64,000 bases of DNA. It comes from Candidatus Multivorans sp. Its GTDB lineage: Bacteria; Acidobacteriota; Thermoanaerobaculia; Multivoradales; Multivoraceae. Numbering within the stretch: position 1 is the first letter of the stretch; each line of letters begins with the position of its first letter. The notes below the pieces were generated by a model that had not been told where the DNA came from, ran no database searches, and saw nothing but the letters and a program-made list of their open reading frames with translations. The DNA lies in NCBI GenBank assembly GCA_965203495.1, contig CBDBDB010000016.1, forward strand, positions 72,719-136,718, written 5' to 3'. This document shows, one piece after another, positions 1 through 64,000 of this stretch. Position numbers and translations under genes: made by a program.

Positions 1-242
1 CGCGACGCGATGGAAGCTGACGACGATCACGGACCGTGCCCCCAGTTCCTCGGTCGCCTGGACCTCGTTGCCGGCCAGGGTAACCGCTCGCGGGGACTCG
101 CCGGACGCGCCGGCGCCAGCGGGGCTCAACGCCAGGCACGGAGCCAGCGCGGCGAGAAGCCGCCAACGCATCCTCCTGGCAGCCCGTGGCGGGAGTGCGC
201 ATCGCGGCGAGACGCGCCCAGGGAACATATCGATCCGGTACT

Positions 243-1118
243 TTACCGAGGAGCAACGACGCCGGAGGGGATGCATGGCCGACGGCGTCCGGGTGACGCG
301 GCCCCACGGCTGCGAACGCTGCCAGGGCCCCTTCGGAGGCGCATGATCCGGTAACGCCTGGTCATCGCGAAGGCTTCGGGATCCAGCAACCGGTCCAGTC
401 GCTCCAGGCGGCGGGTCACCGGCCCCGCGAGACGCCAGGCGGCGGCCGACAGACGGGGGAAACGCGAAGTCGAGGCGTCGCGCAGCAGGTTCAGCGTGCC
501 GAAGCCGAAGCGATGCACGATCGACTGTCCGAGACGGAGCGTCGGCAGCACCGAAGGCGTGATGTCCTGGTCCACCTCGAGCACGAGTCCGGCCGCTTCG
601 GCCCGGGCCAGGAACTCGTGCAGCGGGTGACCGCTTCTCGACCTTCCCTGATCGGTACCCACGGTGAAGTAGTCGCAGAGCAGCACGCTGCCTTCCGGCG
701 CCAAGGCGCGGCCGACCGCCTCGAAGAACTCATCGAGCCAGACGTACTGCACCGACTCGCACAGGAACAGGAGGTCGTACCGACGATCCGGCTCGAACTC
801 CTGGAACCGGCCCAGGTGAAAGCGTCGCCCCGGCAAACGCTCGGCGAAGAGCTTGCCGTGATACGGGTCGGGCGACAGGCCCTCGACGTCGTAACCCAGG
901 GCGATCAGTCGCTCGGCGATCGCGCCGGCGCCGCAGCCGACGTCGAGGACGGACGACACGCCAAGCGGCAGTTGTCCAAGGAGTCGCGCCACCAGGCGTT
1001 CCTGGGCACGGCGCAGGCCGGCCACGTCAAAGGGATCGTCGTCGTTCCAGATCCCGAAGTTCAGATGTTCGAGGCCGACGATCCGGTGGAGGAACTGGAG
1101 CGCGAAGCTCGTCTTCAC
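243..1118 (-). CDS. class I SAM-dependent methyltransferase
   Basis: Translation contains the SAM-binding motif VLDVGCGAG with methyltransferase-like flanking sequence. Start chosen as GTG at 1118 (VKTSFALQ...), because the ATG-extended ORF (to 1367) would abut the divergent amine oxidase start. Start is uncertain. Confidence 0.65.
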   Translation of the reverse strand: MKTSFALQFLHRIVGLEHLNFGIWNDDDPFDVAGLRRAQERLVARLLGQLPLGVSSVLDVGCGAGAIAERLIALGYDVEGLSPDPYHGKLFAERLPGRRFHLGRFQEFEPDRRYDLLFLCESVQYVWLDEFFEAVGRALAPEGSVLLCDYFTVGTDQGRSRSGHPLHEFLARAEAAGLVLEVDQDITPSVLPTLRLGQSIVHRFGFGTLNLLRDASTSRFPRLSAAAWRLAGPVTRRLERLDRLLDPEAFAMTRRYRIMRLRRGPGSVRSRGAASPGRRRPCIPSGVVAPR

Positions 1119-1369
1119 CTGACGCGGACTGTTTCCGTCCGCGGCGGGCCGGAACAACTGACGGCCCTGCGGCCCCGGCCAGCGACGCGGCGCCGCGGGA
1201 ACCGGCGCCGGGGCGGAAGCCGCGTGAGACCGGGAAGGCGGTGGAAGGACGCGCAGGTTCACCTCGGCGAGAGTGTAACGCTCACGGCGCCCGCGGGTTA
1301 GACTGGAATCTCGATCCTCGCGGCAGCCACTGACAGGACACGTCGTCCGAGTCCTCAAGGGGGGCAACC

Positions 1370-3358
1370 ATGCGCAAGCCCACTCTCCGTCCGACTCTCT
1401 GTCTGCTTGCGGCGGCAGCCATCCCCGCCGCCGCGGCGGACCATCCGCTCGACCAGCTCAGCTACCAGGAAGTCTGGCGCACCCTCGAGATCCTCCGCGA
1501 CGCCGGACGACTCGACGGCGAGACGACTTTCTCTCAACTCGCGCTGAGCGAACCGGCCAAGGATGTCGTCCGCGCCTGGCGAGCGGGCGACGAGATGCCG
1601 AGAGCCGCCTACGCCCTCCTTCGCCAGGGCGAGGACTCGTTCGAGGCGACCGTCGACCTGAACGCAGGGAAGGTCTCTTCCTGGACGCCGCTAACCGGCG
1701 TCCAGCCGAACTGGAGCCTGGGAGAGTTCGGGGCGGTCGTGGAGAAGGCGCTCAAGCATCCAGAATTCGTCGCGGGTCTCGAGAAGCGGGGCATCGCCGA
1801 CACGAGCTTCCTGGACTGCTCGACGATCCCGCCCGGCTACTTCGGAACCGAGGAGGAGAAGGGGCGGCGGCTCGGACATGTCCGCTGCTCCGAGGCGCGC
1901 GGCGCGAGGAACGCCTGGGCGCGGCAGATCGAGGGCCTGACCGCGGTGGTCGACCTGACGGCCGGCGAGGTGCTCAAGGTCGTCGACGACGGCGTGGCGC
2001 CGATACCCGACGTGGACGCCGACTTCGACCGGACCACGCTCGCCCATCCGCGCGAGGTCGCCGGCCCCTTCAGGATCGATCAGCCCGAGGGCGTCGGCTT
2101 CGACCTGAACGGCTACCAGGTGAGCTGGCAGAACTGGAGCTTCCACCTGCGGCCGGACCAGCGCACCGGACTGGTGGTCTCCCTCGTCGACTACCGCGAG
2201 AGCCCCGACGCGAGTCCGCGCTCGGTCATGTACCAGGGCCACCTCTCCGAGATCTACGTGCCCTACATGGATCCGGCCTTCGCCTGGTACGCCCGCAACT
2301 TCATCGACGCCGGCGAGTTCCCGGCAGGCGGTCTGGCCAAGCCGCTGCTGCGCGGCCGCGACTGCCCGGACCGCGCCGTCTACATCGACTCGATTCACAC
2401 GAACGCCCAGGGCCGGCCGCGCACGGCGCCCCGGACCACGTGCCTCTACGAACGGGAGACCGGAGACCCGTCCTGGCGTCACTACGAAGAAGAGCAGCCG
2501 GACAGCCGCAGGAGCCGCGATCTCGTCGTGCGCACCGCGGCCGTGGTCGGCAACTACGACTACCTGCTGGACTGGATCTTCCGCCAGGACGGCTCGATCG
2601 AGGTTCGCGCAGGCGCCACGGGCCTGCTCGAGGTCAAGGCAACGAGCGCCGTCTCGGCCATCCAGCCGGCGGCCGGCGCGGCGAACGCCGCCGCGGACGC
2701 GGTCCAGGCCGGAACGTCCGCCGACGCCTACGGCCGCTTCCTCGACCGCAACGTCATCGGCGTGAACCACGACCACTACTTCAGCTATCGACTCGACCTC
2801 GACATAGACGGCGCGGACAACCGGTTCGTCGCCGACCGCTTGGTCACGCGGGAGCTGCCGGCCGACCATCCCCGCCGCAGCCTCTGGGTTCAGGAACCCC
2901 ACGTCCCGCGGACCGAGCGGGACGCCCGGCTCGACATCGATCTCGCGAAGCCCGCGCTGTGGCGGATTCTGAGCGCCAGCCGGCGAAACGCGGTCGGCTA
3001 CCCCACGAGCTACCAGTTGATGCCCGGCCGCAACGCCGCCCACCTGTTCACGGCCGACGACTACTCGCTCCGACGCGCCGGTTTCATCGACCACCATCTC
3101 TGGGTGACGCCGTACGATCCGGAGGAACGTTTCGCCGCCGGCGACCACCCCACCCTGAGCGAGCCGGGAATGGGCCTGCCGGCCTGGACCGAAGCGAACC
3201 GGTCGATCAGCGACCAGGACCTCGTGCTCTGGCACACGGTCGGCATGCACCACCTGCCCCGCGCCGAAGACTGGCCCGTCATGCCGGTCATGTGGCACGG
3301 CTTCGAGCTGCGGCCATTCGACTTCTTCGACCGCAACCCGGCGCTCGATCTCCCTTGA
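1370..3358 (+). CDS. copper-containing primary-amine oxidase (TPQ cofactor), secreted
   Basis: 662 aa with N-terminal signal peptide (LCLLAAAAIPAAAA). Contains the topaquinone consensus VVGNYDY and His-rich copper-ligand motifs (HDHYF, HTVGMHHLP). SD-like AAGGGGGG precedes the ATG. Confidence 0.9.
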   Translation: MRKPTLRPTLCLLAAAAIPAAAADHPLDQLSYQEVWRTLEILRDAGRLDGETTFSQLALSEPAKDVVRAWRAGDEMPRAAYALLRQGEDSFEATVDLNAGKVSSWTPLTGVQPNWSLGEFGAVVEKALKHPEFVAGLEKRGIADTSFLDCSTIPPGYFGTEEEKGRRLGHVRCSEARGARNAWARQIEGLTAVVDLTAGEVLKVVDDGVAPIPDVDADFDRTTLAHPREVAGPFRIDQPEGVGFDLNGYQVSWQNWSFHLRPDQRTGLVVSLVDYRESPDASPRSVMYQGHLSEIYVPYMDPAFAWYARNFIDAGEFPAGGLAKPLLRGRDCPDRAVYIDSIHTNAQGRPRTAPRTTCLYERETGDPSWRHYEEEQPDSRRSRDLVVRTAAVVGNYDYLLDWIFRQDGSIEVRAGATGLLEVKATSAVSAIQPAAGAANAAADAVQAGTSADAYGRFLDRNVIGVNHDHYFSYRLDLDIDGADNRFVADRLVTRELPADHPRRSLWVQEPHVPRTERDARLDIDLAKPALWRILSASRRNAVGYPTSYQLMPGRNAAHLFTADDYSLRRAGFIDHHLWVTPYDPEERFAAGDHPTLSEPGMGLPAWTEANRSISDQDLVLWHTVGMHHLPRAEDWPVMPVMWHGFELRPFDFFDRNPALDLP

Positions 3359-3516
3359 CAGCCCGTGGTGGAAGTGCGCGGGGCGCCGAGAGCGGTCAGG
3401 CGCTCGTCCGGCAACGCGCTACGAGGGAGCATGTCGGGCTGTATTCGACCGAGGAGCAGCGATGCCGCGCGGGATGGTTGGCCGCTCGAATGCAGCGCGA
3501 CGCTCGCCACGGGTTG
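3359..3516. repeat. MITE-like nonautonomous element, copy A (about 158 bp). Termini CAGCCCGTGG...CCACGGGTTG match the TIRs of the IS at 31373-32849
   Basis: Direct comparison with 36624-36781 gives about 78-80% identity over about 158 bp. 9/10 terminal inverted repeat. Lies immediately after the amine oxidase stop codon. Confidence 0.6.
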
Positions 3517-3842
3517 TCAGATTCGGACGCGACGAGACGAGACAAATCTGTCTCGCGAGGAAGTCGGCCACACATTCCTGTGCGAAAAGAATGAGACGGC
3601 CGCATCTCCGAGTCGGTCCCTGATCTCGTCCAGGGCCTCCTGCGAGGCGCTCTCGTTCGCCTCCAAGTCCCGCTGAATCGGGGGCTTGCGGGTCGCCGTC
3701 GCGGGCCGCTGTCCAGACCGGCGGCCGGACGGGCGTCAGCCCGCGCGGTTGGCACGGTTCTAGAAACCATACGGGAAAGCCCGCCGCGGGCCCCGCCCAG
3801 TCGGCGCTCGACCGGGCCAACCGACTACGAGGAGGCACTCGA

Positions 3843-5180
3843 ATGAACTTGAGAACGCGAGGACGGACGTTTCGTCCGGGTCCGGTCTTGGGACTGGCGC
3901 CGCTCCTGGCCCTGCTGGCCGCTTCGCCGGCGGCAGCCCAAGAAGGCGTGGACGCCGGCGACACGGCATGGATGCTGACGGCCAGCGCCCTGGTGTTGCT
4001 GATGACACCCGGACTGGCGTTCTTCTACGGCGGACTGGTCCGCCGCAAGAACGTCCTGTCGATCCTCATGCAGTGCTTCCTGTGCATGGGCGTCATGACC
4101 GTGCTGTGGGTCCTGGTCGGCTTCAGCCTGGCCTTCGCGCCATCCGCCCTGGGCGGCCTGATCGGAGGCGGCGACTACTTCCTGCTCGCCGGCCTGGGCC
4201 ACGACGCGTGGGACGGCACGACCATTCCGGCGCCGCTGTTCATGATCTTCCAGGGCATGTTCGCGATCATCACTCCGGCGCTCATGATCGGGGCCTTCGC
4301 CGAGCGGATGAAGTTCAGCGCCATCTGCCTGTTCATGAGCGCCTGGCTGCTCGCGGTCTACGCTCCGGTCTGCCACTGGGTCTGGGGAGCAGGAGGAGGC
4401 TTCTTCGGATTCGGCGAAGGGGCGCTCGACTTCGCGGGCGGAACCGTCGTCCACATCAACGCGGGCGTGTCCGCCCTGGTCGCGGCGATCGTCCTCGGCC
4501 GGCGGCGCGACTACCCCGTTCACGCCTCTCCGCCCCACAACCTGCCGTTCGCCGTCCTCGGCACCGGGCTGCTGTGGTTCGGATGGTTCGGCTTCAACGC
4601 CGGCAGCGCCCTGGCGGCCAACGGCTCGGCAGCGAACGCTCTTGTCGTGACTCAGGTGGCGACCGCCGCCGCCGCCGCCGCCTGGGGTCTGATCGACTGG
4701 ATCCGCGACTCGAAACCGACGCTTCTGGGCGTCATCACCGGCGCCGTCGCCGGCCTTGTCGCCATCACGCCGGCCTGCGGCTCGGTCAGCGCCATCGGCG
4801 CGATCGCCATCGGCGCCGGCGCTTCCCTGTTCGCCTACCTCGCCGTCACCTGGCTCAAGGCCAGGCTCGGCTACGACGACTCGCTGGACGTCTTCGGCGT
4901 CCACGGCGTCGCCGGCATGTGGGGCGCGGTCGCCGCCGGACTCTGGGCCACGGACACCGTGCCCGGGAACGACGCGAACGGCCTGTTCCACGGCAACGCC
5001 GGCCAGCTCTGGACCCAGATCGAGGCGGTCCTCTTCACCATCGTCTGGGCCGCCGTCGTGTCCTTCATCCTGCTCAGGATCGTCGACCTGATCGTCGGTC
5101 TGCGCGTCAGCGACGACGAGGAGCGGATCGGCCTCGATCTCACCGACCACCGCGAGAACGCCTACACCCTGGTTGACTAG
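3843..5180 (+). CDS. amtB: ammonium transporter AmtB
   Basis: 445 aa, signal peptide plus about 11 TM helices. Strong similarity to the Amt/MEP family (e.g. FFYGGLVRRKN, FGFNAGSAL, VVHINAG). Followed by a P-II gene. Confidence 0.92.
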   Translation: MNLRTRGRTFRPGPVLGLAPLLALLAASPAAAQEGVDAGDTAWMLTASALVLLMTPGLAFFYGGLVRRKNVLSILMQCFLCMGVMTVLWVLVGFSLAFAPSALGGLIGGGDYFLLAGLGHDAWDGTTIPAPLFMIFQGMFAIITPALMIGAFAERMKFSAICLFMSAWLLAVYAPVCHWVWGAGGGFFGFGEGALDFAGGTVVHINAGVSALVAAIVLGRRRDYPVHASPPHNLPFAVLGTGLLWFGWFGFNAGSALAANGSAANALVVTQVATAAAAAAWGLIDWIRDSKPTLLGVITGAVAGLVAITPACGSVSAIGAIAIGAGASLFAYLAVTWLKARLGYDDSLDVFGVHGVAGMWGAVAAGLWATDTVPGNDANGLFHGNAGQLWTQIEAVLFTIVWAAVVSFILLRIVDLIVGLRVSDDEERIGLDLTDHRENAYTLVD

Positions 5181-5204
5181 GACCAGGGCCGAAGGAGAAG
5201 TGAC

Positions 5205-5546
5205 ATGAAGTACATCGTGGCAATCGTTCAGCCCGACCGGATGCAGGAGGTCCTCGACCTCCTGGAACAGAAGGAGATTCACCTGCTGACCGTCTCCAAC
5301 GTGATGGGCCGCGGCCGGCAGCGCGGCGTCTCCGAGGTCTACCGCGGTCACAAGGAGGCGGGCGCCCTGCTGCGCAAGCTGAAGATCGAGATCGCGGTGA
5401 ACGACGACTACGTCGACATCGTGATCGACGCGATCACGAGGGGCGCCAAGACCGGCCGGGTCGGCGACGGCAAGATCTTCGTGATGCCGCTCGAGCAGAC
5501 GATCCGCATCCGCACCGGCCAGGTCGGGAACGAGGCGATCGGATAG
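5205..5546 (+). CDS. glnK: nitrogen regulatory protein P-II (GlnK/GlnB family)
   Basis: 113 aa beginning MKYIVAIVQP...LTVSNVMGRGRQRG...GDGKIFV, with the T-loop and typical P-II length. Lies 24 bp after amtB. SD GAAGGAGAAG precedes the ATG. Confidence 0.92.
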   Translation: MKYIVAIVQPDRMQEVLDLLEQKEIHLLTVSNVMGRGRQRGVSEVYRGHKEAGALLRKLKIEIAVNDDYVDIVIDAITRGAKTGRVGDGKIFVMPLEQTIRIRTGQVGNEAIG

Positions 5547-5589
5547 CGGTTCGCGGCGGAGGCCGGGGGACCTCGCCGGTTGCGGACGC

Positions 5590-8500
5590 TCAGGTCGGCA
5601 GTCCGTCGAACAGGTCTTCGAGCGACCGCATGCGGTCGGCGATCCGCCCCCAGGCGCCTTCTTCCTTCGGCAACTGTCCCAGACTGTGCAGCCGCCGCGC
5701 CAGGAACCGGAACTCGCTCGTGTCGCGCTCGGGGATCACGAGATCCCTGCTGTGGCCGCGGACGATCCGCAGGCAGTTGATCACGGCGCGGAGCAGCCGA
5801 TAGCCCTCGCCGATCCGCGCGTACTCGTCGGCCGGCAGATGGCCCCGCTCGTGGAGCGCGCGCGCCGCGTCGAGGGTGTTCGTCTGCCGCACGTCCGGAT
5901 CGCCGGCGCCCGCCTCGATCTGCCGAACCTGGACGAAGTACTCGGCGTCGAGCAGGCCGCCGGCGCTGAACTTCGCGTTCGTCGTTCCGAGCGCCACGAG
6001 TTCCGACCGCTGACGGTTCCTGAGATGACGGATCCGCGCGACGTCGTGTGGCCGCGGATCGAAGACGAACCGCTGGCGGTGCGCTTCCACGCGGGAAGCC
6101 AGGTCCGGATCGCCGGCGACGGTGCGAAGCCGCACCAGCGACTGACGTTCGTACGGGTCCGCCTCGCCGTCGAAGCTGTAGTACGAGACGAAGCGCTGAA
6201 ACGAGGCGGCGAGCGGCGATGAAGCGCCGCCGGGCCGCAACCGCCAGTCGAGTTCGAAGATCCCGTCGCGCTTGGCGCGGATCAGCCGCGCCAGCCGCTG
6301 CGCCGCCCGCTCGTAGAACTCGCCAGCCTGGGCCCGCCGCGACCGTTCGGCGTCCCAGACGAACATCAGCTCGATGTCCGACGCGTATCCCAGATCGCGG
6401 CCACCCCACTTTCCCAGCGCGCACAGGCACCAGACTCCGGGTTCCACCCCGTCGCCGACCGTCTCTCCGACGGCTTCGGCCGCCGCCCGCGTGAGCACGA
6501 CATCGGAGAGCGTCGAGAGCTCCTCGCCGAAGTCGCCGAAGCTCTCGATCCGTCGCGTCAGGTGCCGCATGTCGATACGCCCGATCTCGTCGTCCTTGAA
6601 CCGGTTGAGCGCGTCGTCCGGCGCCTCCTGCCCTTCGAGCGCAGCCTCGAGGCGGCTCTCCAGATTCTCCCGTCCGGCGCCCAGGTCGAGATCGGCCATG
6701 CCTTCGAGCAGCGGCATCAGGTTCTCGTGCTGCCGGCGCAGGAACTCTTCCCACAGCCAAGTGCCGGCCCCCAGCACGCGGGCCAGTTCGTCGAGCGACG
6801 AAGCCAGGGCCTGCGTTGGATCGGCCACCTGTTCGCAGGCCGCATCGATCAACGCTCCGAACTGCCGGAGGGCGAGCTGCGGGTTCGGCGCCACCGCCAG
6901 CCGTCGCGCGAACTGTTTCATCAACGTTACCGTCAGCCGCAGGTGGTCGACGCCGAGCCGGTCCTCGATCTTCCCGCCGCTCCGCGTGGTGACGAACAGA
7001 CGGTCCCGCACCTCGCCTCCGACCGTGTCGAACTCCACCTTGTCGATCCAGTAGTCGCGAGTCGAGAGAACGTTGGCGAACTCGAACAGGAACATGAAGC
7101 TGTCGGGACTTCGGATCTCGATGATCGTGCAGTGGACGTCGGACTCGTTGTCGATGGCAATCGAGATCGGAGGCATGGCCTGTTCCGCATCGACGCCGGG
7201 ATCCGCCTGGCGGGCCGCCTCCATCACGCGCAGGGTCAGTTCCTCGTTGGCGCGTCGCGCGTCGCCCTCGGCCAACAGGCCCAGAATCCTGTTCAGGTCC
7301 CGCTCGAAGTCCGACCACGAGACGACCCGGTCGGCCTGGGCCCTGGCCGCCTGGACGTCGGCGGAGTACACGATGCGGGCGGGCCCATGCGCCGATGACC
7401 GCGGCGTCCGGCGTCTGGGACGGCGCTGGCGGCCGCGCCGACCGCGCGGCCGCGCCGAGCCGCGGCGGACCGCCCTGCCGGGCCGCCGGTAGAACTCCAC
7501 GTCGCCGGCGTCCTGGTAGGTGTAGGAGCTGCCGCTCAGGATCGACTGACCGTAGGCGGCGAGCAGGCCGCAGATCTTGGCGAACTCTCCCTGGTAGTCG
7601 TTGGCGACCACCGTCACCCGGCAGGTCGAACCGACGTTCCGCGCGTCGACCCGGCACAGGCGCTCGCCGTCGAGTTCGTGGATCAGCTCGACGTGACGCG
7701 CCACGTCCTCGATCGGATGGGCGAGAAAGTAGGCGCTCTCGAGACGCCGGAAGTGCTCGTCGATGAGTTCCGCCGGCAGGTCCGGGCAGCGTTCCCGCAC
7801 CTTGTGCTTGCGCTCCAGGAAGTCGATCGTCTCGTCGAAGAACTCGCCGAAGATGCGCCGCACGTCGGCCGCCGTCTCGGCGTAGCGCTCGGCCAGGTAG
7901 AGCGTGCTGACGGGCTGGCCCAGGGCGAAGGCGACCCGCCACTCGAACGTCGCCCACTGCTTCGGGTCGCGCGGAAGCTGGCGCACCGGCAGGTCGCGCT
8001 CCAGCTGCAGCACGTGCTCGACCACGCGCAGGAAGATGTAGGCCTCGCGCAGCCGGTCGTGCTCTTCCTCCGTGATCACGCGGTGCGCCCTGAGCCGCGA
8101 CATCGCCCGCAGCGTGTTCGGCGAGCGCAGGCTCTCGTTGGAGACGCCGTGGTACAACTGCAGCAACTGGACGATGAACTCGATGTCGCGAATGCTGCCG
8201 GCGCCGAGCTTCACGTTGCCGACCTCCGTGCCCTTGGAGCGGAGCGACTTCTCGATCATCCGCTTCATCTCGAAGACCTCCCGCAGCAAGGTCTCGGGCG
8301 GTCGGTCCGGGTCGAAGACGAAACGCCGCGTACCGTCGATCAGCGCCTTGGCCGCGGCCGCGTCGCCGCCGGCGAAGCGCGCCTTGATCAGGGCCTGGAA
8401 CGACCAGTTCATGCCGTAGCGCTCGTAGAAGCGGAGGTACTGCCCCACCGTCCGCACCAGGGGACCCATCTTCCCCTCCGGTCGCAACCGCATGTCCACC

Positions 8501-9087
8501 CGGAAGACGAAACCGTCGCCCGTGTTGTCGGAGATCAGGCGGATGAACCGCGGCGCCTGCCGCTGCAACCGGTGCAGGGCCTCCTGGTCGACGTCGTCCG
8601 ACGCCACGAACAGGGCGTCGATGTCCGAACTGTAGTTGACCTCCAGCCCGCCCCACTTGCCCATCGCGATGACCGCGAACGGCTCCTTGTCCAGGCAGGT
8701 CGCGTCCAGCGCCCGCTGGACGCAGACATCCGCCACTTGGGAGATCTTCCGCGTCGTCGCCGCGAAGTCGTCGAGGCCGCTGAAGTCGGCGACCGCGACC
8801 CGGATCAGCTCGCGGTACCTGAGGATGCGCAGCCAGCGGCGAACGTCCTCGTCCGGCGTCGGCCGGAGCGCGGCCATGCGCTCGCGCTGCTCGTCCGCCG
8901 ATTCCCGCTCGACGGGAAACAGCCCGTCGTCCGCCTCCGGATGCGCGTCGAGCCACCGCGCGTAGGCCGGCGCGTACTCACGCAGGATGTCGCGCTGCGA
9001 GAGCGCAAGCGTCTCCCGGGGATCTTCGGCGTCCTCGATGTCCATGGCCGCAAAGGCCTCGATCGCTTGCTCAAGGCGCGAACTCAC
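5590..9087 (-). CDS. glnE: bifunctional glutamine synthetase adenylyltransferase / adenylyl-removing enzyme GlnE
   Basis: Two nucleotidyltransferase motifs in one protein: [22 protein letters not shown] and [21 protein letters not shown]. Start assigned to GTG at 9087 with an upstream GAGGAGG SD. The ATG-extended 1291-aa ORF is rejected. An Arg-rich low-complexity linker sits between the two domains. Confidence 0.82.
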
Positions 9088-9226
9088 TGTGTCGCCTCCT
9101 CGTCGCTGGCCCGCCGACAGCGACGGCGGCAGGATACCAGCGAACGGCGCCGCCGCACCTCGCCTGGCGCGGCGTGGTTCACGAACAGCGGCTCGCTCCC
9201 GCGGTCCGGCCCGATCCTCCGCTACG

Positions 9227-9817
9227 ATGCCGACGGTGCGCGAGGCTGCGGGCAAGAGGAGGGTCGCCGACATCGATTGGCGATCGTGGCGCGCCGTCGA
9301 CCGGGCAACCCTGACGTTCGTCCTCGACGAGGAACGCGTTCTCCTGATTCGGAAGAAGCGGGGCTTGGGAGCGGGCAAGGTCAACGGCCCGGGCGGTCGC
9401 CTGGAACCGGGCGAAGAACCCATCGACTGCGCCGTCCGGGAAGTCGAGGAGGAACTGGGCGTCACGCCTTCCGGGCTCGAGTATCGGGGCGAGAACCTGT
9501 TCCAGTTCGTCGACGGCTACTCCATTCACGTCTACGCCTTCGCCGCCTCCGGGTACGAAGGAAAGATCCGGGAGACCGAAGAGGCGGCGCCGCTCTGGAC
9601 CGACATCGCCGCCATTCCCTACGACGAGATGTGGGAAGACGACCGGCTATGGCTGCCCCACACCCTGGCCGGGCGCCAACCCCGGGGCCGCTACGTCTTC
9701 GACGGCGACCGGATGGTGGACTGGGAACTCGAGGTCGATGGACGACGCTACTTGCCGCCAGTGAACGCGGCGGCGGCGGACGCGCGGGGCGCCGCCGCGT
9801 CTTCCGGCTCGACGTAG
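9227..9817 (+). CDS. NUDIX hydrolase (MutT-like)
   Basis: Nudix box [30 protein letters not shown] (GX5EX7REUXEEXGU). ATG at 9227 is in frame with the track ORF 8987..9817. Confidence 0.75.
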
Positions 9818-9850
9818 GTCCAGGCCAGGAACGGCGCCATCGTCTCGTCG

Positions 9851-10740
9851 ATGCTCCGGGCGCCCCAACCGACCGCCCGGCCGGTGTCCAGGAAGAGGTG
9901 GATCTACGTCCAGTTGACGAACAGGCGCGAGCGTGACCTCGGGCAACTCGCGATCATGGATCGGGTCCGCGGGCAGTTGCTGGCGCGCGTCCCCGAAGCC
10001 GAGGAAATCGCCGTGTCGCCGATCCACTGGATCGCGGGCGGCGACGACCAGTTCGGCGCGCGCGCCGTCACCTACAGCCTGCGGGGGCCGCGGATGGAGG
10101 ACCTCGAGTTCCATTCGGAGCGCCTGGTCGGCCTGATGAGGGCCGATCCGGCCTTCGTCGACGTCGGGACGAACTGGGAGACCGGCAAACCCACGATCGA
10201 GATCGACGTCGACCGCGACCGGGCGGCCGACCTGGGCGTGCCGGCAACCGTCATCGGCCGGACGATCCGCACCCTGCTCGCCGGCGAGAGGCTGGGCGCC
10301 TTCGAGGAAGGCGGCGAGCGCTACGACGTCCGCGTCCAGGTGCTGCCCGAGTACCGCGACACGCCGGCCAAGCTGGACCTCATCCGGCTCCGCACCGCCT
10401 CGGGTCAACTGACTCCGATCACCAACGTCGCCGACATCCGCCTCGGCGAAGGCGCGGTCCGGATCAGCCGCCAGAACCGATCCCGCGAAATCACGATCGC
10501 CGCCAATGCAGCGGAGGGCGTCGCGCAGTCCGACCTGGCCGCCCGGGTCGAACGCTACGGTCGGAAGATCGGTCTCGTCCCTCCGACTCGGCTCGTCCCC
10601 AGCGGCATGACGGTCGTCATGCGGGAGACGGGCCTCTCGCTGCTCTTCGCCTTCGTGCTGGCGATCGCGGCGATCTACATGGTCCTGGCGTCGCTCTTCA
10701 ACTCCCTGGTCCACCCGATCACGATCATGATGTCGGCGGC
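9851..10740 (+). pseudogene. internal fragment of an RND (AcrB/CzcA-type) efflux transporter
   Basis: Translation aligns to the C-terminal-half porter domain and following TM helix of RND pumps (...SRQNRSREITIAANAAEG...LLFAFVLAIAAIYMVLASLFNSLVHPITIM). It lacks about 600 N-terminal and about 130 C-terminal residues. The reading frame degenerates into non-protein-like sequence after ITIM. Confidence 0.55.
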
Positions 10741-10803
10741 GTGGACGCCGCCAGCGGAAGCGCAAGCGCCGCTCGCGGCGGCTCTGAACGGCCCGGAGCA
10801 GCC

Positions 10804-11655
10804 TCAGGAAACGGCGCGCACGGACGCCGAGCGCAGCGCGACGGAACGGCACGCCTTGAACAAGACGGGCACGAACACGCGCGGACTCGCCACGCAGGCG
10901 TAGTGGTCGGCATCGATCCGATGAACCTCCGCACCCGGAATGGCGTCCGCCATCGCCGCCTGACGCCGGGCCGGGACGTGCTCGTCCCGCAGCGTGACCA
11001 CGACCGCGGCCGGCACGTCGACGTCGCCCAGCCAATTGCTCGAGTCGAAGCGCGCGAGCGCGGCGCCGGCCTCGATCACCGAGGCGGGCTCCGTCGATCC
11101 CATCTCTGCCTTCCATGCCAGACGCCGGCCAGGGTCCCGAACGTTCTCGAGCATCCGTTCGCCCAGACCGTCCCACACCGACTGGGGCGCCGCCCGCGCC
11201 GCGAGCGACAGCAGCGGACCGAGAGTCGACGCGGCCCGCCTGGCCCGAGGTCCGCCGAACCGGAAGCTCGTCGCGCAGAGCGCCAGCCCGGCGGTCCGGT
11301 CGCGGTGGCGCCGCCAGAACAGCTGCGCCACCGCGCCTCCCATCGAGTAGCCGACGGGGATCACCCGCTCGAGGCCCAGCCGATCGGCCAGGGCGGCGGC
11401 GTCGTCGGCGCAGTCTTCCAGCTTGAAGGCGCCGATCCGCCGGATCCCCCGACCGTGGCCTCGGTGATCGAGCGCGACGACCCGGAAGCCGCGTGCCAGC
11501 GCGGCGAAGCTGGTCGACCAGTTCAGGAGCGCGGTCGCCGCAAGGCCGTGCAGCAACAGCAGCGCGGGGGCGCCGGGCGGACCGGCCAGGTCATGGGCCC
11601 AGGTCGCGCCGCGGCCCGGCAGGTCGATCCGGCGGCCCGTCGACAAGGGGTCCAC
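10804..11655 (-). CDS. alpha/beta hydrolase
   Basis: Nucleophile elbow GYSMGG, with HGLAATAL...DHRGHG upstream. GTG start at 11655 lies 10 nt after the stop of the upstream SIS gene, preceded by GAGGA. Confidence 0.75.
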   Translation of the reverse strand: MDPLSTGRRIDLPGRGATWAHDLAGPPGAPALLLLHGLAATALLNWSTSFAALARGFRVVALDHRGHGRGIRRIGAFKLEDCADDAAALADRLGLERVIPVGYSMGGAVAQLFWRRHRDRTAGLALCATSFRFGGPRARRAASTLGPLLSLAARAAPQSVWDGLGERMLENVRDPGRRLAWKAEMGSTEPASVIEAGAALARFDSSNWLGDVDVPAAVVVTLRDEHVPARRQAAMADAIPGAEVHRIDADHYACVASPRVFVPVLFKACRSVALRSASVRAVS

Positions 11656-11665
11656 GGGGCAGTCC

Positions 11666-12271
11666 TCAGGCGTAGCGCCCGGTTCGCTGGGTGCGAGCGT
11701 GGACGTCGTCGACCACCCAGTGAAAGAGGCACATGTGCAGGCTTTCGACCATGCCCATGTCGTGCAGCTCGACATGGACGCCGTCCTGCTGGATCTCCTT
11801 CAGCCGTCCGCCGTCGAAGCCGGTCAGACCGAACGTGCGGAGTCCATGACGATTCGCCCAGTCCACGGCGGCCAGCACGTTCGGGCTGGCGCCGGAACCG
11901 CTGAAGGCGATCAACGCGTCGCCCGCAACGGCGGCGCTCATCAACTGCTGGACGAAGATCTGCTCGTAGTCCAGGTCGTTCGCGACCGCCGTGATCCAGG
12001 GTACGTTGTCCGTCAGGCTGACCACCCGCAGCCGCCGGCGCGACTCGTCCCGCAGACGGTCGGCCGCCACGCCGCCCTTGCCCAGGTCGACGCTCAGGTG
12101 ACTCGCGGCCGCGGCGGAGCCGCCGTTGCCGACCAGGAACAGCGTGCCGCCCCGGCGCCAGGCGTCGAAGACGAAGTCGGCCCAACGCGCCACCGACGCC
12201 GCGTCGATCCGCGCCAGCTCTCCCCGCAGGCGGTCAACGTAGGCCGAGACGTCGAGCGTCGTGCCGAGCAT
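11666..12271 (-). CDS. SIS-domain sugar phosphate isomerase (GmhA / phosphoheptose isomerase-like)
   Basis: 201 aa with FLVGNGGSAAAASH...IAFSGSGASPNVL, typical of GmhA/DiaA SIS proteins. Confidence 0.8.
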   Translation of the reverse strand: MLGTTLDVSAYVDRLRGELARIDAASVARWADFVFDAWRRGGTLFLVGNGGSAAAASHLSVDLGKGGVAADRLRDESRRRLRVVSLTDNVPWITAVANDLDYEQIFVQQLMSAAVAGDALIAFSGSGASPNVLAAVDWANRHGLRTFGLTGFDGGRLKEIQQDGVHVELHDMGMVESLHMCLFHWVVDDVHARTQRTGRYA

Positions 12272-12347
12272 GACGGCATCGTAGCGGAAGGCAGGGGGCG
12301 CCGACGGCGGAAGGCCCGGGGCGAGCGGGCGCGATGCTGGGCGACCC

Positions 12348-13007
12348 TCACCTGGGTTCGCGGGTCACGCGGTCCGCCGGCGCCTGGCAGATGCGGCGCA
12401 TCCGGTGGCTGCCGGCCTGGGGATGGGTCCAGCGCAGCTCGTCGCCCTCCATCCATCGTTCCACCCGGATCCAAGGGATGCCGTAAGCGTCCATTTCGAG
12501 GACGCCGTCCCGATAGCGCGTCCGGTTGCGGATCCGCAGGCAGCTCGGGTTCACGTCGTTGGCGCCATTCCGAAAAGTGCCGTCCGCGCGCATGTCGTGA
12601 ATCAGTCCGAACGTGGTGACGACAACCCGGTCGCCGCACTGCTCGACCCGCTCCAGGTGACCGCTGTCTTTGTCCAGCCACAGACCGCGCAGATCGGGCG
12701 CCCCGTCGACAAGCGGCTCCGTGCACTCGGCCAGCACGGGCAGCGGCCACGCCGTCCAGCCATCGCAGCCTGGCGTGTAGGCGACCGGAATCTCGTCCGC
12801 CGTCAGGCCGGAGCCGTCGAGGATCGGCAGGTTGCAGTGGTTGACGTCGTCGCCGCCGCCGGCGCGCAGCCTCGCCTCCGTGGTATCCGGCGGCCGCGGC
12901 GCCGCGCGGAGGTAGATGGCGGCCGCCGACACGGCGGCGGCGGCAAGCGCCGCGACGGCGACCGCCGCGAGCAACGCTCGCCGAAACAGCCTGCGCCGGT
13001 CGGCCAC
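12348..13007 (-). CDS. hypothetical Cys-containing secreted/membrane-anchored protein
   Basis: 219 aa. N-terminal Arg-rich region plus hydrophobic helix (LLAAVAVAALAAAAVSAAAIY), then a globular domain with 6 Cys. High GC3 codon usage. Sits 13 bp downstream of the dehalogenase in the same orientation. Confidence 0.55.
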   Translation of the reverse strand: MADRRRLFRRALLAAVAVAALAAAAVSAAAIYLRAAPRPPDTTEARLRAGGGDDVNHCNLPILDGSGLTADEIPVAYTPGCDGWTAWPLPVLAECTEPLVDGAPDLRGLWLDKDSGHLERVEQCGDRVVVTTFGLIHDMRADGTFRNGANDVNPSCLRIRNRTRYRDGVLEMDAYGIPWIRVERWMEGDELRWTHPQAGSHRMRRICQAPADRVTREPR

Positions 13008-13019
13008 GTCTCTTCCGAT

Positions 13020-14048
13020 CTACCCGCCGGCCGGCGTCTGCTCGACGAAATCGGCGACGATCGCGGCCAGTTCCACGCCCCGGCCTTCCTGGAGGAAGTG
13101 TCCGCCGCCCTCGATTGTCCGGTGCGGCTGCCCCTTCGCTCCCGGAACACGCTCCTCGAACGGTCCGCGCGCCGCGGCCGTCACCGGGTCGTTGTCCGAG
13201 AAGGCGCAGAGGAACGGCTTGGTCCACTCCGAAAAGACCCTCCACGCTTCGATCTGCGCCGGCGCCGAAGGGTCGTTCGGCAGCATCGGCACCCGGCTGG
13301 GCATGGCGCGAATCCCGGCCTTGAAGGACGGATCGGGGAAGGGCGCGTCGTAGGCCGCGATCTCCTCGGCCGTCAGCGTCACCCCGTCGACCATGCCCGC
13401 GAGCAGCATCCCGACCGGGATGTCCTCCGTCTCCCAGGTCCACTTCTGCCAGTACGCGAACTTCATGGCCGGATCGGTCCCCATCTGCGCGATCTGCCGC
13501 TGCATCTCCGCGATGGTCGGCGTCGGCGCCTCCGCCCGGAACGTCGCGATCTTCCGCATCGTCTCCTCCGGCACGCTGATCGGCAGCGGCAGACCGGTGT
13601 TCGCGGCGACGATGCGGTCGAAGCGGGCCGGGTCGAGGGCCGCCATCCGCAACCCGATCAATCCTCCCCAGTCCTGGCCGACCAGGGTCGCATGGACGAC
13701 GCCGTTGCCGCGCAGCCAGGCGCTCAGCCAGTCGACCTGTCGCTGGTACGTATAGTCGTCCCGCTCGGTCGGCTTGTCGGACCGGCCGTAGCCGACGAGG
13801 TCCGGCGCCATGACGCGCATCCCCCGCTCCGCCAGCACGGGGATCATCCGGCGGTAAAGAAAGCTCCAGGTCGGCTGGCCATGCATGAGAAGAACCACCG
13901 GGCCGTCCGCCGGGCCCGCCTCCACATGGTGGATCCGGATGCCTCCGCCCTCGCCGTCACCCCTGGGGACGACGGTGTAGCGAGGCTCGTAGTCGAAGTC
14001 GGGCAGGTTCTCGAAGCGTTCGTCCGGCGTGCGAAGGACTTCCATCAT
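13020..14048 (-). CDS. haloalkane dehalogenase (DhlA-like, alpha/beta hydrolase fold)
   Basis: 342 aa with near-collinear similarity to Xanthobacter DhlA: MMEVLRTPDERFENL..., HGQPTWSFLYRRMIP (compare HGEPTWSYLYRKMIP), VGQDWGG nucleophile motif, and C-terminal GGGHFLQE. ATGATG start at 14048. Confidence 0.88.
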   Translation of the reverse strand: MMEVLRTPDERFENLPDFDYEPRYTVVPRGDGEGGGIRIHHVEAGPADGPVVLLMHGQPTWSFLYRRMIPVLAERGMRVMAPDLVGYGRSDKPTERDDYTYQRQVDWLSAWLRGNGVVHATLVGQDWGGLIGLRMAALDPARFDRIVAANTGLPLPISVPEETMRKIATFRAEAPTPTIAEMQRQIAQMGTDPAMKFAYWQKWTWETEDIPVGMLLAGMVDGVTLTAEEIAAYDAPFPDPSFKAGIRAMPSRVPMLPNDPSAPAQIEAWRVFSEWTKPFLCAFSDNDPVTAAARGPFEERVPGAKGQPHRTIEGGGHFLQEGRGVELAAIVADFVEQTPAGG

Positions 14049-14248
14049 GCGTGTTCTCCGGCCCGGCAACGAGCGGCACGTTTCAAGGAGGGCAGAGGAT
14101 AGCAATCCCTTCCAGGCACTCCGACCGGCGTCACGCTCGCCGGCGACGACGCGGCCGACCCCGCGAAGTCGCGACGCCCGCTCGCCGACGCGCCCAGCCC
14201 GGCGCCGCGGGGCAAGCGGCGCCGCAACGTCCCCGGCTGGCGGCGCTC

Positions 14249-14788
14249 CTACTCGCCGGTCCCCGCCGGCTCGATCACGCCGTACATCAGGCCGCCGACC
14301 GACCCGTGGTTCCAGGTCCCGGCGTAGCGCTCGTCGTGGAACAGAACCCTCGCCCCGAACTGGTCGCCCAGGCCGGGAATCTCGAAGTCCGTGATGCTGA
14401 CCATAGGCGTGTCGCCAGCCCAGACGATCGGGACGACGACCGGCAACGTGACGTCGACCGTCATGTAGACGACGCGGACGTCGAAGCGCCAGCGGTCGCC
14501 TTCCCCCTCGAGCCTGGAGACGCTCGCGATCTCGTAGCGCTCCGGGTTCCGGTCGCGGCTGACGCCCTCCGCCTCTTCGATCCCGGGGACGTTCTCGATC
14601 GTGAAGTGCCCCACCAGGTCGACGTTCCGCATCCGCTCGGCGAACGCGCGCTCCCGCTCCGAAAGATCCTCCAGCGGAACGGTGCGCCCGAGGCCGGTCA
14701 CGCCGACAAGCCAGCCGACGCCGTAGCCGAGGCCGAGCAGCACGAGGCCGACCGTCGCCGCGACGATCCGGAGTGTCGCCTTCTTCAT
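14249..14788 (-). CDS. hypothetical membrane-anchored protein
   Basis: 179 aa starting MKKATLRIVAATVGLVLLGLGYG (signal/anchor). Coding-like GC3 bias. No recognisable family. Confidence 0.5.
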   Translation of the reverse strand: MKKATLRIVAATVGLVLLGLGYGVGWLVGVTGLGRTVPLEDLSERERAFAERMRNVDLVGHFTIENVPGIEEAEGVSRDRNPERYEIASVSRLEGEGDRWRFDVRVVYMTVDVTLPVVVPIVWAGDTPMVSITDFEIPGLGDQFGARVLFHDERYAGTWNHGSVGGLMYGVIEPAGTGE

Positions 14789-15040
14789 CGTTGCGCGTGA
14801 ACGTAGCCTCCGACCGCACCGACGTCAACCGGAAACCGGAACTGATGGAACCCAGGCTCGGCACGACCTGAAACACGCAGAAGCCGCGCGACGCGACGGG
14901 GCCTGCTTCGCAGCAGGGCGGCGGCGAACCTCCGCACCGGGCGTGAACCCGACGCGGAGGCCGTCTTGAACTCGTTCCCTGAACCCGAGGAGTCGCGTGA
15001 GGCCCATTCAGACGCGGAAGAGCGGCGACGTCTCCGGCTC

Positions 15041-16342
15041 CTACTCGACGGGGAACGGGTTGTCCGGCACAAGTTCCCGGCCCTCGTGGGACGAGGCTGA
15101 GCGAGAAGGACACACGATGGTGAACTGGTTCCTCGTGACGATCCACCTCGGACTGCCTCTCGTCGTCTTGTAGGTCGCGATCGCCTTGATCCTGGGGGTC
15201 ACCTGGTCCCTTATGTTCTCGTCTTGAAGGTTCTTTTCGGCAGCTACGAGCTCCACCAACAGCGGCAGGGAGACGTTGTTCGTCTTGCTGCAGAAGCTCT
15301 CGTCCTTCCTGATCTCGATTTTCGCGCCGCGGCCGAACCCGGTCACCCTGACGCCCCACTTGAATCTTGCGTTTGGGTCGTTTCCATCGCCTGCGCTTGA
15401 TTCCACAAGATCGGTCGCATACGGGCCGGTGGCGCCCAGGAACGCCCGGGTGGACAAAGTCGTGAGGCTGTAGAGAGGAGCCTCAGGCGCTGGACTAACG
15501 CTCGCGAACTGGCTATGCCCCAGCCTTGCATCCGCAATACGATCGTCTTGAATATCCGTGCCCGGGGGGACGGGGTTCGTGAAGTGACCGCCGGGTTTCA
15601 TCCATGCGTAGATCCAGAACACCAGCGTACCGTCACCGCCGGGACGAGTGACGGCGCCACCGTCCGGGATCCGGATCGTCGTGCCGGTCACGGCGTTCGT
15701 GGTCGATGCATAGCCGAACGCCGAGCCGTCGCCCAGCTGGCACGAGGTGTTCAGGACGCTGTAGGTCGGCGACGCAACCGTTCCACCGGTGGTGTAGCCG
15801 CACGGCCTGACCGCCGCCGACGGCTGCTTCGGCAGGATGTTCGGCAGGATGCCGACGCGGCCGGTCGCGGTCTCCTTGAGGTAGACGGCGCCGATGCCGG
15901 CGGTCATCTTCACGCCGTCGCCGGCGCTCGCGATCTTGACCGCATCGTCCTTGAGCGCCTTGTGGACCTCCTTGTCGACGAGAAGGCCGACCGCCGAGTT
16001 CTTCTCGTCCGTGATCCAGAACCAGCCGCCGTCCATGATCGGGCCGAGCTCGAAGGAAGCCTTCTCCGCCACGCAGGCGAGGCCGTTCTCCTCGCTGAAC
16101 AACGCGCTGACCATGCCGTCGTCGTCGGGCGTGAGTTCACCGGTCCGGACAACGCCGCCGCACTGGCCGAGCCAGGTCACCTTCTTCGTGCCCTCGGTGG
16201 CCGTGGCGATGAGTCCGCCGGAGCCCATGTAGTGCGAGAGCGCGTGGGTGCAGCCGGTGCAGGTGGTCGTTACCTGCCCGACCGCCACCGCGGGAACCGC
16301 GCAGAGCGCCAGCGCGATCGGGATGTGCTTCCTCGGCTTCAT
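15041..16342 (-). CDS. hypothetical secreted protein (Gly/Thr-rich, multiple Cys)
   Basis: 433 aa with signal peptide MKPRKHIPIALALCAVPAVAVGQ. SD AAGGAAAGGA precedes the ATG. The 3' third of the gene is noticeably lower in GC than its surroundings. Confidence 0.55.
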   Translation of the reverse strand: MKPRKHIPIALALCAVPAVAVGQVTTTCTGCTHALSHYMGSGGLIATATEGTKKVTWLGQCGGVVRTGELTPDDDGMVSALFSEENGLACVAEKASFELGPIMDGGWFWITDEKNSAVGLLVDKEVHKALKDDAVKIASAGDGVKMTAGIGAVYLKETATGRVGILPNILPKQPSAAVRPCGYTTGGTVASPTYSVLNTSCQLGDGSAFGYASTTNAVTGTTIRIPDGGAVTRPGGDGTLVFWIYAWMKPGGHFTNPVPPGTDIQDDRIADARLGHSQFASVSPAPEAPLYSLTTLSTRAFLGATGPYATDLVESSAGDGNDPNARFKWGVRVTGFGRGAKIEIRKDESFCSKTNNVSLPLLVELVAAEKNLQDENIRDQVTPRIKAIATYKTTRGSPRWIVTRNQFTIVCPSRSASSHEGRELVPDNPFPVE

Positions 16343-16380
16343 CGGTCGGTCCTTTCCTTGAGGCGCTTTCGCCGCCGTCG

Positions 16381-16414
16381 TTTCAGGGGCATTTCAGGTT
16401 CGAGCTGTTTCAGG
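16381..16414. promoter_or_regulatory. three direct TTTCAGG repeats (spacing 11 and 16 nt), 39-72 nt upstream of the start of the 15041..16342 gene
   Basis: cgTTTCAGGggcaTTTCAGGttcgagctgTTTCAGGttg, seen directly. Candidate operator or transcription-factor binding array. Confidence 0.3.
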
Positions 16415-16793
16415 TTGAGCGCGGCCGCTCGGACTCGGTTCGGACCGTCGCGCGGTCCTCGACGACACGGCGCCGGCGACGTGCCGGGAGGCGAGAAACG
16501 GCGCGGGCACCTGCACGGCGCCGTCCGGACGGCCGTCGCGGGCCTGCCGTGGGTCAGAAGACGCCTGACGCCCGACCCGCGGTCACACGCCCGCGGCGGA
16601 AACCGGCCAGAAGGCCGGCGCAGCCGTACCCCGCGCGACGGCGCAGCCTCGCGCCTGCGAACGCCGCCAGGCCCGAAGGAAGCGGCAAGACAGAACGAGG
16701 GGCAGGACCGAACGCAGACCGGCCGCCGGCTGGAGACTCGACGAACCGCTACCGGCCGAACTGCTGCTTCGTCGGGAGGTTCTTCAGAATTCC

Positions 16794-16805
16794 GGGGGGG
16801 GGGGG
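16794..16805. repeat. homopolymeric G12 (C12 on the other strand) tract in a roughly 630-bp intergenic region
   Basis: ccGGGGGGGGGGGGtgagg, seen directly. Long enough for slipped-strand variation. Confidence 0.9.
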
Positions 16806-16975
16806 TGAGGCAGTTCTTCTTGCCGACGGAGCACGATTCCGCTCGTCTCCATCCCGTCGTCCTGAACTACCTTTCCGCCCATGTCCTCCTCGAGTCGACA
16901 TGTTGCCACAGTCCGTGAGCGAATCACAAGCCGAATCCGTGTGCCGCGGCGGACCTCCGGCTATTCTCCGGCCCG

Positions 16976-17503
16976 ATGCAACGACCGATCGCCACCGGCC
17001 TGACGGTCGCGGCCGCCGTTCCGCTCGCCGGCATCGCGGCGCGCTGGCTCGGTCACTACCTCCACGGCAACCGGGTCGTGCTGCACTACCGGGTGGCCGA
17101 CGCGGAGGTCCTGGAACTCGGCGCATCGGAAGCCGGCGGGCTGTTCAGCCGGGCACTGAACGTCGGCCCCCGAAGCGCGGACCTCGTCATCCAGGTGGCG
17201 CACCAGCAAGGGGGGCGCGCCTGGACGGACGGCGAAGCTGCCGGCTTTCGCCATCCCCGCGCCAACGCGCCGGATCGAGGCGAGCGCGGCGGTCCCGTCG
17301 TCGCGGCCCTGGTCGGCGCGGATTCTCGGGAGACGATCAACTTCGACCTCGTCCGCCGCCGCCTGCGGCGAGCCTGGTTCGACCGGTTTCTCCTCGATCC
17401 CCAGCGCCTCCTGCCGGGCACGAAGATGCCCCGGTTCGTCGACGAGGACGGCTACACCGCCCTCCACGATGTCTTCGATGGCCAGGCGGCCCGACAGTTC
17501 TAG
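16976..17503 (+). CDS. hypothetical protein with a class-I cytochrome c-like C-terminal Met-ligand motif (LLPGTKMPRF) but no CXXCH
   Basis: 175 aa with strong GC3 bias. N-terminal hydrophobic segment. The motif PGTKM resembles the axial-Met region of class I cytochromes c. Possibly a degenerate cytochrome. Confidence 0.4.
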   Translation: MQRPIATGLTVAAAVPLAGIAARWLGHYLHGNRVVLHYRVADAEVLELGASEAGGLFSRALNVGPRSADLVIQVAHQQGGRAWTDGEAAGFRHPRANAPDRGERGGPVVAALVGADSRETINFDLVRRRLRRAWFDRFLLDPQRLLPGTKMPRFVDEDGYTALHDVFDGQAARQF

Positions 17504-17586
17504 GCGATCTGGCGCTACCTGGGGACGATCGACTGACATGGACTCCGCGTCGAAACGCCCCGGACCAAACCGCCGGCCCGGACGCC

Positions 17587-18294
17587 CTACCTGCGCGCCG
17601 CCTGGCAGCGGGCGAACCGCTCGCCGACGCCGGGCAGCTCGTGCTCCAGCAAGGGCAGCGATTCGACGGCGGGACCGGCGCCGTGCCGGCCGCTGGCGAG
17701 TCTGGCGCTCAGGTTCGAGAAGGTCTGGAGCAGAGTCTTCGCGGTGCGCGGCGTCACGATCCCGGCGCCCATGCCGAAGGGCGGTTGCGGGTCGCTGACG
17801 GTCTCCTGGACGACGGTGATCGTTCCTTCCCGGTCGCCCGGCGAAAGCAACCAGCGGCCATGCAGGCAGAGCACGCGTTTGCCCTTGAAGGCAGGCGTCC
17901 GATCGTCCGCGCCGACCACGTCGCCGATGACGCGGCCGTCCGCGGTCCGCCACCACGCCACGCCGTTGACCGAGATCCGCCGGGAGACGCCCTTGCCGGA
18001 GACCCGCTGGCGAAGGGTCCGGAAGGGGGCGTCGTCGAGCGGCTTCGCGGTCTCTTCCGTGCACATCGCCTGCCATTCGGGACACGCGGCCGCATCGTCC
18101 AGAAGAGCGACGACCGCCGACATGGAGCCGGGAACGGTCATCGAAGCGCGCACCAGCGGGTAGTCGGCGTTGGCGATCGGGCAGGATTCGACGGTGACGG
18201 GGCCCTCGGCCTCCCGGGCTTCGCATTCGGCGGCGGCCGAGGCCGGCTGCGCGGCGAACAGCGCGAACGCCGCCAAGGTGAACGCACCAGGCAT
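17587..18294 (-). CDS. hypothetical secreted protein (possible lipid-binding SRPBCC/START-like fold, weak)
   Basis: Signal peptide MPGAFTLAAFALFAAQPASA, starting at the in-frame ATG at 18294. Coding-like composition. No confident family call. Confidence 0.5.
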   Translation of the reverse strand: MPGAFTLAAFALFAAQPASAAAECEAREAEGPVTVESCPIANADYPLVRASMTVPGSMSAVVALLDDAAACPEWQAMCTEETAKPLDDAPFRTLRQRVSGKGVSRRISVNGVAWWRTADGRVIGDVVGADDRTPAFKGKRVLCLHGRWLLSPGDREGTITVVQETVSDPQPPFGMGAGIVTPRTAKTLLQTFSNLSARLASGRHGAGPAVESLPLLEHELPGVGERFARCQAARR

Positions 18295-18415
18295 TGCCGC
18301 GCGCGTTCCGCGCACGGCAGGCTTCGATGTCCTCGCGGCGTCTGACATCCTTGACGCTCCTCCGAGTGCGCTAACCTACCCCACATCAACCCCGCACGAG
18401 AAAGGCAACTCCCAC

Positions 18416-19750
18416 ATGCCCGAACAAGAACCGAGCCGCCGCAGCGTGCTCGGCGCCGCGGTTGCCGGCGCCGGCTGGATGATCGTCCCCCGCCACGTCC
18501 TCGGACGCGGTCAGGAAGCCCCGAGCGACAAGCTGAACATCGCGGCCGTCGGCGCCGGCGGCAAGGGCCGGAGCGACGTCGCCGGCGTGGCGAGCGAGAA
18601 CGTCGTGGCGCTTTGCGACATCGACTGGCAGCGCGCCGAGCAGACCTTCGCGGCCCACCCCAACGCCGCTCGCTACCACGACTACCGCGAGCTGCTGGAC
18701 GCCCACGGCGACCTGGACGCGCTGATGGTCTCGACCGCGGACCACACGCACGCCGTGATCACCGCGGCGGCGCTGGAACGCGGCCTCCACGTCTTCACGC
18801 AGAAGCCCCTGACGCGCACGATCTGGGAGGCGCGGATGATCGGCGAGGCGGCCCGCAAGGCCGGCACGGCGACCCAGATGGGCAATCAGGGCCACGCCGC
18901 CGAGGGCACCCGTCTCATCCGCGAGTGGATCGAAGGCGGCGTGATCGGCGAAGTGAACCGCGTCGAGTACTGGACCAACCGTCCGATCTGGCCGCAGGCG
19001 ATACCGCGCCCCAAGGAAGTCCACGACGTGCCCGACCATGTCAAGTGGGACCTGTGGCTGGGGCCGGCGCCGGAACGCCCCTACCACTCCGAGTACTACC
19101 ACCCATTCGCCTGGCGCGGCTGGTGGGACTTCGGCACCGGCGCCATTGGCGACATCGCCTGCCACGCGATGGACGCGGCGTTCTGGATCTTCGACCTGCG
19201 GGACCCGGCATCGGTCCATGCCGAATCGACGCCGCTGTTCAAGGAGTCGGCCCCGGCCTCCACGCGGATCACGTTCGAGTATCCGGCGCGCGGCGACCGG
19301 CCGAAGATGACGGTGGTCTGGCGCGACGGGAACCTCACGCCGGCGATGCCCCGGATGTGGGAGGGCAAGTGGCCGCCGGGCAACAGCGGTCAGCTCTTCA
19401 TCGGCAGCAAGGGCGTGATCGTCGCCGACATCTACGCCGGCAAGCCCACGATCCACCCGTCCAGGCTGCACGAGAAGATCGCGAAGAACCCGCTGCCTCA
19501 GGTCTACGAGCGGACCGAAGGGCACTACAGGCAGTGGATCGACGCAATCAAGGCCGGCACGACGAACCCCGACGGCTCCAACTTCGCCGACCACGCGGGG
19601 CCGATGACCGAGACCGCGCTGCTCGGCAACCTGGCGGTCCGCACGCAGCGGGAGATCGTCTGGAACCCGAAGAAGCTGAAGGTGACGAACGGCGTCGAGG
19701 CGCCGCCGGAGTACATCCGGCCGACCTACAGGGACGGCTGGACGCTGTAG
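18416..19750 (+). CDS. Gfo/Idh/MocA family oxidoreductase with Tat signal
   Basis: Twin-arginine signal (SRRSVLGAAVAGAGW). Rossmann motif NIAAVGAGGKG. Gfo/Idh/MocA-type core (FTQKPL, NRVEYW...). Confidence 0.85.
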   Translation: MPEQEPSRRSVLGAAVAGAGWMIVPRHVLGRGQEAPSDKLNIAAVGAGGKGRSDVAGVASENVVALCDIDWQRAEQTFAAHPNAARYHDYRELLDAHGDLDALMVSTADHTHAVITAAALERGLHVFTQKPLTRTIWEARMIGEAARKAGTATQMGNQGHAAEGTRLIREWIEGGVIGEVNRVEYWTNRPIWPQAIPRPKEVHDVPDHVKWDLWLGPAPERPYHSEYYHPFAWRGWWDFGTGAIGDIACHAMDAAFWIFDLRDPASVHAESTPLFKESAPASTRITFEYPARGDRPKMTVVWRDGNLTPAMPRMWEGKWPPGNSGQLFIGSKGVIVADIYAGKPTIHPSRLHEKIAKNPLPQVYERTEGHYRQWIDAIKAGTTNPDGSNFADHAGPMTETALLGNLAVRTQREIVWNPKKLKVTNGVEAPPEYIRPTYRDGWTL

Positions 19751-19897
19751 CCCGCACGTTTCACGGAGGTCCGTAGCGAGGGCGCGCAGCCGCCGCTGTC
19801 GCCGGGGGGCCCTCGGACCGAGGGGCGGCGCAGGCGCAGTAGGCACTGCGTCGGGCCGACGCGAGGGAGAAGGTCCCGCTACGGCAAGCGGAACTCA

Positions 19898-20269
19898 TCA
19901 GCCGGACGGCCGGACGGCCGCGATCGCGGCGGCGCGGTCCGGCTCGATGCCCACGATCAGGCTGAAGCCCGAGACCTCGAACAGCTCCTTCACCTCGTCG
20001 TTCAGGCCGCAGACGGCGAACTGCCCCTTGCGGGCCTGCAGCTCGCGAGCCACGACCAGCACGACGCGAAGGCCGGCGCTGCTCATGTAGCGGGTGAGGC
20101 CCAGGTCGAGGACGACGGCTTCCCCGCCTTCCGCGATCCCGGACATCATCGCGTTCTCCAGGTCCGGCGCGCCCGTCGCGTCGACCCGTCCCTCCGGCGT
20201 CCAGACGGTCACGTCGCCCACCGTCTCGCGGCCGATCGCGGACTTCCCGATTCCGGTGCTCTCGCTCAC
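19898..20269 (-). CDS. STAS-domain anti-sigma-factor antagonist (SpoIIAA-like)
   Basis: VVLDLGLTRYMSSAGLRVVLVVARELQARKGQFAVCGLNDEVKELFEVSGF matches the SpoIIAA/RsbV STAS pattern. GTG start at 20269 preceded by GGAAGAGGTGG. Confidence 0.8.
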   Translation of the reverse strand: MSESTGIGKSAIGRETVGDVTVWTPEGRVDATGAPDLENAMMSGIAEGGEAVVLDLGLTRYMSSAGLRVVLVVARELQARKGQFAVCGLNDEVKELFEVSGFSLIVGIEPDRAAAIAAVRPSG

Positions 20270-20297
20270 GTAACCACCTCTTCCCGTCTCCTTGAAC

Positions 20298-20975
20298 TCA
20301 GTAGAACGGATGATGCGCCGTCGCCGTTGCGGCGGCAATGTCCTGGACCGACTTCCGGATGGCCCGGCCCATCGCCTGACCGATCAGATCGAAACCGCGC
20401 ACCAGCTCGATCCGGGCCGCGGCGTGACGGAGTTCCTGCGCGCTCAGAATGACCTGGAAGGCGTTCGACGCATCGGCCAGGCAGATGAGAGCGACGTCCC
20501 TGGGCGCCGGAATCCGGTCGCTCAGGAGCACGTCGAGGATGCGCAGCTTGACCTCCCGCTCTTCCCGGTCGTCGATCATCGGATAGCGACGGCTGCCGAA
20601 CACCCAAAGGAAGCTCCGGTCCTCGACCCGGAGAATGCCCCGCTCTACGAGGCGCGCGAGAGCCGCCTCCTGGACCTGCTTGCTGCGAGCCGAGAGACGC
20701 ACCACCCACGTGCGGGCGTCGGCCTCGTCCGAGGCCGCCGCGATCTCGGCCAGGGGGCCGTCCAGGATCTCCTCGCCCACCGGCGTCGGATCGACGACGA
20801 CGAGGCGCTGGAGGTCGCAATCCAGACGGCCGCGAAACGCGAGATCCATCAGGATCGCGCCGGCGATCAGCAACTCCATCACGTTGGGCGCGACCCGCTT
20901 CATCGCGCCGGACTCGTCGTCCAGGAGAAGAAGCAGGATTTCCTCCACGAACGTCAGGTGGGGGTTCCGACTCAC
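20298..20975 (-). CDS. GPP34/GOLPH3 family protein
   Basis: N-terminal LTFVEEILLLLLDDESG motif characteristic of bacterial GPP34 family proteins. 225 aa. Confidence 0.75.
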   Translation of the reverse strand: MSRNPHLTFVEEILLLLLDDESGAMKRVAPNVMELLIAGAILMDLAFRGRLDCDLQRLVVVDPTPVGEEILDGPLAEIAAASDEADARTWVVRLSARSKQVQEAALARLVERGILRVEDRSFLWVFGSRRYPMIDDREEREVKLRILDVLLSDRIPAPRDVALICLADASNAFQVILSAQELRHAAARIELVRGFDLIGQAMGRAIRKSVQDIAAATATAHHPFY

Positions 20976-21051
20976 GTGACTATGGCGCTCACGGCTCGTT
21001 TCGCGGAGAGGTCATGTCCGCGGCGACATCCTACAGGAAGGACGCGGGCTG

Positions 21052-22827
21052 CTAGATTCCCGCGGAGTCCACCTGACCCTTCGGTTCATGGCTGTCGCTG
21101 CTGACGACGACCGTGAGGACGTCCGTGTCGTGGTACTGCTGGTGCTGGACCGACGTCGACACGTGCCGCAGCAGCCGCAGCGACAACTCGTTCTCGATGG
21201 GGGCGGGAGCATCGTGCGCCATGACCACCAGCCTGTCTTCGATGTTGCCCCCACCGGGCGCCGCGATGAACTCGAGTTCGGCCGCCTGACGGTCGACTCT
21301 CGCGACCACGAGAAGACTGCGTTTCCGGTCGCCTTCCTCGTCGTCGAGACCGACCAGGCTGAGCAGCGCCTCCTCGCCCGCCGACCAGAGGCGGTCGCGG
21401 GCCTCGGGCGTCCACCGCGCCCGTTCCGCCAGGGTCCCGAGAAAACCGCCGATCCGCGGCGCCGATCCAGGCGCAACCTCGACCTCGAGCCGCTGGCGTC
21501 GCGGACCGGTCGATTCGAGAAACGCGGTCAGGCCGATGGCGGTCAGACCGCCGGCGGTCATGCCGTTGCCCAGGATCGAGGCCGCCCAACCGCCGAGCTG
21601 GTCGCTGAACATCAAGTCGTTCTCGAAGCCGACGCCGACCCAGAACGACACCCCGACCACCAGCGCCTTCCGGTAGTCGATCCCGCCGTGCCCGGCGATG
21701 CGGGCGCCGAGCACGAACAGGACGGCGATCAGCACCAGCAGGTACGCGCCGACCACCGGACCGGGAATCGCGAGGATCAGGGAGAGCGCCTTGGGCAGGA
21801 AGGCCAGACCGATGAAGATGATCCCGATCCACACTCCTATCCTGCGCGAGGCCACTCCCGTGAGTTCCGTGACCGAGATGCTGCTCGAGTACGTCGTGTT
21901 CGGCACGGTGCCGGCGAGGCCCGAAAGCAGGTTGCCGAGTCCGTCGGCGGCCACGGCGCCTTGCACCGCCCGGTAGTCGGGCGCCCGCGGCGTCCGCCAG
22001 GAAACGCGCTGGATCCCGACCGCATCGCCGATCGTCTCGACCGCGCCGATCAACGTGACGATGACGAAGCCCGGCAGCAACGCCCAGAACGCCGGCCCGA
22101 AGGACAGGTCGAACCCCGGCCAGCCGCCGGCCGGGGCGCCGAACCACGACGCCGCGGCCACCTGCTCGAAGTCGTAAAGCCCGAGGGGCGCCGCAACGAT
22201 GGACCCCGCGATGACGCCCGCGACCGGCGCCCACAGCCGCCCGATCCCCCTGGCCCGAAGGCCGAACCCGGCCATGACCGCGATGGCCGCGACGAACGTG
22301 ATCGGGGCGGCGGCACGGGACGCGTCGGCGGGAACCAGGGTCAGCTGGTCGAACACGATCGGCATCACGCTGACCGAGATCAGCATGATGACCGTTCCCG
22401 TGACCGTCGTCGTGAACAACCTCCGCAGCAGAAGGAGCCGCGCGGACAGCAGGAACTGGAACAGCGACGAGACGATGACCAGCTTGGCGAGGAGCATGGG
22501 CCCGCCTTGGCTCAGGGCGGCGATGCTGACTGCGATGAACGCCCCGGAAGTCCCCATCAGCAGGATGAAGCCCGCGCCGAGACGCCACAGACGCACGGCC
22601 TGCAGGATCGTCGTGACGCCGCTGACGAAGATGGCCGCGAACACCGCCCAGGCCAGGTACTCGTCGCTGCCCCCGGCGGCACGAACGATGATCGCCGGCG
22701 TCAGCACGATGCCGGCGACACAGAGAGTCGCGTACTGCAGGCCCATCGTCGCGGCGAGAACAGTCGGCGGTCTGCCGTCCGCCTCGTAGCGAACGGCCGA
22801 GGCCGGGTTCCTGGCCGCGGCGGTCAT
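21052..22827 (-). CDS. NCS2 family nucleobase (xanthine/uracil-type) permease with a roughly 150-aa C-terminal soluble extension
   Basis: Multi-TM protein with NCS2-like motifs (LQYATLCVAGIVLTPAII..., GIQRVSW..., LGNLLSGLAGTVPNTTYSSSISVTELTGVASRRIGV). ATG at 22827 overlaps the upstream gene's stop as ATGA. Confidence 0.78.
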   Translation of the reverse strand: MTAAARNPASAVRYEADGRPPTVLAATMGLQYATLCVAGIVLTPAIIVRAAGGSDEYLAWAVFAAIFVSGVTTILQAVRLWRLGAGFILLMGTSGAFIAVSIAALSQGGPMLLAKLVIVSSLFQFLLSARLLLLRRLFTTTVTGTVIMLISVSVMPIVFDQLTLVPADASRAAAPITFVAAIAVMAGFGLRARGIGRLWAPVAGVIAGSIVAAPLGLYDFEQVAAASWFGAPAGGWPGFDLSFGPAFWALLPGFVIVTLIGAVETIGDAVGIQRVSWRTPRAPDYRAVQGAVAADGLGNLLSGLAGTVPNTTYSSSISVTELTGVASRRIGVWIGIIFIGLAFLPKALSLILAIPGPVVGAYLLVLIAVLFVLGARIAGHGGIDYRKALVVGVSFWVGVGFENDLMFSDQLGGWAASILGNGMTAGGLTAIGLTAFLESTGPRRQRLEVEVAPGSAPRIGGFLGTLAERARWTPEARDRLWSAGEEALLSLVGLDDEEGDRKRSLLVVARVDRQAAELEFIAAPGGGNIEDRLVVMAHDAPAPIENELSLRLLRHVSTSVQHQQYHDTDVLTVVVSSDSHEPKGQVDSAGI

Positions 22828-23981
22828 CGCGTCCGACCGCCAGAAGACGGAAGTTCGGACCGTGAAGCGGACGGCGAGGCGACGCGCGCGCCGGGCAACT
22901 CGTACAGCGCCGAGTCGGGCCGCCACGGGGACCGTTGGCCGGCGTAGACCCGCGGTCCCGCGCGGAAGTGCGAAGCCTCGTCGAGCGTCTCGACGAAGGG
23001 CATCCGCCGCGGGTAGAGATCGCCGTCCCCGCGCGGCCGCGGGCCCGCCTTGGACACGTGGCCCCAGAGCGGATGGCCGACCACTTCCTCGGCGATCCGT
23101 GCCGCTTCGATCAGCTTGTCGAGCCGGTAGCCGGTCTCGATTCCCAGTTCGTGGCAGTAATCGACGAAGTCCTCCGTCGGCACGTGGCCCGCGGCGCGGC
23201 CGTTGCCGCAGTAGGGGCAGCCGCCCATGCCGCCGACCGAGGTGTCGAACTCCCGCACACCCAGCTTGAGCGCCTCGTGGTAGCTGACCATCGCCGCGCC
23301 GCGAGTGTTGTGCAGGTGGCAGTGGAAGTCCGTGATCTCGGGCCAGCGCTCCCGGATCGCCAGGAGCGTCTCCCGCACCGTGTGCGGCATGTTCCAGCCC
23401 ATCGCCTCGATGATCGAGCAGCGGGCGACCCGGAAGCCCGCCTCATGCCAGCGGGCGATCATCAGCGCCAGGACATCCATCCGCTGTTCCAGCGAGAACG
23501 GCCCTTCGAAGTTCGATCCGAACGGATTGCCGATCGCCACCGCGCCCGTCTCGACCCCGCGCTCCCGGGCCATCTCGATCGCCGCCGGGATGCGCTCGAT
23601 CTGTTGCGCCTGGGTCGCGTTGTAGTTGCGGCGGGCGAAGGTGTCGCAGAGCTCGACGTGCGTGCCGATCCGGCGTTGCCGCACATCGAGCTTGGGGTAC
23701 CAGCGGTCGGCCCGCTCGAATCCGATCCTGTTGAAGACCGCGGCAGTGTAGCGGACGCCCGGTCTGGGCACGAAACGCTCGGCGATCTCGTCGATGCACG
23801 CCATCTGCGGCGTCCATTCGGGGTGCGCATAGGAACCGATCGAGATCACCTTGGCGCCAGTCTCGCCCAGCGCGTCAAGCAGCCGCAGCTTGTCCTCGAC
23901 CGGAATGTCGGCGCTCTCGATCTGCAGACCCTCTCGCATCGTGTCGTCCGTGATGGTCACGGATTTCGGTAGCTGACCCAT
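22824..23981 (-). CDS. HMGL-like DRE-TIM metallolyase (hydroxymethylglutaryl-CoA lyase / pyruvate carboxyltransferase family)
   Basis: VTITDDTMREGLQ near the N-terminus and HCHLHNTRGAAMVSYHEALKLG plus DTSVGGMGGCPY metal/active-site motifs of the HMGL-like family. Only the 3' 385 codons of the 1107-aa track ORF are protein-like. ATG at 23981 with a GAAGGGGA SD. Confidence 0.8.
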   Translation of the reverse strand: MGQLPKSVTITDDTMREGLQIESADIPVEDKLRLLDALGETGAKVISIGSYAHPEWTPQMACIDEIAERFVPRPGVRYTAAVFNRIGFERADRWYPKLDVRQRRIGTHVELCDTFARRNYNATQAQQIERIPAAIEMARERGVETGAVAIGNPFGSNFEGPFSLEQRMDVLALMIARWHEAGFRVARCSIIEAMGWNMPHTVRETLLAIRERWPEITDFHCHLHNTRGAAMVSYHEALKLGVREFDTSVGGMGGCPYCGNGRAAGHVPTEDFVDYCHELGIETGYRLDKLIEAARIAEEVVGHPLWGHVSKAGPRPRGDGDLYPRRMPFVETLDEASHFRAGPRVYAGQRSPWRPDSALYELPGARVASPSASRSELPSSGGRTR

Positions 23982-24143
23982 CGCCTGAATCCCCTTCCCT
24001 GCCCGTGCGCCGACCCTCCGGCCCGGTCCCTCCTTCCGCGGACTGCCAAGAAGCCATCGACGGGACGAATACCCTATCGTCCCCGCCGCGCGCGGCCACG
24101 AAGGACGGCGGTCGCGGATTCCGCCTGTGGCAGGATTCCGTCC

Positions 24144-25862
24144 GTGCGAGGACGCCTGCTTCCTTACGTCGTCCTTGCCCTTGCGGCGACCGCCGTGCTG
24201 GCGCCCGGAATCGGCAGCCGCGACCTCTGGAACCCGGACGAGCCGCGCTACGCCGAGGTAGCCCGGGAGATGCTGCTCGAGCCGATGGCGATCGAGCACT
24301 TCCTGGTGCCGCGCCTGAACGGCGAAAGGTACGATCACAAGCCGCCTCTCCACTTCTGGAACATCGCCCTGTTCGGCGCGCTTCGCGGCGGCGTCGACGA
24401 GGTGGCGGCCCGCCTGCCGTCCGTCCTTGCCGGCATCGGCTCGACGCTCGTCGTGTTCGCGCTCGCCGGTCGGCTGTTCGACCGGAAGACCGCCTGGCTG
24501 GCGTCGCCGATCTTTCTGACTTCGGCTCTGGTGATGTGGAACGGGCGGGTCGGCCAGATCGACATGACCCTGACCTTTCTGGAGCTGCTCGCCCTGCTGT
24601 TCTGGGCCCGAGGCCGGTCCTGGGACCCGAACGATCCGCTCCGGCGCCGCGGCGGCCAACTCGCCAATCTTCTGTTCTTCGCCTGCCTGGGCCTGGCCAC
24701 CCTGGCCAAGGGGCCGGTCGGGCTGATCGTGCCGCTGCTTGCGGTGGTCGCCTGGCTCGCGTTCGAACGCGACCTGGCCGGCATCGCCGAGCTCCGGATG
24801 GGACGTGGCCTGCTCCTCTGGGCGGCGATCGTCCTGGCCTGGTTCGGACCGGCCGTCTGGCTCGCCGGAAGGTCCTACTTCGACGCCCTGATCTTCGACC
24901 AGACCGTGTCGCGCTATGCCGAAGCGACCTACCACCCCAGGCCCTGGCACTACTACTTCAAGACCCTGCCCGGCACGTTCGCGCCCTGGACGCTGCTTGC
25001 CCCCGTAACGATCTACGCCGCCTTCCGCGTGTCTCACCGCGAAACCGCCGGCCGCGAGGCGCGGGCGGTTCGCTTCCTCCTGATCTGGATCGCCAGCGCC
25101 TTCGTCTTCTTCAGCGTGTCCGGCGGCAAGCGGACCGTCTACCTGCTGGCGCTCGCGGCGCCTCTCGCGATGCTGGCCGCCTACGGCGTCCTGGCGATCC
25201 GGGATCGTTGGCCTCGCTTCCGCGCGGCATTCCTGATCTCCGCAGCGACCGTGCCCCTGCTGTTCGGCGCCTTGGCGGCCGCGGCGCCGCTCGCGGCGCG
25301 GGACCTTCCCGACGGTTCGATTCCCGAAGGCGCCATCGCATCGTTGCAGGCCGTTGCCGCCATCCCCTTGGCCGCGGGTCTGGTCGGCCTGTACCTGGCC
25401 GCAGCCAGACGGCGGCCCGATCTGCTGGTAACCTGCCTCGCCATCAGCCTCGGATTCGCCATGTCGGTGACCGCCGCGCGGTTGCTGCCGCTGGGCAACG
25501 CCTTCAAGTCGGCGCGCGCCCTCTCGGGCGATCTGGTCCGATGGGCAAGACCCGACGAGCCGTACGCCATCTATCCCGTTCCCGATGCCGCCTTTCTCTT
25601 CTACACCCGCCGGTTCGCGGTCGACCTCCACGGCGGCACTCTGGCGCACGATCAGGGCGACGAGGACGCCCTGCGACGTTTCGTCGCCCGCAGGGATCGA
25701 CCCGTCTGGCTTCTCGTCGAACGGGACAACCTGGAGCGTCTCCGGCCTCCGCTCGACCTGGTCGAGGTCGGACGGGACGGCGATCCCCTGCAGGGCCACG
25801 TCCTGCTGACGACTCCGGAAGCGGCCGCCCGCGTTGCCGCATCCTCGACGCCGAAGCGATGA
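24144..25862 (+). CDS. ArnT/PMT-family (GT83/GT39-like) membrane glycosyltransferase
   Basis: 572 aa polytopic membrane protein with the DEPRYAEVAREM motif typical of ArnT-type dolichyl/undecaprenyl-phosphate sugar transferases. Confidence 0.85.
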   Translation: MRGRLLPYVVLALAATAVLAPGIGSRDLWNPDEPRYAEVAREMLLEPMAIEHFLVPRLNGERYDHKPPLHFWNIALFGALRGGVDEVAARLPSVLAGIGSTLVVFALAGRLFDRKTAWLASPIFLTSALVMWNGRVGQIDMTLTFLELLALLFWARGRSWDPNDPLRRRGGQLANLLFFACLGLATLAKGPVGLIVPLLAVVAWLAFERDLAGIAELRMGRGLLLWAAIVLAWFGPAVWLAGRSYFDALIFDQTVSRYAEATYHPRPWHYYFKTLPGTFAPWTLLAPVTIYAAFRVSHRETAGREARAVRFLLIWIASAFVFFSVSGGKRTVYLLALAAPLAMLAAYGVLAIRDRWPRFRAAFLISAATVPLLFGALAAAAPLAARDLPDGSIPEGAIASLQAVAAIPLAAGLVGLYLAAARRRPDLLVTCLAISLGFAMSVTAARLLPLGNAFKSARALSGDLVRWARPDEPYAIYPVPDAAFLFYTRRFAVDLHGGTLAHDQGDEDALRRFVARRDRPVWLLVERDNLERLRPPLDLVEVGRDGDPLQGHVLLTTPEAAARVAASSTPKR

Positions 25863-26734
25863 ACGACAGCGACAGCCTGAGTCTGACGCCGGATCTCCCA
25901 CGGCAACAGCCGGCGCCGAGACTCGTCCCGGACGCGGCCGCGGAGATGCCGTCGACCGCCTCGTCGACCGCCAGGGAGCAACGACGATTCGGTCCCCTGA
26001 GCCGCCGGCTCGCCGATCAGGGCCTGTTCCTCTTCCGTCACCGCAGCCTCTTCGTCGCGTTTCTTGCGCCCGCCGCTGCACTGGCCGTGCTTGAGCGCCG
26101 GTCGGCGGCCCTGCCGGTCGACTCGGGACTCGCCTGGCTCGCGCCATGCCTCGCCGTCTCCCTGCTCGGCCTCGGCGTGCGGTGGGCGGCCCTGGGTTCC
26201 GCGCCGCCCGGGGCCTCCACCCGGAGCCTCAGGGCGCCGAGCGCCAGCCGGCTGAACACGACCGGCATGTACTCGCTCTGCCGGCACCCGGTCTATCTCG
26301 GCAATCTCTTCGTGCTGATGGGCTTCGCGCTCGCCCTGAAGTCGTGGTGGTTCGTGGTCGTCGCCGCGCTCGTCTACTGGCTGCTCTACGAACGGGTCAT
26401 CGCGGCGGAAGAGCGGTTTCTCGGCGAGCGCTTCGGCGTGATCCACCGCCGCTGGTCGGAACGAACGCCGACCTTCTGGCCCCGGCCCCGTTTGTGGCTG
26501 TCCCCGGAGACGCGCTTCAGTTGGCGAACCGTTCTCCTCCGCGAGTACAACTCCCCGCTGCTCGTCGCGTCGACATTCCTGTTCCTGCGCGCGGTCGACC
26601 AGGTCGTTGTCGGCGGCCTCGGCCCGCAGGCGTGGTTGACGCAGGACTTCGGCCTGGTGGCGGGAGTCCTCGGGCTGACGGCGCCGGTTTCCGTTGCGCG
26701 GCAGGTGCGAAAACGCGGACGCTCGGGCCACTAG
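25859..26734 (+). CDS. isoprenylcysteine carboxyl methyltransferase (ICMT)/PEMT-family membrane methyltransferase
   Basis: TTGMYSLCRHPVYLGNLFVLMGFAL matches the ICMT/PEMT signature (G.Y...RHP.Y). ATG overlaps the ArnT stop (ATGA). Confidence 0.75.
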   Translation: MNDSDSLSLTPDLPRQQPAPRLVPDAAAEMPSTASSTAREQRRFGPLSRRLADQGLFLFRHRSLFVAFLAPAAALAVLERRSAALPVDSGLAWLAPCLAVSLLGLGVRWAALGSAPPGASTRSLRAPSASRLNTTGMYSLCRHPVYLGNLFVLMGFALALKSWWFVVVAALVYWLLYERVIAAEERFLGERFGVIHRRWSERTPTFWPRPRLWLSPETRFSWRTVLLREYNSPLLVASTFLFLRAVDQVVVGGLGPQAWLTQDFGLVAGVLGLTAPVSVARQVRKRGRSGH

Positions 26735-26804
26735 CGCGCCGGGAACCAGCCGCCAGGAATCCGTCGCGGGACGGATTCGTTGCAGAATCGGACGACGAAC
26801 CCCG

Positions 26805-29306
26805 ATGGCCGCCCGAACCAGGATCGCATCCGTCCTCGCCGCGTCGCTGCTGACCTCGGCGGCCGCCGCCCAGGAAGCCGAGAGTCCGCAGCCGCTCGAT
26901 GCCCGCTTTTCCCGCTGGCTCGAGCGGGTACGCCCGCTGATCAGCGACGAGGAGCGGGAGTTCTTCATCAGCCTGCCCGAGGACTACCGCCGCGAGGCGT
27001 TCATCCAGGCTTTCTGGAAGGCCCGGGACCCGGATCCGAGCACGCCGCTCAACGAACTCCAGGTCCTCTGGGAGGACCGGGTCGACACCGCGCTGACCCA
27101 GTGGGGCACGCTGGACGACGCGCGCGCCCTCTTCTACCTGCTGAACGGCCCGCCGGGACGCTTCATCCTTCCCGACGGTCGGACCGCTTCCTACTGCCTG
27201 TCGCGGAGCAGCGAACTGGAGATCTGGTTCTACGGCGGCAGCGACCGCACGCCGAGCCACTTCGTCGTCATCTTTCTGGCCACGAGCCGCGGCCGGCCCT
27301 ACCGGTTCTGGCATGAGACCGTCGCTCGAAGGGCGGCGTCGCGCCAAGGCCTGCCCACCACGAACATCGCCGTGCTCTGCGCCGACGAATGGCTGGGTTG
27401 GGCCACGCAGGCGCTTGCACGCGACCTGGCCGGCGCCGGTCTCATCGAAGACATCTCCTCCCCTCCCGAACCGCCCGAGGAGTGGCTCGCAACCTTCGCC
27501 GCCTTCAACACCGACGTCCCGGAGGGCGCCCCCCGTTTCGACATCGACATCGAGTGGGACTATCCGGGCCGCAATCAGAGCCGCACCGTCACCCACGGCC
27601 TGGTCATGGTGCCCGGTCCCGGCGCCGGCCGCAGGAGCTTCCAGGGCAGAGACTCCCAGGACAGGGAGTACCACAGCTTTCACATGACTGGCGAGGTGAT
27701 CCGCGACGACCGCCTGTTCGACACGTTCCGCTACCGCTTCGAGTTGCCGGCGAGCGACAGCGGCGAGGACTCGATCCCGCTCGTCTTCACTCGCTACCTG
27801 CGTCCCGGCGAGGTCCGGATCCGTCTCAAGATCGAGGATGTCTTCGGCCAGAAGTTCGCCGCGGCGAACGAGACGATCGACGTTCCGAACCTCCAGGAGG
27901 CGCAGTTGCTGCGCAAGACCATCCTCGAGACCTTTCCGGCTCTCGCCGAGGCCAACCGGGCAGCGGCGCGCGGCGAACGCCTGCTCCGCCTCGTGCCGCC
28001 GCGAGACGAACGTCTGCGGGTCGGCATGGTGCGCTTCTCCACCCACGCGATCGGCGACTTCGACGCCGTCGCCTTCTCTCTCGACGGACGCGAGATCCTG
28101 CGCAAGCGGAGGCCGCCGTTCGGCGTGGAACTGAACCTGGGCTCGCATCCGACCGAGCACCGGATCCGGGTGGAGGGCCTCAAGGACGGCAAGGTCGTGG
28201 CGTCGGACGAGATGTCGGTCAACCGCGGCGGCCAGCGCTTCCGCGCCCGTTTCATCGAACCGCGATCCGGCGAGCAGTACCTGCAGAGCACGCGCGCGGC
28301 CATCGAGATCGCGGCGCCGGACGGCGAGGAGATCGAGCGTCTCGAGCTGTTCCTGGGGGAAGAGCGGATCGCGACGCTCTACCAGCCGCCATGGGTGCAG
28401 CCGGTCGTCCTCGACGGTCCGAACCTCACGTACCTCCGCGCGGCCGCGTTTCTGGCCGACGGCAGCAGCACCGAGGACGTCGTCTTCATCAACAGCCCGA
28501 GCCCGATCGAGCGAATCGACGTGCAGTACGTCGAGCTCTTCGCCAGCGTCGTGGACGACCGGGGGCGGCCGATTCCGGCGCTGGAACGAAATCGCTTCCG
28601 TGTCACCGAAGACGGCGTCGAGCAGACGGTTCGCCGCTTCGAGTGGGTCGACGACACGCCCTTCCACGCCGGCCTCCTGCTCGACACGTCGGCTTCGATG
28701 CAGGACTCGATCGAGCAGGTGCGAGCCGCCGCCCAGCGCTTCGTCGACAACACGCTCGAGGCGAAGGACCGGATGGCGGTGCTCGCCTTCGCCAACCGCA
28801 CGCGCGTCGAGAGCCGCTTCACGAAGGACAGGGGCCAGCTCGCGCGGGCGCTGGCGGGCCTCAAGGCGACCGGCACGACGTCGCTCTACGACAGCCTCGT
28901 CTTCGCTCTCAGCTACTTCGACGGCATCAGCGGCCAGAAGGCCCTGCTCCTCCTGTCGGACGGCAAGGACGAGAACAGTTCGTTCACGTTCGAGAGCGCG
29001 CTCGAGACCGCGCAGCGTTCAGGCGTGACGATCTACGCCATCGGCCTCCGGGAGGCGGCAGCGGACCGAACGACGCGGCGGGTGCTCGAACGCATCGCCG
29101 AGGAGACGGGCGGCCAGGCCTTCTTCATCGACAGCGTCAACCAGCTGGACGCGATCTACGCGCGAATCGAGCGGGAACTGCGCAACCGCTACCTGCTCGC
29201 CTACCAGTCGACCAGCGACAAGCCCGAGAGCGAGTTCCGCGTCGTGCGGGTCGACGTGGACGCCCGCGACGCCGAGGTGCGGACGATGGCGGGGTACTAC
29301 CCGTAG
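26805..29306 (+). CDS. secreted GWxTD-domain protein with C-terminal von Willebrand factor A (VWA) domain
   Basis: Signal peptide MAARTRIASVLAASLLTSAAAAQ. N-terminal region FIQAFWKARDPDP...QWGTLDD resembles the acidobacterial GWxTD family. C-terminal LLLDTSASM...TSLYDSL...LLLSDGKD matches the VWA fold (MIDAS DxSxS, T, D). Confidence 0.8.
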   Translation: MAARTRIASVLAASLLTSAAAAQEAESPQPLDARFSRWLERVRPLISDEEREFFISLPEDYRREAFIQAFWKARDPDPSTPLNELQVLWEDRVDTALTQWGTLDDARALFYLLNGPPGRFILPDGRTASYCLSRSSELEIWFYGGSDRTPSHFVVIFLATSRGRPYRFWHETVARRAASRQGLPTTNIAVLCADEWLGWATQALARDLAGAGLIEDISSPPEPPEEWLATFAAFNTDVPEGAPRFDIDIEWDYPGRNQSRTVTHGLVMVPGPGAGRRSFQGRDSQDREYHSFHMTGEVIRDDRLFDTFRYRFELPASDSGEDSIPLVFTRYLRPGEVRIRLKIEDVFGQKFAAANETIDVPNLQEAQLLRKTILETFPALAEANRAAARGERLLRLVPPRDERLRVGMVRFSTHAIGDFDAVAFSLDGREILRKRRPPFGVELNLGSHPTEHRIRVEGLKDGKVVASDEMSVNRGGQRFRARFIEPRSGEQYLQSTRAAIEIAAPDGEEIERLELFLGEERIATLYQPPWVQPVVLDGPNLTYLRAAAFLADGSSTEDVVFINSPSPIERIDVQYVELFASVVDDRGRPIPALERNRFRVTEDGVEQTVRRFEWVDDTPFHAGLLLDTSASMQDSIEQVRAAAQRFVDNTLEAKDRMAVLAFANRTRVESRFTKDRGQLARALAGLKATGTTSLYDSLVFALSYFDGISGQKALLLLSDGKDENSSFTFESALETAQRSGVTIYAIGLREAAADRTTRRVLERIAEETGGQAFFIDSVNQLDAIYARIERELRNRYLLAYQSTSDKPESEFRVVRVDVDARDAEVRTMAGYYP

Positions 29307-29346
29307 CGGCCAGGCCGCTCCGGCGGCGAGTGCGATACTTGGAACG

Positions 29347-30927
29347 GTGCGGTTCTTCAACACGACCGGTCCGATCGTCCCGACGCAGCACTACCATGTG
29401 CCGCCGCTCGAACGGCTGCGGCCTGGCCATCTTCTGGCGCTCATTCGCGACCAACGGTACTTCGTGCTCCACGCGCCGCGACAGACCGGCAAGACGACGG
29501 CGCTGCTCGCGCTCCGCGATCTGCTGAACGGAGGAACGGCCGGCGAATACCGCTGCGTCTACCTGAACGTCGAGGCCGGCCAGGCGGCGCGCGAAGACAC
29601 CGCCGCGGCAATGCGGGCAATCCTCTCGAGGCTGGCGAACGCGGCGCGCATCACGCTGGGCGACGAGTCGCTCGCCGCCCTCTGGCCGGAGACGCTCGGC
29701 AGCGCCGGCGCCCACGGCGCCCTGGGCGCCGTTCTGACCCGCTGGTCGGAGACCGGCACGAGTCCGCTCGTGCTTCTCCTCGACGAGGTCGACTCCCTGG
29801 TCGGCGACACTCTCATCTCCCTGCTGCGCCAGTTGCGTGCCGGCTATACCGACCGGCCCGGGCACTTCCCGCAGAGCGTGGTCCTCTGCGGCGTGCGCGA
29901 CGTCCGCGATTACCGCATCCGCTCCGGCGCCGGGAAGGACATCGTCACCGGCGGCAGCGCGTTCAACGTCAAGGCCGAGTCGCTCGTACTGGGCGACTTC
30001 ACCGAGGGCGAAGTCAACGGACTGCTGGACCAGCACGCCAACGAGACTGGCCAGGAATTCACGGGAGACGCCAGGGCCGCGATCTTCCGCCAGACCCAGG
30101 GCCAGCCCTGGCTCGTGAACGCTCTCGCCGCCCGGACCTGTCCGCGCGACACATCGGGAAGCTATGGCACGAGCGCAGTCACCGTGGATGACGTGCTCGC
30201 CGCGCAGGAAGACATCATCATCAGCCGGGAGCCCCATCTCGACCAACTCGCCGACAAGCTCCAGGAAGAACGCGTGCAACGGGTGGTCGGCCCGTTGCTC
30301 TCGGGCGGCGACGAACGAGAGTTCTCGGCTCGCGACACCGAATACGTTCGCGACCTGGGGCTGACCGCGCGGAACGGACCCTTGCGGATCGCGAACCCGA
30401 TCTATGCCGAGGTCATCCCGCGCGAACTGACCCGCGCCGCTCAGGAAGGCCTCGTGCAGGAAGCGGCGTGGTACGTAGAGAACGACGGGGGCCTCGACCT
30501 GCCGCGGCTGCTCACCGCGTTCCAGGAGTTCTTCCGAGAGCACTCCGAGCACTGGATTCCGCGATTCGACTACCGGGAGTCCGGCCCGCAGCTCCTGCTG
30601 CAGGCGTTCCTGCAACGCATCGTCAACGGCGGCGGCCGGATCGAGCGCGAGTACGGCCTGGGGCGGGGCCGCACCGACCTCCTCGTCGTCTGGCCCCGAA
30701 CCGGCGGAACCGACAGATTCGTCATCGAGTGCAAGCTCCTGCGGGGCCGCCTGGAACGCGCAATCAGCCTCGGCCTCAACCAGACCGCGGCCTACATGGA
30801 CCGCTCCGCCGCCACGGCCGGCCACCTGGTCATCTTCGACCGCGCCGAAGAGAAGCCCTGGCGGGAGAAGATCTTCCGGCGCGAGGAACGGGCCGGGGAC
30901 TTGACGATCACCGTCTGGGGCATGTGA
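29347..30927 (+). CDS. AAA-ATPase-like protein with C-terminal PD-(D/E)XK nuclease-like domain (PF09820/PF08011 architecture)
   Basis: Starts MRFFNTTGPIVP... (typical of this family). Walker A APRQTGKTT, Walker B LLLDEVD. C-terminal ...DLLVVWP...FVIECKLL resembles the PD-(D/E)XK core. Confidence 0.78.
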   Translation: MRFFNTTGPIVPTQHYHVPPLERLRPGHLLALIRDQRYFVLHAPRQTGKTTALLALRDLLNGGTAGEYRCVYLNVEAGQAAREDTAAAMRAILSRLANAARITLGDESLAALWPETLGSAGAHGALGAVLTRWSETGTSPLVLLLDEVDSLVGDTLISLLRQLRAGYTDRPGHFPQSVVLCGVRDVRDYRIRSGAGKDIVTGGSAFNVKAESLVLGDFTEGEVNGLLDQHANETGQEFTGDARAAIFRQTQGQPWLVNALAARTCPRDTSGSYGTSAVTVDDVLAAQEDIIISREPHLDQLADKLQEERVQRVVGPLLSGGDEREFSARDTEYVRDLGLTARNGPLRIANPIYAEVIPRELTRAAQEGLVQEAAWYVENDGGLDLPRLLTAFQEFFREHSEHWIPRFDYRESGPQLLLQAFLQRIVNGGGRIEREYGLGRGRTDLLVVWPRTGGTDRFVIECKLLRGRLERAISLGLNQTAAYMDRSAATAGHLVIFDRAEEKPWREKIFRREERAGDLTITVWGM

Positions 30928-31372
30928 CGACGGTCGTGCCGTCGGGCCTGGAAGGCGTCTGGCCCGAACAGACGGCAGCCTGCATGGACCGCTTCGCGGC
31001 GCCGGCCGGCCTACGGTGCGGAGTCTCTTCGCGGCAGAAAATCTCCCGGCGTGAGAAACGGACCCGGGATGGCGACCGGTTGGAGTGTCAGGTTCTGAGA
31101 CCAGGCGCTGGTAGCTTCCGCGACTCGCCTCGACACTGTCGAGCGCACCAAGGCCACCTCAACCTGCGCCTTGGTGAGTCCACCTTGGGGCTGCCGTGCC
31201 TCACCCACTCAAACCGAGGACTTCCCCATGCATCTTGACCTTCAACGACTCTTGACCGGTGTCTCCACCGACTCGTTCGACGACGGAATCCGCATCGACA
31301 CCTGCGTGCCGCGTGTCGCCGGGGTTCACCCCCCGGCCTTCGTTGAGCGTGGCTAGCGACAATCCCCCTTAT

Positions 31373-32849
31373 CAGCCCGTGGCAAAAGTCGGGCTGTCCG
31401 CCGTTTCGGCTATGCGATAGGATGGGTTCATGGCTATGGGCAAAAGGCGTCGTGAGAATCAGGAGCTTCTCTGGGTGTCTGGATCGGCTCTGCCGCGGAG
31501 TTCCGGCCATCCGTTCTACGAGCGTTTGGACCGTGTGCTGGAGTCGAGCGGTTTCGACGAGTTCGTCGAGTCGGAGTGTGCGGGGTTCTACGCGGAGCGG
31601 ATGGGTCGTCCGAGTCTTCCTCCAGGTACGTACTTCCGGTTGTTGATGGTGGGCTTCTTCGAGGGTCTGGATTCGGAGCGGGAGATCGCCTGGCGTGCTC
31701 AGGACTCGTTGAGCATTCGTGGGTTCCTGGGCTTGAGTGTGACGGAGGGTTCGCCGGATCATTCGACGATTTCTCGCACTCGTCGTCTGATCGATCTGGA
31801 GACTCACGGCAAGGTGTTCAGCTGGGTTCTTGAGCGCTTGGCGGAGTCGGGTCTGGTATCGGGGAAGACAGTGGGCGTGGACGCGACGACGCTGGAGGCG
31901 AACGCTGCGCTGCGCAGCATCGTTCGTCGGGATACGGGTTCTGGCTACGAGGAGTTCGTGCGTGGCTTGGCAGAGGCTTCGGGCTTGGCGACGCTGACTC
32001 GTGCGGAGTTGGCTCGTTTCGACCGCAAGCGGAAGAAGAAGCTGTCGAACGAGGAGTGGGAGAATCCTCACGATCCGGATGCCGAGGTCACGAAGATGAA
32101 GGATGGCCGCACGCACCTCGCGTACAAGGCGGAGCAGGCGGTGGACCTGGAGAGCGGGGCCATTCTGGGTGTGACGCTGCATGGCGGCGCCAAGGGAGAC
32201 ACGGAGTCGGTCCACGAGACGTTGGAGGAGACGTTCGAGCAGGTGGAGTCGGCAGTCGGCGATTCGTCGGTGATCGAGGAAGTGATTGCGGACAAGGGCT
32301 ACCACAGCAACGACGTTCTCGCCTCCATCGACGAGTTGGAGCTTCGCAGCTACATCGCGGAGCCGGACCGTGGTCGTCGTCGTTGGACAGGCAAGAAGGA
32401 CTTGCAAGCCATCGTGTACGCGAACCGTCGGCGGGTCCGCGGCAATCGGGGCAAGCGGCTGCAGCGCCGGCGCGGCGAGCGCGTCGAACGTCCCTTCGCT
32501 CACCAGTTCGAGACCGGCGGCATGCGGCGCTTGCATCTGCGCGGCCGCGACAACGCGCTCAAGCGCCTTTACATTCATTCCTGCGGCTTCAATCTCGGTC
32601 TCCTGATGAGGAGCCTCGCGGGAGTCGGCACGCCACGATCGCTGCAGGGCCGTGTCACGGCAACTCTGGGCGCCCAGACTGGCTTGCTTGCAGCGTTCAC
32701 AGCCCGATTCGACGGGCTGATGCAGTCGATCTGCGCCTCTTGGCGCGCACATCGCCTCGGCTTCCAACTTTGCGTCGCGTAGCGCTGCCCAGACTCAGCC
32801 TCGAAGCAGCAGTGGCACTCCGGGCCGAATCCACTTTTGCCACGGGCTG
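31373..32849. mobile_element. intact insertion sequence, IS5/IS1182-type (IS4/IS5 superfamily), 1477 bp
   Basis: Perfect 17-bp TIRs CAGCCCGTGGCAAAAGT (31373-31389 and 32833-32849 reverse-complemented). Flanked by a 4-bp direct repeat TTAT (31369-31372 and 32850-32853). A single transposase ORF lies inside. Confidence 0.85.
31430..32782 (+). CDS. IS5/IS1182-family DDE transposase
   Basis: 450 aa. Similarity to IS4/IS5/IS1182 transposases (N-terminal DNA-binding region, ...VGVDATTLEANAA..., ...IADKGYHS... DDE region). Lies between the TIRs. Confidence 0.88.
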   Translation: MAMGKRRRENQELLWVSGSALPRSSGHPFYERLDRVLESSGFDEFVESECAGFYAERMGRPSLPPGTYFRLLMVGFFEGLDSEREIAWRAQDSLSIRGFLGLSVTEGSPDHSTISRTRRLIDLETHGKVFSWVLERLAESGLVSGKTVGVDATTLEANAALRSIVRRDTGSGYEEFVRGLAEASGLATLTRAELARFDRKRKKKLSNEEWENPHDPDAEVTKMKDGRTHLAYKAEQAVDLESGAILGVTLHGGAKGDTESVHETLEETFEQVESAVGDSSVIEEVIADKGYHSNDVLASIDELELRSYIAEPDRGRRRWTGKKDLQAIVYANRRRVRGNRGKRLQRRRGERVERPFAHQFETGGMRRLHLRGRDNALKRLYIHSCGFNLGLLMRSLAGVGTPRSLQGRVTATLGAQTGLLAAFTARFDGLMQSICASWRAHRLGFQLCVA

Positions 32850-32985
32850 TTATGACTAGTCAAACAACGCCCGTCAAGCACCGATAGGCAACCGTCCGCA
32901 AGCGCCCGCAAGCGGACACGTGATAGAGTGCTGTTGCGCTGTCAAGCACTGGAGCGCGGCGGCTGCCGGATAGGAGGCTGATCCG

Positions 32986-33171
32986 TTGCCCGCAAGCTAC
33001 TACCCCGACACGCTGACCGTGCGGCTGCCGCCCGGCAGCCGCGATCGCGTGGTTGCCCAAGCCGCTGCGAGCGGCCAGTCGCCCGCCGACTGGCTGCGCG
33101 CCGTGATCCGCCGCGCCGTGGAGTCCGCCGAGCGCCGACGCAAGGCCGCCAACCGCGAGGCCGCATCGTGA
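32986..33171 (+). CDS. ribbon-helix-helix (CopG/Arc/ParD-like) DNA-binding protein
   Basis: 61 aa. TTG start with strong SD TAGGAGG 8 nt upstream. LTVRLPPGSRDRVVAQAAASGQSPADWLRAVIRRAVE resembles the RHH fold (beta strand, helix, helix). Confidence 0.6.
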   Translation: MPASYYPDTLTVRLPPGSRDRVVAQAAASGQSPADWLRAVIRRAVESAERRRKAANREAAS

Positions 33172-33401
33172 GCGCAACCGACACGCTCCGCACGGCCCGG
33201 ACGCTGACCGAGGCCGGAGTTCCCGATCGGCAGGCCGACGCCCACGCTCGGGCAATCGAAGACGCCGCCGCCGACGTTCTGACCCGCGTTGCGACCCGCG
33301 AAGACCTGGCGCAGATGCGCGATCAACTGACATGGCGGCTACTCGGCGGCCTGGGCGCGCTCCTCGCCCTGTTCCGCCTGTCGGAATGGCTGGCTCCGTG
33401 A
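33168..33401 (+). CDS. DUF1640-family coiled-coil protein with C-terminal TM helix
   Basis: 77 aa. GTG overlaps the RHH stop (GTGA). Pattern TLRTARTLTEAGVP...REDLAQMRDQLTWRLLGGLGALLALFRL matches DUF1640 proteins. Confidence 0.55.
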   Translation: MSATDTLRTARTLTEAGVPDRQADAHARAIEDAAADVLTRVATREDLAQMRDQLTWRLLGGLGALLALFRLSEWLAP

Positions 33402-33486
33402 TCGTCGGCGCTGTGGTCGCCTTGCTCCGACCCTGACGGTGAGCGGCGACCGCTGCCCGGAACACTTTGGGTAAAAGAGGGTTCGG

Positions 33487-33624
33487 ATGACTACTATTGT
33501 GATCGCTTGGCTTTTGTTCTCTGCTGGAATACTGCTGATGATCGCCAAGAAGCGCCGTGAAAGCAGTGGCCGTCAGAATTCGGCGCTGGGTTGGGCGATA
33601 AAGAACGCATTGAAGCGCCAGTAA
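33487..33624 (+). CDS. small hydrophobic peptide (45 aa; MTTIVIAWLLFSAGILLMIAKKRRESSGRQNSALGWAIKNALKRQ) in an AT-rich patch
   Basis: Not in the ORF track (below 60 aa). SD AAGAGGG 6 nt upstream of the ATG. Single TM helix followed by a basic tail. Local GC is far below the window average. Confidence 0.35.
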   Translation: MTTIVIAWLLFSAGILLMIAKKRRESSGRQNSALGWAIKNALKRQ

Positions 33625-33719
33625 ACCGCCGATCAGCCGGAGGCTGGCCGACCGCGCCTGCGCGGCACCGTTCTCGCCCCGGACCGTAGGAAGCGCGCCG
33701 CGGACGTAGTGCGGCGTCG

Positions 33720-34451
33720 TCACGATGCGGTGCCGTAGCGCAGTCTGGCGACGGCGCCGCGGCCTGCCAGTTCGGCCCGTGCGTGGCCGGTCGCCGTCCG
33801 CGCATCGCGCCAGCGGCCTGCCTGCATGAGTTCGGCGGTCGAGCCGCCCGCCCGGACGATGGACTGCGCCGACCCGACCCGCAGGGAGTGTCCGCTGACG
33901 CGCCCGGTGACGCCCGCGGCTTCGGCCCGGCGCCGGACGATGGAGCGGACGGACTGGGCCGTGAGGCCATCGCCGGACGGCAGCGGCTGGCCGCCGCGGC
34001 CCAGGCGTCGGAACAGCGGCCCGTCGGCGATGCCTGCCGCGTCCTGCCAGCGCTGGATCGCCCGCATGGTCGGCGCCCCGACGAACAGCACGGCGCCCTC
34101 GGCATCCTGATCCGTCTTCGAGCGCCGGACGGTGAGGCGGCCGGTTCCGTCGCCCGCGTCTTCGAGGTCGGCGACCTGGACGGCTGACGCTTCGCTGACG
34201 CGCAGGAATCCGTCAGACATGAGCCTGAGGATGGCGGCGTCGCGCAGGCCCGCAGGGCTGCCGTCGGCTGCTGCCAGCACGGCGGCGGCTTCGCGCGTCC
34301 GGTGTCGGCGCCCCGCACTCACCCTTCCCCCCTCGACTACGAGCAACTGGGACCGCCCCGGCTGCCCCTGACCGCTACGACTGCTTACCACCGGAAGGAG
34401 AACGAGGAGGAGCACTCCCGTACACCAGAAACACGGCCGAAAGTGGCTCAC
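33720..34451 (-). CDS. tyrosine recombinase/phage integrase, catalytic domain only (probably 5'-truncated)
   Basis: Integrase-family catalytic region (box I Arg around LTVRRSKTDQ, HSLRVGSAQ box II, LMQAGRW, and C-terminal ...VARLRYG nucleophile region). The N-terminal SAM-like/core-binding domain is missing. The N-terminal 70 aa of the ORF are not integrase-like. Confidence 0.6.
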   Translation of the reverse strand: MSHFRPCFWCTGVLLLVLLPVVSSRSGQGQPGRSQLLVVEGGRVSAGRRHRTREAAAVLAAADGSPAGLRDAAILRLMSDGFLRVSEASAVQVADLEDAGDGTGRLTVRRSKTDQDAEGAVLFVGAPTMRAIQRWQDAAGIADGPLFRRLGRGGQPLPSGDGLTAQSVRSIVRRRAEAAGVTGRVSGHSLRVGSAQSIVRAGGSTAELMQAGRWRDARTATGHARAELAGRGAVARLRYGTAS

Positions 34452-34465
34452 TTCCTGAGCGGCGT

Positions 34466-34879
34466 TTGGCTCACTTTCTGACCGTTGCTGCCAACGACGC
34501 GGTGGAGGAAGCGCTGGCCGACCTGGTGACCCGTGCCGACCTGTACCGTGCCCTGCCGATTCAGACTGCGGCGAACGCCGCCGTGGTCGGCGGACTGCTG
34601 GCGTTGTTCCGGCTGATCCCGCAAGCGGTCGCCCGGAATCCCGAGCCGACCCCTACCTACCCCACCGGCGCCAGCCGCGATACCGGCTCGAATCCGGTTC
34701 TTCGAGGCGCGGATGACGGACTGGCCCGCCCCGATGCCCGCCGTGCTGGACGCACTGGAGCGGGCCGGACTGCCGCCCGGCGAGACCCGCCGCCCATCGG
34801 GGAGCCGAGGTGCGGTACGGCCGACACGGGAGCCTCGCGGGACCGGCAGCTCTGCTGCCGCCTGCCCATCCTCATGTGA
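34466..34879 (+). pseudogene. partial second DUF1640-like copy (C-terminal half only), fused to non-conserved sequence
   Basis: ALADLVTRADLYRALPIQTAANAAVVGGLLALFRLIP is homologous to the C-terminus of the 33168..33401 product but has diverged at the nucleotide level. Lacks the N-terminal half. Confidence 0.3.
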
Positions 34880-35006
34880 AGCAGGACGTTTTCGGTTGCC
34901 GCCATTTCGGTTGCCGTTGAAACGCGCACCGGCGGGGACGAACCGCACCGTCCGCAATGACCAAGGAGGACGATGCTCCCATTGGCCGGTGTGCCGAGCG
35001 CGATGG

Positions 35007-36608
35007 TCACCCTGCCGGCAGTTGACCCGCCACATGGGCGGCGAACCCCGACCCCGCCTCCTCGTAGACGTTGAACACGGTCGATACGCCGGCCTGTTCG
35101 AGCGGCTCGACCTCGTCCTCGAACCAGGCCGCGGCAGTGACCCGACCGCTGAACGCGGCAGCCCTCGCCTGTTCGAGAACAGCGAGATTGGCGGCCAGGT
35201 TCGGCAACGTCAGCATGACCAGTTCGAGAGAATGGGCGGATTCGACGCGATCCCAGAAGTCAGCATCGGCGGCATCGCCCAAGAGCACGTTGCGGCCCGC
35301 TGCCCGATGCCGCCGTACAGCGATCGGATCGGTGTCGACGCCAACGACGCCCGCGCCCTCCAGTCGATGCATCGTGTCATAGGCGCCGGCCCCGATACTG
35401 CCCATGCCGATGACGGCCACTCTCGCCTGCCCGATATCGAGGCGCCGGTCATCCGAGAGGCGCCCCTGCCGCTGCAGGCGTCTCCAGACGTTCCTGTACC
35501 GGGCGTAGAGCCGATGGCCCACTGCGTCAAGGCCAGCGGATATCGCGCAGGACAGGGACAGCGCGATTGCGATGACGATCAGCCAGTCGGCGTCGATCCA
35601 GCCATTCGCAACGCCGATGGCCGCGACGATGAGCCCGAACTCACTGAAATTGCCAAGATTGATCGAGGCGAGCAGGGCCGTGCGGGCCTGAAGCCGGAAC
35701 GCCGTCAGCAGGGCCAGAAACAGGCCGGACTTGAGGAACACGAACGGCGCGGCCGCCGTGCCGACCAGGACCGTCTCCAGAGTCAGCCGACCCGACAGAC
35801 CGACGGAAAGGAAGAATGCAAGCAGAAGAAGATCCTTGAAGCCGAGCATCGCCTTTGCCATTTCATCCGCCTTGGCGTGGCCGGCGATCAGAACGCCCAG
35901 CACCAGTGCGCCCAGGTCGCCCTTGAGTCCGACCAGCTCGAACAGCCGCGCGCCGCCCAGGGCAAGCAGAAAGCCGTAGAGGATCAGGAGTTCGCCGTGG
36001 CCGACGCGGCGAAGCAAAAGGACCAGAAGCGGACGGAGCGGAAGGACGAGCATGACCAGAGGCGCCCAGTAGGTCGGCCACTGCCCAACGGAGACGGCGA
36101 GAAAGGCGACGGCCGCCAGATCCTGAACGATGAGAATTCCGATCGCGATCCGGCCGTGAAGCGCAGTGGTCTGCCCCTTGTCTTCCAGGACCTTCACGAC
36201 AAACACGGTGCTGGAAAAGCTCAAGGTGAAGGCGATCAGGAGGGAACGGGCAAGATCGAGGCCGGAAAAGAGGGATGTTCCCAGGACGGCAAGCGCATAA
36301 GCGGCCGTGGCGAACAGGAAAACGACAATCGCCATGTGCAGACCGGCGACGGCCCAGACCTGAGGCCGCGCAAAGGTTCGGAGATTGAGCTTCAAGCCGA
36401 CCGCAAACAGCAACACGGTGATGCCCAGGTCCGACAGCTCCCGGAGCATGTCCCCGCCCGAAACTCCGTAAAGGTTGAGCAGGAATCCCGTGGCCAGGAA
36501 CCCGACCAGCGGCGGCAGTCCGACCGTTCTGGACAGGAGCCCCAGAGCAAACGCCATGGCGATCCACGCCACGTCGCCGAAGTCGGTCACGATCAGCTGG
36601 AAGTCCAC
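35007..36608 (-). CDS. monovalent cation:proton antiporter-2 (CPA2, KefB-like) with C-terminal RCK/TrkA-N domain
   Basis: N-terminal TM1 aligns with KefB (AMAFALGLLSRTVGLPPLVGFLATGFLLN). About 12 TM helices. C-terminal Rossmann VAVIGMGSIGAGAYDTM (TrkA-N). GTG start at 36608 chosen from alignment. MITE copy B abuts it upstream. Confidence 0.82.
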   Translation of the reverse strand: MDFQLIVTDFGDVAWIAMAFALGLLSRTVGLPPLVGFLATGFLLNLYGVSGGDMLRELSDLGITVLLFAVGLKLNLRTFARPQVWAVAGLHMAIVVFLFATAAYALAVLGTSLFSGLDLARSLLIAFTLSFSSTVFVVKVLEDKGQTTALHGRIAIGILIVQDLAAVAFLAVSVGQWPTYWAPLVMLVLPLRPLLVLLLRRVGHGELLILYGFLLALGGARLFELVGLKGDLGALVLGVLIAGHAKADEMAKAMLGFKDLLLLAFFLSVGLSGRLTLETVLVGTAAAPFVFLKSGLFLALLTAFRLQARTALLASINLGNFSEFGLIVAAIGVANGWIDADWLIVIAIALSLSCAISAGLDAVGHRLYARYRNVWRRLQRQGRLSDDRRLDIGQARVAVIGMGSIGAGAYDTMHRLEGAGVVGVDTDPIAVRRHRAAGRNVLLGDAADADFWDRVESAHSLELVMLTLPNLAANLAVLEQARAAAFSGRVTAAAWFEDEVEPLEQAGVSTVFNVYEEAGSGFAAHVAGQLPAG

Positions 36609-36623
36609 GACGCGGACCGTCAG

Positions 36624-36781
36624 CAGCCCGTGGTGGACGAGCGCGTCGCGCCGAGAGCGGTCAGACGCCCGTCCGGCAAGGAGCGACGAGGGAGCCTGCC
36701 GGTCCAACCTCGATCGAGGAGCAACGGTGCCGGGCAGGGTGGTTGACCGCTCGAATGCAGCACGACGTTCACCAGGGGCCT
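36624..36781. repeat. MITE-like nonautonomous element, copy B (about 158 bp), with a more degraded right terminus
   Basis: Aligns base-for-base with 3359-3516 at about 78-80% identity. Begins CAGCCCGTGGTGGA... and overlaps the 5' UTR/start region of the antiporter gene. Confidence 0.6.
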
Positions 36782-36787
36782 CTAGGT

Positions 36788-37582
36788 CTAGGCGAGCGCA
36801 ACAGCCACGTCAGCCAGCCGAACGCCCAGGCGGGCCGTCCGAAGGCGGATCTTCACCAGCGGAACAAGGGCCGAAGGACGCATCAGGGCTCCTCGAACGA
36901 CCGGACCCAGCGGCATGCCCCCGTCGGGCGCCGGCACGCGCTCGAGCCACGACGGAAGTCTATCCGCCGCCGTGTCGCTGATCGCCCGCACCGCGGCGAA
37001 GGGAACGTCGGCCCGCTGAAGCACCCGGGCCGCCGCCCAGCTCTCCATGTCGACGGCGGTCCGGGGGAGGGCGCCGGCGCGCCGCCAAAGCGCCTCGCGC
37101 GACGACGCGGTGACCGCAAGACCAGGCGCCGTGACCAGAACGCCGCGGCGACAACCCCGCGCCGCGGCCGCCTCGATCAGGGTCTCGTCGCCGCTCATGG
37201 ACGGCTGGTCCGGCGCCATCACCGTCCGGCCGACGACCAGATCGCCCACCTCGAGGTCCGGCGACAGGGCGCCGGCGACGCCAAGCCAGACCACCCTGCC
37301 GCAGGCGCCGCGGGCAGCCAGGCGAACGCAGCGTTCGGCGGCCCGCCGCGCCGACCGCTCGCCGACCCCGCAAACCGCCACCTGGACGGACCGGTCTCCG
37401 ATGCGGCCTCGAACAGCCGCGGTGGCCGCGCCATCCTCGACGCGCGAGGCGTCCGCCACGCGGCGCAACAGGGTCGAAGCCTCCGACTTCATCGCGGCGA
37501 GGTAGACGGTCGGCCCTCCAGAGGCCGGCGGGGACGCCGGCGAAGCCAGTGCGGGACCCCGCGTGCCGCCCGTCGTCGTCAC
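36788..37582 (-). CDS. hpnG: hopanoid-associated phosphorylase (PNP/MTA-nucleosidase family), HpnG-like
   Basis: PNP_UDP_1-type motifs (TVYLAAMKSEA..., AVCGVGE, TAVDMESWAAARV). GTG start at 37582 overlaps the hpnA stop (GTGA). Alternative ATG at 37492. Confidence 0.7.
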   Translation of the reverse strand: MTTTGGTRGPALASPASPPASGGPTVYLAAMKSEASTLLRRVADASRVEDGAATAAVRGRIGDRSVQVAVCGVGERSARRAAERCVRLAARGACGRVVWLGVAGALSPDLEVGDLVVGRTVMAPDQPSMSGDETLIEAAAARGCRRGVLVTAPGLAVTASSREALWRRAGALPRTAVDMESWAAARVLQRADVPFAAVRAISDTAADRLPSWLERVPAPDGGMPLGPVVRGALMRPSALVPLVKIRLRTARLGVRLADVAVALA

Positions 37583-38583
37583 CGACGCGGCCCCGCCTTC
37601 ACGTAACCGTTCCGCTCGAACCACCGCACGGCGCGCCGGAGCGCGTCTTCGATCGGACTCTGGACGAGGCCGAGCTCCCGAACCGCCTTGTCGGCGTCGA
37701 AGAACATCCTGTGGCGCGCCATGCGCGCACTGTCGAGAGCGATGCGCGGTTCACCCCCGGCCAGCCGCGCCCAGCCGGTCGCCAGGGCCGCGAAGCCGAT
37801 CGGCAGCCAGTGCGGCAGCCGCAGGCGCGGCGCTTCGATCCCCGTGATGTCCGCCAGCATCCGCAGCATCTCGATCAGGGTGACGTTGCGGTGGCCGAGA
37901 ATGTACTTCTCGCCGACGCGGCCGCGCTCCGCGGCCAGCAGGTGGCCCCGGGCCACATCGTGCACGTCGATCAGGTTGAGCCCGGTGTCGACGGTCGCCG
38001 GCATGCGCCGAGCCAGGAAGTCGACGATGATCCGCCCGGTCGGCGTCGGCTTGACGTCCAGTTCGCCAACCGGCGTCGACGGGTTCACGATGACGACCGG
38101 CACGCCGTCCGCGGCCGCCTCGACGGCGACGCGCTCGGCCTGGTGCTTGCTGCGCTTGTAGTGCCCGACCATCGCCCCGACGCGGACGGGAGTCGTCTCG
38201 GTCGCGGGGAGGCCGTCCGGTTCCAGACCGAGCGCACCCACCGAACTCGTGTAGACGATTCGTTCCGCTCCCGCCTCGGCCGCCGCCGCCAGCAGGTGGC
38301 GCGTGCCGTCGACGTTCGAGGCGTAGAGGTCACGCGGGCGGCGGGCGAACAGACGGTAGTCGGCGGCACAGTGGTAGACCTCGCCGCAACCCGCGCAGGC
38401 TGCCCGGAGACTTGCGGGATTCCGCAGATCCCCCTCGACGACCTCCACGTCGCAGCCCTCGAGGTTCGAGCGGTTTCCGCCCGGCCGCGCCAGGCAACGA
38501 ACGCGGTCCCCGCCGCGAGCGAGCAACGCCCGGACCACGTGCGCGCCGACGAACCCGGCGCCGCCCGTGACGAGGACCGTCAC
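37579..38583 (-). CDS. hpnA: hopanoid-associated NAD-dependent sugar epimerase/dehydratase HpnA
   Basis: MTVLVTGGAGFVGAHVVRAL Rossmann start and SDR-extended epimerase core (YxxxK: YKRSKHQAE). Sits between hpnH and hpnG. Confidence 0.85.
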   Translation of the reverse strand: MTVLVTGGAGFVGAHVVRALLARGGDRVRCLARPGGNRSNLEGCDVEVVEGDLRNPASLRAACAGCGEVYHCAADYRLFARRPRDLYASNVDGTRHLLAAAAEAGAERIVYTSSVGALGLEPDGLPATETTPVRVGAMVGHYKRSKHQAERVAVEAAADGVPVVIVNPSTPVGELDVKPTPTGRIIVDFLARRMPATVDTGLNLIDVHDVARGHLLAAERGRVGEKYILGHRNVTLIEMLRMLADITGIEAPRLRLPHWLPIGFAALATGWARLAGGEPRIALDSARMARHRMFFDADKAVRELGLVQSPIEDALRRAVRWFERNGYVKAGPRR

Positions 38584-38617
38584 CCGTCAGGGGCGCTCGG
38601 CCGGACCCGCACGGCGA

Positions 38618-39619
38618 TCATCCCGACAGGTGCCAGACGGCGAGGCGCAACGCGTCTCTCGGACTCTTGCGGAGTTCCCGCACGACCGACGCTTCGAATC
38701 CCGAGTGCATCGCGCAGTTCGCGCACAGTGGATCCTGGCGCGACTCCCAGTAGTCCCAATCCGTCTCCTCCCAGAACTCCTTCCAGGTCGCGTGGTAGCG
38801 CTTGCCGATCAGGTAGCAGGGGCCCTTCCAGCCAAGCGGCGTTCTCGTGACGGTGCTCCACGGAGAGCATGAGTAGTCCCTCAGGCCGGCCGCGAATTCG
38901 AGGAACATGGGGGTCGAGGTCAGCTTGTACTCGTCCGCGATCTCAAGAATGCGCCGGAACTTCCGTTCCGTGTCCCGACGCGTGAGAAAGATGTCTCGGT
39001 CCACCGACTCGTACTGATAGCCGGGGGAGATCAGCATGCCGTCGATGTCGAGGTCGCGCAGGAACCGGCACAGCTCCTCGACCTCGTCGACCCGCGTCTC
39101 CTTGAACACGGTCGTGTTCGTCGTGACGTGGTAGCCGCGCTCCTTCGCCGCGCGGATCATCTCGACCGCCTTGTCGAACACGCCCTCGCGGGCGCACACG
39201 AAGTCGTGGGTCTCGCGCATGCCGTCCAGGTGCACGTTCAGCGTCAGCCGCCGGTTGGGAGGCACCCGATCGAACACCTTGGCGTCGAGGAGCAGGGCGT
39301 TCGTGCAGAGGTAGATGTGCCGTCGTCGAGCAACGATGCCGGAGATCAGCTCCGGCAGTTCGGGGTAGATCGTCGGCTCGCCGCCGCAGATCGAAACGAC
39401 GGGAGCGCCGCTCACGCGCACCGCGTCCAGGCACTCCGAGACCGGCAGCCTGTCCCTGAGCTTGCCCGTGTGCCTCTCCACGGCGCACCCGAGGCATGCC
39501 AGGTTGCAGGTGTAAAGCGGCTCGAGCATCAGGACGAACGGATACCGGCGCCGGCCCAGAAGCGCGTTCCTGGCCTGGTGTTTCAGGTTGTCGGTCACCA
39601 TGTGGAGCGGCGTTCGCAT
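38618..39619 (-). CDS. hpnH: adenosylhopane synthase, hopanoid-associated radical SAM protein HpnH
   Basis: RYPFVLMLEPLYTCNLACLGC (CxxxCxxC radical-SAM cluster) and strong collinear similarity to HpnH throughout (...VVSICGGEPTIYPEL...YLCTNALLL...LISPGYQYE...CANCAMHSGFE). ATG at 39619 (MRTPLHM...). The track ORF's 106-aa N-terminal extension is rejected. Confidence 0.9.
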   Translation of the reverse strand: MRTPLHMVTDNLKHQARNALLGRRRYPFVLMLEPLYTCNLACLGCAVERHTGKLRDRLPVSECLDAVRVSGAPVVSICGGEPTIYPELPELISGIVARRRHIYLCTNALLLDAKVFDRVPPNRRLTLNVHLDGMRETHDFVCAREGVFDKAVEMIRAAKERGYHVTTNTTVFKETRVDEVEELCRFLRDLDIDGMLISPGYQYESVDRDIFLTRRDTERKFRRILEIADEYKLTSTPMFLEFAAGLRDYSCSPWSTVTRTPLGWKGPCYLIGKRYHATWKEFWEETDWDYWESRQDPLCANCAMHSGFEASVVRELRKSPRDALRLAVWHLSG

Positions 39620-39668
39620 GGTTCTCAGCGAGGTCCTTTCTCGGAAGCGTCCACTTCGGGCGTTCGCG

Positions 39669-41762
39669 TCAGTGGACATCCGACCGCCCGGAGACGGGCG
39701 CTCGGACAGTGACGCTGGCGGCGCGGGGCGCGCCGCCAGGAAGGACGGTCGGCTGGCCGCGGGGCGCCTCTGGCGCGGACATGGCCAGACGTCGGTAGGC
39801 AGCCAGCGCCTCGAGCGGAAAGTACTGCGCGTAGCCGTGGTATCGGAGGTAGAACACGCGGGGGAAGCCCACGCCGGTCCAATCGCGGTCGTACCACGAA
39901 CCGTCGGCGCGTTGACGATCCTGCAGAAAGGCGACACCCCGGTCCAGCGCCGCCGCGGTCCGGGCCCCGTCGTCGCTCCGAAGACTCGATTCGAACAACG
40001 CGATCAGACCCATCATCGCCCAGGCGGTCTGCGAGGCCGTGCTGCGGCCGCGGCCCCTGAAGGCGGGATCCTCGTAGGAGCGAAGGGACTCGCCCCAACC
40101 GCCGTCGTCGTTCTGCGCCGCGAGCAGCCAGTTCCGGCCTAACCGGCACGCCCGGGTCACACGCTCCCCGGCGGCGCCGGGCGTTCGCGCCGCCAGCGGC
40201 GCCAGCGCGGAGAGAGCGAGCCAGGCGCCGTAGATGCCATTGGCGCCCCAGCGCCCCGGCCAGCTCCCATCCTTCTCCTGCTCCCGCAGCAGATAGTCCG
40301 TGGCGCGTCTGACCGGTCCATCGCCCGGATCGTGTCCATGCGCCAACAGCGCGCCGATCACGCGGGCGGTGATGTCGGGGGTGCTCGGATCGATCATCGC
40401 GTTGTGATCGGCGAAGGGAATGAGGGTCAGGACCTCCTTGTCGCAACAGCGGTCGAACGAGGCCCAGCCTCCGTCCGGGTTCTGCAGGCCAAGAAGCCAG
40501 CGCCGGCCGCGCGCGGCCGCGGCCTGCCGCCGCGCTTCCAGTTCGTCGGTCCGCCCGCGGACGGCCGCCAGAACCCGCAGGACTTCCGCCGTGTCGTCGC
40601 AGTCAGGGTAGAGATCGTTCCGGTACTCGAAACACCAGCCCCCCGGGGCGTCCTGAAGACTCTTCTCCCGCCAGTCGCCGGCAACCGTGATCTCGCGCTC
40701 GAGCAGCCACGTCAACGCTTCCTGGATGGGCGCCTCGTTCCCGTCCCGGTCCGCCGCGAGCAGGGCGCCCACCGACAGCGCCGTATCCCAGACCGGCGAC
40801 AGGCAAGGCTGGAGCCGTATCTCTCCGGCCTCCTCGATCTCGAACCGTTCGAGTTCCCTCAGCTGGCTCTGGACCAGGGGATGGCTCTCCTCGTAACCCA
40901 GGCAGCGAAGCGCGATGACGGCGTTGACCATCGCCGGGAAGATGGCGCCCAGACCGTCGGCGCCTTCGACGTGGACAACCAGCCACTCCTCGGCCTTCTT
41001 CAGAGCCGAGCGGCGCCACCCGGGCACGGGGCCCGCGGCTTCCACCAGCTTGATCAGGCCGTTGACGCCGGCGAACACACGAGACCAGAAGGACTCGTAG
41101 AGAGTCATCCGCCTGCCTCCCGGCCCGGAATCCGCCCGCAGCTCGTCAAGCTTCACGTCCAGCGGCACGCTCGGTCTGAGGGCCCAGATCACCGACAGAG
41201 GCACCACGATCGTCCGAGTCCAGGAGGACATCTCGTGGAGGTTGAAGTAGAACCAGCGCGGCAGCAGGATGAGCTCCGGGGGCACCGCGGGCGACCGCCG
41301 CCAGGTCCAGAGCCCGAAGATCGACAGGTAGAGCTTCGTGTACGAGTTGCACGCGCCCAGTCCGCCGGCCCGCAGAATCGCCCGGCGCGCATCGACCATC
41401 CTCGGCGATCGCGGATCGTCGCCGGCGAGCTTCAGACAGGCGTAGGCCTTGACCGAGGCGCTCGGGTCCGTCGGCCCGTCCGGGTAGATCGCCCAACCGC
41501 CGCCCTTCTGCTGTTGACCGCGCAGCCGTTCGCAACACTTCGAGACGCGCGGGTCGTCGCCGCGGCCCAGGAAGTGAAGCAGCAGAACGTACTCCGACTC
41601 GAGAATCGTGTCGCCCTCGAGTTCCGCGCACCAGTGGCCGTCTTCCCGGCGCTGGCCCAGCAGATTCCGGGCCGCCGCGTCGATCATCAGATCGATGACC
41701 CGCGGCGGCGGAGTCGGAGACGTCGCCGGGCGCTCGTGGAGTCCGCTGGTCAGGCTGTCCAT
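39669..41762 (-). CDS. shc: squalene-hopene cyclase
   Basis: 697 aa with the catalytic DXDD motif (DCDDTAEV), QW repeats and full-length collinearity with bacterial SHC (e.g. ...EDGHWCAELEGDTILESEYVLLLHFLG...). SD GGAGG lies inside the 3' end of the upstream gene. Confidence 0.92.
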   Translation of the reverse strand: MDSLTSGLHERPATSPTPPPRVIDLMIDAAARNLLGQRREDGHWCAELEGDTILESEYVLLLHFLGRGDDPRVSKCCERLRGQQQKGGGWAIYPDGPTDPSASVKAYACLKLAGDDPRSPRMVDARRAILRAGGLGACNSYTKLYLSIFGLWTWRRSPAVPPELILLPRWFYFNLHEMSSWTRTIVVPLSVIWALRPSVPLDVKLDELRADSGPGGRRMTLYESFWSRVFAGVNGLIKLVEAAGPVPGWRRSALKKAEEWLVVHVEGADGLGAIFPAMVNAVIALRCLGYEESHPLVQSQLRELERFEIEEAGEIRLQPCLSPVWDTALSVGALLAADRDGNEAPIQEALTWLLEREITVAGDWREKSLQDAPGGWCFEYRNDLYPDCDDTAEVLRVLAAVRGRTDELEARRQAAAARGRRWLLGLQNPDGGWASFDRCCDKEVLTLIPFADHNAMIDPSTPDITARVIGALLAHGHDPGDGPVRRATDYLLREQEKDGSWPGRWGANGIYGAWLALSALAPLAARTPGAAGERVTRACRLGRNWLLAAQNDDGGWGESLRSYEDPAFRGRGRSTASQTAWAMMGLIALFESSLRSDDGARTAAALDRGVAFLQDRQRADGSWYDRDWTGVGFPRVFYLRYHGYAQYFPLEALAAYRRLAMSAPEAPRGQPTVLPGGAPRAASVTVRAPVSGRSDVH

Positions 41763-41766
41763 GTCG

Positions 41767-42969
41767 TCAGTCCGCCTCCGTCAACTGGATCCGCCGCCCT
41801 TCCGCCGCCGACACGTAGGCTGCGTACAGCAGCCGCACGACATCAAGGCCGAGCTCGCCGTCGGACTCGGCGGCCGCGCCGTCCAGCAGGTTGGCGGCGA
41901 ACGCCTGGCACATGCCGAGTTGGCCCGACGTCCAGTCCTCGTCCGGCATCGGCGTCGTCCAGCCGGCGCCGGAGTCGATCTTCTCCATGATGCAGGCGTC
42001 GTCGAAGACCTTCTCGTCCGGTGCATAGGCGCGGAGCATGTCGTTCGGACTCAGGCTGAGCCGCAGCCGACAGTTGGTGGCAAACAGATCGAGGGCGCTT
42101 TCCATTCCACCCAGGACGTGATCTCCTCCCCAGGCCACGGCGCGCGAGCCGTCGTCGAAGCCGATCACGGCGCAGCCCCAGTTTTCGACCTCGCCCCAGT
42201 CGCCCGCGACGCGGAGTTCGTCCGGCGACAGGCCGGCGACCGCGGTCAGATCGGCGGTCTCGGCGCCGACCCAGGCGGCTCGCACCGGCGTGCCCGACCG
42301 CCGCAGTCCTTCCACGCGCTTCAGGTACAGCATGGCGCCGACCGGATGCGCGGCGAGACGGATCAGAGCGCCGCCGCCAGTGTGTCGCCAGATCCGCGAA
42401 TAGGGAGAGTGAGAGCCGCTGTGGCACTCGCCGCCCCGCATCTCGAGGAGGACCGCGTCCGCCTTCTCCAGCAGTCCGAGCGCGCGGCGGAAGGCCGGAG
42501 CGTAGATCCAGTTCTCGCCGTAGAGGAGCTGCACGCCAGCGCGCCTGGCCGCCTCGACCATCGCCCGCGCGTCCGCCTCGGCCACCCGCAGCATCTCGCG
42601 CCGGTCGCGACCGGCAACGTCGGCGTCGCTCGCGTCCTCCCGGAGATCCTGGCCGGTGTAGGCGGTCAGGGGCTTGGTGCAGATCACGTGCTTGCCGGCC
42701 GCGGCCGCGGCTTCCGTCATCTCCCGGTGCAGCCGGTTGGGCACGCAGAGATCGACGACGTCTATCGCCCCGCTCGCCAGCATGGCGTCGAGTTCGTCGA
42801 ACACGGTCGGGATGCCGAACCGCCGCGCGTGATCCTCGGCAAGCCGACGGCGCCGCGAAACGACGCCCGCGATTCCGGCGGAAGGCGTCTGTCGCCAGCA
42901 TCTGGACCTCGTCTCGGCCAGGAAGCCGGCGCCAACGATGCCTACGCGCAACTGACCCGCTACGCTCAT
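41767..42969 (-). CDS. Gfo/Idh/MocA family NAD(P)-dependent oxidoreductase
   Basis: Starts MSVAGQLRVGIVGAGFLAETR (Rossmann). Contains ...CTKPL... and ...GENWIYAPAF... family motifs. Only the 3' 400 codons of the 704-aa track ORF are protein-like. The stop is 4 nt from the shc start. Confidence 0.8.
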   Translation of the reverse strand: MSVAGQLRVGIVGAGFLAETRSRCWRQTPSAGIAGVVSRRRRLAEDHARRFGIPTVFDELDAMLASGAIDVVDLCVPNRLHREMTEAAAAAGKHVICTKPLTAYTGQDLREDASDADVAGRDRREMLRVAEADARAMVEAARRAGVQLLYGENWIYAPAFRRALGLLEKADAVLLEMRGGECHSGSHSPYSRIWRHTGGGALIRLAAHPVGAMLYLKRVEGLRRSGTPVRAAWVGAETADLTAVAGLSPDELRVAGDWGEVENWGCAVIGFDDGSRAVAWGGDHVLGGMESALDLFATNCRLRLSLSPNDMLRAYAPDEKVFDDACIMEKIDSGAGWTTPMPDEDWTSGQLGMCQAFAANLLDGAAAESDGELGLDVVRLLYAAYVSAAEGRRIQLTEAD

Positions 42970-43166
42970 CAGTCCGCGGGAGCATAGCCGCCGGATACGA
43001 TTGGCCGCCGACAGGACGGGTGCGGCTTGCTCGCCTTCTTGCTGCTCGCCGTCTCGTGGCGGGACGGAGCGCGGCCGATCTGGTCGGCCGATCTCGAGAC
43101 GCGGAACACGCTGCTCTGTCTCCTGCCGGTGCGGCGCCCCTGACGGACGCGCGTCCGGAAGACCGA

Positions 43167-43862
<696 letters not shown>

Positions 43863-43946
43863 CGGGCGGGCACGTTAGCACCGGACGCCGCCCGGGACGC
43901 TCCTGATACGGTCGGCGCTCGCAGCAGCGACAGGGGACTCGGAACG

Positions 43947-44843
43947 ATGATGACGGAATCGGCGCACAACCTCGGCCGGCTCGGCGTCTGGGCCGGCCTC
44001 GACGACCTCTCCGCGGCCCGGGCGGCCGACTTCGCGGCCCGCATCGAGGCCCAGGGCTACGGCGCGCTGTGGACGCCGGAGGCCATCGGCCGCGATCCGT
44101 TCGCCCTGATCGCCTGGCTCGGCGCCCGCACCGATCGCATCACCCACGCCACCGGCATCGCGAACATCTACGCCCGCGACGCGATGACGACGAAGGCGGT
44201 GCACAAGACGCTGTCCGAGATGCTGCCGGGCCGCTTCGTCCTCGGCCTCGGCGTCTCTCACCCGCACCTGGTCGCCAACCTGCGCGGGCACGAGTACCAG
44301 CCGCCGGTGCGGAAGATGCGCGAGTACCTGGAGGCCGTCGGCAAGGCGTTCTATCGAGGCCCCGAACCCGAGCGGGAGGCGCCGATCGTGATCGCCGCGC
44401 TGCGGCCGCTGATGCTGAAGCTCGCCGCGACGGCTGCCTCCGGCGCCCATCCCTACCTGGTGACGCCGGAGCACACCCGGAAGGCGCGCGAGATCATGGG
44501 CGAAGGCCCCCTTCTCTGCCCCGAGCAGAAGGTGATCCTGACCACGGACGCCGAGGCGGCCCGCGGGATCGGCCGCGCCAACCTTCAGGTCTACCTGCGG
44601 GCGCCGAACTACCAGAACAGCCTGCTCGAGCTGGGCTACGCCGAGGACGACTGGCGGGAGTTCCAAGCCAGCGACCGCCTGGTCGACGCCCTGATCGCGT
44701 GGGGAACGGAAGACCGGATCCGCGAACGCATCCAGGCCCACTGGGACGCCGGCGCCGATCACGTGTGCATCCAGGCGTTTCGTCCCGACGGCAAGCCGGG
44801 CGCCGACCTCGACGCCCTGGAGACGCTCGCCCCCGGCCGCTGA
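43947..44843 (+). CDS. luciferase-like monooxygenase (LLM) family oxidoreductase, probably F420- or flavin-dependent
   Basis: 298 aa with LLM-family collinearity (LGVWAG...RIEAQGYGALWTPE...GLGVSHPHLV...). ATG pair at 43947/43950 (MMTESAH...). Confidence 0.78.
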   Translation: MMTESAHNLGRLGVWAGLDDLSAARAADFAARIEAQGYGALWTPEAIGRDPFALIAWLGARTDRITHATGIANIYARDAMTTKAVHKTLSEMLPGRFVLGLGVSHPHLVANLRGHEYQPPVRKMREYLEAVGKAFYRGPEPEREAPIVIAALRPLMLKLAATAASGAHPYLVTPEHTRKAREIMGEGPLLCPEQKVILTTDAEAARGIGRANLQVYLRAPNYQNSLLELGYAEDDWREFQASDRLVDALIAWGTEDRIRERIQAHWDAGADHVCIQAFRPDGKPGADLDALETLAPGR

Positions 44844-44873
44844 CGCTCTCGACCAAACGAGGAGAAGGACCCC

Positions 44874-46064
44874 ATGAAGAACCGTCACTCCACGACCGCC
44901 ATCGCAACCGCGGTGCTTCTCGCGCTGACCGCACTCGCCTGCGGGCCGGCCGAGGAAGCGCCCGAACCGATCGACCTCGAGGCGCCCCTCGCCGATCTCG
45001 TCGAAGGGTGGAACACGATCGCCCCGGGCGGGAGCACGACCTGCTCCGACGGTTCGCCGTTCCGGTTCTTCGTCCGCAAGGCCGATCCGACCCGACTCGT
45101 CTTTTATCTCCAGGGCGGCGGCGGCTGCTGGAACGCCGAGACCTGCGACCCGCGGGGCCGACCGACCTACACCACGACCGCCATCGAGGAGCTGCGTTCG
45201 CCGAGCGGCACGGAGCCCGAGGAAGGCGCCGTCCACGGCATCGCGGCATTCAACCACCCGGAGAACCCGTTCGCCGACCACAGCTTCGTCTTCGTGCCCT
45301 ACTGCACCGGCGACGTTCACATCGGCGACCGCGACATGGTCTACGACGTGCCGGCGACGGAGGAGGAGCCGGCGCGCCAGGTGACGATCCACCACCGCGG
45401 CTACACCAACGGTCGGGCGGCTCTCGACTGGACGCACGAGCGCTTCAAGGGTCCCGAGACGGTCTTCGTCACCGGTTCGAGCGCCGGCTCGATTCCCGCG
45501 CCGGTCTATGCCCGCCACTTCGCGGAGCGCTATCCGGCCGCCCGCGTCACCGCCCTGGGCGACGGCGCCGGCGGCTACCGCAACCTGACCGACAGCCGGC
45601 CTCACGAGTCCTGGGGGACGCTGACCGCCCTCTCCGGCTTCGAGGACATGAACGGGATCGACAGCGACGACTTCTCGTTCGAGACCCTGTACATCCAGGC
45701 TGCCAAGGCCCACCCCGAGGTCGTGTTCACGCGGTACGACACCGCCGAGGACGACGTACAGCTCCAGTTCCTGCGGCTCGCCGGCGCGAACGTCGACGAC
45801 GGTCTGCAGCCGCTGCTGGACGCGAACGAGGCCGACATCGATGCCGCGCTCGAGGGGCAGGACAACTACCGGAGCTACGTCGCCCCGGGCGAGTTGCACA
45901 CGATCATGCTGCGGCCCGAGTTCTACACGGTCGAATCGGACGGCGTCGCGATCCGCGACTGGGTCGCGGCGCTCGCCGCCGGCGAGCCGGTCGACGACGT
46001 CCACTGCGGCGATTGCGCGGTTTCGCCGGAACCGGAAACCGCCGGCGAAGCGACCGGACCGTAG
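44874..46064 (+). CDS. pectin acetylesterase (PAE/Notum-like) family hydrolase, lipoprotein
   Basis: Lipobox LTALAC-G. LVFYLQGGGGCWNAETC matches the PAE-family oxyanion/GGGxC motif. 396 aa. Confidence 0.7.
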   Translation: MKNRHSTTAIATAVLLALTALACGPAEEAPEPIDLEAPLADLVEGWNTIAPGGSTTCSDGSPFRFFVRKADPTRLVFYLQGGGGCWNAETCDPRGRPTYTTTAIEELRSPSGTEPEEGAVHGIAAFNHPENPFADHSFVFVPYCTGDVHIGDRDMVYDVPATEEEPARQVTIHHRGYTNGRAALDWTHERFKGPETVFVTGSSAGSIPAPVYARHFAERYPAARVTALGDGAGGYRNLTDSRPHESWGTLTALSGFEDMNGIDSDDFSFETLYIQAAKAHPEVVFTRYDTAEDDVQLQFLRLAGANVDDGLQPLLDANEADIDAALEGQDNYRSYVAPGELHTIMLRPEFYTVESDGVAIRDWVAALAAGEPVDDVHCGDCAVSPEPETAGEATGP

Positions 46065-46143
46065 CGCGTCGCGGACCGGATGCCGGCGGGGACGCCGGCG
46101 CACCCAGTCCGGATGCCGGCGGGGGCGCCGGAGCACCCCGGGT

Positions 46144-47277
46144 CTACTCGGGGAAGAGACTCCGGTCGAGACCCGGGATGATCTTCAGCGCGTTGCGGAA
46201 GTAGATCTTCTCGAGCGCCTCTTCCGACAGGCCGAGGCCGTACATCTTCCAGTGGGCGTGGCGCTTCCGGTAGTAGTCGAAGTACTCGTCCCGCGTCTCC
46301 AGGACGCGGAAGTAGACGTGGTAGCCGTCGATCGGATCCCAGGAGTCCTTGCCCATCAGGACGCGGTCCTGGTACGTCTCCAGAAAGGCGGCGGCGGTGA
46401 TCGGCTGCCGGCCGAGTTCGGCGAGCACCGCGCCGAGTTCCGTATAGACGTTCGGCAGTTCGTCGAGCAGCTTGCCGAGCCGCTCCAGGTCGTTGCCGAA
46501 CCAGCCCAGGTGGGCGTTGATGAAGGTCGTGTTCGGGTGATTGCGGAACAGGTTGTGCTGCTCGGACATCGTCTGCTCGAACGAGGCGAAGCGCGCGGGG
46601 TCGTCGCGGCGACGGTTCGGAAACTGCTTGAGTTCGAGCCAGCGCTCGTTCCGCTCGTCCCACGGGTCCCAGAACGGCGACGGTTCACCGACGTGGATCA
46701 GGACCGGGATGCCAAGCGCTCCCGCCTTCTCCCACACCGGAGCGATCCGCGGGTCGTCCGCCGCCACCCTCTCGCCGTCGCTGTCGGTCTGGAACATGCT
46801 GAGGTTCTTGTAGATCTTCAGGCCCTGCGCGCCGGCCTCGACGTCCGCTTCAAGCTGCGCCGCCGCCTTCTCGCCCCAGCCGGGCTGACCGATGCCCGCG
46901 AAGTCGACGTTCGCGTAGACGGCGAACCGGCCGGGGTAGCGGCCCCTGGTCGCCGCAATGTTCGCCTTGAGGCGGTCGCCCGAACCGCCGCTCAGGTTGA
47001 CGAAGACAGCCATGTTCATCCTGTCCATCTCCTGGACCATTTCGTCGATCCGGGCCGGGTCGCCGCCGCGCAGGTGACCGTGAGCGTCGACGAAGGGGAA
47101 CTTCGCACGCGTCACCGGTCCGCCCGGCACGTTGAGCGTCGAACGCGGCTCCCAGGCCTCCACGGTCATCTCCTGGGCGGCGGCCGGAAGAGGCGGCGCG
47201 AGCAGCAGGGCGGCCAGCAGAAACCGCCGCGGATCGCCGATGCAGGTCGAGGCGTTCGAGCGATGGCAAACCGGCAT
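46144..47277 (-). CDS. amidohydrolase-2 family (PF04909-like TIM-barrel metal-dependent hydrolase), secreted
   Basis: Signal peptide, then FPFVDAHGHL metal-binding start. ATG at 47277 with a GGGGGAAAGAGA SD. 377 aa. Confidence 0.75.
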   Translation of the reverse strand: MPVCHRSNASTCIGDPRRFLLAALLLAPPLPAAAQEMTVEAWEPRSTLNVPGGPVTRAKFPFVDAHGHLRGGDPARIDEMVQEMDRMNMAVFVNLSGGSGDRLKANIAATRGRYPGRFAVYANVDFAGIGQPGWGEKAAAQLEADVEAGAQGLKIYKNLSMFQTDSDGERVAADDPRIAPVWEKAGALGIPVLIHVGEPSPFWDPWDERNERWLELKQFPNRRRDDPARFASFEQTMSEQHNLFRNHPNTTFINAHLGWFGNDLERLGKLLDELPNVYTELGAVLAELGRQPITAAAFLETYQDRVLMGKDSWDPIDGYHVYFRVLETRDEYFDYYRKRHAHWKMYGLGLSEEALEKIYFRNALKIIPGLDRSLFPE

Positions 47278-47390
47278 GGTCTCTTTCCCCCGGGCTTCCT
47301 GGTTCTGGTCCAAGCGGTCGGAGTCTACGGCAGGCTCCTCCCGGAGTTCTCGCGGACGGCAGGCGCCGTGCCCGCGTATACTCGCGGGCG

Positions 47391-47669
47391 ATGTCCATCG
47401 TGCGCGCCGCCGAAGTCGTGGTGTTGCTGTTCAGCGTGTACATCGCCTGCGGGCTGGCCTTCGCCCCCTTCTTTGTCTGGCGCGGGATCGGCCGCATCGA
47501 TCCCGCCGCACGATCGGCCGGTCTCGGCTTCCGGCTCATCATCCTCCCCGGCGTGGCCGCACTCTGGCCCGTCCTCCTGCCGAGGTGGCTTGCCGGCCGA
47601 CACTCCCCCTCGGAGCGCAACGCTCATCGCGACGCGGCCGCCGGTCGACCGAGGCAGGCCTCCGAGTGA
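47391..47669 (+). CDS. small 2-TM membrane protein (first gene of a translationally coupled operon)
   Basis: 92 aa. MSIVRAAEVVVLLFSVYIACGLAFAPFFVW... hydrophobic. Stop overlaps the next start (GTGA). TATACT hexamer 8 nt upstream of the ATG. Confidence 0.5.
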   Translation: MSIVRAAEVVVLLFSVYIACGLAFAPFFVWRGIGRIDPAARSAGLGFRLIILPGVAALWPVLLPRWLAGRHSPSERNAHRDAAAGRPRQASE

Positions 47670-47869
47670 TCCGCGGCCTGCGGCGGCGCCACCGCCTGGT
47701 CTGGACGGCGCTGTTCCCCGTCCTCGCGGTCCTGCTCGCCGCCGCCGTCCTCCTTCGTCCCGAGCCGCCGATCGTGGACGCCCTTCCCGAGCCGCGCGAC
47801 GCGGCGGCGGACGCGGTCGAGACCCGCGGCCGGGACGACACCGAACCATCGCGGAACGAGGATCCGTGA
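47666..47869 (+). CDS. small single-TM protein
   Basis: 67 aa. GTG start overlapping the previous stop. LVWTALFPVLAVLLAAAVLL TM helix. Stop overlaps the next GTG start. Confidence 0.4.
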   Translation: MIRGLRRRHRLVWTALFPVLAVLLAAAVLLRPEPPIVDALPEPRDAAADAVETRGRDDTEPSRNEDP

Positions 47870-48936
47870 GCGCCGAGTACCAGGCGGTCCTCTGGAACCG
47901 CAACAAGAAGCTCTACGACCTGACGATCGCGGCCGGCATCGTCCTGTTCCTCGGTCTCTTCGTCGGCGTCGGCGTCGCGACGCGTCCGCGGGCGACGATC
48001 GAAACCCTCCTGATCCGCGGCTTCGGCGCCGGCGCCCTGCTGCTGCTGCACGTCGTGCTCGCCATCGGACCGCTCTGCCGCCTCGAACCGCGGTTCCTGC
48101 CCCTGCTCTACAACCGCCGTCACCTCGGCGTCTGCGTGTTCCTGCTGGCTCTCGCCCACGGCGGGTTCTCGATCGTCCAGTTCCACGGCTTCGGCGTCCT
48201 GAAACCGCTCGTCAGCGTGCTGGCCAGCAACGGGAACTACGACAGCCTGACCCAGTTCCCGTTCCAGGCGCTCGGGCTTTCGGCGCTCGCGATCCTGTTC
48301 CTGCTGGCGGCGACCTCGCACGACTTCTGGCTCGCCAACCTCACCGCGCCGGTCTGGAAGTCGCTCCACATGCTGGTCTACGTCGCCTACGGACTGATCC
48401 TCGCGCACGTCGCGCTGGGCAGCCTGCAGACCCAGGAGCGACCGCCGGCGCTCGCCGCTCTGCTGGGGATCGGACTCGTCGGCGTCGCTTCGCTGCACCT
48501 CGCGGCCGGTTGGCGCGAACGCGGCCGGGCGCCGTTCGCCGCGGCGAACGGCGCCGCGGTCGACGTCTGCGCCGTCTCCGCCATTCCTCTCGACCGGGCG
48601 CGAATCGTCCTCCTCGGCGGCGAGCGGGTGGCGGTGTTTCGCTATCGCGCGGACGACGGCGAACGGATCGCGGCTGTCTCCAACGTCTGCCAGCATCAGA
48701 ACGGCCCGCTGGGAGAGGGCCGGGTCATCGACGGCTGCATCACCTGCCCGTGGCATGGCTACCAGTACCGTCCCGAGGACGGCTGCTCGCCGGCGCCGTT
48801 CACCGAGAAGGTCCCGACCTTCAACGTGCGGGTAAAGGATGGCCGGGTGCTGGTCGATCCGAGGCCGAACGCGCCTGGAACGCGTGCCGAGCCGGCGCGG
48901 CTCGACGCCGCGGCCCGCGACGAGGACGCTTCGTGA
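47866..48936 (+). CDS. fusion of a ferric-reductase-like (MsrQ/YedZ-type heme b) transmembrane domain and a C-terminal Rieske [2Fe-2S] domain
   Basis: N-terminal 6-TM region with conserved intramembrane His (LLLLHVVLAIG..., LALAHGGFS..., SLHMLVYVAYGLILAHVAL). C-terminal CQHQNGPLGEG...CITCPWHGYQY Rieske CXH...CXXH boxes. GTG at 47866 overlaps the upstream stop. Confidence 0.75.
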   Translation: MSAEYQAVLWNRNKKLYDLTIAAGIVLFLGLFVGVGVATRPRATIETLLIRGFGAGALLLLHVVLAIGPLCRLEPRFLPLLYNRRHLGVCVFLLALAHGGFSIVQFHGFGVLKPLVSVLASNGNYDSLTQFPFQALGLSALAILFLLAATSHDFWLANLTAPVWKSLHMLVYVAYGLILAHVALGSLQTQERPPALAALLGIGLVGVASLHLAAGWRERGRAPFAAANGAAVDVCAVSAIPLDRARIVLLGGERVAVFRYRADDGERIAAVSNVCQHQNGPLGEGRVIDGCITCPWHGYQYRPEDGCSPAPFTEKVPTFNVRVKDGRVLVDPRPNAPGTRAEPARLDAAARDEDAS

Positions 48937-49775
48937 TCGGCGCCCGCCGCGACGAGTTCCACGTCGGCCACGTCGACGAGACGCCGCCGGACGTTGCTCG
49001 GTTCGCTCGTCGCATCGCCATCGGCTTCCTGCTGCTGGCCGCCGTTCTCGGGGCCGTCGCGGCGCTGCTGCTGGAGCGCTTCGACGAAGGCGTGTTCGAG
49101 TACGGCGTCGTGGGGGACCACGCAGGCGAACTGCTCCTCGACCCCCATCCCCGCCTGATCGCGGCGGACGGACCGGCCGCGGGCTATCTGCTGGTCGGGA
49201 CGGGAAAACACGGGCTGGACGTGAGCGGCGAATCCAGCCCGCCCTGGACGCCCTCGTCGTCCAGGAAGGCCGAGATCTCGGCCACGCTGATCCGGAACCC
49301 GGAGGCGGCCATGCTCGAAGTGCATTCCCTCGAGTTTCCCGAGGGGCCCGAAGGCAAGGCCGACGCCGAACCCGCCGCCGAGCCGGGCGTCCCCGCCGAC
49401 CGCGGACAGACCCTGCTGGGGGAGATCGTCGACACGAAGTGCTACCTGAGCGCCATGAAGCCGGGCCGCGGCAAACCCCACCGGGACTGCGCCTCGCTCT
49501 GCATCCGCGGAGGCGTTCCGGCCGCGTTGCTGGTGCGGACGGAGAACGGCGAACGACGCCTGGTCCATCTGCTGGACCCGCGGGGCCAGGCGTTGGGGCA
49601 CGAGGTTCTCGACTGGGTGGGCGAACCGGTCGAGGCGCGGGGAACCCTGAGGCGGCGTGACGGCCGCTTCTTCCTGCGGACGTTCGGCATCCGGCCGACA
49701 CGCGCCCCCGCGGCGGCCCCCTTCGTCCTGCCGTCCAGCCGGACGCACCCGTCCCCGACCGCAAGCAGCCGATGA
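48933..49775 (+). CDS. hypothetical single-TM membrane-anchored protein
   Basis: 280 aa. GTG overlapping the Rieske stop (GTGA). TM helix IAIGFLLLAAVLGAVAALLL then soluble domain (…KCYLSAMKPGRGKPHRDCASLCIRGG…). Stop overlaps the olsB ATG (ATGA). Confidence 0.5.
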   Translation: MIGARRDEFHVGHVDETPPDVARFARRIAIGFLLLAAVLGAVAALLLERFDEGVFEYGVVGDHAGELLLDPHPRLIAADGPAAGYLLVGTGKHGLDVSGESSPPWTPSSSRKAEISATLIRNPEAAMLEVHSLEFPEGPEGKADAEPAAEPGVPADRGQTLLGEIVDTKCYLSAMKPGRGKPHRDCASLCIRGGVPAALLVRTENGERRLVHLLDPRGQALGHEVLDWVGEPVEARGTLRRRDGRFFLRTFGIRPTRAPAAAPFVLPSSRTHPSPTASSR

Positions 49776-50635
49776 CCGAGCCAGTCCGCGACAACGCCCC
49801 GGCGACCGGCCTCGGCGGCGGACCCATGCCCGGCCCCGAACACCTGCCCGACGGACAGATCGAAGCCGGCGCCTACCGACTGCGCTTCGCGCGCACGGCC
49901 GAGGACATCGACCGGCTGCTGGCCCTGCGCTTCGAGGTCTTCAACCTGGAACTGGGAGAAGGTCTCGACGAGTCCTGGGACACCGGCCGTGACACGGACG
50001 GTTTCGACGCAAGTTGCCACCACATGCTGGTCGAGCGGACGGACGGCACGATGATCGGCACCTACCGGATGCAGACGGCCGCCATGGCGGCCCGCGGCAA
50101 GGGCTTCTACTCGGCCACCGAGTACGACCTGGACGCCCTGCCCCGCGGCGTGCTCGACCGTTCGGTCGAGATCGGCCGCGCCTGCATCGAACGCCGCCAC
50201 CGGAAGCGGACGGTCCTGTTCCTGCTCTGGCGGGGCCTGGCCCGCTACATGGTCCACAATCGGCTCCGCTACCTGTTCGGTTGCTGCTCCCTGACCAGCC
50301 AGGACCAGGCCGCGGGCATCCGGCTCTACCGGCAGCTCGTCGCGGGCGGCAAGGTCAGGCCGGACCTCGACGTGCCGGTACTCGAGCACGCCCGCTGCGA
50401 GGCGCCGACCGAGATCGTCGAGAGCGGGCCGCGGACCGAGATGCCGCCCCTGTTCGCAACCTACCTGCGCTACGGCGCCCTCGTCTGCAGCCGGCCGGCG
50501 ATCGACCGCGACTTCAGAACGATCGACTACCTGGTGCTGATGGACACGGACACGCTCAGCCGGCGCATGCGGCTGATCTTCGGACTCGACCCGACGCCGG
50601 CAACCGAATCGGCGACGCGCGACGCCAGCGCCTGA
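49772..50635 (+). CDS. olsB: OlsB-like GNAT-fold N-acyltransferase (ornithine/amino-acid lipid N-acyltransferase family)
   Basis: 287 aa. YRLRFARTAEDIDRLLALRFEVFNLELGEG and downstream ...GTYRMQT...EIGRACIERRHRKR... follow the OlsB/GlsB (hemolysin-like acyltransferase) pattern. Followed by a PlsC-type acyltransferase. Confidence 0.78.
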   Translation: MTEPVRDNAPATGLGGGPMPGPEHLPDGQIEAGAYRLRFARTAEDIDRLLALRFEVFNLELGEGLDESWDTGRDTDGFDASCHHMLVERTDGTMIGTYRMQTAAMAARGKGFYSATEYDLDALPRGVLDRSVEIGRACIERRHRKRTVLFLLWRGLARYMVHNRLRYLFGCCSLTSQDQAAGIRLYRQLVAGGKVRPDLDVPVLEHARCEAPTEIVESGPRTEMPPLFATYLRYGALVCSRPAIDRDFRTIDYLVLMDTDTLSRRMRLIFGLDPTPATESATRDASA

Positions 50636-50639
50636 GGGA

Positions 50640-51455
50640 ATGCGCTTCCCTCGCGTCTGTCGGCTGGCCTGGCGGGGCCCGGCGCTCCTCCTGGCCACCC
50701 TGGCCGCATGGCTGCCGCTGCTGGTCCTGAAGCCGCTCCTCGCGCGCCGCCGCTACCCTACCTGGCGCAGGGTCCGCTCCGGCATCATGCGCCGCTGGGG
50801 CCAGGCGTGCCTGGCCGCGCTCGGCTGCCGGGTCACGGTCCGGGGAGCGCCGCCCCGGCCGCCCAGCCTGCTGGTCTCGAACCACGTCTCCTACGTCGAC
50901 ATCCTGGTGCTTGCCGCGCACTCGCCCGCCCGTTTCGTCTCCAAGTCCGAGGTCGGGGGGTGGCCCCTGGCCGGCTGGGTGTGCCGCACGGTCGACATCC
51001 TCTTCGTCGACCGCGGCCGGCGGCGCGACGTGACCCGGGTCGGCGATCAGATCGCCGAGGCCCTAGAGGCGGGCGATCCGGTCATCCTCTTCGCTGAAGG
51101 CACGTCGACGCCCGGCGATGCGGTGGCCACGCTCAAGCCCTCGTTGCTGGCGCCGGCCGCCGTCCAGGAACTCCCGGTGCACTGGGCGGTCCTGCGCTAC
51201 GAGACGCCGGACGACGAGGATCCCGCCTTCCTGAGCGTCGCCTGGTGGGGCGACATGCCGCTGACGCCGCACGCGCCCGAACTGCTCACGCTGCGCCGGA
51301 TCGACGCCGAGCTCGAGTTCGGGGCGGAGCCGCTTCATGACGCCGACCGCAAGGAACTCGCGCGTCGACTGCGACGACGCATGACGGCGGCGTTCCGGCC
51401 CATGGTTTCGAGCGAGGAAGCGGCCGCTTCGACCGGCGACCGGCGGTTTCCATGA
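50640..51455 (+). CDS. olsA: lyso-aminolipid O-acyltransferase, PlsC (1-acyl-sn-glycerol-3-phosphate acyltransferase) family, OlsA-like
   Basis: HX4D acyltransferase motif (SNHVSYVDILVL) and the FAEGTS block. N-terminal TM anchor. Immediately downstream of olsB. Confidence 0.75.
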   Translation: MRFPRVCRLAWRGPALLLATLAAWLPLLVLKPLLARRRYPTWRRVRSGIMRRWGQACLAALGCRVTVRGAPPRPPSLLVSNHVSYVDILVLAAHSPARFVSKSEVGGWPLAGWVCRTVDILFVDRGRRRDVTRVGDQIAEALEAGDPVILFAEGTSTPGDAVATLKPSLLAPAAVQELPVHWAVLRYETPDDEDPAFLSVAWWGDMPLTPHAPELLTLRRIDAELEFGAEPLHDADRKELARRLRRRMTAAFRPMVSSEEAAASTGDRRFP

Positions 51456-54076
51456 CGGTTTCCGGGAGGCGCCGGCACTGGCCTCGGGTCGCCCTCGGCG
51501 TCTACTGCGCGCTGCTGCTTGCTTCGACGGTCGTCCGGCTGGCCAGGGACGAACGCCAGCCGCCGCCGGAAGATCGCAGGACGATGGAGATCCCCACGCC
51601 GGACGGCGAAGGGACGTTGCTCATCGCCTGGAAGGAAACGTCTTCCCCGAACGAGGAGGCGCTGCCGCTCGTGCTGCTGCACGGATCGCCCGGCAGCGCC
51701 GGGAACTTCGACGGCCTGACGTCGCGGTCGACCCGGCGGCGGACCATCGCGCCGGACCTTCCCGGCTTCGGCGCCTCCGATCGCCGAGTGGCCGACTACT
51801 CCGCCCGCGGCCACGCGAGTTCCACGCTGAGGCTGCTCGATCGCCTGAACGTCGAGCGGTTTCACGTTCTCGGTTTCAGCATGGGCGGCGCGGTTGCGCT
51901 GCATCTCGCCGAACAGGCGCCCCGCCGGGTCGCCTCGGTCGTCCTGACGTCGGCGATCGGCGTTCAGGAGCTCGAGCTCCTGGGCGACTACCGGATGAAC
52001 CACGGGCTTCACCGTCTCCAGCTCGGCCTGTTGCGGGCGATCCGCCTTCTGGTCCCCCACTTCGGCGTGTTCGACAGCGCCGCCGCCTGGTCCTACGCCC
52101 GCAACTTCCACGACACGGACCAGCGGCCGCTGCGCGGCATCCTCGAGTCCCTCGACGCGCCGGTCTTCATTGTCCACGGCACGCGGGATCCCCTCGCGCC
52201 GGCCGCCGCGGCGCTGGAGCACCACCGCATCGTGCCGCAAAGCGAGTTGTGGATGCGTCCTGACAGCCACTTCTTCCTGTTCCGAGGCGGCGAAGAGCTT
52301 GCCGCCCGGATCGAGGACTTCCTGAGCCGCGTCGAGGCAGGCGAGGCAGCGACTCGCGCCGATGCCGAACCGGACCGGCTGCGCCGCGCCGCCCTGCCGT
52401 TCGACGACCGGAACCTCCCGCCGTTCGCCGGGCCCGCCCTGCTGATCGTCTTCCTGCTCCTCGTCTTCGCCGCGTACGTCAGCGAGGATCTGGCCGGCGT
52501 TGCCGCCGGCCTGCTCGCGGCCCAGGGCCGGCTCGACTTCACCGTTGCCGTCGCCGCCTGCTACGTCGGCAACCTGAGCAGCGACCTCGTCATTGCCTGG
52601 CTGGCGCGCGTTCTCGGCCGGCCGGCTCTCGGACTGCCGCCCTTCAAGTGGTGGGTCAGCGACGCTTCGATCGAAGAGGCTTCCGCCTGGCTGCGCCGGC
52701 GCGCCCTGGCGGTCGTGCTGGCCAGTCGGTTCCTGCCCGGAACGCGCCTGCCGATCTGTCTGGCCGCCGGCATCCTGCGCACGAGTCTGCCCCGGCTCTG
52801 CTTCTGTTTCGCGGTCGCCGGGGCAATCTGGACCCCGGCTTTCGTCGGCGTGAACGCCCTCCTGGGACGCGAAGCCGTCGCGCGCCTTGGCGGCCGGCTG
52901 CCGGGAGGGATCTTCGGCGCCGCGCTGGTCCTGGCGCTCGTCATCTTCACCGTGCGGAGCGTGGTCCTGCCTCTGCTCACGTGGCGGGGCCGCCGCCTCT
53001 GGCGCGGCCGCCTGCTGCGCATCCGGCGATGGGAGTTCTGGCCGACGTGGGCGTTCTATCCGCCGCTCGCGCTCCACATTCTCTGGCAGGGCCTGTTGCG
53101 GGGCAACCTGACCGCGTTCACCGCCATCAACCCCTCCATGCCGCTAGGCGGTCTGGTCGGTGAGTCGAAGAGCCACATCCTCGACGGACTGGCCGGCATC
53201 GGCGAGGCGCTGCCGGCCTGGAGGCGGCTCGGGACCGGACGCCCGGAGGAACGCGTCGCGGCTCTGCGCCGCTTCCTGAAGGACGAGAACCTCGACTACC
53301 CCGTCGTGCTCAAGCCGGACACCGGCGAACGCGGCCGCGGCGTCGCCGTAGCGCGCACCGAAGCCGACGCGGTAGCGTTCTTCGAGAAGACCCCGGGACC
53401 GGCGCTGGCGCAGGAGTTCGTCGACGGCGAGGAGTACGGCGTGTTCTGGGCCCGGCGCCCGGGCCGACGCAGCGGGCACGTCTTCTCGATCACGCACAAG
53501 GTGCGGCCCACCGTGACCGGCGACGGAACCAGCACGTTGGAGCGGTTGATCCTGAACGACCCGCGCGCGGTCGCCATCGCCCACGTGTACCGGCGGGAGC
53601 ATCCCGAGGCGGCGACGCACATCCCCGAGGTCGGCGAGAAAGTCGAGCTGACCCAGGTCGGCGCCCACTCGCGGGGGACGATCTTCCTGGACGCCAACGA
53701 CCTGCACACGTCGGACCTGGAGCGGGCGATAAACGCGATCTGCACCGCCTGCGTCGGCTTCGACTTCGGCCGCTTCGACCTGCGCGTCCCGAGCGCCGAG
53801 GCGCTGCGGCGCGGCGAGGGCATCCGCGTGCTGGAAGTGAACGGAGTGACGTCGGAAGCCACCCACATGTACGACCCGCGCTACGGTTTCCTCGCCGCCC
53901 ACGCGATCCTGCGACGGCAGTGGCAGCTGGCGTTCGACCTGGCGGAGGAACGCATCCGCGAAGGTGTTCGACCCGCCACGTTGAGCCGGATTCTCCACGC
54001 CGCGCGGGTTGAACGACGAGCCCGCCGCGGCGCGGCGCAAGCGCCCGCCCGCCGGGCGCGGCGCCGAACACGGTGA
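51452..54076 (+). CDS. three-domain fusion: N-terminal alpha/beta hydrolase, central DedA/VTT-family membrane domain, C-terminal ATP-grasp ligase-like domain
   Basis: aa 60-300: LLHGSPGSAGNF...GFSMGGAVALHLA...HGTRDPLAP (alpha/beta hydrolase). aa 330-480: SEDLAGVAAG...RFLPGTRLPICLAAGI (DedA/VTT signature). aa 560-840: YPVVLKPDTGERGRGVAVARTEADAVAFFE...LAQEFVDGEEYGVFW...VLEVNGV (ATP-grasp-like). ATG overlaps the olsA stop (ATGA). Confidence 0.75.
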   Translation: MTVSGRRRHWPRVALGVYCALLLASTVVRLARDERQPPPEDRRTMEIPTPDGEGTLLIAWKETSSPNEEALPLVLLHGSPGSAGNFDGLTSRSTRRRTIAPDLPGFGASDRRVADYSARGHASSTLRLLDRLNVERFHVLGFSMGGAVALHLAEQAPRRVASVVLTSAIGVQELELLGDYRMNHGLHRLQLGLLRAIRLLVPHFGVFDSAAAWSYARNFHDTDQRPLRGILESLDAPVFIVHGTRDPLAPAAAALEHHRIVPQSELWMRPDSHFFLFRGGEELAARIEDFLSRVEAGEAATRADAEPDRLRRAALPFDDRNLPPFAGPALLIVFLLLVFAAYVSEDLAGVAAGLLAAQGRLDFTVAVAACYVGNLSSDLVIAWLARVLGRPALGLPPFKWWVSDASIEEASAWLRRRALAVVLASRFLPGTRLPICLAAGILRTSLPRLCFCFAVAGAIWTPAFVGVNALLGREAVARLGGRLPGGIFGAALVLALVIFTVRSVVLPLLTWRGRRLWRGRLLRIRRWEFWPTWAFYPPLALHILWQGLLRGNLTAFTAINPSMPLGGLVGESKSHILDGLAGIGEALPAWRRLGTGRPEERVAALRRFLKDENLDYPVVLKPDTGERGRGVAVARTEADAVAFFEKTPGPALAQEFVDGEEYGVFWARRPGRRSGHVFSITHKVRPTVTGDGTSTLERLILNDPRAVAIAHVYRREHPEAATHIPEVGEKVELTQVGAHSRGTIFLDANDLHTSDLERAINAICTACVGFDFGRFDLRVPSAEALRRGEGIRVLEVNGVTSEATHMYDPRYGFLAAHAILRRQWQLAFDLAEERIREGVRPATLSRILHAARVERRARRGAAQAPARRARRRTR

Positions 54077-54086
54077 GACGCGCGGA

Positions 54087-54557
54087 CTACCCGGCCTTCG
54101 CGGGCGCCTTCTTCTTCGCCGTCCGACGACGCGGCTTCGGCTTCTCCAGCGCATCGAGCCGCGCCTCGATCGCCCCCAGCCGTTCGATCACGGCCTCCAG
54201 GTCCGCCTTGCCAGGGACGCCGAGCTTCTCGAGCCGCCGCTCCAGGTGCTCGTCGATTCCCGTCCGCGCCTTGGCCCGCGTCTGTTCGACCCCCTTTTCG
54301 GCGGCGGCGCGCACCTGCTGAACCTTCTCCTCGGCCTTGTCCCGCCAGCCGCTCAGGGACTCCCGACTCTGGCTCTCGACCTTCTCGCCGCGCGCGACCA
54401 GCCGGTCGAAGACCCTGGCGCCCACATCCGCCGCCTCGCCCGCCGCCCCGACGCCGGCGAGCGCCGCCTTGTGAACCTTCTCGACGACGGACTCGACCGC
54501 CGTCCGCGGCTTCGAGCCGCTGTCCCTCCCGTCCGCCGCGGATGCTGCTGCCGTCAT
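54087..54557 (-). CDS. phasin / PHA-granule-associated protein with Lys/Ala-rich histone-like tail
   Basis: 156 aa, helical and low complexity, rich in A/E/K/R. C-terminal PKPRRRTAKKKAPAKAG. ATG at 54557 with AGGGGAGA SD. Resembles PhaF/phasin-family proteins. Confidence 0.65.
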   Translation of the reverse strand: MTAAASAADGRDSGSKPRTAVESVVEKVHKAALAGVGAAGEAADVGARVFDRLVARGEKVESQSRESLSGWRDKAEEKVQQVRAAAEKGVEQTRAKARTGIDEHLERRLEKLGVPGKADLEAVIERLGAIEARLDALEKPKPRRRTAKKKAPAKAG

Positions 54558-54750
54558 CTGTTCTCCCCTGTACGTTGCGTCTTCCAGTGGTCTGACCGCG
54601 ACCCGGTCAGCGCCCCGAAACTCGTCTCCCGCTCTGTGTTCCGGCCCATCCTGTCCGTCCCCGGTAGCTCGGGACAGGAACGCGGCGCCTTGACCGGAGT
54701 GCCAAGCCGGACCTTCCGATTGGCATTGAGCGCAGAGTAACATCGGCGCC

Positions 54751-55659
54751 ATGAGAATCCATACGAAAAAACCGAGATCGATGTTGGCCTTCGTCCTGCC
54801 GACGACACTGATCGCGCTCACCGCCTTCGGCGGCGTCCACGCGCAAGACGAAGCCGCGACGAAGTCCTTCACGGCCAGCGACGGCGTCGAGATCCACTAC
54901 CTGGTCGAAGGCCGCGGCGACCCGGTCGTGCTGCTTCACGGCATCACCGGCACGGCCGTCTCGAACTGGGGCGCGACGGGCATCATCGGCCAACTGGCCG
55001 AGGAGTTCCAGGTCATCGCCGTCGACCAACGCGGCCACGGCAAGAGCGGCAAGCCGCACGACCCGGCGAGCTACGGCGAGCGCATGGCGCTGGACGTCGT
55101 CGACCTGCTCGATCACCTGAAGCTGCGGCAGGCCCACGTCGTCGGGTACTCGATGGGCGGCTTCATCACGATGAAGCTCGTCGCGCTGGCCCCGGACCGG
55201 CTGATGTCGGCCGTGGTCGGCGGCGCCGGCTGGCCCAGCCGCGAACTCCGGGATGACGCGATGTTCGACGCGCTGGCCGCTTCCCTGGAGGAAGGCAATG
55301 GCGCCGGCCCCTTGATCGAAGCCCTCTGGTCCGGCGACGACCCGCCGGCGCCAGAGCAGGTTCAGGCGATCGGCCAGATGATGGTCGCCTCGAACGATCA
55401 AGCGGCCCTCGCCGCCGTCGTCCGCGGCATGCCCTCCCTCGATCTGGGCGCGGACGCTCTCCGGTCGAACAAGGTGCCGACCCTCAACATCATCGGCGGC
55501 GCCGACCCCCTGAAGCCGAGCGCCGAGGCCCTCGTCGGCCTGATGGAGGGGCACCGCCTCCACGTCATCGAAGGCGCGGACCACATGACCGCTCTCCGGT
55601 CCCCCGAGTTCACCGCCGCGATCCGCGACTTCCTCATCGAACTCTGCAACTGCGCCTGA
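54751..55659 (+). CDS. secreted alpha/beta hydrolase
   Basis: Signal peptide (MLAFVLPTTLIALTAFGGVHAQ), HGITGT...DQRGHGKS, GYSMGG nucleophile elbow, C-terminal GADH catalytic His region. Confidence 0.8.
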   Translation: MRIHTKKPRSMLAFVLPTTLIALTAFGGVHAQDEAATKSFTASDGVEIHYLVEGRGDPVVLLHGITGTAVSNWGATGIIGQLAEEFQVIAVDQRGHGKSGKPHDPASYGERMALDVVDLLDHLKLRQAHVVGYSMGGFITMKLVALAPDRLMSAVVGGAGWPSRELRDDAMFDALAASLEEGNGAGPLIEALWSGDDPPAPEQVQAIGQMMVASNDQAALAAVVRGMPSLDLGADALRSNKVPTLNIIGGADPLKPSAEALVGLMEGHRLHVIEGADHMTALRSPEFTAAIRDFLIELCNCA

Positions 55660-55957
55660 CAGCCGTCGGGCCGCGCCGTCGCACGGGAGGCGGGACACAC
55701 TGGCTGCGCAGGCGTCCCCGCCGGCATCCGGCGCGAAACGCCGGGCTCCGGAATCCGTGTCGCGCCGGCAGCGTCGGCACACCTGTACCTTTCCGGGATG
55801 GGATTCGGTCATCGATCTCGTACCGTTCGCCGTAGTCGCCGGGGCTGCGGTAGCTGTGGGAAACCGGTCCGCCGGTATTCCAAGGACCGGCGGGAAACGG
55901 CTTGCCGTTTTCCCGGTGCGGCGGTGTCTGTTCGATGCAACCGAGGGCGTGGAGCCG

Positions 55958-57094
55958 CTACGCCGACAACAGCGTCTCGACCAGCGTGGTCCAGTAGCGC
56001 ATGCCCAAGGGCAGGATGTCGTCGTTGAAGTCGTAGCGGGGGGTGTGGAGGCCGGCGCTGTCGCCGTTGCCCAGGAACATGAAGGCGCCGGGACGCTCCT
56101 GGAGCATGTAGGCGAAGTCCTCGGAACCCATGACGGGCGAGAGGTCCGTGGCGACGTCCTCGCCGACCTCCCGGGCGGCGTTCGCCGCCTTCTTCGTCTG
56201 CTCGGCGTGGTTCACGGTGGCCGGGTAATAGCGGCGATACTGGAACTCGAAGCCGGCGCCGTGGGCCGCGCAGATGCCGCCGCCGATCTGGCGCATCCGC
56301 CGTTCAACGAGCTGCTGCACTTCGGGCAGAAACGCCCGGACGCAGCCGCCGTGAACGACGCGGCTCGGGATGACGTTGTCCGCGCGACCGCCGTGAACGC
56401 GTGTCACGGTGATCACCGCGCTGTTCAGCGGGTCCACGTTGCGTGCAACGATCGTCTGCAGGGCGAGAACGATCTCGGCCGCGACCGGAATCGGGTCCAC
56501 CGTACCGTGGGGGAACGCCGCGTGGCCGCCGGCGCTGGTGACGGCAAACTCGAACACGTCGATCGCGGCCATCAGCGGCCCGGCGCGCAGGCCGAAGGCG
56601 CCGACTTCCATTCCCGGGTAGTTGTGGACGCCGTAGACCTCCTCGGCGGGGAACCGCTCGAACAGGCCCTCCTCGATCATCACGCGGGCGCCGCCATCCT
56701 TCTCTTCGGCGGGCTGGAAGACGAAGTAGACCGTGCCGTCGAAGGACCGGTTCCGGCTCAGATGGCTCGCCGCGCCGAGCAGCATCGCCGTGTGGCCGTC
56801 GTGACCGCAGGCGTGCATCCTGCCGGGGTTCCGGGAGCGGTGCTCGAAGTCGTTCTCCTCCTCGATCGGCAGCGCGTCCATGTCCGCGCGGAGCGCGATG
56901 CCGCGATCCGACGAGCCGGACTTCAACACGCCGACAACGCCGGTGCCAGCAAGACCGCGGTGGACCTCGATGTCGCCGAACGACTCGAGCAGCGCCGCCA
57001 CCTTCCGGCTGGTTTCCACTTCCTCGAACGCGAGCTCGGGGTGTCGGTGGAAGTCCCGCCTCCAGGACCTCATCTGTTCGTGCAGTGGATCCAT
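55958..57094 (-). CDS. M20D family amidohydrolase (hippurate hydrolase/aminoacylase-like)
   Basis: 378 aa starting MDPLHEQMRSWRRDFHRHPELAFEE (typical M20D start). Metal ligands in ...ADMDALP...HACGHDGH... and the C-terminal GSEDFAYM block. Confidence 0.85.
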   Translation of the reverse strand: MDPLHEQMRSWRRDFHRHPELAFEEVETSRKVAALLESFGDIEVHRGLAGTGVVGVLKSGSSDRGIALRADMDALPIEEENDFEHRSRNPGRMHACGHDGHTAMLLGAASHLSRNRSFDGTVYFVFQPAEEKDGGARVMIEEGLFERFPAEEVYGVHNYPGMEVGAFGLRAGPLMAAIDVFEFAVTSAGGHAAFPHGTVDPIPVAAEIVLALQTIVARNVDPLNSAVITVTRVHGGRADNVIPSRVVHGGCVRAFLPEVQQLVERRMRQIGGGICAAHGAGFEFQYRRYYPATVNHAEQTKKAANAAREVGEDVATDLSPVMGSEDFAYMLQERPGAFMFLGNGDSAGLHTPRYDFNDDILPLGMRYWTTLVETLLSA

Positions 57095-57316
57095 CAGCCT
57101 GAATGGTAGCGGAGAGACCCCGAAGAGGTCCGGAGCGTCAGGGACTGTTCGTCATTCGGGCCTCCGGCAGCAGCGCCAGGCATCGTGAACGCGCGGGACT
57201 TCAAGCCGCGAACGTTCTCGTGACGGCGCCCAGGGCGCCCTGACTGCGGATTCTCGCCCCGCGCTCCAGACGGGAAACGGATGGCAAGCGGGTCCGCGGG
57301 CGGCGGAAGGGCGTCC

Positions 57317-58912
57317 TCAGGCCCGCCGCTTCTTCTTGCTCACGCCGAGCGTCTCCCTCACCCTGACGTCGACTTTCTGGTCGATCCGCGACGCGGCGAG
57401 CCGAACGAGGAGATCGGAGGGTTCCACCCAGGTCGTGACCGGCGGCTCGCCATCGAACTCGATCCGCATCTTCCCCCGCTCGATCGTCATCTCGTACCGC
57501 CCCCTCTCCAGGCTGATCCGGGAGCGAATGCAGGGCCACTTCAACTGGCGGGCCAGTTCGAGCGCCGCGTCCTGCTCGCGCTTTCCCCAAGGCTCGGCCT
57601 GGAACAGTTCGTACAAGGGGAGGACGCGCTCCGGCGGCTTGCCGATGTCGAAGCCCGAGGCATCCAGCCGATGCGCCAGAGCGGACATTCGGTGGGTCAC
57701 GGCTTTCCGCAGCTCCGGCCCTCCGCGCAGGTCGAGCGGCAGCTTCAGCCAACCGTCGCGCGCCCCGAACAGGATGGCGGCCGCCAGCCGGTCGTCCTCC
57801 TTGAGTACAGAATGATCCTCGATCAGGTCGAGCAGGTCCGAACTCCGCTCGCGCAGACCCTTGCAGGCCTGTGCGTTGATAACGAGGATACCGCCCCGGT
57901 CGAAGCGGACTTCCGGCCGGTGCTGGCGATGGAACGTCTCGATCTCCGGTCGGCCGTTGTCCAGCGAGACAGTCGCGCGAACGCGCTTCAGCTCCTGAAG
58001 GTACTCCTCCCTCACCTTGTTGTTCGGCGCGATCACGCCGACCAGGCGGCGGGGATCCTGATCCCAGTGCCGCAGGACGTTCCCGGCGATTCGGGGCATC
58101 GCCGCTTCGTTCACCAGGTAGAGCCTGGGCACGTAGGCCGTGCCCGCCTCGGGCGGCAGGTCGGGTGGCGGAGACGCCGGATCGCCCGTGTAGAACGCTC
58201 GCGCCAGCCGAGCGATCCCATGCCGGTTGCGGTGGTTCCGCTTCAGTTCGACGACTTTGCCGCATAGACGATCCTCCAACTCTCGACGGCTCGAATTCTC
58301 GTCCTTGATCTGCTGGTTCTGATCGGCGGCCACGAAGATGTTGGCGAACCCGACGTTGTTCAGGAAGTCGTAGAAGCCGGGCGGCATGTCCTGGCCTTCG
58401 TCGATCACGAGGATCGGGAAGTCGCGCGTTCCATTCTCCGGGAGCGGCAACTCCTCGATCGTCCGCCTCACGGCTTGCCAGTCGAAGGGTCGCCAGTTCG
58501 ACCCGCTCTTCGGATCGCGTTTCGGCGTGTCTCTTCCGACCGCCTTCTTGAACTCGCTCCCGAACCAGGACATCCACGTCCTGGCCTCGAGTTCGCCATC
58601 AAACATTGCCTCGGACGCACGGAGCAGGAGGTGGTTCCAGACGAGGAAGACGTAGTCCTCGCCGTTTCGAGCGTGGCGTCGCGCTCGCAGCAGACAGACC
58701 ACCGTCTTGCCCGTGCCGGGTCCGCCAACGATCAGATACCGCCCCTTGCTCGGCAACGCCGGACCTCCGCCCGCTCCTGCACCGCCACATCCGCCACCCG
58801 ATGATGCACCTCCGCCAGCCGACGCTGCGCACGGCAGCGCCAACACCCGCTCCTGCTCCTTCGTCAGGTCTTCGATTCCCGGCAGCTCGTACCGACGCTC
58901 TCTACCCGCCAC
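57317..58912 (-). CDS. UvrD/Rep-like SF1 helicase-family P-loop NTPase (divergent, short)
   Basis: LTKEQERVLALP...GRYLIVGGPGTGKT (motif Ia/I), ILVIDEGQDM (motif II), KRNHRN (compare motif IV NYRS), ACKGLRE (compare motif V). GTG start at 58912 with perfect SD GGAGGAG 7 nt upstream. The N-terminal 94 aa of the track ORF are rejected. Confidence 0.65.
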   Translation of the reverse strand: MAGRERRYELPGIEDLTKEQERVLALPCAASAGGGASSGGGCGGAGAGGGPALPSKGRYLIVGGPGTGKTVVCLLRARRHARNGEDYVFLVWNHLLLRASEAMFDGELEARTWMSWFGSEFKKAVGRDTPKRDPKSGSNWRPFDWQAVRRTIEELPLPENGTRDFPILVIDEGQDMPPGFYDFLNNVGFANIFVAADQNQQIKDENSSRRELEDRLCGKVVELKRNHRNRHGIARLARAFYTGDPASPPPDLPPEAGTAYVPRLYLVNEAAMPRIAGNVLRHWDQDPRRLVGVIAPNNKVREEYLQELKRVRATVSLDNGRPEIETFHRQHRPEVRFDRGGILVINAQACKGLRERSSDLLDLIEDHSVLKEDDRLAAAILFGARDGWLKLPLDLRGGPELRKAVTHRMSALAHRLDASGFDIGKPPERVLPLYELFQAEPWGKREQDAALELARQLKWPCIRSRISLERGRYEMTIERGKMRIEFDGEPPVTTWVEPSDLLVRLAASRIDQKVDVRVRETLGVSKKKRRA

Positions 58913-58980
58913 GGCGGCTCCTCCGGATATCCCGAACTGCGCCAGGCCCGACAGTCGACGGCACGAACGTCCTCCGCCTC

Positions 58981-60918
58981 TCAGAGCGCATGGGGGCGAC
59001 TCCCTTCGCGGCTCGCCAACTCCCACAAGGACCGAAGATCCGCCCCGTCGCCCGTCACGAACGCTCGATCCAGAAGGCGGTTGCCGCAGATGCAACTCGG
59101 TTCGGGCACGAGCGCGCAGGCATGGCAGGCGGCCCGGTTCAGCAGGTCCGGTCCGTGCCCCTCCTGCTCGGCGCAGACCGGGTCGAACGAGCACCAGGAG
59201 GCGTCGTCGACGGCGCCGGAGAGCAGCCGCAGGAACCGGTCCGGCTGTGCCAGGTCCATCAAGCCGCCGAGGGAACCCTGCTCGTCCGGGACCGCCACGT
59301 AGATCAGGATGCCGGCCATCGGTTCGCCGTCGTCCCGGCCATCGGCGCAGTAGATGCGCTCCTTGAGCGAAGCCGCGGGATACCCCGCCTGCGTCTCCAG
59401 ACGGCGGATGACGAGATGAGCAAGCGTGTGGCAGAGAAGGAAGCGGGGAGACAGGGACGCCCCGACTGAGCGTTCAATGAAGGGTGCGGTCCGCCTCCGC
59501 GCGGCGTCCTGAAGCTCCCAGCGTCTCACGACCTCCTCGCCAAGCGAAAAGAACAGGCCCTCGCCCCAGAGTTCCAGAGCCGGCAGCCAGTCGCTCTTGC
59601 CGACGACTTTGGGCGGAGTCACGGGACGCTGCTCTTCGCCGCTGCCCCAAACGCGGCGAAAACCGTCGAAGACCATGATCTCCTTGACCCGATGGACGGC
59701 CACCAGGCGATCCACCGCGGTGACGATCCCCGCCGACGGACTTCCCGGATCGACCGCGAGCCGTCGCCAAGCCGCCGAGAGGTGCTCGGTAACGAGGTCC
59801 TCGTCCGGCAGAAGATCGGGGATCGGCTCGGTCAGCGCGCGAAACTCCAGGGACTCGAGATTGCCCGGCGGCAGTTCCAGGTGCGGATACCCGCCGTCGA
59901 TCTCCGCCAGTGCCGCCTTGATTTCAGCCGGCGAGCGCCGGTACTTGTTGGCCAGACTCCGCAACCTGGCCTTGCGATCAAACTCGTTTCGCACGGCACG
60001 AACGGACCGTTGATCGGCGGAACTGCTGTAGAGGCGATCGACGACGCTGCCCCGCCTGATCCGGGATTCGGGCGGAATGACGAGCGCCGTCCGGCACTCC
60101 GCGTAGTGGACGCGAACGTCGTTGACGCCGACCAGCCAGCCCGGTTCGCTCGGCGTCTCCGGCGGCGGCTCACGAACCCAAGGCTGCCGCCGCGTGCTGG
60201 CGCCGAACGGAAAGCGATCGGGTAGGCGCCGCTCGGCGCCACAGCCGCGCTGCGAGCACTTCACCCACCACCGACCTTCCCTGTTCTCGACCCTCAGGTA
60301 CGGTTCGATCCAGTCGGGCCCGCAGGCCCGCCGATCCGGGTTCCTGGCCGCGTCATGAGCGATCGCGTGCCACGGCACGTCCGCGAGGTGGCCGTCTTCA
60401 TGGATCAGCACCCAGGGAACCTGCTCCAGGATGCCGTCGCACGGCCTTGCCTCGCCCCGCCGCGCCGGCCTTCCTCTTCCGCCGCCAGACGCCGACGGCA
60501 CTACCTTGCAACGGAGCGGCGCCGCCTGGCGATCCGTCATGCCAACGTCCCGTTCGCGGCCGGTCAGCGCGCCGGCGGCGCCGCGGCATCGCCACGGCCT
60601 GTTGTGGAGCAGTCCGCACCGGCTGCAGCGGGTCCACTCGGGAAAGCGACGGGCCGCGACCCACCCTTGAACGTGTTCTCCCTTCCGCTTCTTCACCGGC
60701 GGGAGACAGAGCTTCGTGTCGCCCAGGCCGAGCGAACGCTTGACCAGCGACACGTACTTGATCTCGCGCTCGTCCGGGCTCGTGTTCGGGCCGTCCCAGT
60801 GCCGCGTGTCCTGAACCACCATCAGCGTCCTGTCGTGGCGGACGATCGCCCCCACCGAGCAGTCCCGCAGCAGGTGGGACAGCCGGATGTCGACGAACGT
60901 CCTGTCGGGCTGTCTCAA
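58981..60918 (-). CDS. DUF1998-domain protein (DrmB/MrfA-C-terminal-like), Cys-cluster C-terminus
   Basis: 645 aa. C-terminal region ...FLLCHTLAHLVIRRL...GILIYVAVPDEQGSLGGL...RAACHACALVPEPSCICGNRLLDRAF shows the conserved DUF1998 core with the terminal Cys cluster. TTG start at 60918 with a GAGGT SD 10 nt after the helicase stop. Confidence 0.7.
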   Translation of the reverse strand: MRQPDRTFVDIRLSHLLRDCSVGAIVRHDRTLMVVQDTRHWDGPNTSPDEREIKYVSLVKRSLGLGDTKLCLPPVKKRKGEHVQGWVAARRFPEWTRCSRCGLLHNRPWRCRGAAGALTGRERDVGMTDRQAAPLRCKVVPSASGGGRGRPARRGEARPCDGILEQVPWVLIHEDGHLADVPWHAIAHDAARNPDRRACGPDWIEPYLRVENREGRWWVKCSQRGCGAERRLPDRFPFGASTRRQPWVREPPPETPSEPGWLVGVNDVRVHYAECRTALVIPPESRIRRGSVVDRLYSSSADQRSVRAVRNEFDRKARLRSLANKYRRSPAEIKAALAEIDGGYPHLELPPGNLESLEFRALTEPIPDLLPDEDLVTEHLSAAWRRLAVDPGSPSAGIVTAVDRLVAVHRVKEIMVFDGFRRVWGSGEEQRPVTPPKVVGKSDWLPALELWGEGLFFSLGEEVVRRWELQDAARRRTAPFIERSVGASLSPRFLLCHTLAHLVIRRLETQAGYPAASLKERIYCADGRDDGEPMAGILIYVAVPDEQGSLGGLMDLAQPDRFLRLLSGAVDDASWCSFDPVCAEQEGHGPDLLNRAACHACALVPEPSCICGNRLLDRAFVTGDGADLRSLWELASREGSRPHAL

Positions 60919-60925
60919 GACAGGT

Positions 60926-63900
60926 CTACCTCACGCCCAGCACGGCGGGACTCTCGACGTTGCGCATCGAGTGCAGGGTGGGCCAGAGTCCCGGCGCGCC
61001 CCAGCCGTCCTCGAAACCGCGGAGGAGGCGGTCGAAGGCCTTGTCTTTCGCCTGGTAGTGCAGTCCTCGCGCACTCGCCCGGCAACGCGCGGCTTCCTGA
61101 TGCCACTGTTCCAGAAGCCGGTCGACGTCCTCGCTCGCCTCGACCGCCTTCTCCGGACAGGCTCTCTCCGCGCGTCGCTTGAACTCGTCGACGACTCGAC
61201 GCACGTCCGGGAGGCCGGAATCGAAGTTCCCCGCCGCCCGGTTCGCCGCGAGGCCGTCGCAGCCATGACGAAGCGCGATGACCAGGGCGGCGTGAAGCGC
61301 CCGCTTCCGCACCTGAAACGTGTACGGCGTCACGCTGCTCGGCTCGACGAAGCGGTAGAACGACTCGTGGTACGGCCGGAACGACTCGTAGTGGGAGAGG
61401 CTCCTGGCCTGGCGCCGGTAGTAGTTGGCGACGACGACGCCCGGCGCCTCGGCGCGGCCGACCCGGCTCGTCGCCTGCACGTACTCGCCCGTGGTCAGGG
61501 GCTGGCGATTGACGACCATCAGCGCCAGCCGGGAGACGTCGAGACCCACCGACACCATGTTCGTGGACAGCACGGCGTCCAGACAGCGGTCGGCGCCCCG
61601 CGGTTCGCCGAGGCGCTCGAAGATGTCCGCGAGATATTCGGCGGTGTGACGGCTCCAGAGTTGTTCCACTTGCGGTTCACGGAAGCGGCGGCGCAGTTCC
61701 TTCTCGATCGGATCCTGGTCGCTGTCCTCTTGCGTCTCTCCGCCGGCCGGCTCGCCGCGACGATTCCGCTCGGCGACGTATTCCGCGATCAGTCGTTCGC
61801 CGAACTCGCGAACGTCCGCCTGGAAGGCGTTGCTGCTCGTGCCGACGCCGCGCAGGCTGCCGTGGTAGACGACGTTCGTCCACCACGCCTCGAACAGGTC
61901 CTCCTCGTCCACGTCGCCGCGGAAGACGACAAGCGGCGCCGCGACCAGGCACGCGGCCAGCGGCGCGAAACAGTGCTGATGGTCCTTGAGCGGCGCGAGG
62001 TAGCCAACGTAGAGCCGACCGGGACGACTTCGATCGACCCGCGCAAACCAGGAGTCATCGCAGGAGAGACCGGGAGGCGGGAACACGGCGACCTCGCGCC
62101 CGTACAGCGCTCGCACCTGCTCGCCGGCCATGCGGATGGTGGCGGTGGAAGCGATGTACTTCGGCTGCACTCCCCGACAGCGAACGGCGGTCTCGATCCC
62201 CGCCTCGTAGAGGCCCGCCACCGAGCCGAGCGGCCCGGAGATCAGGTGCAGCTCGTCCTGAAGCACCAGGTCCGGCGCGCGGCGGTCGCGGCCGGCGCCG
62301 AAGAAGGCGGCCGCGCGTTCCTCCCAGGCCAGCCGCGCGAACTTGTCGATCGTGCCGATCAGAAGAGACGGCGGGTGCGCGTAGAGCGACTCGTCGACAA
62401 CGCGGCAAGGCAGGGGATCCTCGCGCCGACCGAAGACGCAGTCGCGGTTCGTGCAGTGGAAACGGAAATCCGGGTACACGGCCTCGTAGCCGCGCTCGCC
62501 GTCGAAGGGCTCGCCGCACCACGGGCAGCGGGAGAGCAACAGACTCTTCGGAGCCGTGTCGCCCACATCGCCGGACCGCATCTCCTCCACGATCGCCGCC
62601 GCGTCCCGGATCGTGTTCGGACAGACGCCGCTCCCGACCCAGATGCCGACGCTGAACGGCTCTTCGCCCAGCCGCCCCTCCCCCTCCGCATCCTCGCGGC
62701 GCAACAGCTCCAGAGCGCAGATCAGTCCCGCGGCCCGCTCGAACTGCTGCCGCGTCAGCAGCCGCAGCGTGTAGCGCATGAAGGCCGCCGTTCCGCCGCC
62801 ACGCTCGCCGTGGCGGAGGCGCCGCCACACGAGCAGAAACGCGATCAGCCCCAGATACGCTTCCGTCTTGCCGCCGCCCGTCTGAAACCAGATCAGGTCG
62901 AGCACGTCCCGGTGCTCGTCCCGCTCCGACACGGTCGACTCGATCGTGCCGAGCAGGAAGCCGAGCTGGAACGGTCGCCACGCCCGGGTCTCGTCGCGAC
63001 CGACGCCGAACTGGATCATCTGCCGGAGCATCGCCCGGTTGGCAAGTCGGAACGCCAGCGCCGCGTCCGCGTCGCCGGCGAGCATCTCGACGCCGCGAAG
63101 CATGCGTTCGCGGGCCAGTTCCATCCGTTCGCAGATGCGGTGCGCGGCCTCCCGGTCTCGCTCGTCCTCGATCCGTTCGGCCTCGGCGCGACGCTCCCTC
63201 GCCCAATCCGCATACTCGCCAATGAAGCCCCTGAGCGATTCCAACGGCAGTTCATCCGCGGCCAGTCGCTCCATCTCCAGTGCCTTGGCGTCGCCGCGGG
63301 CCGCCACGCTCACGATCGGCGACTCCGCTCGAGGCAGAAAGCTCGACCGAATGCGGACGACCTTTCCGGTGTCCTCGTCGTCGTTGTCCTCGTCCTCGCT
63401 CCAGTCGGCGGCCGCTCCGTGCCCGACCGCAAAGATGCGCCGCCCGCGGTATTGAAGCTCCAGTTCCCGCTCCTCGTCCGTCAGCAGATTCGGATCGACA
63501 CGCGGATAGTCGACGACGTCTCCCGCCTCGACGAAGCACTCGATCCGGGCTTCGAAGAGGGATCGCTCCACCCGCGCGACTGCTCTTTCGCGGCCGACTT
63601 CGTCCGTCGCCAGCGACTGCCGGTTGAACAGCGTCAAGGTCAGAATCGTCCCTGGCCCATGCGGCCGGGCGCGAACGTCGATTCCCGCGCGATCGTCCCA
63701 GATGGGAACACGGGAATCTTCGCCGTGGCAAACACGGTCCGCCGGCGCCAGCTTCCGCCTCGCATACCGCCGCTGGAACCGTCCGCTTTCGTCACGAAAC
63801 TCTTCTTGCTCGTACACGGCGGCCGACGCCTCGATCCGCAACCGGACGTTCCCTCGCACACAGAACGAACAGCCGACCGAGGACGGCGGCACGTACCGTC

Positions 63901-63931
63901 GGCGGCGGACCGGCTCGGCCTTGCGCCCCAT
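60926..63931 (-). CDS. SF2 DEAD/DEAH-box-type helicase (DrmA-like / split MrfA-like helicase component)
   Basis: 1001 aa. Motif I FQTGGGKTEAY, motif II DELH (LVLQDELHLISGPLGS), motif III ASTAT, motif VI QATSRVGRAE. Large N-terminal non-helicase region. The gene directly precedes the DUF1998 gene. The upstream context is cut off by the window end. Confidence 0.75.
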   Translation of the reverse strand: MGRKAEPVRRRRYVPPSSVGCSFCVRGNVRLRIEASAAVYEQEEFRDESGRFQRRYARRKLAPADRVCHGEDSRVPIWDDRAGIDVRARPHGPGTILTLTLFNRQSLATDEVGRERAVARVERSLFEARIECFVEAGDVVDYPRVDPNLLTDEERELELQYRGRRIFAVGHGAAADWSEDEDNDDEDTGKVVRIRSSFLPRAESPIVSVAARGDAKALEMERLAADELPLESLRGFIGEYADWARERRAEAERIEDERDREAAHRICERMELARERMLRGVEMLAGDADAALAFRLANRAMLRQMIQFGVGRDETRAWRPFQLGFLLGTIESTVSERDEHRDVLDLIWFQTGGGKTEAYLGLIAFLLVWRRLRHGERGGGTAAFMRYTLRLLTRQQFERAAGLICALELLRREDAEGEGRLGEEPFSVGIWVGSGVCPNTIRDAAAIVEEMRSGDVGDTAPKSLLLSRCPWCGEPFDGERGYEAVYPDFRFHCTNRDCVFGRREDPLPCRVVDESLYAHPPSLLIGTIDKFARLAWEERAAAFFGAGRDRRAPDLVLQDELHLISGPLGSVAGLYEAGIETAVRCRGVQPKYIASTATIRMAGEQVRALYGREVAVFPPPGLSCDDSWFARVDRSRPGRLYVGYLAPLKDHQHCFAPLAACLVAAPLVVFRGDVDEEDLFEAWWTNVVYHGSLRGVGTSSNAFQADVREFGERLIAEYVAERNRRGEPAGGETQEDSDQDPIEKELRRRFREPQVEQLWSRHTAEYLADIFERLGEPRGADRCLDAVLSTNMVSVGLDVSRLALMVVNRQPLTTGEYVQATSRVGRAEAPGVVVANYYRRQARSLSHYESFRPYHESFYRFVEPSSVTPYTFQVRKRALHAALVIALRHGCDGLAANRAAGNFDSGLPDVRRVVDEFKRRAERACPEKAVEASEDVDRLLEQWHQEAARCRASARGLHYQAKDKAFDRLLRGFEDGWGAPGLWPTLHSMRNVESPAVLGVR

Positions 63932-64000
63932 CCCCCCGGGCTCGCCGTCCCGCGGCGCCTCCTCCGGGTCCTCCTCCGGCGGAGAGCCGCCCGGGCCGCT

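Follow-up and report, generated by a model that had tools for sequence, protein, structure and literature searches.

A 158-bp repeat with a rod-shaped fold is probably a large type II MITE family with three old copies in a Candidatus Multivorans contig

The 158-bp repeat found in the window (the whole 64,000-nucleotide stretch of DNA analysed here) most probably belongs to a large type II MITE family that is moved by IS5/IS1182-like DDE enzymes, has a fold under selection, and is represented in the window by relics. We give this reading a probability of roughly 0.88. An earlier sequence-only reading of the window had proposed that the repeat is a MITE, and this identity is borne out by TIRs, 4-bp TSDs, a large number of copies, near-identical dispersed copies, empty sites, and ISs with matching ends. 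The family is apparently undescribed. No description of it was found in the literature, where matches to CAGCCCGTGG were unrelated primers, and nothing in the window matched Rfam (release 15) at the gathering threshold. Permissive Rfam scans of copy A and of a well-preserved copy returned only chance-level miRNA and lncRNA matches. To our knowledge, almost no mobile-element biology has been characterised in Acidobacteriota and Gemmatimonadota.

The sequence-only reading had identified two copies, A and B (Table 1), and these do align without gaps over 158 columns, with 82% identity over 155 nt (80.4% in a pairwise comparison). Both start with CAGCCCGTGG, as that reading stated. It also gave both copies the right terminus CCACGGG(T/C)TG, which is wrong for copy B: this copy ends in CCAGGGGCCT, three mismatches from the family terminus CCACGGGCTG. 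The right end of copy A has one mismatch within the terminal 10 bp. The CAGCCCGTGG 10-mer occurs five times in the window (0.3 expected), at copy A, copy B, both ends of the resident IS, and position 180. The last of these sites marks a third copy, C, which is on the same strand as A and B and was absent from the sequence-only reading. A covariance model built from the copies of other genomes recovered copy A with 133.6 bits (E 2.7e-23), copy B with 119.4 bits (E 1.2e-20), and copy C, at 190–281, with 32.7 bits.

The three window copies are old relics with decayed ends and cores, as judged by their mutual identity of about 80%, their 84–88% identity to the closest foreign copies, their damaged termini, and the lack of a recognisable TSD. 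Copy A is 88% identical to two copies from Thermoanaerobaculia/Ca. Multivorans (L048 and L044). Its core is substituted at two positions that are otherwise near-invariant (G57C and G62T), and the apical hairpin of copy B is disrupted. No TSD could be recognised at the window copies, which have the flanks TTGA/TCAG (A), TCAG/CTAG (B), and CTGG/CGAA (C). The flanks of the filled sites are inverted rather than direct at A (TTGA...TCAG) and C (CTGG...CCAG), which may reflect decay or else a non-canonical event. The assignment of A, B, and C as MITEs therefore follows from their family membership and from empty sites.

Table 1. Coordinates of the repeat copies, the resident IS, and neighbouring features in the window.
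Feature	Position	Strand	Details
MITE copy C	180–313	+	25-nt internal deletion; damaged right end CCACGGCTG
Methyltransferase gene	243–1367	-	Copy C lies between this gene and the next minus-strand gene (start at 172)
Cu amine oxidase gene	1370–3358		Stop TGA at 3356–3358
Copy A left flank, TTGA	3355–3358	+	Holds the Cu amine oxidase stop TGA (3356–3358)
MITE copy A	3359–3516	+	Full length, 158 bp; left end CAGCCCGTGGTGGAAGT, right end ...CGCCACGGGTTG
Copy A central core	3412–3462	+	Element positions 54–104; apical hairpin region with the family's three tandem G·A steps
Copy A right flank, TCAG	3517–3520	+	4 bp beyond the element; no longer repeats the left flank directly
Conserved sigma-54-like site	3749–3761		TTGGCACGGTTCT; upstream of amtB, downstream of copy A
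Resident IS	31373–32849	+	1477 bp; perfect 17-bp TIRs CAGCCCGTGGCAAAAGT at 31373–31389 and 32833–32849
Transposase ORF	31430–32782	+	450 aa; DUF772 and DDE_Tnp_1 domains
MITE copy B	36624–36781	+	Full length, 158 bp; more decayed; right terminus CCAGGGGCCT
Copy B flank, CTAG	36782–36785	+	Canonical target

Two pattern scans with different anchor motifs together listed at least about 220 loci. Each scan forces some columns to be invariant; the anchors of the other set stay free there and remain conserved. The sequence-only reading had expected further copies with TIRs and TSDs, and more than 200 copies were recovered by the two scans. The modal length of the element is exactly 158 bp (125 of 176 delimited copies), with variants of up to 275 bp, and a second sample gave the same length in 76 of 87 copies. 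The family ends, CAGCCCGTGG...CCACGGGCTG, are also conserved in the sample that was not selected for them (57/87 and 63/87 copies of the second sample, respectively). The TIR is 10–17 bp long and reads CAGCCCGTGG(T/C)(G/A)AAA..., and the end pairs 2–13 with 158–169 are paired in 98.7% of cases. Among 158 well-bounded copies, 75 have identical flanking 4-mers (54 palindromic and 21 direct-only), compared with five that are inverted-only. In the logo of the flanks the consensus is Y-T-A-R, and the target duplications of 4 bp are mostly CTAG. Mean identity is 94% within a genome and 81.5% between genomes, loci megabases apart on one chromosome hold copies with up to 99.4% identity, and tandem arrays of the element with 4-bp spacers occur. 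The hosts, which have many dispersed copies per genome, are Acidobacteriota (Vicinamibacterales, Thermoanaerobaculia/Ca. Multivorans, and Bryobacterales), Gemmatimonadota, and a few MAGs labelled otherwise.

The target preference often places the element at gene ends. In 41 of 144 copies, the neighbouring gene has the duplicated TAG or TAA as its stop codon, and CTAG is depleted about 16-fold in the window, which has 69% GC (11 observed and 181 expected). The scarcity of CTAG and the frequent use of stop codons as targets account for copy A adjoining a stop codon. We detected no preferred orientation with respect to neighbouring genes across the four possible contexts (24, 17, 15, and 14 copies), nor among the copies that abut a stop codon (25 sense and 17 antisense). 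No Pfam-bearing ORF is present in the element. The sequence-only reading called the element too short to code for anything, which agrees with the 1-nt indels and paired compensatory changes between copies, as these are incompatible with a conserved reading frame. One possible translation start in copy A (GAGGAG-N5-ATG) was considered and rejected; its ATG is GTG in copy B, ACG in copy C, and missing in most subfamilies.

The plus strand of the element can fold as one continuous rod of about 75 pairs and the complementary strand cannot. In the family alignment, 33 of 50 pairs show compensatory changes and three tandem mismatch steps of the type 5'-GA/5'-GA hardly vary. The register of the tandem G·A steps is supported by covarying intervening pairs (GC 57, CG 62, TA 12). 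Paired cells amount to 95.6%, compared with 84.4% when shuffled and 31–40% when slid, although, as the copies are related by descent, independent events are fewer than such cell counts suggest. G·U is more frequent than A·C, at 213 to 34 (sign test p = 0.0003) and at 172 to 44 in the second sample (p = 0.0013), and the plus-strand RNA is more stable than the minus-strand RNA in 69 of 71 copies. Additional hairpins are tolerated at fixed points only. A subfamily from an Elusimicrobiota MAG keeps the central ~50 nt while its stem sequences are entirely different. For the window copies, DNA folds of single sequences are weakly informative (z of −2.6 for A, −3.0 for B, and +1.4 for C), and the structure is clear only from the family alignment. 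The suspicion raised from the letters of A and B, that differences between them reflect structural constraints, is thus upheld at the family level by covariation and strand asymmetry. Templated repair in quasi-palindromes could produce some of the apparent compensation, but it would not account for the strand asymmetry. The rod would be maintained by selection acting on a single-stranded form.

A strand-specific fold of this kind also raises the question of whether the element moves as single-stranded DNA, carried by another enzyme (HUH/Y1, as for REPIN/RAYT or IS200/IS605), with the rod as the recognition structure and the match to IS termini being coincidental or secondary. The wobbles of the fold are G·T-compatible, and they and the tandem G·A steps are stable in DNA too. 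GC skew is negative in the window, and the three copies there all lie on the plus strand. In the genome set, orientation was weakly associated with local GC skew (p about 0.01–0.04), but an independent metagenome set did not reproduce this (Fisher p = 1.0), and we regard an orientation bias relative to skew as unsupported. The combination of TIRs with direct 4-bp duplications at a defined target is characteristic of DDE transposition and not of Y1/HUH elements, and the same genomes hold DDE ISs with the same 15–17 bp termini and TSDs. No RAYT or TnpA gene came up incidentally beside a copy. We therefore consider movement as single-stranded DNA very unlikely.

The resident IS has the perfect 17-bp TIRs that were reported in the sequence-only reading and is flanked by TTAT on both sides (31369–31372 and 32850–32853). 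Its perfect TIRs and TSD make it look recent, and it is apparently multi-copy (members of the 90% cluster of its transposase are found on at least 10 contigs). The best NCBIfam match of the transposase is the IS1182 family model NF033551 (178 bits, against a cut-off of 270), followed by IS5, and it is below the cut-off of every IS5 model too. On domain content and model matches the resident IS is IS5/IS1182-like. Homologous ISs of about 1.47–1.49 kb occur in the same kinds of genome as the MITE and share termini of 15–17 bp with it. One of these, L085, has the TIR CAGCCCGTGGTGAAAGT and the TSD GTAG; L239 and L240 have the TSDs CTAC and CTAG; and L090 is a further partner IS. The TIR of the Elusimicrobiota-MAG subfamily is exactly the 17-bp TIR of the resident IS. 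An IS homolog was present in three of 237 loci of 8 kb. The shared termini and the TSDs suggest that IS5/IS1182-like DDE transposases cut and paste the MITE in trans, and that they would recognise only these shared termini.

The sequence-only reading went further and described the repeat as a derivative of the resident IS. Such an origin would make it a type I MITE, an internal-deletion derivative recently made and moved here by the resident IS, which is intact, has a perfect TSD, and appears to be multi-copy. The terminal 10 bp of the MITE match the TIR of the resident IS exactly, and the left end of copy A matches it at 14 of 17 positions. Similarity is confined to the termini: a blastn-short comparison of the consensus and copies A and B with five ISs (the resident IS and four relatives) found matches over the terminal 10–17 bp only. 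As similarity to the ISs ends at the termini, the element is classed from its sequence as a type II MITE and not as an internal-deletion derivative. The family consensus TIR (..TGAAAG..) is also closer to the IS relatives than to the resident IS, and the same 158-bp unit is found in other phyla. Furthermore, A, B, and C are about 80% alike and each resembles foreign copies more than it resembles the other two. The copies are old and the resident IS looks recent, and the proposal that it mobilised these particular copies is not supported. A type I origin in this genome is hardly credible on this evidence.

Covariation, a near-invariant non-canonical core, insertions at fixed points, and strand specificity are also features of curated structured-RNA families. 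The repeat could on these grounds be a host gene for a structured non-coding RNA, or a cis-regulatory RNA, repeated by chance and not transposable. TSDs, TIRs, empty sites, tandem arrays, and near-identity within genomes all argue against this, as do the occurrence of the element in all four orientation contexts beside unrelated genes and the absence of a matching Rfam family, and we judge it highly improbable. That the copies are remnants of a larger segmental duplication, the alternative named in the sequence-only reading, or similar by chance is an explanation favoured only by the high GC content and can be dismissed, as A and B have unrelated genes on either side, do not resemble each other beyond the element ends, and reach E-values of 1e-20 to 1e-23 with a model from other genomes.

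Copies A and C are insertions that close relatives lack. The nearest relatives of the window are Ca. Multivorans-like genomes, and the amine oxidase of the window is 91% identical to its ortholog in one such relative. Copy A is missing in three syntenic genomes, whose empty sites read CCCCTGA/GTCCGG across the insertion point, and relative to these it is a clean insertion of 162 bp (158 + 4; the gap spans alignment columns 70–231). Copy C is missing in two syntenic Ca. Multivorans-like genomes (L242 and L243). In the empty sites, CTGA, which includes the TGA stop, is present at the insertion points of both A and C. We did not find an empty site for copy B. Relatives have a different gene downstream of PNP_UDP_1, which indicates that gene order breaks at copy B.

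Copy A directly adjoins the amine oxidase stop codon and lies about 330 bp upstream of amtB (start at 3843), both as previously described. The suggestion that the element rewired the regulation of adjacent genes is not supported. At amtB, the conserved sigma-54-like site is downstream of copy A and stays intact whether or not a locus carries the insertion. A search for sigma-70 promoter-like and terminator-like sites within the copies detected none. Copy C put about 29 element-encoded codons in place of the last codons of the methyltransferase gene. The placement of copy B in the 5' region of the KefB-like antiporter gene is correct insofar as the copy precedes the likely GTG start (~36609) by 15 nt, outside the coding region. 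It also lies 6 nt downstream of the PNP_UDP_1 stop codon (minus strand, 36788–36790) and took the place of whatever stood immediately upstream of kefB. The family thus explains three intergenic oddities of the window, namely a repeat on a stop codon, a methyltransferase extended by about 29 codons, and a repeat 15 nt upstream of kefB.

What the rod might do is a separate matter. The simplest candidate for the selected single-stranded form would be RNA from the transcribed element, which may act as a long-duplex processing or stability element, much as has been described for Correia and ERIC elements. A functional RNA that is co-transcribed with genes would be expected to show an orientation bias, and the absence of such a bias counts against an RNA role, as does the lack of promoter-like and terminator-like sites in the copies. 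A bolder proposal is that the MITE carries a functional single-stranded module, in which the rod is more than a tolerated palindrome; we hold this as a tentative possibility that is more probably wrong than right. The rod might then be a specific RNA (or single-stranded DNA) ligand that binds a host or transposase protein, and it might regulate the partner IS or supply the host with a processing or stability signal at gene ends. If the fold is functional, it would represent a new structured RNA or DNA motif, and if the module exists, a DDE transposon would have carried a new class of structured nucleic acid across phyla.

In soil Acidobacteriota and Gemmatimonadota the family of 158-bp MITEs is very abundant. 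It has a clear autonomous partner and an interior on which structural constraint is uncommonly strong and strand-specific, and in high-GC genomes with few CTAG sites its target preference steers insertion onto TAG and TAA stop codons. Such repeats break up assemblies, mislead gene callers when ORFs run into them, and may pass for regulatory RNAs. A covariance model for the family would be directly useful in annotation.

Type II MITEs resemble their autonomous IS in the TIRs only (PMC10969869). The family resembles them in its size of 158 bp, its TIRs, its TSD, its many copies, its presence/absence polymorphism, and the existence of an IS family with matching termini. It differs in the unusually strong conservation of its interior between classes and phyla, and in a very sharp length mode. 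The partner transposase resembles those of the IS5/IS1182 group in combining DDE_Tnp_1 with an N-terminal DUF772, and the 4-bp duplication at YTAR is as in IS5, which makes 4-bp YTAR duplications (PMC5009759). In contrast to that group, the 450-aa transposase falls below the cut-offs of the IS1182 and IS5 models. The TIR sequence of IS5 is unrelated to that of the partner IS of the 158-bp family.

Correia elements of Neisseria and ERIC/IRU elements of Enterobacteria are likewise MITE-like imperfect palindromes of 100–170 bp that form long hairpins once transcribed. Their TSD is TA, compared with the 4-bp YTAR of the 158-bp family. We know of no core of three tandem G·A steps and no replicated strand asymmetry described for either of them. 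RNase III cleaves the RNAs of Correia elements, and transcript levels change where ERIC has inserted at the 3' end of a gene (PMC10969869). The 158-bp family is also located largely at gene ends, whereas it has no sequence similarity to Correia or ERIC elements, occurs in other host phyla, and is known here from sequence alone.

A final comparison is with REP/REPIN-RAYT and the palindromic elements of IS200/IS605, which are also repeated extragenic palindromes whose single-stranded fold matters. REP/REPIN and IS200/IS605-derived elements are without a TIR-plus-TSD architecture and depend on Y1/HUH enzymes. The 158-bp family, in contrast, has TIRs, direct 4-bp duplications, and partners of the DDE type.

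A 158-bp MITE-like repeat had been reported in two copies from sequence alone, and the repeat is real: copies A and B align without gaps over 158 columns, with 82% identity over 155 nt and 80.4% pairwise. A third copy, C, had been missed. A and B both begin with CAGCCCGTGG, a 10-mer that occurs five times in the window (A, B, both ends of the resident IS, and position 180) against 0.3 expected. The common right terminus claimed for them stands for A, which ends in CCACGGGTTG, and not for B, which ends in CCAGGGGCCT. A covariance model of the family (R1), for which A and B were combined with 69 foreign copies, matches the window exactly three times, at A (133.6 bits), B (119.4 bits), and C (32.7 bits). 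Judged by the strands of the flanking genes, A lies sense to its neighbours and B and C antisense. The window also contains a second, unrelated short repeat family, the GC-rich palindrome CCGGATGCCGGCGGGGACGCCGGCG, whose four copies (83% to 93% identity, two in tandem) look REP-like.

Coordinates of elements, insertion sequences, and motifs (L-numbers are loci from other genomes; all other coordinates, except the numbering of the G·A steps, are window positions)
Feature	Position	Ends or state	Flanks or context
Copy A	3359-3516		Between copper amine oxidase stop (TGA 3356-3358) and amtB (start 3843)
Copy B	36624-36781		6 nt past stop of minus-strand PNP_UDP_1 gene; 15 nt upstream of probable GTG start of minus-strand KefB-type antiporter
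Copy C	180-313	Same strand as A and B; 25-nt internal deletion, damaged right end	Between minus-strand methyltransferase gene and next minus-strand gene
Resident IS	31373-32849	Perfect 17-bp TIRs CAGCCCGTGGCAAAAGT	TTAT on both sides
IS homolog in MITE-bearing locus	L085 3904-5368	TIR CAGCCCGTGGTGAAAGT	GTAG/GTAG
IS homolog in MITE-bearing locus	L090 5030-6520		
1478-bp ISs, two copies of a 69%-identical homolog	L239, L240	TIRs CAGCCCGTGGTGAAAGTCG	CTAC/CTAC, CTAG/CTAG
Head-to-tail tandem arrays	L002 5765-6201; L041 7150-7892; L105 3524-3864	Two or three elements	2-5 bp spacers
Sigma-54-like TTGGCACGGTTCT	3749-3761		About 90 bp upstream of amtB, 3' of copy A insertion
CCGGATGCCGGCGGGGACGCCGGCG copies	37518-37547, 46076-46105, 46109-46138; 55698-55741	First three direct, last inverted	
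Tandem G·A steps of the fold	G62A63 with G96A97; G65A66 with G93A94; G69A70 with G89A90		

A scan of one genome per species with the pattern CAGCCCGTGG-N55-85-CGAGGAGCANCG returned at least 117 loci. About 100 of those listed are genuine, the other listed loci being chance matches with odd spacing in unrelated taxa. By their record labels, the genuine listed loci come from Acidobacteriota (Vicinamibacterales, Thermoanaerobaculia/Ca. Multivorans, and Bryobacterales), Gemmatimonadota (Longimicrobiales and Ca. Palauibacter), three 'Spirochaetia' MAGs, one Elusimicrobiota MAG, and one 'delta proteobacterium' MAG. Because the anchor motifs cannot vary in copies recovered this way, a second scan was run on metagenomes with different anchors (CAAGGCGCGACGA-N55-85-TCGAATGCAG), yielding at least 120 loci. 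Copies with TIRs and TSDs, which the sequence-only reading had expected (TSDs as a possibility), are abundant. Among the matches listed, 49 of 107 elements in the first scan and 76 of 87 bounded copies in the second are exactly 158 bp long, and those 87 carry CAGCCCGTGG in 57 cases, CCACGGGCTG in 63, and GAGGAGCAACG in 66. In longer variants (169/170, 185, 198, 200, 226, 245, and 275 bp) the core is retained and the extra hairpins are inserted at fixed positions, and the Elusimicrobiota-MAG subfamily has an identical central module with entirely different stem sequences. The 245-247-bp Gemmatimonadota variant (L027, L031, L037, L041, L045, L104, and L117) carries an insert of ~75-90 bp with a conserved promoter-like + strand motif, (C)ATGACA, 17 nt, TACAGT/TACAGC. 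Were this motif active, transcription from it would cross the element's right end and enter the flanking gene. No Rfam family matches the element and no description of the family was found in Rfam or the searchable literature; the 158-bp family is apparently undescribed, and MITEs as a kind are known.

The element has the signatures of a DDE-type MITE, namely target duplication, amplification, and empty sites. Of the 158 listed copies whose ends are good, 54 have identical palindromic 4-mers as flanks (CTAG, TTAA), 21 have identical non-palindromic ones (TTAG in eight; CCAG, CTAA, TTTA, and others), and just five have inverted 4-mers, with a flank logo of Y-T-A-R on both sides. The same 4-bp YTAR duplication is known for IS5 (PMC5009759). 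Mean identity between copies is 94% within a genome (up to 99.4% megabases apart, e.g. in OZ253543 and OZ253576) and 81.5% between genomes. Tandem arrays with spacers of 4 bp (2-5 bp in the tabulated loci) also occur, as expected if new copies insert in the duplicated target beside an existing copy. With family copies bearing TIRs, 4-bp duplications, amplification, and empty sites, the MITE reading now has far stronger evidence than sequence alone had given it.

The resident IS does have the perfect TIRs first ascribed to it. Its 450-aa transposase contains DUF772 and DDE_Tnp_1 domains and is matched best by the IS1182 model and then by IS5 models; as all scores fall under the curated cut-offs, we call it IS5/IS1182-like. 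Its relatives match the MITE in their terminal 15-17 bp, in target, and in the length of the duplication, and no similarity of the MITE to these ISs was found beyond the termini. For this reason, the element is a type II MITE as PMC10969869 defines it, rather than the derivative of the resident IS that had been proposed. The exact 17-bp TIR of the resident IS is found at both ends of the Elusimicrobiota-MAG subfamily and at the right end of many Vicinamibacterales copies, which places it within the family range. From these sequence comparisons, we infer that the MITE was moved in trans by IS5/IS1182-like ISs. One further homolog (L238 1-2939, left end missing) is nested among IS110-type DEDD_Tnp_IS110 and DUF4372 transposase genes in an IS-rich hotspot of a 4.6-Mb contig.

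Three other genomes contain orthologs of the window amine oxidase (91%, 91%, and 81% amino acid identity) and have the same gene order of methyltransferase, amine oxidase, amtB, P-II, and GlnE. Copy A is absent from all three, as a single gap of exactly 162 columns (158 + 4) directly after the stop codon. Copy C is also absent, the methyltransferase stop lying 5 nt from the next ATG in L242 and overlapping it in L243. The window methyltransferase ORF (243-1367, minus strand) reads ~29 extra codons into copy C before its stop, so its annotated C-terminus is element-derived; its relatives end ...MRFRSAS*. The AGGAGG-ATG of the gene downstream of the methyltransferase directly adjoins the end of copy C. 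In the Ca. Multivorans relative, a second amine oxidase paralog (661 aa; L241 937-2922) lies upstream of the ortholog; it is absent from the window, L242, and L243. No empty site for B was found in relatives, since their gene order breaks there. The break falls exactly at copy B (window 36624-36790 against L244-L247): PNP_UDP_1 is followed by an AAA_14/DUF4143 or luciferase-like gene in relatives and by kefB in the window. Copy B may mark the junction of a rearrangement.

All three window copies are relics. Their closest foreign counterparts, from Thermoanaerobaculia/Ca. Multivorans, are 88% identical to A and 84% to B, and A and B are just 80% identical to each other. The right terminus has one mismatch in A, three in B, and an indel in C; two near-invariant core positions are substituted in A, and B has lost the apical hairpin. 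No recognisable TSD was found in the flanks of A, B, or C. The TIRs and TSD of the resident IS, unlike those of these copies, are perfect, and the cluster to which its protein belongs is represented on at least 10 contigs. At the empty sites of A and C alike, the sequence reads CTGA, TGA stop included. The filled sites have inverted-complement flanking 4-mers instead of direct repeats (TTGA...TCAG, CTGG...CCAG), as do L011, L021, and L042, and such flanks give the hairpin 4 additional pairs. This combination at A and C is not what a simple 4-bp duplication would produce.

Copy A abuts the amine oxidase stop, as originally described. Such abutment is a family habit that follows from target preference and is not a sign of regulatory design: among the 144 listed copies with enough flank, 41 have a duplicated TAG/TAA that serves as stop codon for a long, high-GC3 ORF (25 on the left and 17 on the right). 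CTAG itself occurs at 11 window sites compared with 181 expected from base composition (69% GC), a ~16-fold depletion, and four of the 11 are no more than 20 bp from the IS ends or copy B. Nor is the suggested rewiring of amtB indicated, because the sigma-54-like TTGGCACGGTTCT lies downstream of the insertion and is conserved in all four aligned genomes, in filled and empty loci alike. Its -24/-12-like sequence fits NtrC/sigma-54 control of amtB-glnB, unaffected by the MITE. No sigma-70 promoter-like or intrinsic-terminator-like sites were found inside A or B.

The suspicion that RNA structure constrains the sequence is borne out at the family level. RNAalifold on the 71-sequence family alignment (A3) gave one long hairpin with 50 pairs, and compensatory changes are present in 33. 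Paired cells amount to 95.6%, compared with 84.4% after shuffling and 31-40% with partners slid, and 335 cells are changed on both sides (91 after shuffling). Two highly conserved stretches that look like unpaired 'internal loops', CAAGGCGCGACGAGGGAGC (5' side) and GACCGAGGAGCAACGC (3' side), make up the register of three 5'-GA/5'-GA tandem mismatches. Each step contributes two G·A/A·G pairs, and every one of the six is found in 142-154 of the 154 distinct copies. Between the steps lie Watson-Crick pairs, and those that vary show covariation: at pair 68·91, 57 copies have GC, 62 CG, and 12 TA, and at pair 67·92, 68 have GC and 43 CG. Given this regular G·A register, the element is predicted to form one continuous rod of ~75 pairs.

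The modelled fold is specific to one strand. The genome set has 213 G·U and 34 A·C cells, and the metagenome set, which is independent, has 172 and 44; pairs in which G·U exceeds A·C outnumber the reverse by 31 to 8 and 26 to 7 (sign tests, p = 0.0003 and 0.0013). RNA of the + strand is predicted to be stabler than that of the - strand in 69 of 71 copies (mean -98.2 and -87.4 kcal/mol), and the complementary strand would have C·T mismatches in place of the tandem G·A steps. Orientation showed no bias relative to neighbouring genes (24, 17, 15, and 14 across four contexts), and its nominal association with local GC skew among the genome copies was not replicated in the metagenome set. GC skew in the window is negative throughout (-0.03 to -0.06).

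The simplest interpretation is that the fold would be selected on + strand transcripts as a long duplex. Alternatively, the rod may act in the form of single-stranded DNA, or may be a module for binding a specific protein. This unusually constrained, strand-specific core deserves experimental follow-up. Correia elements are cleaved by RNase III and ERIC elements are located at gene 3' ends (PMC10969869); the putative role of the MITE rod as a long-duplex transcript would be comparable to these two families.

Follow-up and report, generated by a model that had tools for sequence, protein, structure and literature searches.

A variable accessory slot beside a hopanoid operon probably holds the wrecks of two related small integrative elements

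An earlier note on the window (the whole 64,000-nucleotide stretch of DNA analysed here) had described about 7.5 kb of it as a patch of mobile and accessory DNA, the decayed remnant of an integrative element or a recombination hotspot, which raises the question of what this patch is made of and how it came about. Homology to 39 related sponge-associated Acidobacteriota genomes ends at 29306-29333 and restarts exactly at 36788 (blastn breakpoints), so that the segment is not conserved and syntenic, and none of the patch proteins was found at the compared locus of these relatives. The slot is bordered by a conserved VWA-domain gene on one side and, on the other, by the hopanoid operon (hpnH-hpnA-hpnG) at its 3' end. 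In most of the 39 relatives the VWA gene is followed by a conserved gene pair for a PLP decarboxylase and a luciferase-like (LLM) oxidoreductase, and several carry other inserts; the cargo of sister genomes comprises VapBC, AAA_14-DUF4143 ATPases, an IS and a spondin/cadherin protein. The decarboxylase/LLM pair represents the ancestral downstream genes of the slot, absent there in the source lineage, and the slot is variable, its accessory genes differing from one related genome to the next. The antiporter gene kef, the AAA gene or the decarboxylase/LLM pair may lie elsewhere in the relatives' or the source genome. The att-like direct repeats that the note had suggested looking for at the 29.3 and 36.8 kb borders were not found, and there are no tRNA genes in the 64-kb window. 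The patch, which comprises intact and decayed mobile DNA plus two cargo-like genes (Table 1), is genuine, but ordinary in kind.

Table 1. Features of the accessory slot, in window coordinates
Feature	Coordinates	Strand	Basis or detail
Lineage-specific patch	29334..36787	.	None of 39 relatives has DNA homology to it in this slot
AAA+ ATPase with C-terminal PD-(D/E)XK nuclease domain, intact, 526 aa	29347..30927	+	Pfam AAA_22/AAA_35
Pseudogene fragment, degenerate second copy of the final ~50 AAA-gene codons	30955..31070	+	Direct repeat, BLASTP
Remnant A, left part: integrase 5'-UTR-like, left arm and centre of palindrome GACAA-N6-TTAT	31315..31372	-	L056 collinearity
IS5/IS1182-like IS, 1477 bp	31373..32849	+	Transposase 31430-32782; TSD TTAT
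Remnant A, promoter/operator region	32850..32985	.	Intergenic regions of L056/L057/L070 align
RHH (ribbon-helix-helix) DNA-binding protein, 61 aa; first gene of element operon	32986..33171	+	Homologues, AF2, PDB profiles
DUF1640-like tail-anchored coiled-coil membrane protein, copy A, 77 aa	33168..33401	+	48 homologues
AT-rich 45-codon ORF, GC 0.51, one predicted transmembrane helix, basic tail	33487..33624	+	
Remnant B, tyrosine recombinase, catalytic domain only (gene 33720-34451)	33720..34388	-	Alignment, profile
Remnant B, DUF1640 copy B, without first ~13 codons	34439..34640	+	Profile positions 14-81, E 1e-7
CPA2 K+/H+ antiporter with TrkA-N domain (Kef/YbaL-like; kef), apparently intact	35007..36707	-	GC3 0.71
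MITE, ~159 nt, termini match IS inverted repeats	36624..36782	+	Copies, hairpin fold

The first gene of the patch had been read as an AAA-ATPase/PD-(D/E)XK gene, and this assignment holds. Its product matches AAA_22 (E 6e-7) and, weakly, PDDEXK_9, and a D...E-x-K motif is visible at its C-terminus; within its family (5217 cluster representatives, typical length ~525 aa), AAA_22 is matched by 24/24 members and PDDEXK_9 by 7/24. PADLOC returned no defence-system match for the gene. Its degenerate 3' duplicate is recognised as direct repeat D1 (57 nt at 77%) and by BLASTP (19/40 identical, E 2e-6).

Intact counterparts of the elements in the patch exist as circular contigs of 7.6-9.5 kb, in which an integrase gene, a divergent promoter region, an RHH gene (followed in one by DUF1640) and replication genes are found in this order. 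L057 and L058 are one 7597-bp contig in two permutations, and L070, whose 1560-bp ends are identical, closes into a 9.5-kb circle. In L070, RHH and DUF1640 are transcribed divergently from the integrase gene and overlap by 4 bp, an arrangement kept in L070-L077; the RHH homologues of L056 and L057 lead operons without DUF1640. The replicase is a Prim-Pol/AAA_25 protein in L057, and only an AAA_25 gene is present in L056; a 580-aa protein of L070 has no match, and terminase genes are TerS-like in L070 and TerL in L056. The archetypes contain neither the AAA_22/PDDEXK gene nor kef. A blastn comparison of the window with L070 returns RHH with DUF1640 copy A, the integrase and DUF1640 copy B in the expected order and orientation. 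With intact archetypes at hand, we therefore conclude that the window probably holds the wrecks of two such elements. Both halves of the earlier proposal, decayed integrative element and recombination hotspot, are thus true, the second in that sister slots hold different cargo; the idea of a single decayed element gives way to two related remnants among unrelated pieces (AAA gene, IS, MITE, kef).

Remnant A is interrupted by the IS, which has the target duplication ascribed to it: its termini are perfect 17-bp inverted repeats (CAGCCCGTGGCAAAAGT), the 4-bp TTAT is present at 31369-31372 and 32850-32853, and it encodes a DDE transposase of 450 aa that is ~50% identical in amino acids to transposases of plasmids, including one with an IS5-family annotation. 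When the IS is removed in silico, the sequence becomes collinear with L056 across the integrase 5'-UTR, the palindrome and the RHH promoter; the IS sits in the conserved intergenic promoter/palindrome of a small integrative element. A profile search of 30800-35100 found no integrase N-terminal coding sequence, and the gene expected leftwards of remnant A is gone. Reading of the promoter region suggests a sigma-70-like putative integrase promoter on the minus strand (-35 at 32872-77, -10 split by the IS at 32850-54) and, on the plus strand, tandem CCGCAAGCG repeats (32896-904 and 32906-914), a putative extended -10 (TGaTAGAGT, 32921-29) and a Shine-Dalgarno sequence (AGGAGG, 32972-77); a generic promoter scan returned none.

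The RHH gene starts with TTG, 8 nt downstream of AGGAGG, and its stop overlaps the DUF1640 start as GTGA, in keeping with the translational coupling described before. Homologues occupy the same position in L056 (52% identity), L057 (49%) and L070 (39%). The AF2 model (pLDDT 84) has AmrZ, CopG-like ORF56, VapB, Arc and NikA as top Foldseek matches, and a profile search against the PDB likewise returns VapB26, CopG and AmrZ. DUF1640 copy A is modelled as two helices and matches PF07798 with E 0.005 and 17 bits, below the Pfam threshold of 33.5, so that its family name derives from one homologue with a PF07798 match and from the beta-layer motif VATRED. The gene shares 83% nucleotide identity with an ORF of a 6.3-kb plasmid (L064), and a 97%-identical protein is encoded on another, 396-kb contig.

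Remnant B contains the truncated tyrosine recombinase, which is indeed a fragment of a 310-333-aa family (closest homologues 320-333 aa): it covers profile positions 117-310 of ~312, with ~116 N-terminal positions gone, and in addition its catalytic Tyr is replaced by His (codon 33783-33785). The remnant is 72-76% identical to the L070/L056 integrase genes at the nucleotide level. Because it has neither core-binding domain nor nucleophile, the integrase cannot work; the remaining patch DNA is fixed in place. The partial second DUF1640 gene seen earlier is confirmed by its profile match. Its codons 14-30 are degenerate, with TGGCTCACTTYCTGA present twice at 34444-34481, its 3' part is 85% identical to the L070 gene (nucleotides), and copies A and B belong to two different subtypes.

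The antiporter had been called MITE-flanked, but a MITE is found on one side only, with nothing comparable at 34641-35006. This MITE lies between kef and hpnG, 5 nt from the hpnG stop codon, and folds as an end-to-end hairpin (z -2.85); other copies are located at 3359-3513 (82%) and, in part, at 180-~250 of the window, and two in L017. The same IS family could mobilise it. The longest kef ORF has its first 28 codons within the MITE, and a GTG near 36611 is the likely start. kef is absent from the compared loci of the relatives and was presumably acquired horizontally. The 45-codon ORF has no homologue in any fetched locus and no family match, and the 310 bp that contain it, as well as 34641-35006, returned no matches.

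Base composition is not uniform: the eight 2-kb windows with the highest tetranucleotide deviation in the 64 kb all fall within 30-37 kb. The parts differ among themselves, the AAA gene being native-like (GC3 0.87) and the IS (GC3 0.76, tetranucleotide z up to 9.2), kef and the micro-ORF deviant. The AT-rich trough reported at ~33.45-33.63 kb is real (GC 0.536 at 33450-33630, lower than all 180-bp windows outside the patch, minimum 0.567), and the one at 31.1-31.45 kb is marginal (0.60-0.65) and in part just the IS end.

RHH and DUF1640 form the leading operon of the element, and of the two roles suggested for the pair, addiction or regulatory module, the regulatory one thus fits RHH. The most plausible role for RHH is that of a regulator of the element, presumably an autoregulating repressor acting on the CCGCAAGCG repeats. 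A toxin-antitoxin pair, with RHH as antitoxin and autorepressor and the membrane-anchored DUF1640 protein as toxin, would account for the survival of the pair in an otherwise decayed element, and the antitoxin-like gene order with its 4-bp overlap (also in L070-L077), the similarity of the RHH model to many RHH antitoxins, two intact ORFs beside a dead integrase and the occurrence of DUF1640 homologues on a small plasmid and within islands rich in VapBC are consistent with it. We nevertheless regard it as unlikely. DUF1640 is also found beside other partners or by itself, and an addiction pair is therefore not supported: on the 6.3-kb plasmid an 86%-identical DUF1640 is coupled to a DUF3847/TraD-like gene, and DNA homology is confined to the DUF1640 ORF; in L050-54 an intact DUF1640 lies downstream of an ORF that has no match by tblastn or profile and can be no more than a decayed RHH-like gene; and among distant metagenomic relatives an RHH match was found in 0/10, with no recognisable RHH-like ORF directly upstream. 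Conversely, RHH homologues head the DUF1640-less operons of L056 and L057, and as a unit the pair has no match among the toxin-antitoxin families of PADLOC, Pfam or NCBIfam.

Could the patch be one genomic island or integrative element of ~7.5 kb, acquired once, in which the AAA gene and kef are cargo and the integrase is the decayed recombinase? The block is unbroken and sharply bounded (29334 and 36787), contains an IS and a recombinase gene, and deviates in its overall composition. Yet it has no border direct repeats and no tRNA target, its parts differ strongly in GC3, it contains two different DUF1640 subtypes, its integrase/RHH parts form two separate truncated copies, the archetypes have no such cargo, and slot turnover in sister genomes is piecemeal; a single acquisition is very improbable. 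Similar remains would be left by a single element accompanied by one more DUF1640 fragment, or by dispersed copies that recombined. The source contig (252,604 bp) is probably metagenome-assembled, as it appears only as a MAG-type record, and the IS and MITE repeats are classic points for a chimeric join within a bin. We consider such an artefact, of the whole patch or an internal junction, hardly credible: both outer flanks are syntenic with relatives, the TSDs match and IS removal restores collinearity, the MITE abuts the hpnG stop codon and homology is unbroken from 36788 onwards, and the 97%-identical DUF1640 protein is encoded on a separate contig.

Taken together, our analysis favors, with a probability of roughly 0.8, a slot in which unrelated pieces, two element wrecks among them, have accumulated through rounds of insertion, deletion and decay. 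An intact AAA+/PD-(D/E)XK gene adjoins what is left, at the 3' end, of an earlier copy. Two small integrative elements related to each other, of which the intact form is a 7.6-9.5-kb circle with integrase, divergent promoter/palindrome, RHH, (DUF1640), small ORFs and primase-helicase, may have sat head-to-tail and then decayed. Remnant A keeps the integrase 5'-UTR, promoter region, RHH and DUF1640; in remnant B a ~0.7-kb deletion would have joined the integrase catalytic domain to its DUF1640 gene, of which the 3' four-fifths are left. The IS5/IS1182-like IS probably transposed into the intergenic palindrome of remnant A, duplicating TTAT, and a Kef-type antiporter gene, seemingly acquired, now lies downstream of hpnG with the MITE in between. 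We infer the order of these events, and the two tandem elements are a reconstruction because no att sites or element borders are definable.

The patch resembles genomic islets or hotspots (graveyards of mobile elements) in its fixed core flanks, genome-specific cargo, truncated integrase, IS/MITE and deviant composition, and in the toxin-antitoxin and ATPase-nuclease genes of sister slots; it differs in having no tRNA or other recognisable att target, and its ancestral genes are missing from the slot altogether, not just interrupted. The archetypes share the layout of integrase, divergent small regulator and primase-helicase with PICI-/P4-like small integrative replicative elements and phage satellites. 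However, their first gene encodes RHH rather than a Cro/CI-type HTH protein, the gene that follows it in L070 and in the window encodes a DUF1640-like membrane protein, and no capsid or interference genes are recognised in them; the window holds fragments only. The integrase remnant has the R...K...H-x-x-R...W signature and Cre-like C-terminal motif of Cre/Xer-like recombinases (Phage_integrase PF00589), but is a relic without core-binding domain and with His for the nucleophilic Tyr. Like 'predicted AAA-ATPase' proteins (AAA-ATPase_like + PDDEXK_9) and AAA_14-DUF4143 ATPases, typically solitary genes of variable regions, the window ATPase combines a P-loop ATPase with a PD-(D/E)XK-type nuclease domain, and an AAA_14-DUF4143 analogue occupies the same slot in sister genomes; it is above threshold for AAA_22 only. 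The IS shares DDE_Tnp_1 and DUF772 transposase domains, short terminal inverted repeats, a 4-bp TSD at a TA-rich target and ~159-nt non-autonomous MITE derivatives with IS termini with the IS5/IS1182 families (NCBIfam IS1182 and IS5 are the best matches), whereas its transposase is below the equivalog cut-offs (178 versus 270 bits), no ISfinder name is assignable and the nearest plasmid-borne transposases are only ~50% identical. DUF1640-like proteins of the window type (71-89 aa) are much shorter than the 175-position PF07798 model and score below its threshold, but share with DUF1640/CCDC90-like proteins the N-terminal head helix, the V-A-T-R-E-D beta-layer motif at the stalk start (described in PMC4786415) and the C-terminal transmembrane segment. 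The context of plasmid L064 parallels that of annotated DUF1640 genes, which adjoin mobA/traD on small E. coli MOBQ plasmids (PMC13516913).

The patch between the VWA gene and the hopanoid genes hpnH-hpnA-hpnG (29334-36787) has almost exactly the limits first given to it, and our comparisons support its reading as a hotspot that holds an insertion sequence (IS), the MITE of that IS, the remains of a pair of small integrative elements, and two genes of cargo type. The earlier note, which saw a decayed integrative element or a recombination hotspot, was largely right, and its main interpretation is made sharper here. A scan with the VWA protein, taking one genome per species, returned 39 close matches (73-90% amino acid identity) in MAGs or closed genomes labeled Thermoanaerobaculia, Holophagales or 'Candidatus Multivorans', many of them from sponges; the source genome is not among them. 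When 28800-37800 was compared with all of these relatives by blastn, homology ended at 29306-29333, at most 27 bp beyond the VWA stop, and, in all relatives with hpnG within reach, resumed at 36788, where the hpnG stop codon has its final base. Genes for the AAA+ ATPase (AAA), the transposase, the ribbon-helix-helix (RHH) protein, DUF1640, the integrase and the Kef-type antiporter (kef) are absent from the corresponding loci of 39/39 relatives.

What follows the VWA gene in the relatives is a conserved pair, a group II PLP decarboxylase (Pyridoxal_deC, 3.5e-67) and a luciferase-like oxidoreductase (Bac_luciferase, 6e-48), encoded in the same orientation as hpnH-hpnA-hpnG. This pair, or the oxidoreductase at least, occurs in about 30 of the 39, and the pair is absent across the entire 64-kb window. 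Seven relatives continue directly to hpnG after a gap of 2.4 kb; others carry 1.4-7 kb of differing material between the oxidoreductase gene and hpnG. Because different inserts occupy the same position in different relatives, the slot is a genuine turnover hotspot. Spondin_N/cadherin/fn3/PKD proteins, one type of insert, are eukaryote-like surface proteins typical of sponge symbionts.

A check of composition bore out the atypical character of the segment: among 2-kb tetranucleotide windows across the 64 kb, the eight that deviate most all fall within 30-37 kb, and z reaches 9.2 over the IS. The parts of the patch deviate unevenly when their GC3 is set against the 0.83-0.90 of core genes. Of two GC troughs remarked on before, 33450-33630 (GC 0.536, in a window of 69% G+C) is lower than every 180-bp window outside the patch, and the first is marginal. 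Our search for att-like direct repeats was negative both at the borders of the patch and near the remnants; we found no tRNA genes in the window, no Rfam match at E <= 0.1 in 28.5-38 kb and nothing useful in a generic promoter/terminator scan.

Features of the patch, their counterparts on the 9.5-kb circular element L070, and inserts in the same slot of relatives (window coordinates unless a locus is named)
Feature	Coordinates	GC3	Details
VWA/GWxTD protein, Acidobacteria-type	26694-29306		gene upstream of patch
AAA ATPase, 526 aa	29347-30927	0.87 (native-looking)	AAA_22 above threshold
Palindrome GACAA-N6-TTAT	31361-31376 / 32850-32856; L056:3170-3195; L057:1395-1420; L070:5683-5703		conserved; between int and RHH, over int promoter -10
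IS, IS5/IS1182-type	31373-32849	0.76 (transposase)	450-aa DDE transposase (DUF772 + DDE_Tnp_1)
RHH + DUF1640 5' part	32936-33265; L070 5776-6098		71% nt (blastn)
DUF1640 copy A		0.78	
45-codon ORF		0.61	
Integrase (int) ORF	33720-34451	0.77 (remnant)	Phage_integrase PF00589, 2e-12
int	33711-34292; L070 4686-5268		72% nt (blastn)
Remnant B, int catalytic domain	33720-34388		
Remnant B, DUF1640 copy B	34439-34640		resumes ~50 bp on, from profile position 14
DUF1640 3' part	34508-34637; L070 6106-6237		85% nt (blastn)
kef, CPA2 antiporter with TrkA-N domain	35007-36707	0.71	apparently complete; PF00999 6.6e-37 (profile 3-363 of 375), PF02254 5e-15
MITE, ~155-159 nt	36624-36782		IS terminus at left end (CAGCCCGTGG...); 5 nt from hpnG stop
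Slot insert: VapBC pair + AraC-like regulator	L003		
Slot insert: AAA_14-DUF4143 ATPases	L007, L011, L012		also nearby in L029, L036, L038
Slot insert: 790-800-aa Spondin_N/cadherin/fn3/PKD protein	L011:17851-20250; L007:19677-22052		adjoining hpnG
Slot insert: an IS			in relatives

The IS has perfect inverted repeats (17/17 bp, at 31373-89 and 32833-49) and a TTAT duplication on either side. Its transposase matches DUF772 (2e-16) and DDE_Tnp_1 (1e-9) in Pfam and, best among NCBIfam models, IS1182 (3e-52) and IS5_4 (4.5e-27), both under the equivalog cut-offs; it is ∼50% identical to plasmid transposases, one of them annotated as IS5 family. The element next to hpnG belongs to this IS family as a MITE. 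It folds from one end to the other (z -2.85), shows no clean target-site duplication, and recurs at 3359-3513 (82%), partially at 180, and twice in the compared locus L017. The antiporter gene had been described as MITE-flanked; we searched the other side of kef for a second copy and found none, and since only one side has a MITE, that description is wrong.

kef encodes both a Na_H_Exchanger and a TrkA-N/RCK domain, the combination expected of CPA2 (Kef/YbaL) antiporters, and its NCBIfam matches (YbaL, KefC, CPA2) lie under the equivalog cut-offs. The gene, missing from the relatives' loci, is atypical in composition and holds the position downstream of hpnG that is elsewhere occupied by the oxidoreductase gene. 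hpnH, hpnA, hpnG and kef are co-oriented, with the MITE alone between hpnG and kef (36611-36790). A point for annotation is that the longest kef ORF starts inside the MITE, which covers its opening 28 codons. kef may owe its promoter or 5' end to the MITE, or the MITE may permit read-through from the hopanoid operon. In the source lineage, the downstream partner genes of that operon appear to have been replaced by a foreign K+/H+ antiporter behind a MITE, a swap that could alter co-expression with hopanoid biosynthesis.

The integrase gene proved to be N-terminally truncated, as had been proposed. Its closest homologues (81-77% identity) measure 328-333 aa, and homologues overall 310-333 aa; a profile built from 90 full-length homologues matches the window at positions 117-310 only, and aligned homology begins near residue 24-45 of the ORF. 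In addition, the catalytic Tyr (position 223), nearly invariant in our integrase alignment (A2), is His in the window alone. With its N-terminal part missing and its catalytic Tyr replaced, the integrase is dead twice over, and the 'integrase' of the source record, annotated at only 200 aa, is to be treated as a pseudogene. The 90-sequence profile detected no N-terminal core-binding (SAM-like) domain in any frame of 30800-35100. We also considered that a circle had opened inside int, as in SSV-type integration, leaving the N-terminal half to the left of the IS; the tblastn matches there were noise, and the profile is empty outside 33723-34652, so this idea was dismissed. An IMG/VR scan with the integrase returned only ∼42% identical relatives.

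Small contigs that resemble phages or plasmids carry full-length homologues of the integrase. One of them, L056 (8.5 kb), has AAA_25 and large-terminase genes, and L057 and L058 are two circular permutations of one 7597-bp contig with a Prim-Pol/AAA_25/HTH replicase. In both L056 and L057 a 59-60-aa homologue of the window RHH (52%, E 1e-14, and 49%, E 1e-12, respectively) heads an operon divergent from int. The closest archetype is the 9.5-kb circle L070-L077 (1560-bp ends identical), which encodes P0027, a homologous protein that differs in one residue from the C-terminal part of DUF1640 copy B. Its gene order starts with int (320 aa, leftward), 166 bp, an RHH-like gene (59 aa) and DUF1640 (73 aa, 4-bp overlap), and continues with five small ORFs, a 580-aa protein, a TerS/HTH-like protein and a metallopeptidase-like protein. 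These contigs allow a first outline of a family of small circular elements, of the type integrase-RHH-(DUF1640)-primase, in uncultured sponge symbionts. A second copy (83% identical) of the last ∼230 bp of int lies directly downstream of int in L070 (L070:4418-4652 versus L070:4693-4921), and window 33732-33941 is nearer to this duplicate (82%) than to the full L070 int (72%). Elements of this kind may use the 3' end of an integrase gene already resident as their insertion site, building tandem arrays.

Against these archetypes the integrase, RHH and DUF1640 parts of the patch read as two remnants. After removal of the IS and one TTAT, 31315-31372 and 32854-33000 are collinear with L056, in the common order int 5'-UTR, palindrome GACAA-N6-TTAT and RHH promoter region. 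Remnant A (31315-31372 and 32850-33401) therefore consists of UTR, promoter, the interrupting IS, RHH and DUF1640, and its integrase gene would have been lost to the left. The palindrome overlaps a candidate sigma-70-like int promoter (TTGACG-17-CATAA), and the candidate RHH promoter region combines two tandem CCGCA(A/G)(G/A)CG repeats (CCGCAAGCG twice within 32890-32930) with an extended -10. Compared with L070, remnant B (33720-34640) misses ∼0.7 kb, which comprises the N-terminal part of int, the promoter region, RHH and the initial codons of DUF1640. Because DUF1640 copies A and B differ in C-terminal subtype, they do not stem from a recent duplication. The simplest reading, a reconstruction made with no att sites found, is that the head-to-tail insertion of two related elements was followed by erosion.

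The repeat TGGCTCACTTYCTGA (34444-81), common to the window and the compared locus L038, had been a candidate att site or transposon end; the DUF1640 profile assigns it to the degenerate 5' part of copy B. L038 also contains 3-4 tandem 74-bp repeats of the integrase-5'UTR-like GTCGCCGGGG..CCGGCCTTCGTTGAGCG (L038:18820-19200) and, ∼140 bp away, an 87%-identical copy of window 34443-34487 from this degenerate part; both motifs occur nowhere else in ∼1.3 Mb of compared loci. Adjoining them is a 347-aa ORF with ∼12 Cys-rich units (C-x2-C ... RPPA.GKK.C..C; L038:19289-20332). At its center the palindrome has the hexamer GGGGGA in L056 and L057 and ACAGGA in L070; the window has TCCCCC, which reverse-complements GGGGGA exactly, and here the IS has duplicated the TTAT arm. 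An inverted hexamer could be a trace of site-specific recombination; given the third hexamer of L070, simple variability is just as likely an explanation. The palindrome itself may serve the recombinase as a core site, or it may be an operator.

The AAA protein contains a Walker A/B P-loop domain (AAA_22 above cut-off), with G48-K49-T50 and D146 invariant in the family alignment (A5). An exhaustive search returned 5217 cluster representatives, mostly ∼520-540 aa long and alignable end to end. Among 24 aligned members, AAA_22 was detected in 24/24, AAA_35 in 20/24, PDDEXK_9 and AAA-ATPase_like in 7/24, and NucS_C in 4/24. The best PDDEXK_9 match in the family is 6.5e-6; the C-terminus of the window protein scores below cut-off (E 0.012), with a D...E-C-K motif visible. 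The gene is an intact member of a large, uncharacterized family of ATPases with a predicted nuclease part. At 30955-31070 an earlier copy has left a relic, a degenerate version of the final ∼50 codons of the gene (77% over 57 nt; 19/40 aa, E 2e-6). PADLOC returned no match for the AAA protein, nor for the RHH, DUF1640, micro-ORF, integrase and DUF1640-fragment proteins submitted with it. By eye, the variable region after the VWA gene in L038 (L038:15311-18772) encodes a 328-aa AAA ATPase directly followed by an 824-aa subtilase (S8)-like ORF, a putative pair that looks like a defense-type arrangement.

The RHH protein matches Pfam only below threshold, and a word-index search found only the protein itself; a profile search returned VapB26, CopG and AmrZ. 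Its AF2 model (pLDDT 84) has an extended N-terminus followed by helices 18-29 and 33-60, and nearly all top Foldseek matches are RHH proteins (AmrZ, probability 0.99). The model supports a predicted CopG/Arc/MetJ-type fold of β-strand, helix and helix over ∼45 residues. Since RHH is conserved at the head of the operon, beside tandem repeats and a promoter, it is most likely an autoregulating element repressor. The earlier note had suggested that RHH and DUF1640 could be an addiction or regulatory module, and the addiction reading we weighed against the wider distribution of the two genes. An 86%-identical DUF1640 copy lies on a 6.3-6.4-kb Rep + MobA/MobL plasmid (L064), where it overlaps a DUF3847/TraD-like gene, not RHH, and where DNA homology to the window comprises the ORF only. 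Another copy (76%) resides in closed chromosomes within a VapBC-rich island (L050), whose sole upstream ORF is at most a degenerate RHH remnant (no tblastn or profile match). A metagenome scan with the DUF1640 alignment returned only 10 distant loci (L078-87), none with an RHH or integrase match, and RHH stands without DUF1640 in L056 and L057. The DUF1640 gene thus travels independently of RHH, and an obligate toxin-antitoxin pair is unsupported. The plasmid was recovered from four samples in different circular permutations (L064-L067), with Rep (PF03090), MobA/MobL and two uncharacterized genes of 326 and 312 aa. Some of the metagenome contigs carry distant DUF1640-like genes as tandem pairs (L079:3995-4500; L081:415-971).

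It is speculation that DUF1640 acts in exclusion or anchors functions of the element to the membrane. A broader proposal takes RHH-DUF1640 as the conserved 'early' module of an undescribed family of 7.6-9.5-kb circular integrative elements in sponge-associated Acidobacteriota, with DUF1640 as a mobile exclusion or addiction factor. The short, tail-anchored DUF1640-like protein would then keep related elements from entering or becoming established, or harm cells from which DUF1640 is lost. We consider this unlikely, at roughly one chance in eight; if true, it would explain the presence of DUF1640 on a small MobA plasmid, its multi-copy state in sponge-associated Acidobacteriota genomes and the survival of an intact RHH-DUF1640 pair beside a dead integrase.

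Taken as a whole, the patch clearly exemplifies something already familiar, and only two leads carry some novelty, an element family not described before and a DUF1640-like gene that is mobile. Bacterial DUF1640-like proteins are shown here to travel on mobile elements, a lead to the function of the domain and not in itself a discovery. A plasmid database gave no match to DUF1640; on small E. coli MOBQ plasmids, annotation places a DUF1640 gene next to mobA and traD (PMC13516913). The window protein scores 17.2 bits against PF07798 (cut-off 33.5, E 0.005), and its homologue P0045 has a precomputed PF07798 hit. Conserved among its 48 close homologues (71-89 aa, with a few shorter fragments) are an N-terminal 'TDTLRTA.TLTEAGVPDRQA', the motif V/L-(A/V)-T-R-x-D/E and a C-terminus of hydrophobic character. 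The motif reads V-A-T-R-E-D or L-V-T-R-x-D/E in our DUF1640 alignment (A6), and the structural model is helical with a hydrophobic C-terminus. In this, the window protein fits the β-layer motif [aliphatic]-A-T-K-x-[DE] described for DUF1640 (CCDC90-like) proteins (PMC4786415).

Follow-up and report, generated by a model that had tools for sequence, protein, structure and literature searches.

In a soil-type Acidobacterium, a seven-gene operon of OlsB-like and OlsA-like acyltransferase genes, a hydrolase-DedA-ATP-grasp fusion gene and a redox module was found at positions 47391-54076 of the window (the whole 64,000-nucleotide stretch of DNA that was analysed). This combination is seen again in several phyla, and we regard it as a strong candidate for a novel membrane-lipid modification. 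In the reading that we prefer, and whose chances we consider about even, OlsBA make an aminolipid whose head group is amidated by the ATP-grasp domain, the lipid is flipped by DedA and turned over by the hydrolase, and the redox module serves as an electron conduit. No description of such a system was found in full-text literature searches or in a March 2026 aminolipid review. The genes, their domains and the flanking genes are as follows.

46144-47313, minus strand: Amidohydro_2 gene, opposite-strand flank before the operon
47391-47669, plus strand: g1, 92 aa, first gene of module A; two predicted TM helices (two hydrophobic segments; GC3 0.85)
47666-47869, plus strand: g2, 67 aa; basic N-terminus, one TM helix, acidic tail (GTGA overlaps at both ends; GC3 0.90)
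47866-48936, plus strand: g3, 356 aa; FRD heme-b membrane domain with C-terminal Rieske fusion (Pfam)
47920-48504, plus strand: g3 residues ~19-213, six-TM ferric-reductase-type heme-b domain (PF01794, 47 bits, above gathering)
48559-48855, plus strand: g3 residues 232-330, ferredoxin-type Rieske [2Fe-2S] domain (PF00355, 56.7 bits, above gathering)
48933-49775, plus strand: g4, 280 aa; N-terminal TM anchor, then two OB-like beta-barrels
49419-49520, plus strand: g4 residues 163-196, invariant Cys3His motif GEIVDxKC...H..CA..C..GG
49772-50635, plus strand: g5, 287 aa; OlsB-like N-acyltransferase (GNAT, Acetyltransf_5, PF13444)
50640-51455, plus strand: g6, 271 aa; OlsA-like PlsC-family O-acyltransferase with N-terminal TM helix (PF01553, 67 bits)
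51452-54076, plus strand: g7, 874 aa, three-domain membrane protein (Pfam, NCBIfam)
51479-52375, plus strand: g7 N-terminal TM anchor (residues 10-28) and PlaF-like alpha/beta-hydrolase (~54-308; Abhydrolase_1, 95 bits)
52424-52978, plus strand: g7 residues ~325-509, DedA/VTT membrane domain (PF09335, 41.5 bits, cut-off 33.9)
53018-54001, plus strand: g7 residues ~523-850, juxtamembrane hydrophobic helix RWEFWP..FYPP and ATP-grasp ligase domain (PDB profile, Foldseek)
54087-54872, minus strand: phasin gene, opposite-strand flank after the operon

The operon is real, and the translationally coupled chain described in the first-pass annotation was found at every junction. The seven open reading frames are joined in order by GTGA, GTGA, GTGA and ATGA overlaps, a 4-nt gap (50636-50639) and a final ATGA overlap. 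All seven genes show the codon-position pattern of real genes in this 70% GC genome (GC3 0.85-0.91, GC2 0.47-0.57), and their start sites are consistent with homologues at distant loci. A rival reading frame at 48839-49660 was rejected as non-coding on account of its low GC3. Within the operon, no internal promoter- or terminator-like sites were found beyond chance expectation. The domain content proposed earlier was correct: all calls were recovered with Pfam and NCBIfam, the ATP-grasp domain being sub-threshold in Pfam. The operon consists of two modules, A (g1-g4) and B (g5-g7).

Relatives of g7 are encoded by at least 492 GTDB species, and a full-length alignment of 18 homologues (44-80% identity) shows many residues to be invariant. 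In a search with the family profile, residues 54-308 match PDB 6I8W, which is PlaF (E 1.6e-23), and g7 and PlaF share an N-terminal TM helix followed by the hydrolase domain, which is the periplasmic catalytic domain in PlaF. PlaF is the sole membrane-lipid enzyme among the best solved relatives of this domain; the rest are PHB depolymerases, lipases and esterases. Catalytic residues are intact: S143, D246 and H273 of the hydrolase and K621, E661, R774, D776, E795 and N797 of the ATP-grasp are invariant in the 18 homologues, as are E345, D346, R426, P429, G430 and R432 of DedA. No Pfam ATP-grasp family matched g7 above threshold, and the fold was confirmed by PDB profile search and fold search. 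The profile matched cyanophycin synthetase (E 3e-8), then GshAB, RimK-like proteins and Ddl, while an AF2 model (pLDDT 85) had GshF, CphA1, CphA2, Ddl and LysX as top Foldseek matches; no recognisable N-terminal substrate domain was seen in this model. Relatives of the ATP-grasp domain form 1639 clusters at 50% identity (E ≤ 1e-30), and the hydrophobic helix is retained in stand-alone versions. From hydropathy, and by analogy to PlaF and to the YqjA map (N-terminus cytoplasmic, residue 20 periplasmic, C-terminal end cytoplasmic), we infer a periplasmic hydrolase and a cytoplasmic ATP-grasp domain.

For the synteny counts, 51 species-level loci were used in which each flank is at least 4 kb long. 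The outcome set beforehand as refuting, a fusion gene that is widespread away from olsB, was not seen: in 49 of the 51 loci an OlsB-like gene lies beside the fusion gene (30 of the 32 loci beyond the close clade), and 48 have an OlsA-like gene there (29 of 32). Linkage to olsB outlasts gene rearrangement in Acidobacteriota, Gemmatimonadota and Planctomycetota. The olsB gene is found downstream of the fusion gene in the Planctomycetota loci L053 and L057 and in L072 and L079, on the opposite strand in L076 and L077, and in divergent orientation in the Terriglobia-type loci L081 and L082. The homologues without a nearby OlsB are those of L050, which adjoins carotenoid-type genes, L054, L080, which adjoins an SDR gene, and the stand-alone ATP-grasp of L086, with no OlsB-like gene within 8 kb. 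DedA and ATP-grasp occur as separate genes, two-domain proteins or three-domain proteins, always in the same neighbourhood. In L084 and L085 they are separate, with TANGO2 between them and a DedA gene of 203 aa; OlsB is present at these loci, and both OlsA and the hydrolase are missing. L081 encodes a two-domain protein with 35% identity to g7 residues 324-847. DedA and ATP-grasp are the conserved core, and the hydrolase is an add-on, missing in Terriglobia.

The assignment of g5 and g6 as OlsB and OlsA stood at the family level and failed at the level of the ornithine-lipid equivalogs (126-135 bits versus cut-offs of 300-350). The g5 protein, whose ATG overlaps the g4 stop codon, scored 98.6 bits against PF13444 (cut-off 22.4), and 126.6 and 125.8 bits over its full length against the NCBIfam OlsB equivalogs (cut-offs 350 and 320). 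In g6 the HX4D motif is present as NHVSYVD, together with FAEGTS, and the NCBIfam OlsA equivalogs gave 134.7 and 130.3 bits (cut-off 300). Since both proteins lie far below the equivalog cut-offs, the head group of their product may be other than ornithine. In the preferred reading, soluble g5 would N-acylate an amino acid and membrane-anchored g6 would attach a second acyl chain, giving an acyloxyacyl aminolipid. The g7 protein would be a machine that goes through the steps 'modify, flip, trim'. The ATP-grasp domain on the cytoplasmic side, which a hydrophobic helix of its own keeps at the membrane, would use ATP to form an amide bond at the head group, the DedA domain would carry the lipid to the outer leaflet, and the PlaF-like serine hydrolase at the periplasmic face would cut off an acyl chain or part of the head group for turnover or remodelling. 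As to the substrate and direction of the ligation, we infer that most likely the free carboxylate of the aminolipid is activated and an amino acid or amine is added.

The g3 protein carries a CQH...CPWH motif and shows 61-65% identity between distant clusters; its top NCBIfam matches (NirD, AndAb and MsrQ) are all below cut-off. The earlier view of the Rieske/heme-b pair as an oxygenase-type unit had to be abandoned: the Rieske domain is of the ferredoxin type (~100 aa, NirD and AndAb best) and a catalytic oxygenase domain is missing. Instead, g3 looks like a trans-membrane electron conduit, with the Rieske domain predicted to be cytoplasmic by the positive-inside rule. Electrons would pass from the cytoplasmic [2Fe-2S] cluster via membrane heme b to g4, the TM-anchored tandem OB-fold Cys3His protein, in the periplasm. 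We take the Cys3His motif of g4 to resemble the TRASH/YHS pattern C-x(19-22)-C-x3-C. If module A is linked to the lipid, it would share a membrane face with it and act either on the lipid itself or on whatever the lipid binds. The g1 protein has no Pfam or NCBIfam match, and the same-position gene in L084 (57% GC contig) shares 48% identity with it. By tblastn g2 was recovered in 18 of 22 close relatives; its slot at distant loci is taken by a different small TM protein, e.g. one of 152 aa in L084.

In all 10 metagenome loci whose flanks reach at least 6 kb, homologues of g1, g3 and g4 were found together. The trio is an autonomous module: of 10 well-flanked metagenome contigs, 5 carry it without aminolipid genes, some of them at 38-41% GC, and its function may therefore have nothing to do with the lipid. 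Module A adjoins module B in Thermoanaerobaculia, Gemmatimonadota, Terriglobia-type and other contigs. At least four arrangements were seen (Thermoanaerobaculia; Gemmatimonadota L052 and L068; L058 on the opposite strand; Terriglobia-type L081, L082, L084 and L085), and the modules are also neighbours on metagenome contigs L095, L098, L101, L102, L104, L134, L153, L159, L162 and L166. In Blastocatellia and Planctomycetota, module B stands without module A at most loci. Genes for DinB (DinB_2), TANGO2, DoxX and YHS proteins are the usual partners of the aminolipid module in other loci, although many loci lack them; none is present in the window. Perhaps this operon is a reduced form of the system; alternatively, the partner genes could be located at another place in the genome.

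Other readings of g7 have to be weighed. OlsBA could make an ordinary aminolipid, of the ornithine type or another, with a head group that g7 leaves untouched; g7 could be a general membrane-homeostasis protein (DedA scramblase plus lipase). The ATP-grasp would then act on a phospholipid, a polyprenyl phosphate-linked intermediate or a soluble metabolite, and the genes would be neighbours through co-regulation in membrane remodelling, e.g. under phosphate limitation. Indeed, the best named match of the DedA domain is the UndP transporter UptA (46 bits, far below cut-off), PlaF works on glycerophospholipids, and the homologues of L050, L080 and L086 stand without a nearby OlsB. However, the OlsB linkage is much tighter than usual for co-regulation and is kept through rearrangements across phyla, and no recurring phospholipid or polyprenyl genes were found in the module B neighbourhoods, so we regard this reading as unlikely. 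The hydrolase domain might also be an acyltransferase that adds or exchanges an acyl chain on a lyso-aminolipid, like the alpha/beta-hydrolase OlsI, the O-acyltransferase of the third ornithine-lipid pathway, OlsHI (2026 review, PMC12971839). The three-domain fusion does occur with OlsB and no detectable OlsA in L030, L072, L076, L077 and L079. Yet OlsA coexists with the hydrolase domain in 48 of 51 loci, and L084 and L085 lack both, which leaves no complementary pattern. Moreover, the predicted periplasmic site has no obvious activated acyl donor, and PlaF is a phospholipase. We consider an acyltransferase quite improbable.

The wider gene set allows a further reading, in which the product of the full system (OlsB, ATP-grasp, DinB, TANGO2, DoxX, YHS, FRD-Rieske and the Cys3His protein) is not a bulk membrane lipid but a lipid or lipopeptide that is redox-active or binds metal, and the window holds a reduced version. 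One such product would be a lipid-anchored thiol that the ATP-grasp assembles in the manner of glutathione and that a DinB thiol transferase handles; another would be an amphiphilic metallophore. Either one would be kept reduced at the periplasmic face by the heme-b/Rieske conduit. Glutathione-forming GshAB/GshF are among the closest solved relatives of the ATP-grasp, g3 belongs to the ferric-reductase family, and the invariant g4 motif, the recurrent neighbours and the signal-peptide-like N-terminus of the L084 YHS protein point the same way. In addition, a bacterial TANGO2 homologue was reported as a heme-trafficking protein (PMC10470608), and a cytochrome b561 with a periplasmic lipocalin detoxifies lipid peroxyl radicals (PMC9113575). 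These are family-level analogies throughout, the four partners are missing from the window and many loci, and module A is missing from most Blastocatellia and Planctomycetota loci; we rate this reading as rather unlikely. That two unrelated operons simply abut by chance in this lineage, with no functional meaning, would agree with the separate occurrence of each module, but is hardly credible given the ATGA overlap of g4 and g5 and the repeated, differently arranged adjacency of A and B.

Parts of the preferred reading have parallels in known systems. CphA, GshF and RimK likewise activate the carboxylate of their acceptors, as proposed for the ATP-grasp of g7. The claim that some aminolipid modifications are without an assigned enzyme is supported by the 2026 review: the ATP-dependent, amide-forming transfer of taurine to the ornithine-lipid carboxyl (cerilipin) is biochemically known and its gene is unassigned (PMC12971839). 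Fusions of DedA to MprF synthase, phospholipid synthase or phospholipase D were read as DedA flipping the product of its partner (PMC10193950). Finally, an operon of lpiA (Lys-PG synthase/flippase) and acvB (periplasmic hydrolase) sets Lys-PG levels (PMC13197417).

The operon is a run of seven plus-strand genes (g1-g7), in which the redox genes g1-g4 form module A and the aminolipid genes g5-g7 form module B. Genes were called by codon-position GC analysis and by reading of the junctions; the GC content of the window (~70%) crowds six-frame lists with spurious ORFs.

Genes of the operon and its flanks (window positions)
46144-47313, minus strand, Amidohydro_2 gene, upstream flank of the operon
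47391-47669, plus strand, g1, 92 aa
47666-47869, plus strand, g2, 67 aa
47866-48936, plus strand, g3, 356 aa
48933-49775, plus strand, g4, 280 aa
49772-50635, plus strand, g5, 287 aa
50640-51455, plus strand, g6, 271 aa
51452-54076, plus strand, g7, 874 aa
54087-54872, minus strand, phasin gene, downstream flank of the operon
54751-55659, plus strand, separate alpha/beta-hydrolase gene, 3' of the operon past the phasin gene

The junctions GTGA, GTGA, GTGA, ATGA, a 4-nt gap and ATGA were read directly from the sequence, as described in the first-pass annotation. GC3 was 0.85-0.91 for each of g1-g7. An alternative ORF for g4 (48839-49660) has a low GC3 and was rejected; the frame 48933-49775 has a GC3 of 0.88. 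A promoter/terminator scan of positions 46900-54600 gave no site above shuffle expectation, and a sigma-70 consensus scan revealed no full promoter ahead of g1. The 20 nt ahead of g1 (47371-47390) contain a TATACT hexamer, placed 14 nt from the g1 ATG, and nothing that resembles a Shine-Dalgarno sequence. The operon mRNA may be leaderless or start with a very short leader at g1. The region 54087-57094, which also carries an M20 peptidase gene (minus strand), is kept only in the close 'Multivorans' clade, and its genes are not part of the aminolipid system. Genes at 43167-46064, encoding a cytochrome c assembly protein (minus strand), a luciferase-like monooxygenase and a pectinacetylesterase-family protein (both plus strand), are likewise syntenic in close relatives only. 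A 649-aa ORF with an MrfA Zn-binding domain (PF09369) at 58981-60930 (minus strand) is unrelated to the operon.

Ornithine lipids and other aminolipids are major membrane lipids that contain no phosphorus. The g5 product contains an Acetyltransf_5 GNAT domain (PF13444, residues 52-154; 98.6 bits, Pfam cut-off 22.4). In NCBIfam it comes closest to the two OlsB equivalogs, NF052554 and NF052555, and the OlsB-model alignment spans positions 6-253 of 256. The g6 product is a PlsC-type acyltransferase (PF01553; 67 bits, Pfam cut-off 23) with the HX4D motif as NHVSYVD at residues 81-87 and a FAEGTS motif. The NCBIfam models with the highest scores for g6 are the OlsA equivalogs NF052553 and NF052552. 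Scores of 126.6 and 125.8 bits for g5 (cut-offs 350 and 320) and of 134.7 and 130.3 bits for g6 (cut-off 300) amount to ~35-45% of the equivalog cut-offs. Thus, of the OlsB and OlsA calls made at first, membership in the two families stands by domain content and full-length alignment, and an ornithine head group is not established.

The large g7 protein was analyzed domain by domain. Pfam and NCBIfam place an alpha/beta-hydrolase at residues ~54-308, a VTT/DedA domain at 353-467 and a weak ATP-grasp signal at 612-800. The latter remained below the gathering scores of the curated Pfam ATP-grasp families (ATP-grasp_3, 18.4-20.3 bits vs 23.2; RimK, 16.8 vs 21), and a Pfam-based architecture survey would probably miss the fusion for this reason. 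The ATP-grasp assignment was nevertheless confirmed by PDB profile search, by AlphaFold2/Foldseek and by conserved active-site residues. A PDB profile search with the C-terminal 370 residues retrieved cyanophycin synthetase (CphA1, E 3e-8) as well as GshAB, a RimK-like protein and Ddl. The AlphaFold2 model (pLDDT 85) matched GshF, CphA1, CphA2, Ddl and LysX with a Foldseek probability of 1.00 and TM scores of 0.35-0.51. None of the nucleotide/Mg residues K621, E661, R774, D776, E795 and N797 varies among 18 homologues of 44-80% identity, and K621 (the lysine of a 'KPD' strand), E795/N797 (E-x-N), R774 and D776 align with the CphA1 motifs. g7 shares with the CphA G domain, GshF/GshAB, RimK, Ddl and LysX the ATP-grasp fold, the conserved lysine and the E-x-N Mg site, and a 'GDG.ST' insertion aligns with CphA1. 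It differs from these proteins in an identity of only 14-23% and in a conserved hydrophobic helix, RWEFWP..FYPP, ahead of the domain. Apart from helices and a short segment, the model has no clear Rossmann-like domain in front of the central ATP-grasp domain. The helix should hold the ATP-grasp domain at the membrane. It is kept in stand-alone versions of the protein, which suggests that the ligase is always membrane-held.

The hydrolase profile matched PDB 6I8W over its full length (residues 54-308, E 1.6e-23), and the triad S143 (in GFSMGG), D246 and H273 is invariant in the same 18 homologues. This entry is PlaF of Pseudomonas aeruginosa, a cytoplasmic-membrane phospholipase A1 whose N-terminus forms a TM helix and whose catalytic domain is periplasmic. 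The start of g7 is similar, with a basic N-terminus, a TM helix (residues 10-28) bordered by basic residues, and then the alpha/beta-hydrolase. However, PlaF stands alone, while in g7 the domain is placed between the N-terminal TM helix and the DedA core. The DedA domain (PF09335, residues 353-467) scores 41.5 bits against a Pfam cut-off of 33.9. Here E345, D346, D378 and R426/R432 are invariant in the 18 homologues. YqjA has a membrane-embedded acidic pair (E39/D51) and an arginine pair (R130/R136); R426/R432 have the same spacing of 6, a likeness by spacing and not by residue-by-residue alignment. In the experimental map of YqjA the N-terminus is cytoplasmic, residue 20 periplasmic and the C-terminal end cytoplasmic. 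Together with hydropathy, this map and the PlaF parallel predict that the g7 hydrolase is periplasmic and the ATP-grasp domain cytoplasmic. The hydrolase is an accessory part of the system. According to PMC12971839, the third ornithine-lipid pathway uses an alpha/beta-hydrolase, OlsI, as its O-acyltransferase, which calls for caution over the activity of this domain.

Relatives of g7 were sought in one genome per GTDB species. By its best-matching loci, the window comes from a Thermoanaerobaculia-type Acidobacterium of the 'Candidatus Multivorans' group. The system is widespread, with relatives in at least 492 species. Carriers include members of the Acidobacteriota (Thermoanaerobaculia, Blastocatellia, Vicinamibacteria-type), the Gemmatimonadota and the Planctomycetota, including Saltatorellus ferox strain Poly30. 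Neighbourhoods of the best 80 of these loci were analyzed by tblastn, and counts were made for the 51 that have flanks of 4 kb or more at both ends. An OlsB-like gene was found near the fusion in 49 of the 51 and an OlsA-like gene in 48. Synteny within the close clade (L001-L022; L-numbers denote loci in other genomes or contigs) is uninformative, because the flanks are conserved there as well. When these 22 close relatives were left out, the association was still visible (OlsB-like 30/32, OlsA-like 29/32). The fusion precedes olsB in L053, L057, L072 and L079. In L076 and L077 olsB is found on the other strand, and in L081 and L082 it is divergent. The linkage to olsB, on which the first-pass annotation had staked its interpretation, is strong and persists through rearrangements. 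Next to a stand-alone ATP-grasp protein (P0338, L086) no OlsB was found in the neighbourhood, and its 255-aa neighbour is without a Pfam match. Module B is also present in two genomes of interest for experiments. In the complete genome of S. ferox Poly30 (L057, NZ_CP036434.1, within 3393834-3416329) the order is olsA, DinB, TANGO2, fusion and then olsB downstream; in the (near-)complete genome of Acidobacteria bacterium Mor1 (L060, CP011806.1) it is olsB, olsA, DinB and fusion. Both strains are possible experimental hosts.

In most of the distant loci, olsA and the fusion are separated by two genes, one for a DinB_2 protein (~170 aa) and one for a TANGO2/NRDE protein (~245 aa). The TANGO2/NRDE protein begins with Met-Cys, as Ntn-type hydrolases do. 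A bacterial TANGO2 homologue is a heme-trafficking protein according to PMC10470608. In Terriglobia-type loci, the module opens with genes for a YHS-domain protein and a DoxX-like membrane protein.

Additional genes in distant loci (positions within each locus)
L024, 8740-9953, DinB_2 and TANGO2 genes
L057, 8600-9900, DinB_2 and TANGO2 genes
L081, 5700-6221 and 7879-8625, DinB_2 and TANGO2 genes
L081, 4853-5703, YHS-domain and DoxX-like genes
L084, 5138-6069, YHS-domain and DoxX-like genes

In the Terriglobia-type loci L081 and L082, the leftward pair olsB-olsA is followed by YHS, DoxX, DinB, DedA-ATP-grasp, TANGO2, small ORFs, a ferric-reductase-domain (FRD)-Rieske gene and a g4-like gene. 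Their DedA-ATP-grasp protein (546 aa) is without the hydrolase and 35% identical to g7 residues 324-847. All parts are separate in L084 and L085, where an SDR gene, g1, a gene for a 152-aa TM protein, g3 (61% identical to the window g3) and g4 are followed by olsB and then by YHS, DoxX, DinB, DedA (203 aa), TANGO2 and ATP-grasp (378 aa); olsA was not found in these two loci. The L084 YHS protein has a signal-peptide-like N-terminus. The fusion is also followed by DoxX-like genes in L073 and L074, both from Gemmatimonadota, and in L078. A tblastn search of the 64-kb window gave no credible match to DinB, TANGO2, YHS, DoxX or SDR; a DinB match at 57958-58158 (E 0.002) lies in a non-coding frame and was rejected. 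The window appears to contain a reduced version of a larger system. The ATP-grasp family comprises 1639 protein clusters at 50% identity (E<=1e-30) and occurs in three architectures, the three-domain fusion, a two-domain DedA-ATP-grasp protein and the stand-alone form. Such fusion and fission is classic evidence of joint action and argues that DedA and ATP-grasp would act together.

Module A was analyzed in the same way. The products of g1, g2 and g4 have no Pfam or NCBIfam match. g3 contains a ferric-reductase-type heme-b membrane domain (PF01794; 47 bits, Pfam cut-off 28) and scores 41 bits against the MsrQ equivalog cut-off of 130 (NCBIfam), so that it belongs to the family and is not MsrQ. 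Its C-terminal Rieske domain, read at first as part of an oxygenase-type unit, is recognized by PF00355 and PF13806 only. The protein ends 26 residues past this domain, Pfam and NCBIfam find no catalytic mononuclear-iron domain (e.g. PF00848), and the NCBIfam models closest to it are of ferredoxin type (AndAb, NirD, HcaC). On these grounds the oxygenase reading was rejected in favour of an electron carrier, with the Rieske domain predicted to be cytoplasmic by the positive-inside rule. The g4 protein is TM-anchored, with two OB-like barrels (model pLDDT 82) and an invariant Cys3His motif, C-x12-H-x2-C-x3-C. With MsrPQ and LcoA-BcnA (PMC9113575), module A shares a ferric-reductase-type heme-b membrane domain and a small periplasm-facing partner. 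In contrast to these systems, g3 has its own predicted cytoplasmic Rieske domain, and its partner g4, which combines a TM anchor, tandem OB folds and a Cys3His motif, has no known relative.

A scan of metagenome contigs with g4 gave at least 567 relatives. g1, g3 and g4 occur together in all ten contigs with enough flank. Five of these also have ATP-grasp, DinB and TANGO2 genes nearby; in the other five, and in several contigs of 38-41% GC, the trio stands alone among unrelated neighbours. Since the trio always stays together and is without module B in half of the cases, g1-g4 form an autonomous redox module, which is often, not always, located beside the aminolipid module. The two modules adjoin in at least four different arrangements and are translationally coupled in the window, where the g4 stop overlaps the g5 start. 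The low-GC contigs (L099, L108, L125, L127, L138), which carry g1/g3/g4 often together with an SDR gene, bear no taxonomic label and suggest that module A reaches lineages unlike the high-GC ones in which it was first seen. L127, the sole low-GC contig with at least 6 kb on both sides, has no aminolipid genes nearby. No recurrent partner emerged around the module-A-only contigs L094 and L127. In L094, Amino_oxidase/FAD genes (6072-7517 and 10760-12265) flank g1-g3-g4. In the Blastocatellia locus L050 (6466-9859), a g7 homologue without olsB and olsA lies directly 3' of GT2, phytoene-desaturase-like and Caroten_synth genes. L050 and L094 may represent a recurrent neighbourhood with carotenoid-type genes. 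The trio is an uncharacterised, widely distributed membrane module in its own right.

What the analysis shows is the gene structure, the domain content with its intact active sites, the synteny and the fusion/fission pattern; the following course of events is proposed. The OlsB-like enzyme would N-acylate an amino acid and the OlsA-like enzyme would attach the second chain. The membrane-tethered ATP-grasp domain would then make a head-group amide, likely by converting the free carboxylate of the lipid to an acyl phosphate to which an amine is added, as its nearest relatives do. DedA would transfer the lipid to the outer leaflet, where the PlaF-like domain may trim it or turn it over on the periplasmic side. 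Electrons of module A might pass from the cytoplasmic Rieske centre via heme b to the periplasmic Cys3His protein. The gene set ties OlsB/OlsA-type genes to a membrane-tethered ATP-grasp ligase as a plausible catalyst for head-group amidation, and its DedA part is a candidate dedicated aminolipid flippase. Its presence in the complete genome of S. ferox Poly30 makes the hypothesis directly testable. The first-pass observation is confirmed and its interpretation upheld in part. A conserved, undescribed aminolipid-associated system is present, ornithine is not established, and the Rieske/heme unit is not an oxygenase but an electron conduit of a separable module.

The most far-reaching reading of the whole set is put forward tentatively, and we consider it somewhat more doubtful than probable. 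The g7 family would be the first ATP-grasp enzyme acting on a membrane-lipid head group, joining an amino acid or amine through an amide bond to the free carboxylate (or the amine) of an aminolipid produced by OlsBA, to give dipeptide- or taurine-type aminolipids. A DedA flippase of its own and a hydrolase that trims on the periplasmic side would be physically linked to the ligase. Where DinB, TANGO2, DoxX, YHS, FRD-Rieske and the Cys3His protein complete the system, the head group might have redox or metal activity, and electrons crossing the membrane from the cytoplasm would service it. If this holds true, Acidobacteriota, Gemmatimonadota and some Planctomycetota, abundant soil phyla, make a class of membrane lipids that has so far escaped notice, and an enzyme class could be assigned to an ATP-dependent amidation of head groups that was already known in the 1970s.

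A comparison with known systems places these results in context. Like OlsB/OlsA and GlsB/GlsA, g5 and g6 are adjoining genes for an Acetyltransf_5 N-acyltransferase and a PlsC-type O-acyltransferase, with full-length alignments to the OlsB and OlsA models. The pair differs from the known ones by its position in a larger conserved neighbourhood, unmentioned in PMC12971839. This March 2026 review of acyloxyacyl aminolipids describes three synthesis pathways (OlsBA, OlsF, OlsHI) and five head-group or acyl modifications, namely three hydroxylations, N-methylation and taurine transfer; the words 'flippase' and 'DedA' are absent from its text. For the ATP-dependent amidation of the ornithine-lipid carboxyl with taurine, no enzyme has yet been assigned (PMC12971839). 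This reaction, which gives cerilipin in Gluconobacter cerinus, an ATP-requiring amide formation on an aminolipid head group, is of the type that ATP-grasp ligases carry out, whereas carriers of the fusion are Acidobacteriota, Gemmatimonadota and Planctomycetota. Full-text searches found no description of this gene combination and no paper joining OlsB or aminolipids with ATP-grasp, DedA or TANGO2. The sole near exception is a review that cites a general ATP-grasp paper.

With MprF/LpiA plus AcvB and PA0919 (PMC13534887, PMC13197417), g7 shares its proposed logic, a cytoplasmic head-group enzyme fused to a lipid translocator and a periplasmic alpha/beta-type hydrolase that sets the level of the modified lipid; synthase-flippase and hydrolase belong to one operon there. 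It differs in an ATP-grasp in place of a tRNA-dependent transferase, in a DedA fold in place of the MprF membrane domain, in three predicted activities on one polypeptide and in its likely substrate, an aminolipid and not phosphatidylglycerol. Pfam and NCBIfam detected no MprF synthase or flippase domain in g7, and the resemblance appears to be one of functional logic only. DedA fusions to lipid enzymes (MprF synthase, CDP-alcohol phosphatidyltransferase, phospholipase D) have been read as DedA flipping the product of its partner (Roney and Rudner 2023, PMC10193950). Those fusions do not include the hydrolase-DedA-ATP-grasp architecture, and its natural fusion and fission supports the view that DedA flips the product of a fused or neighbour-encoded enzyme.
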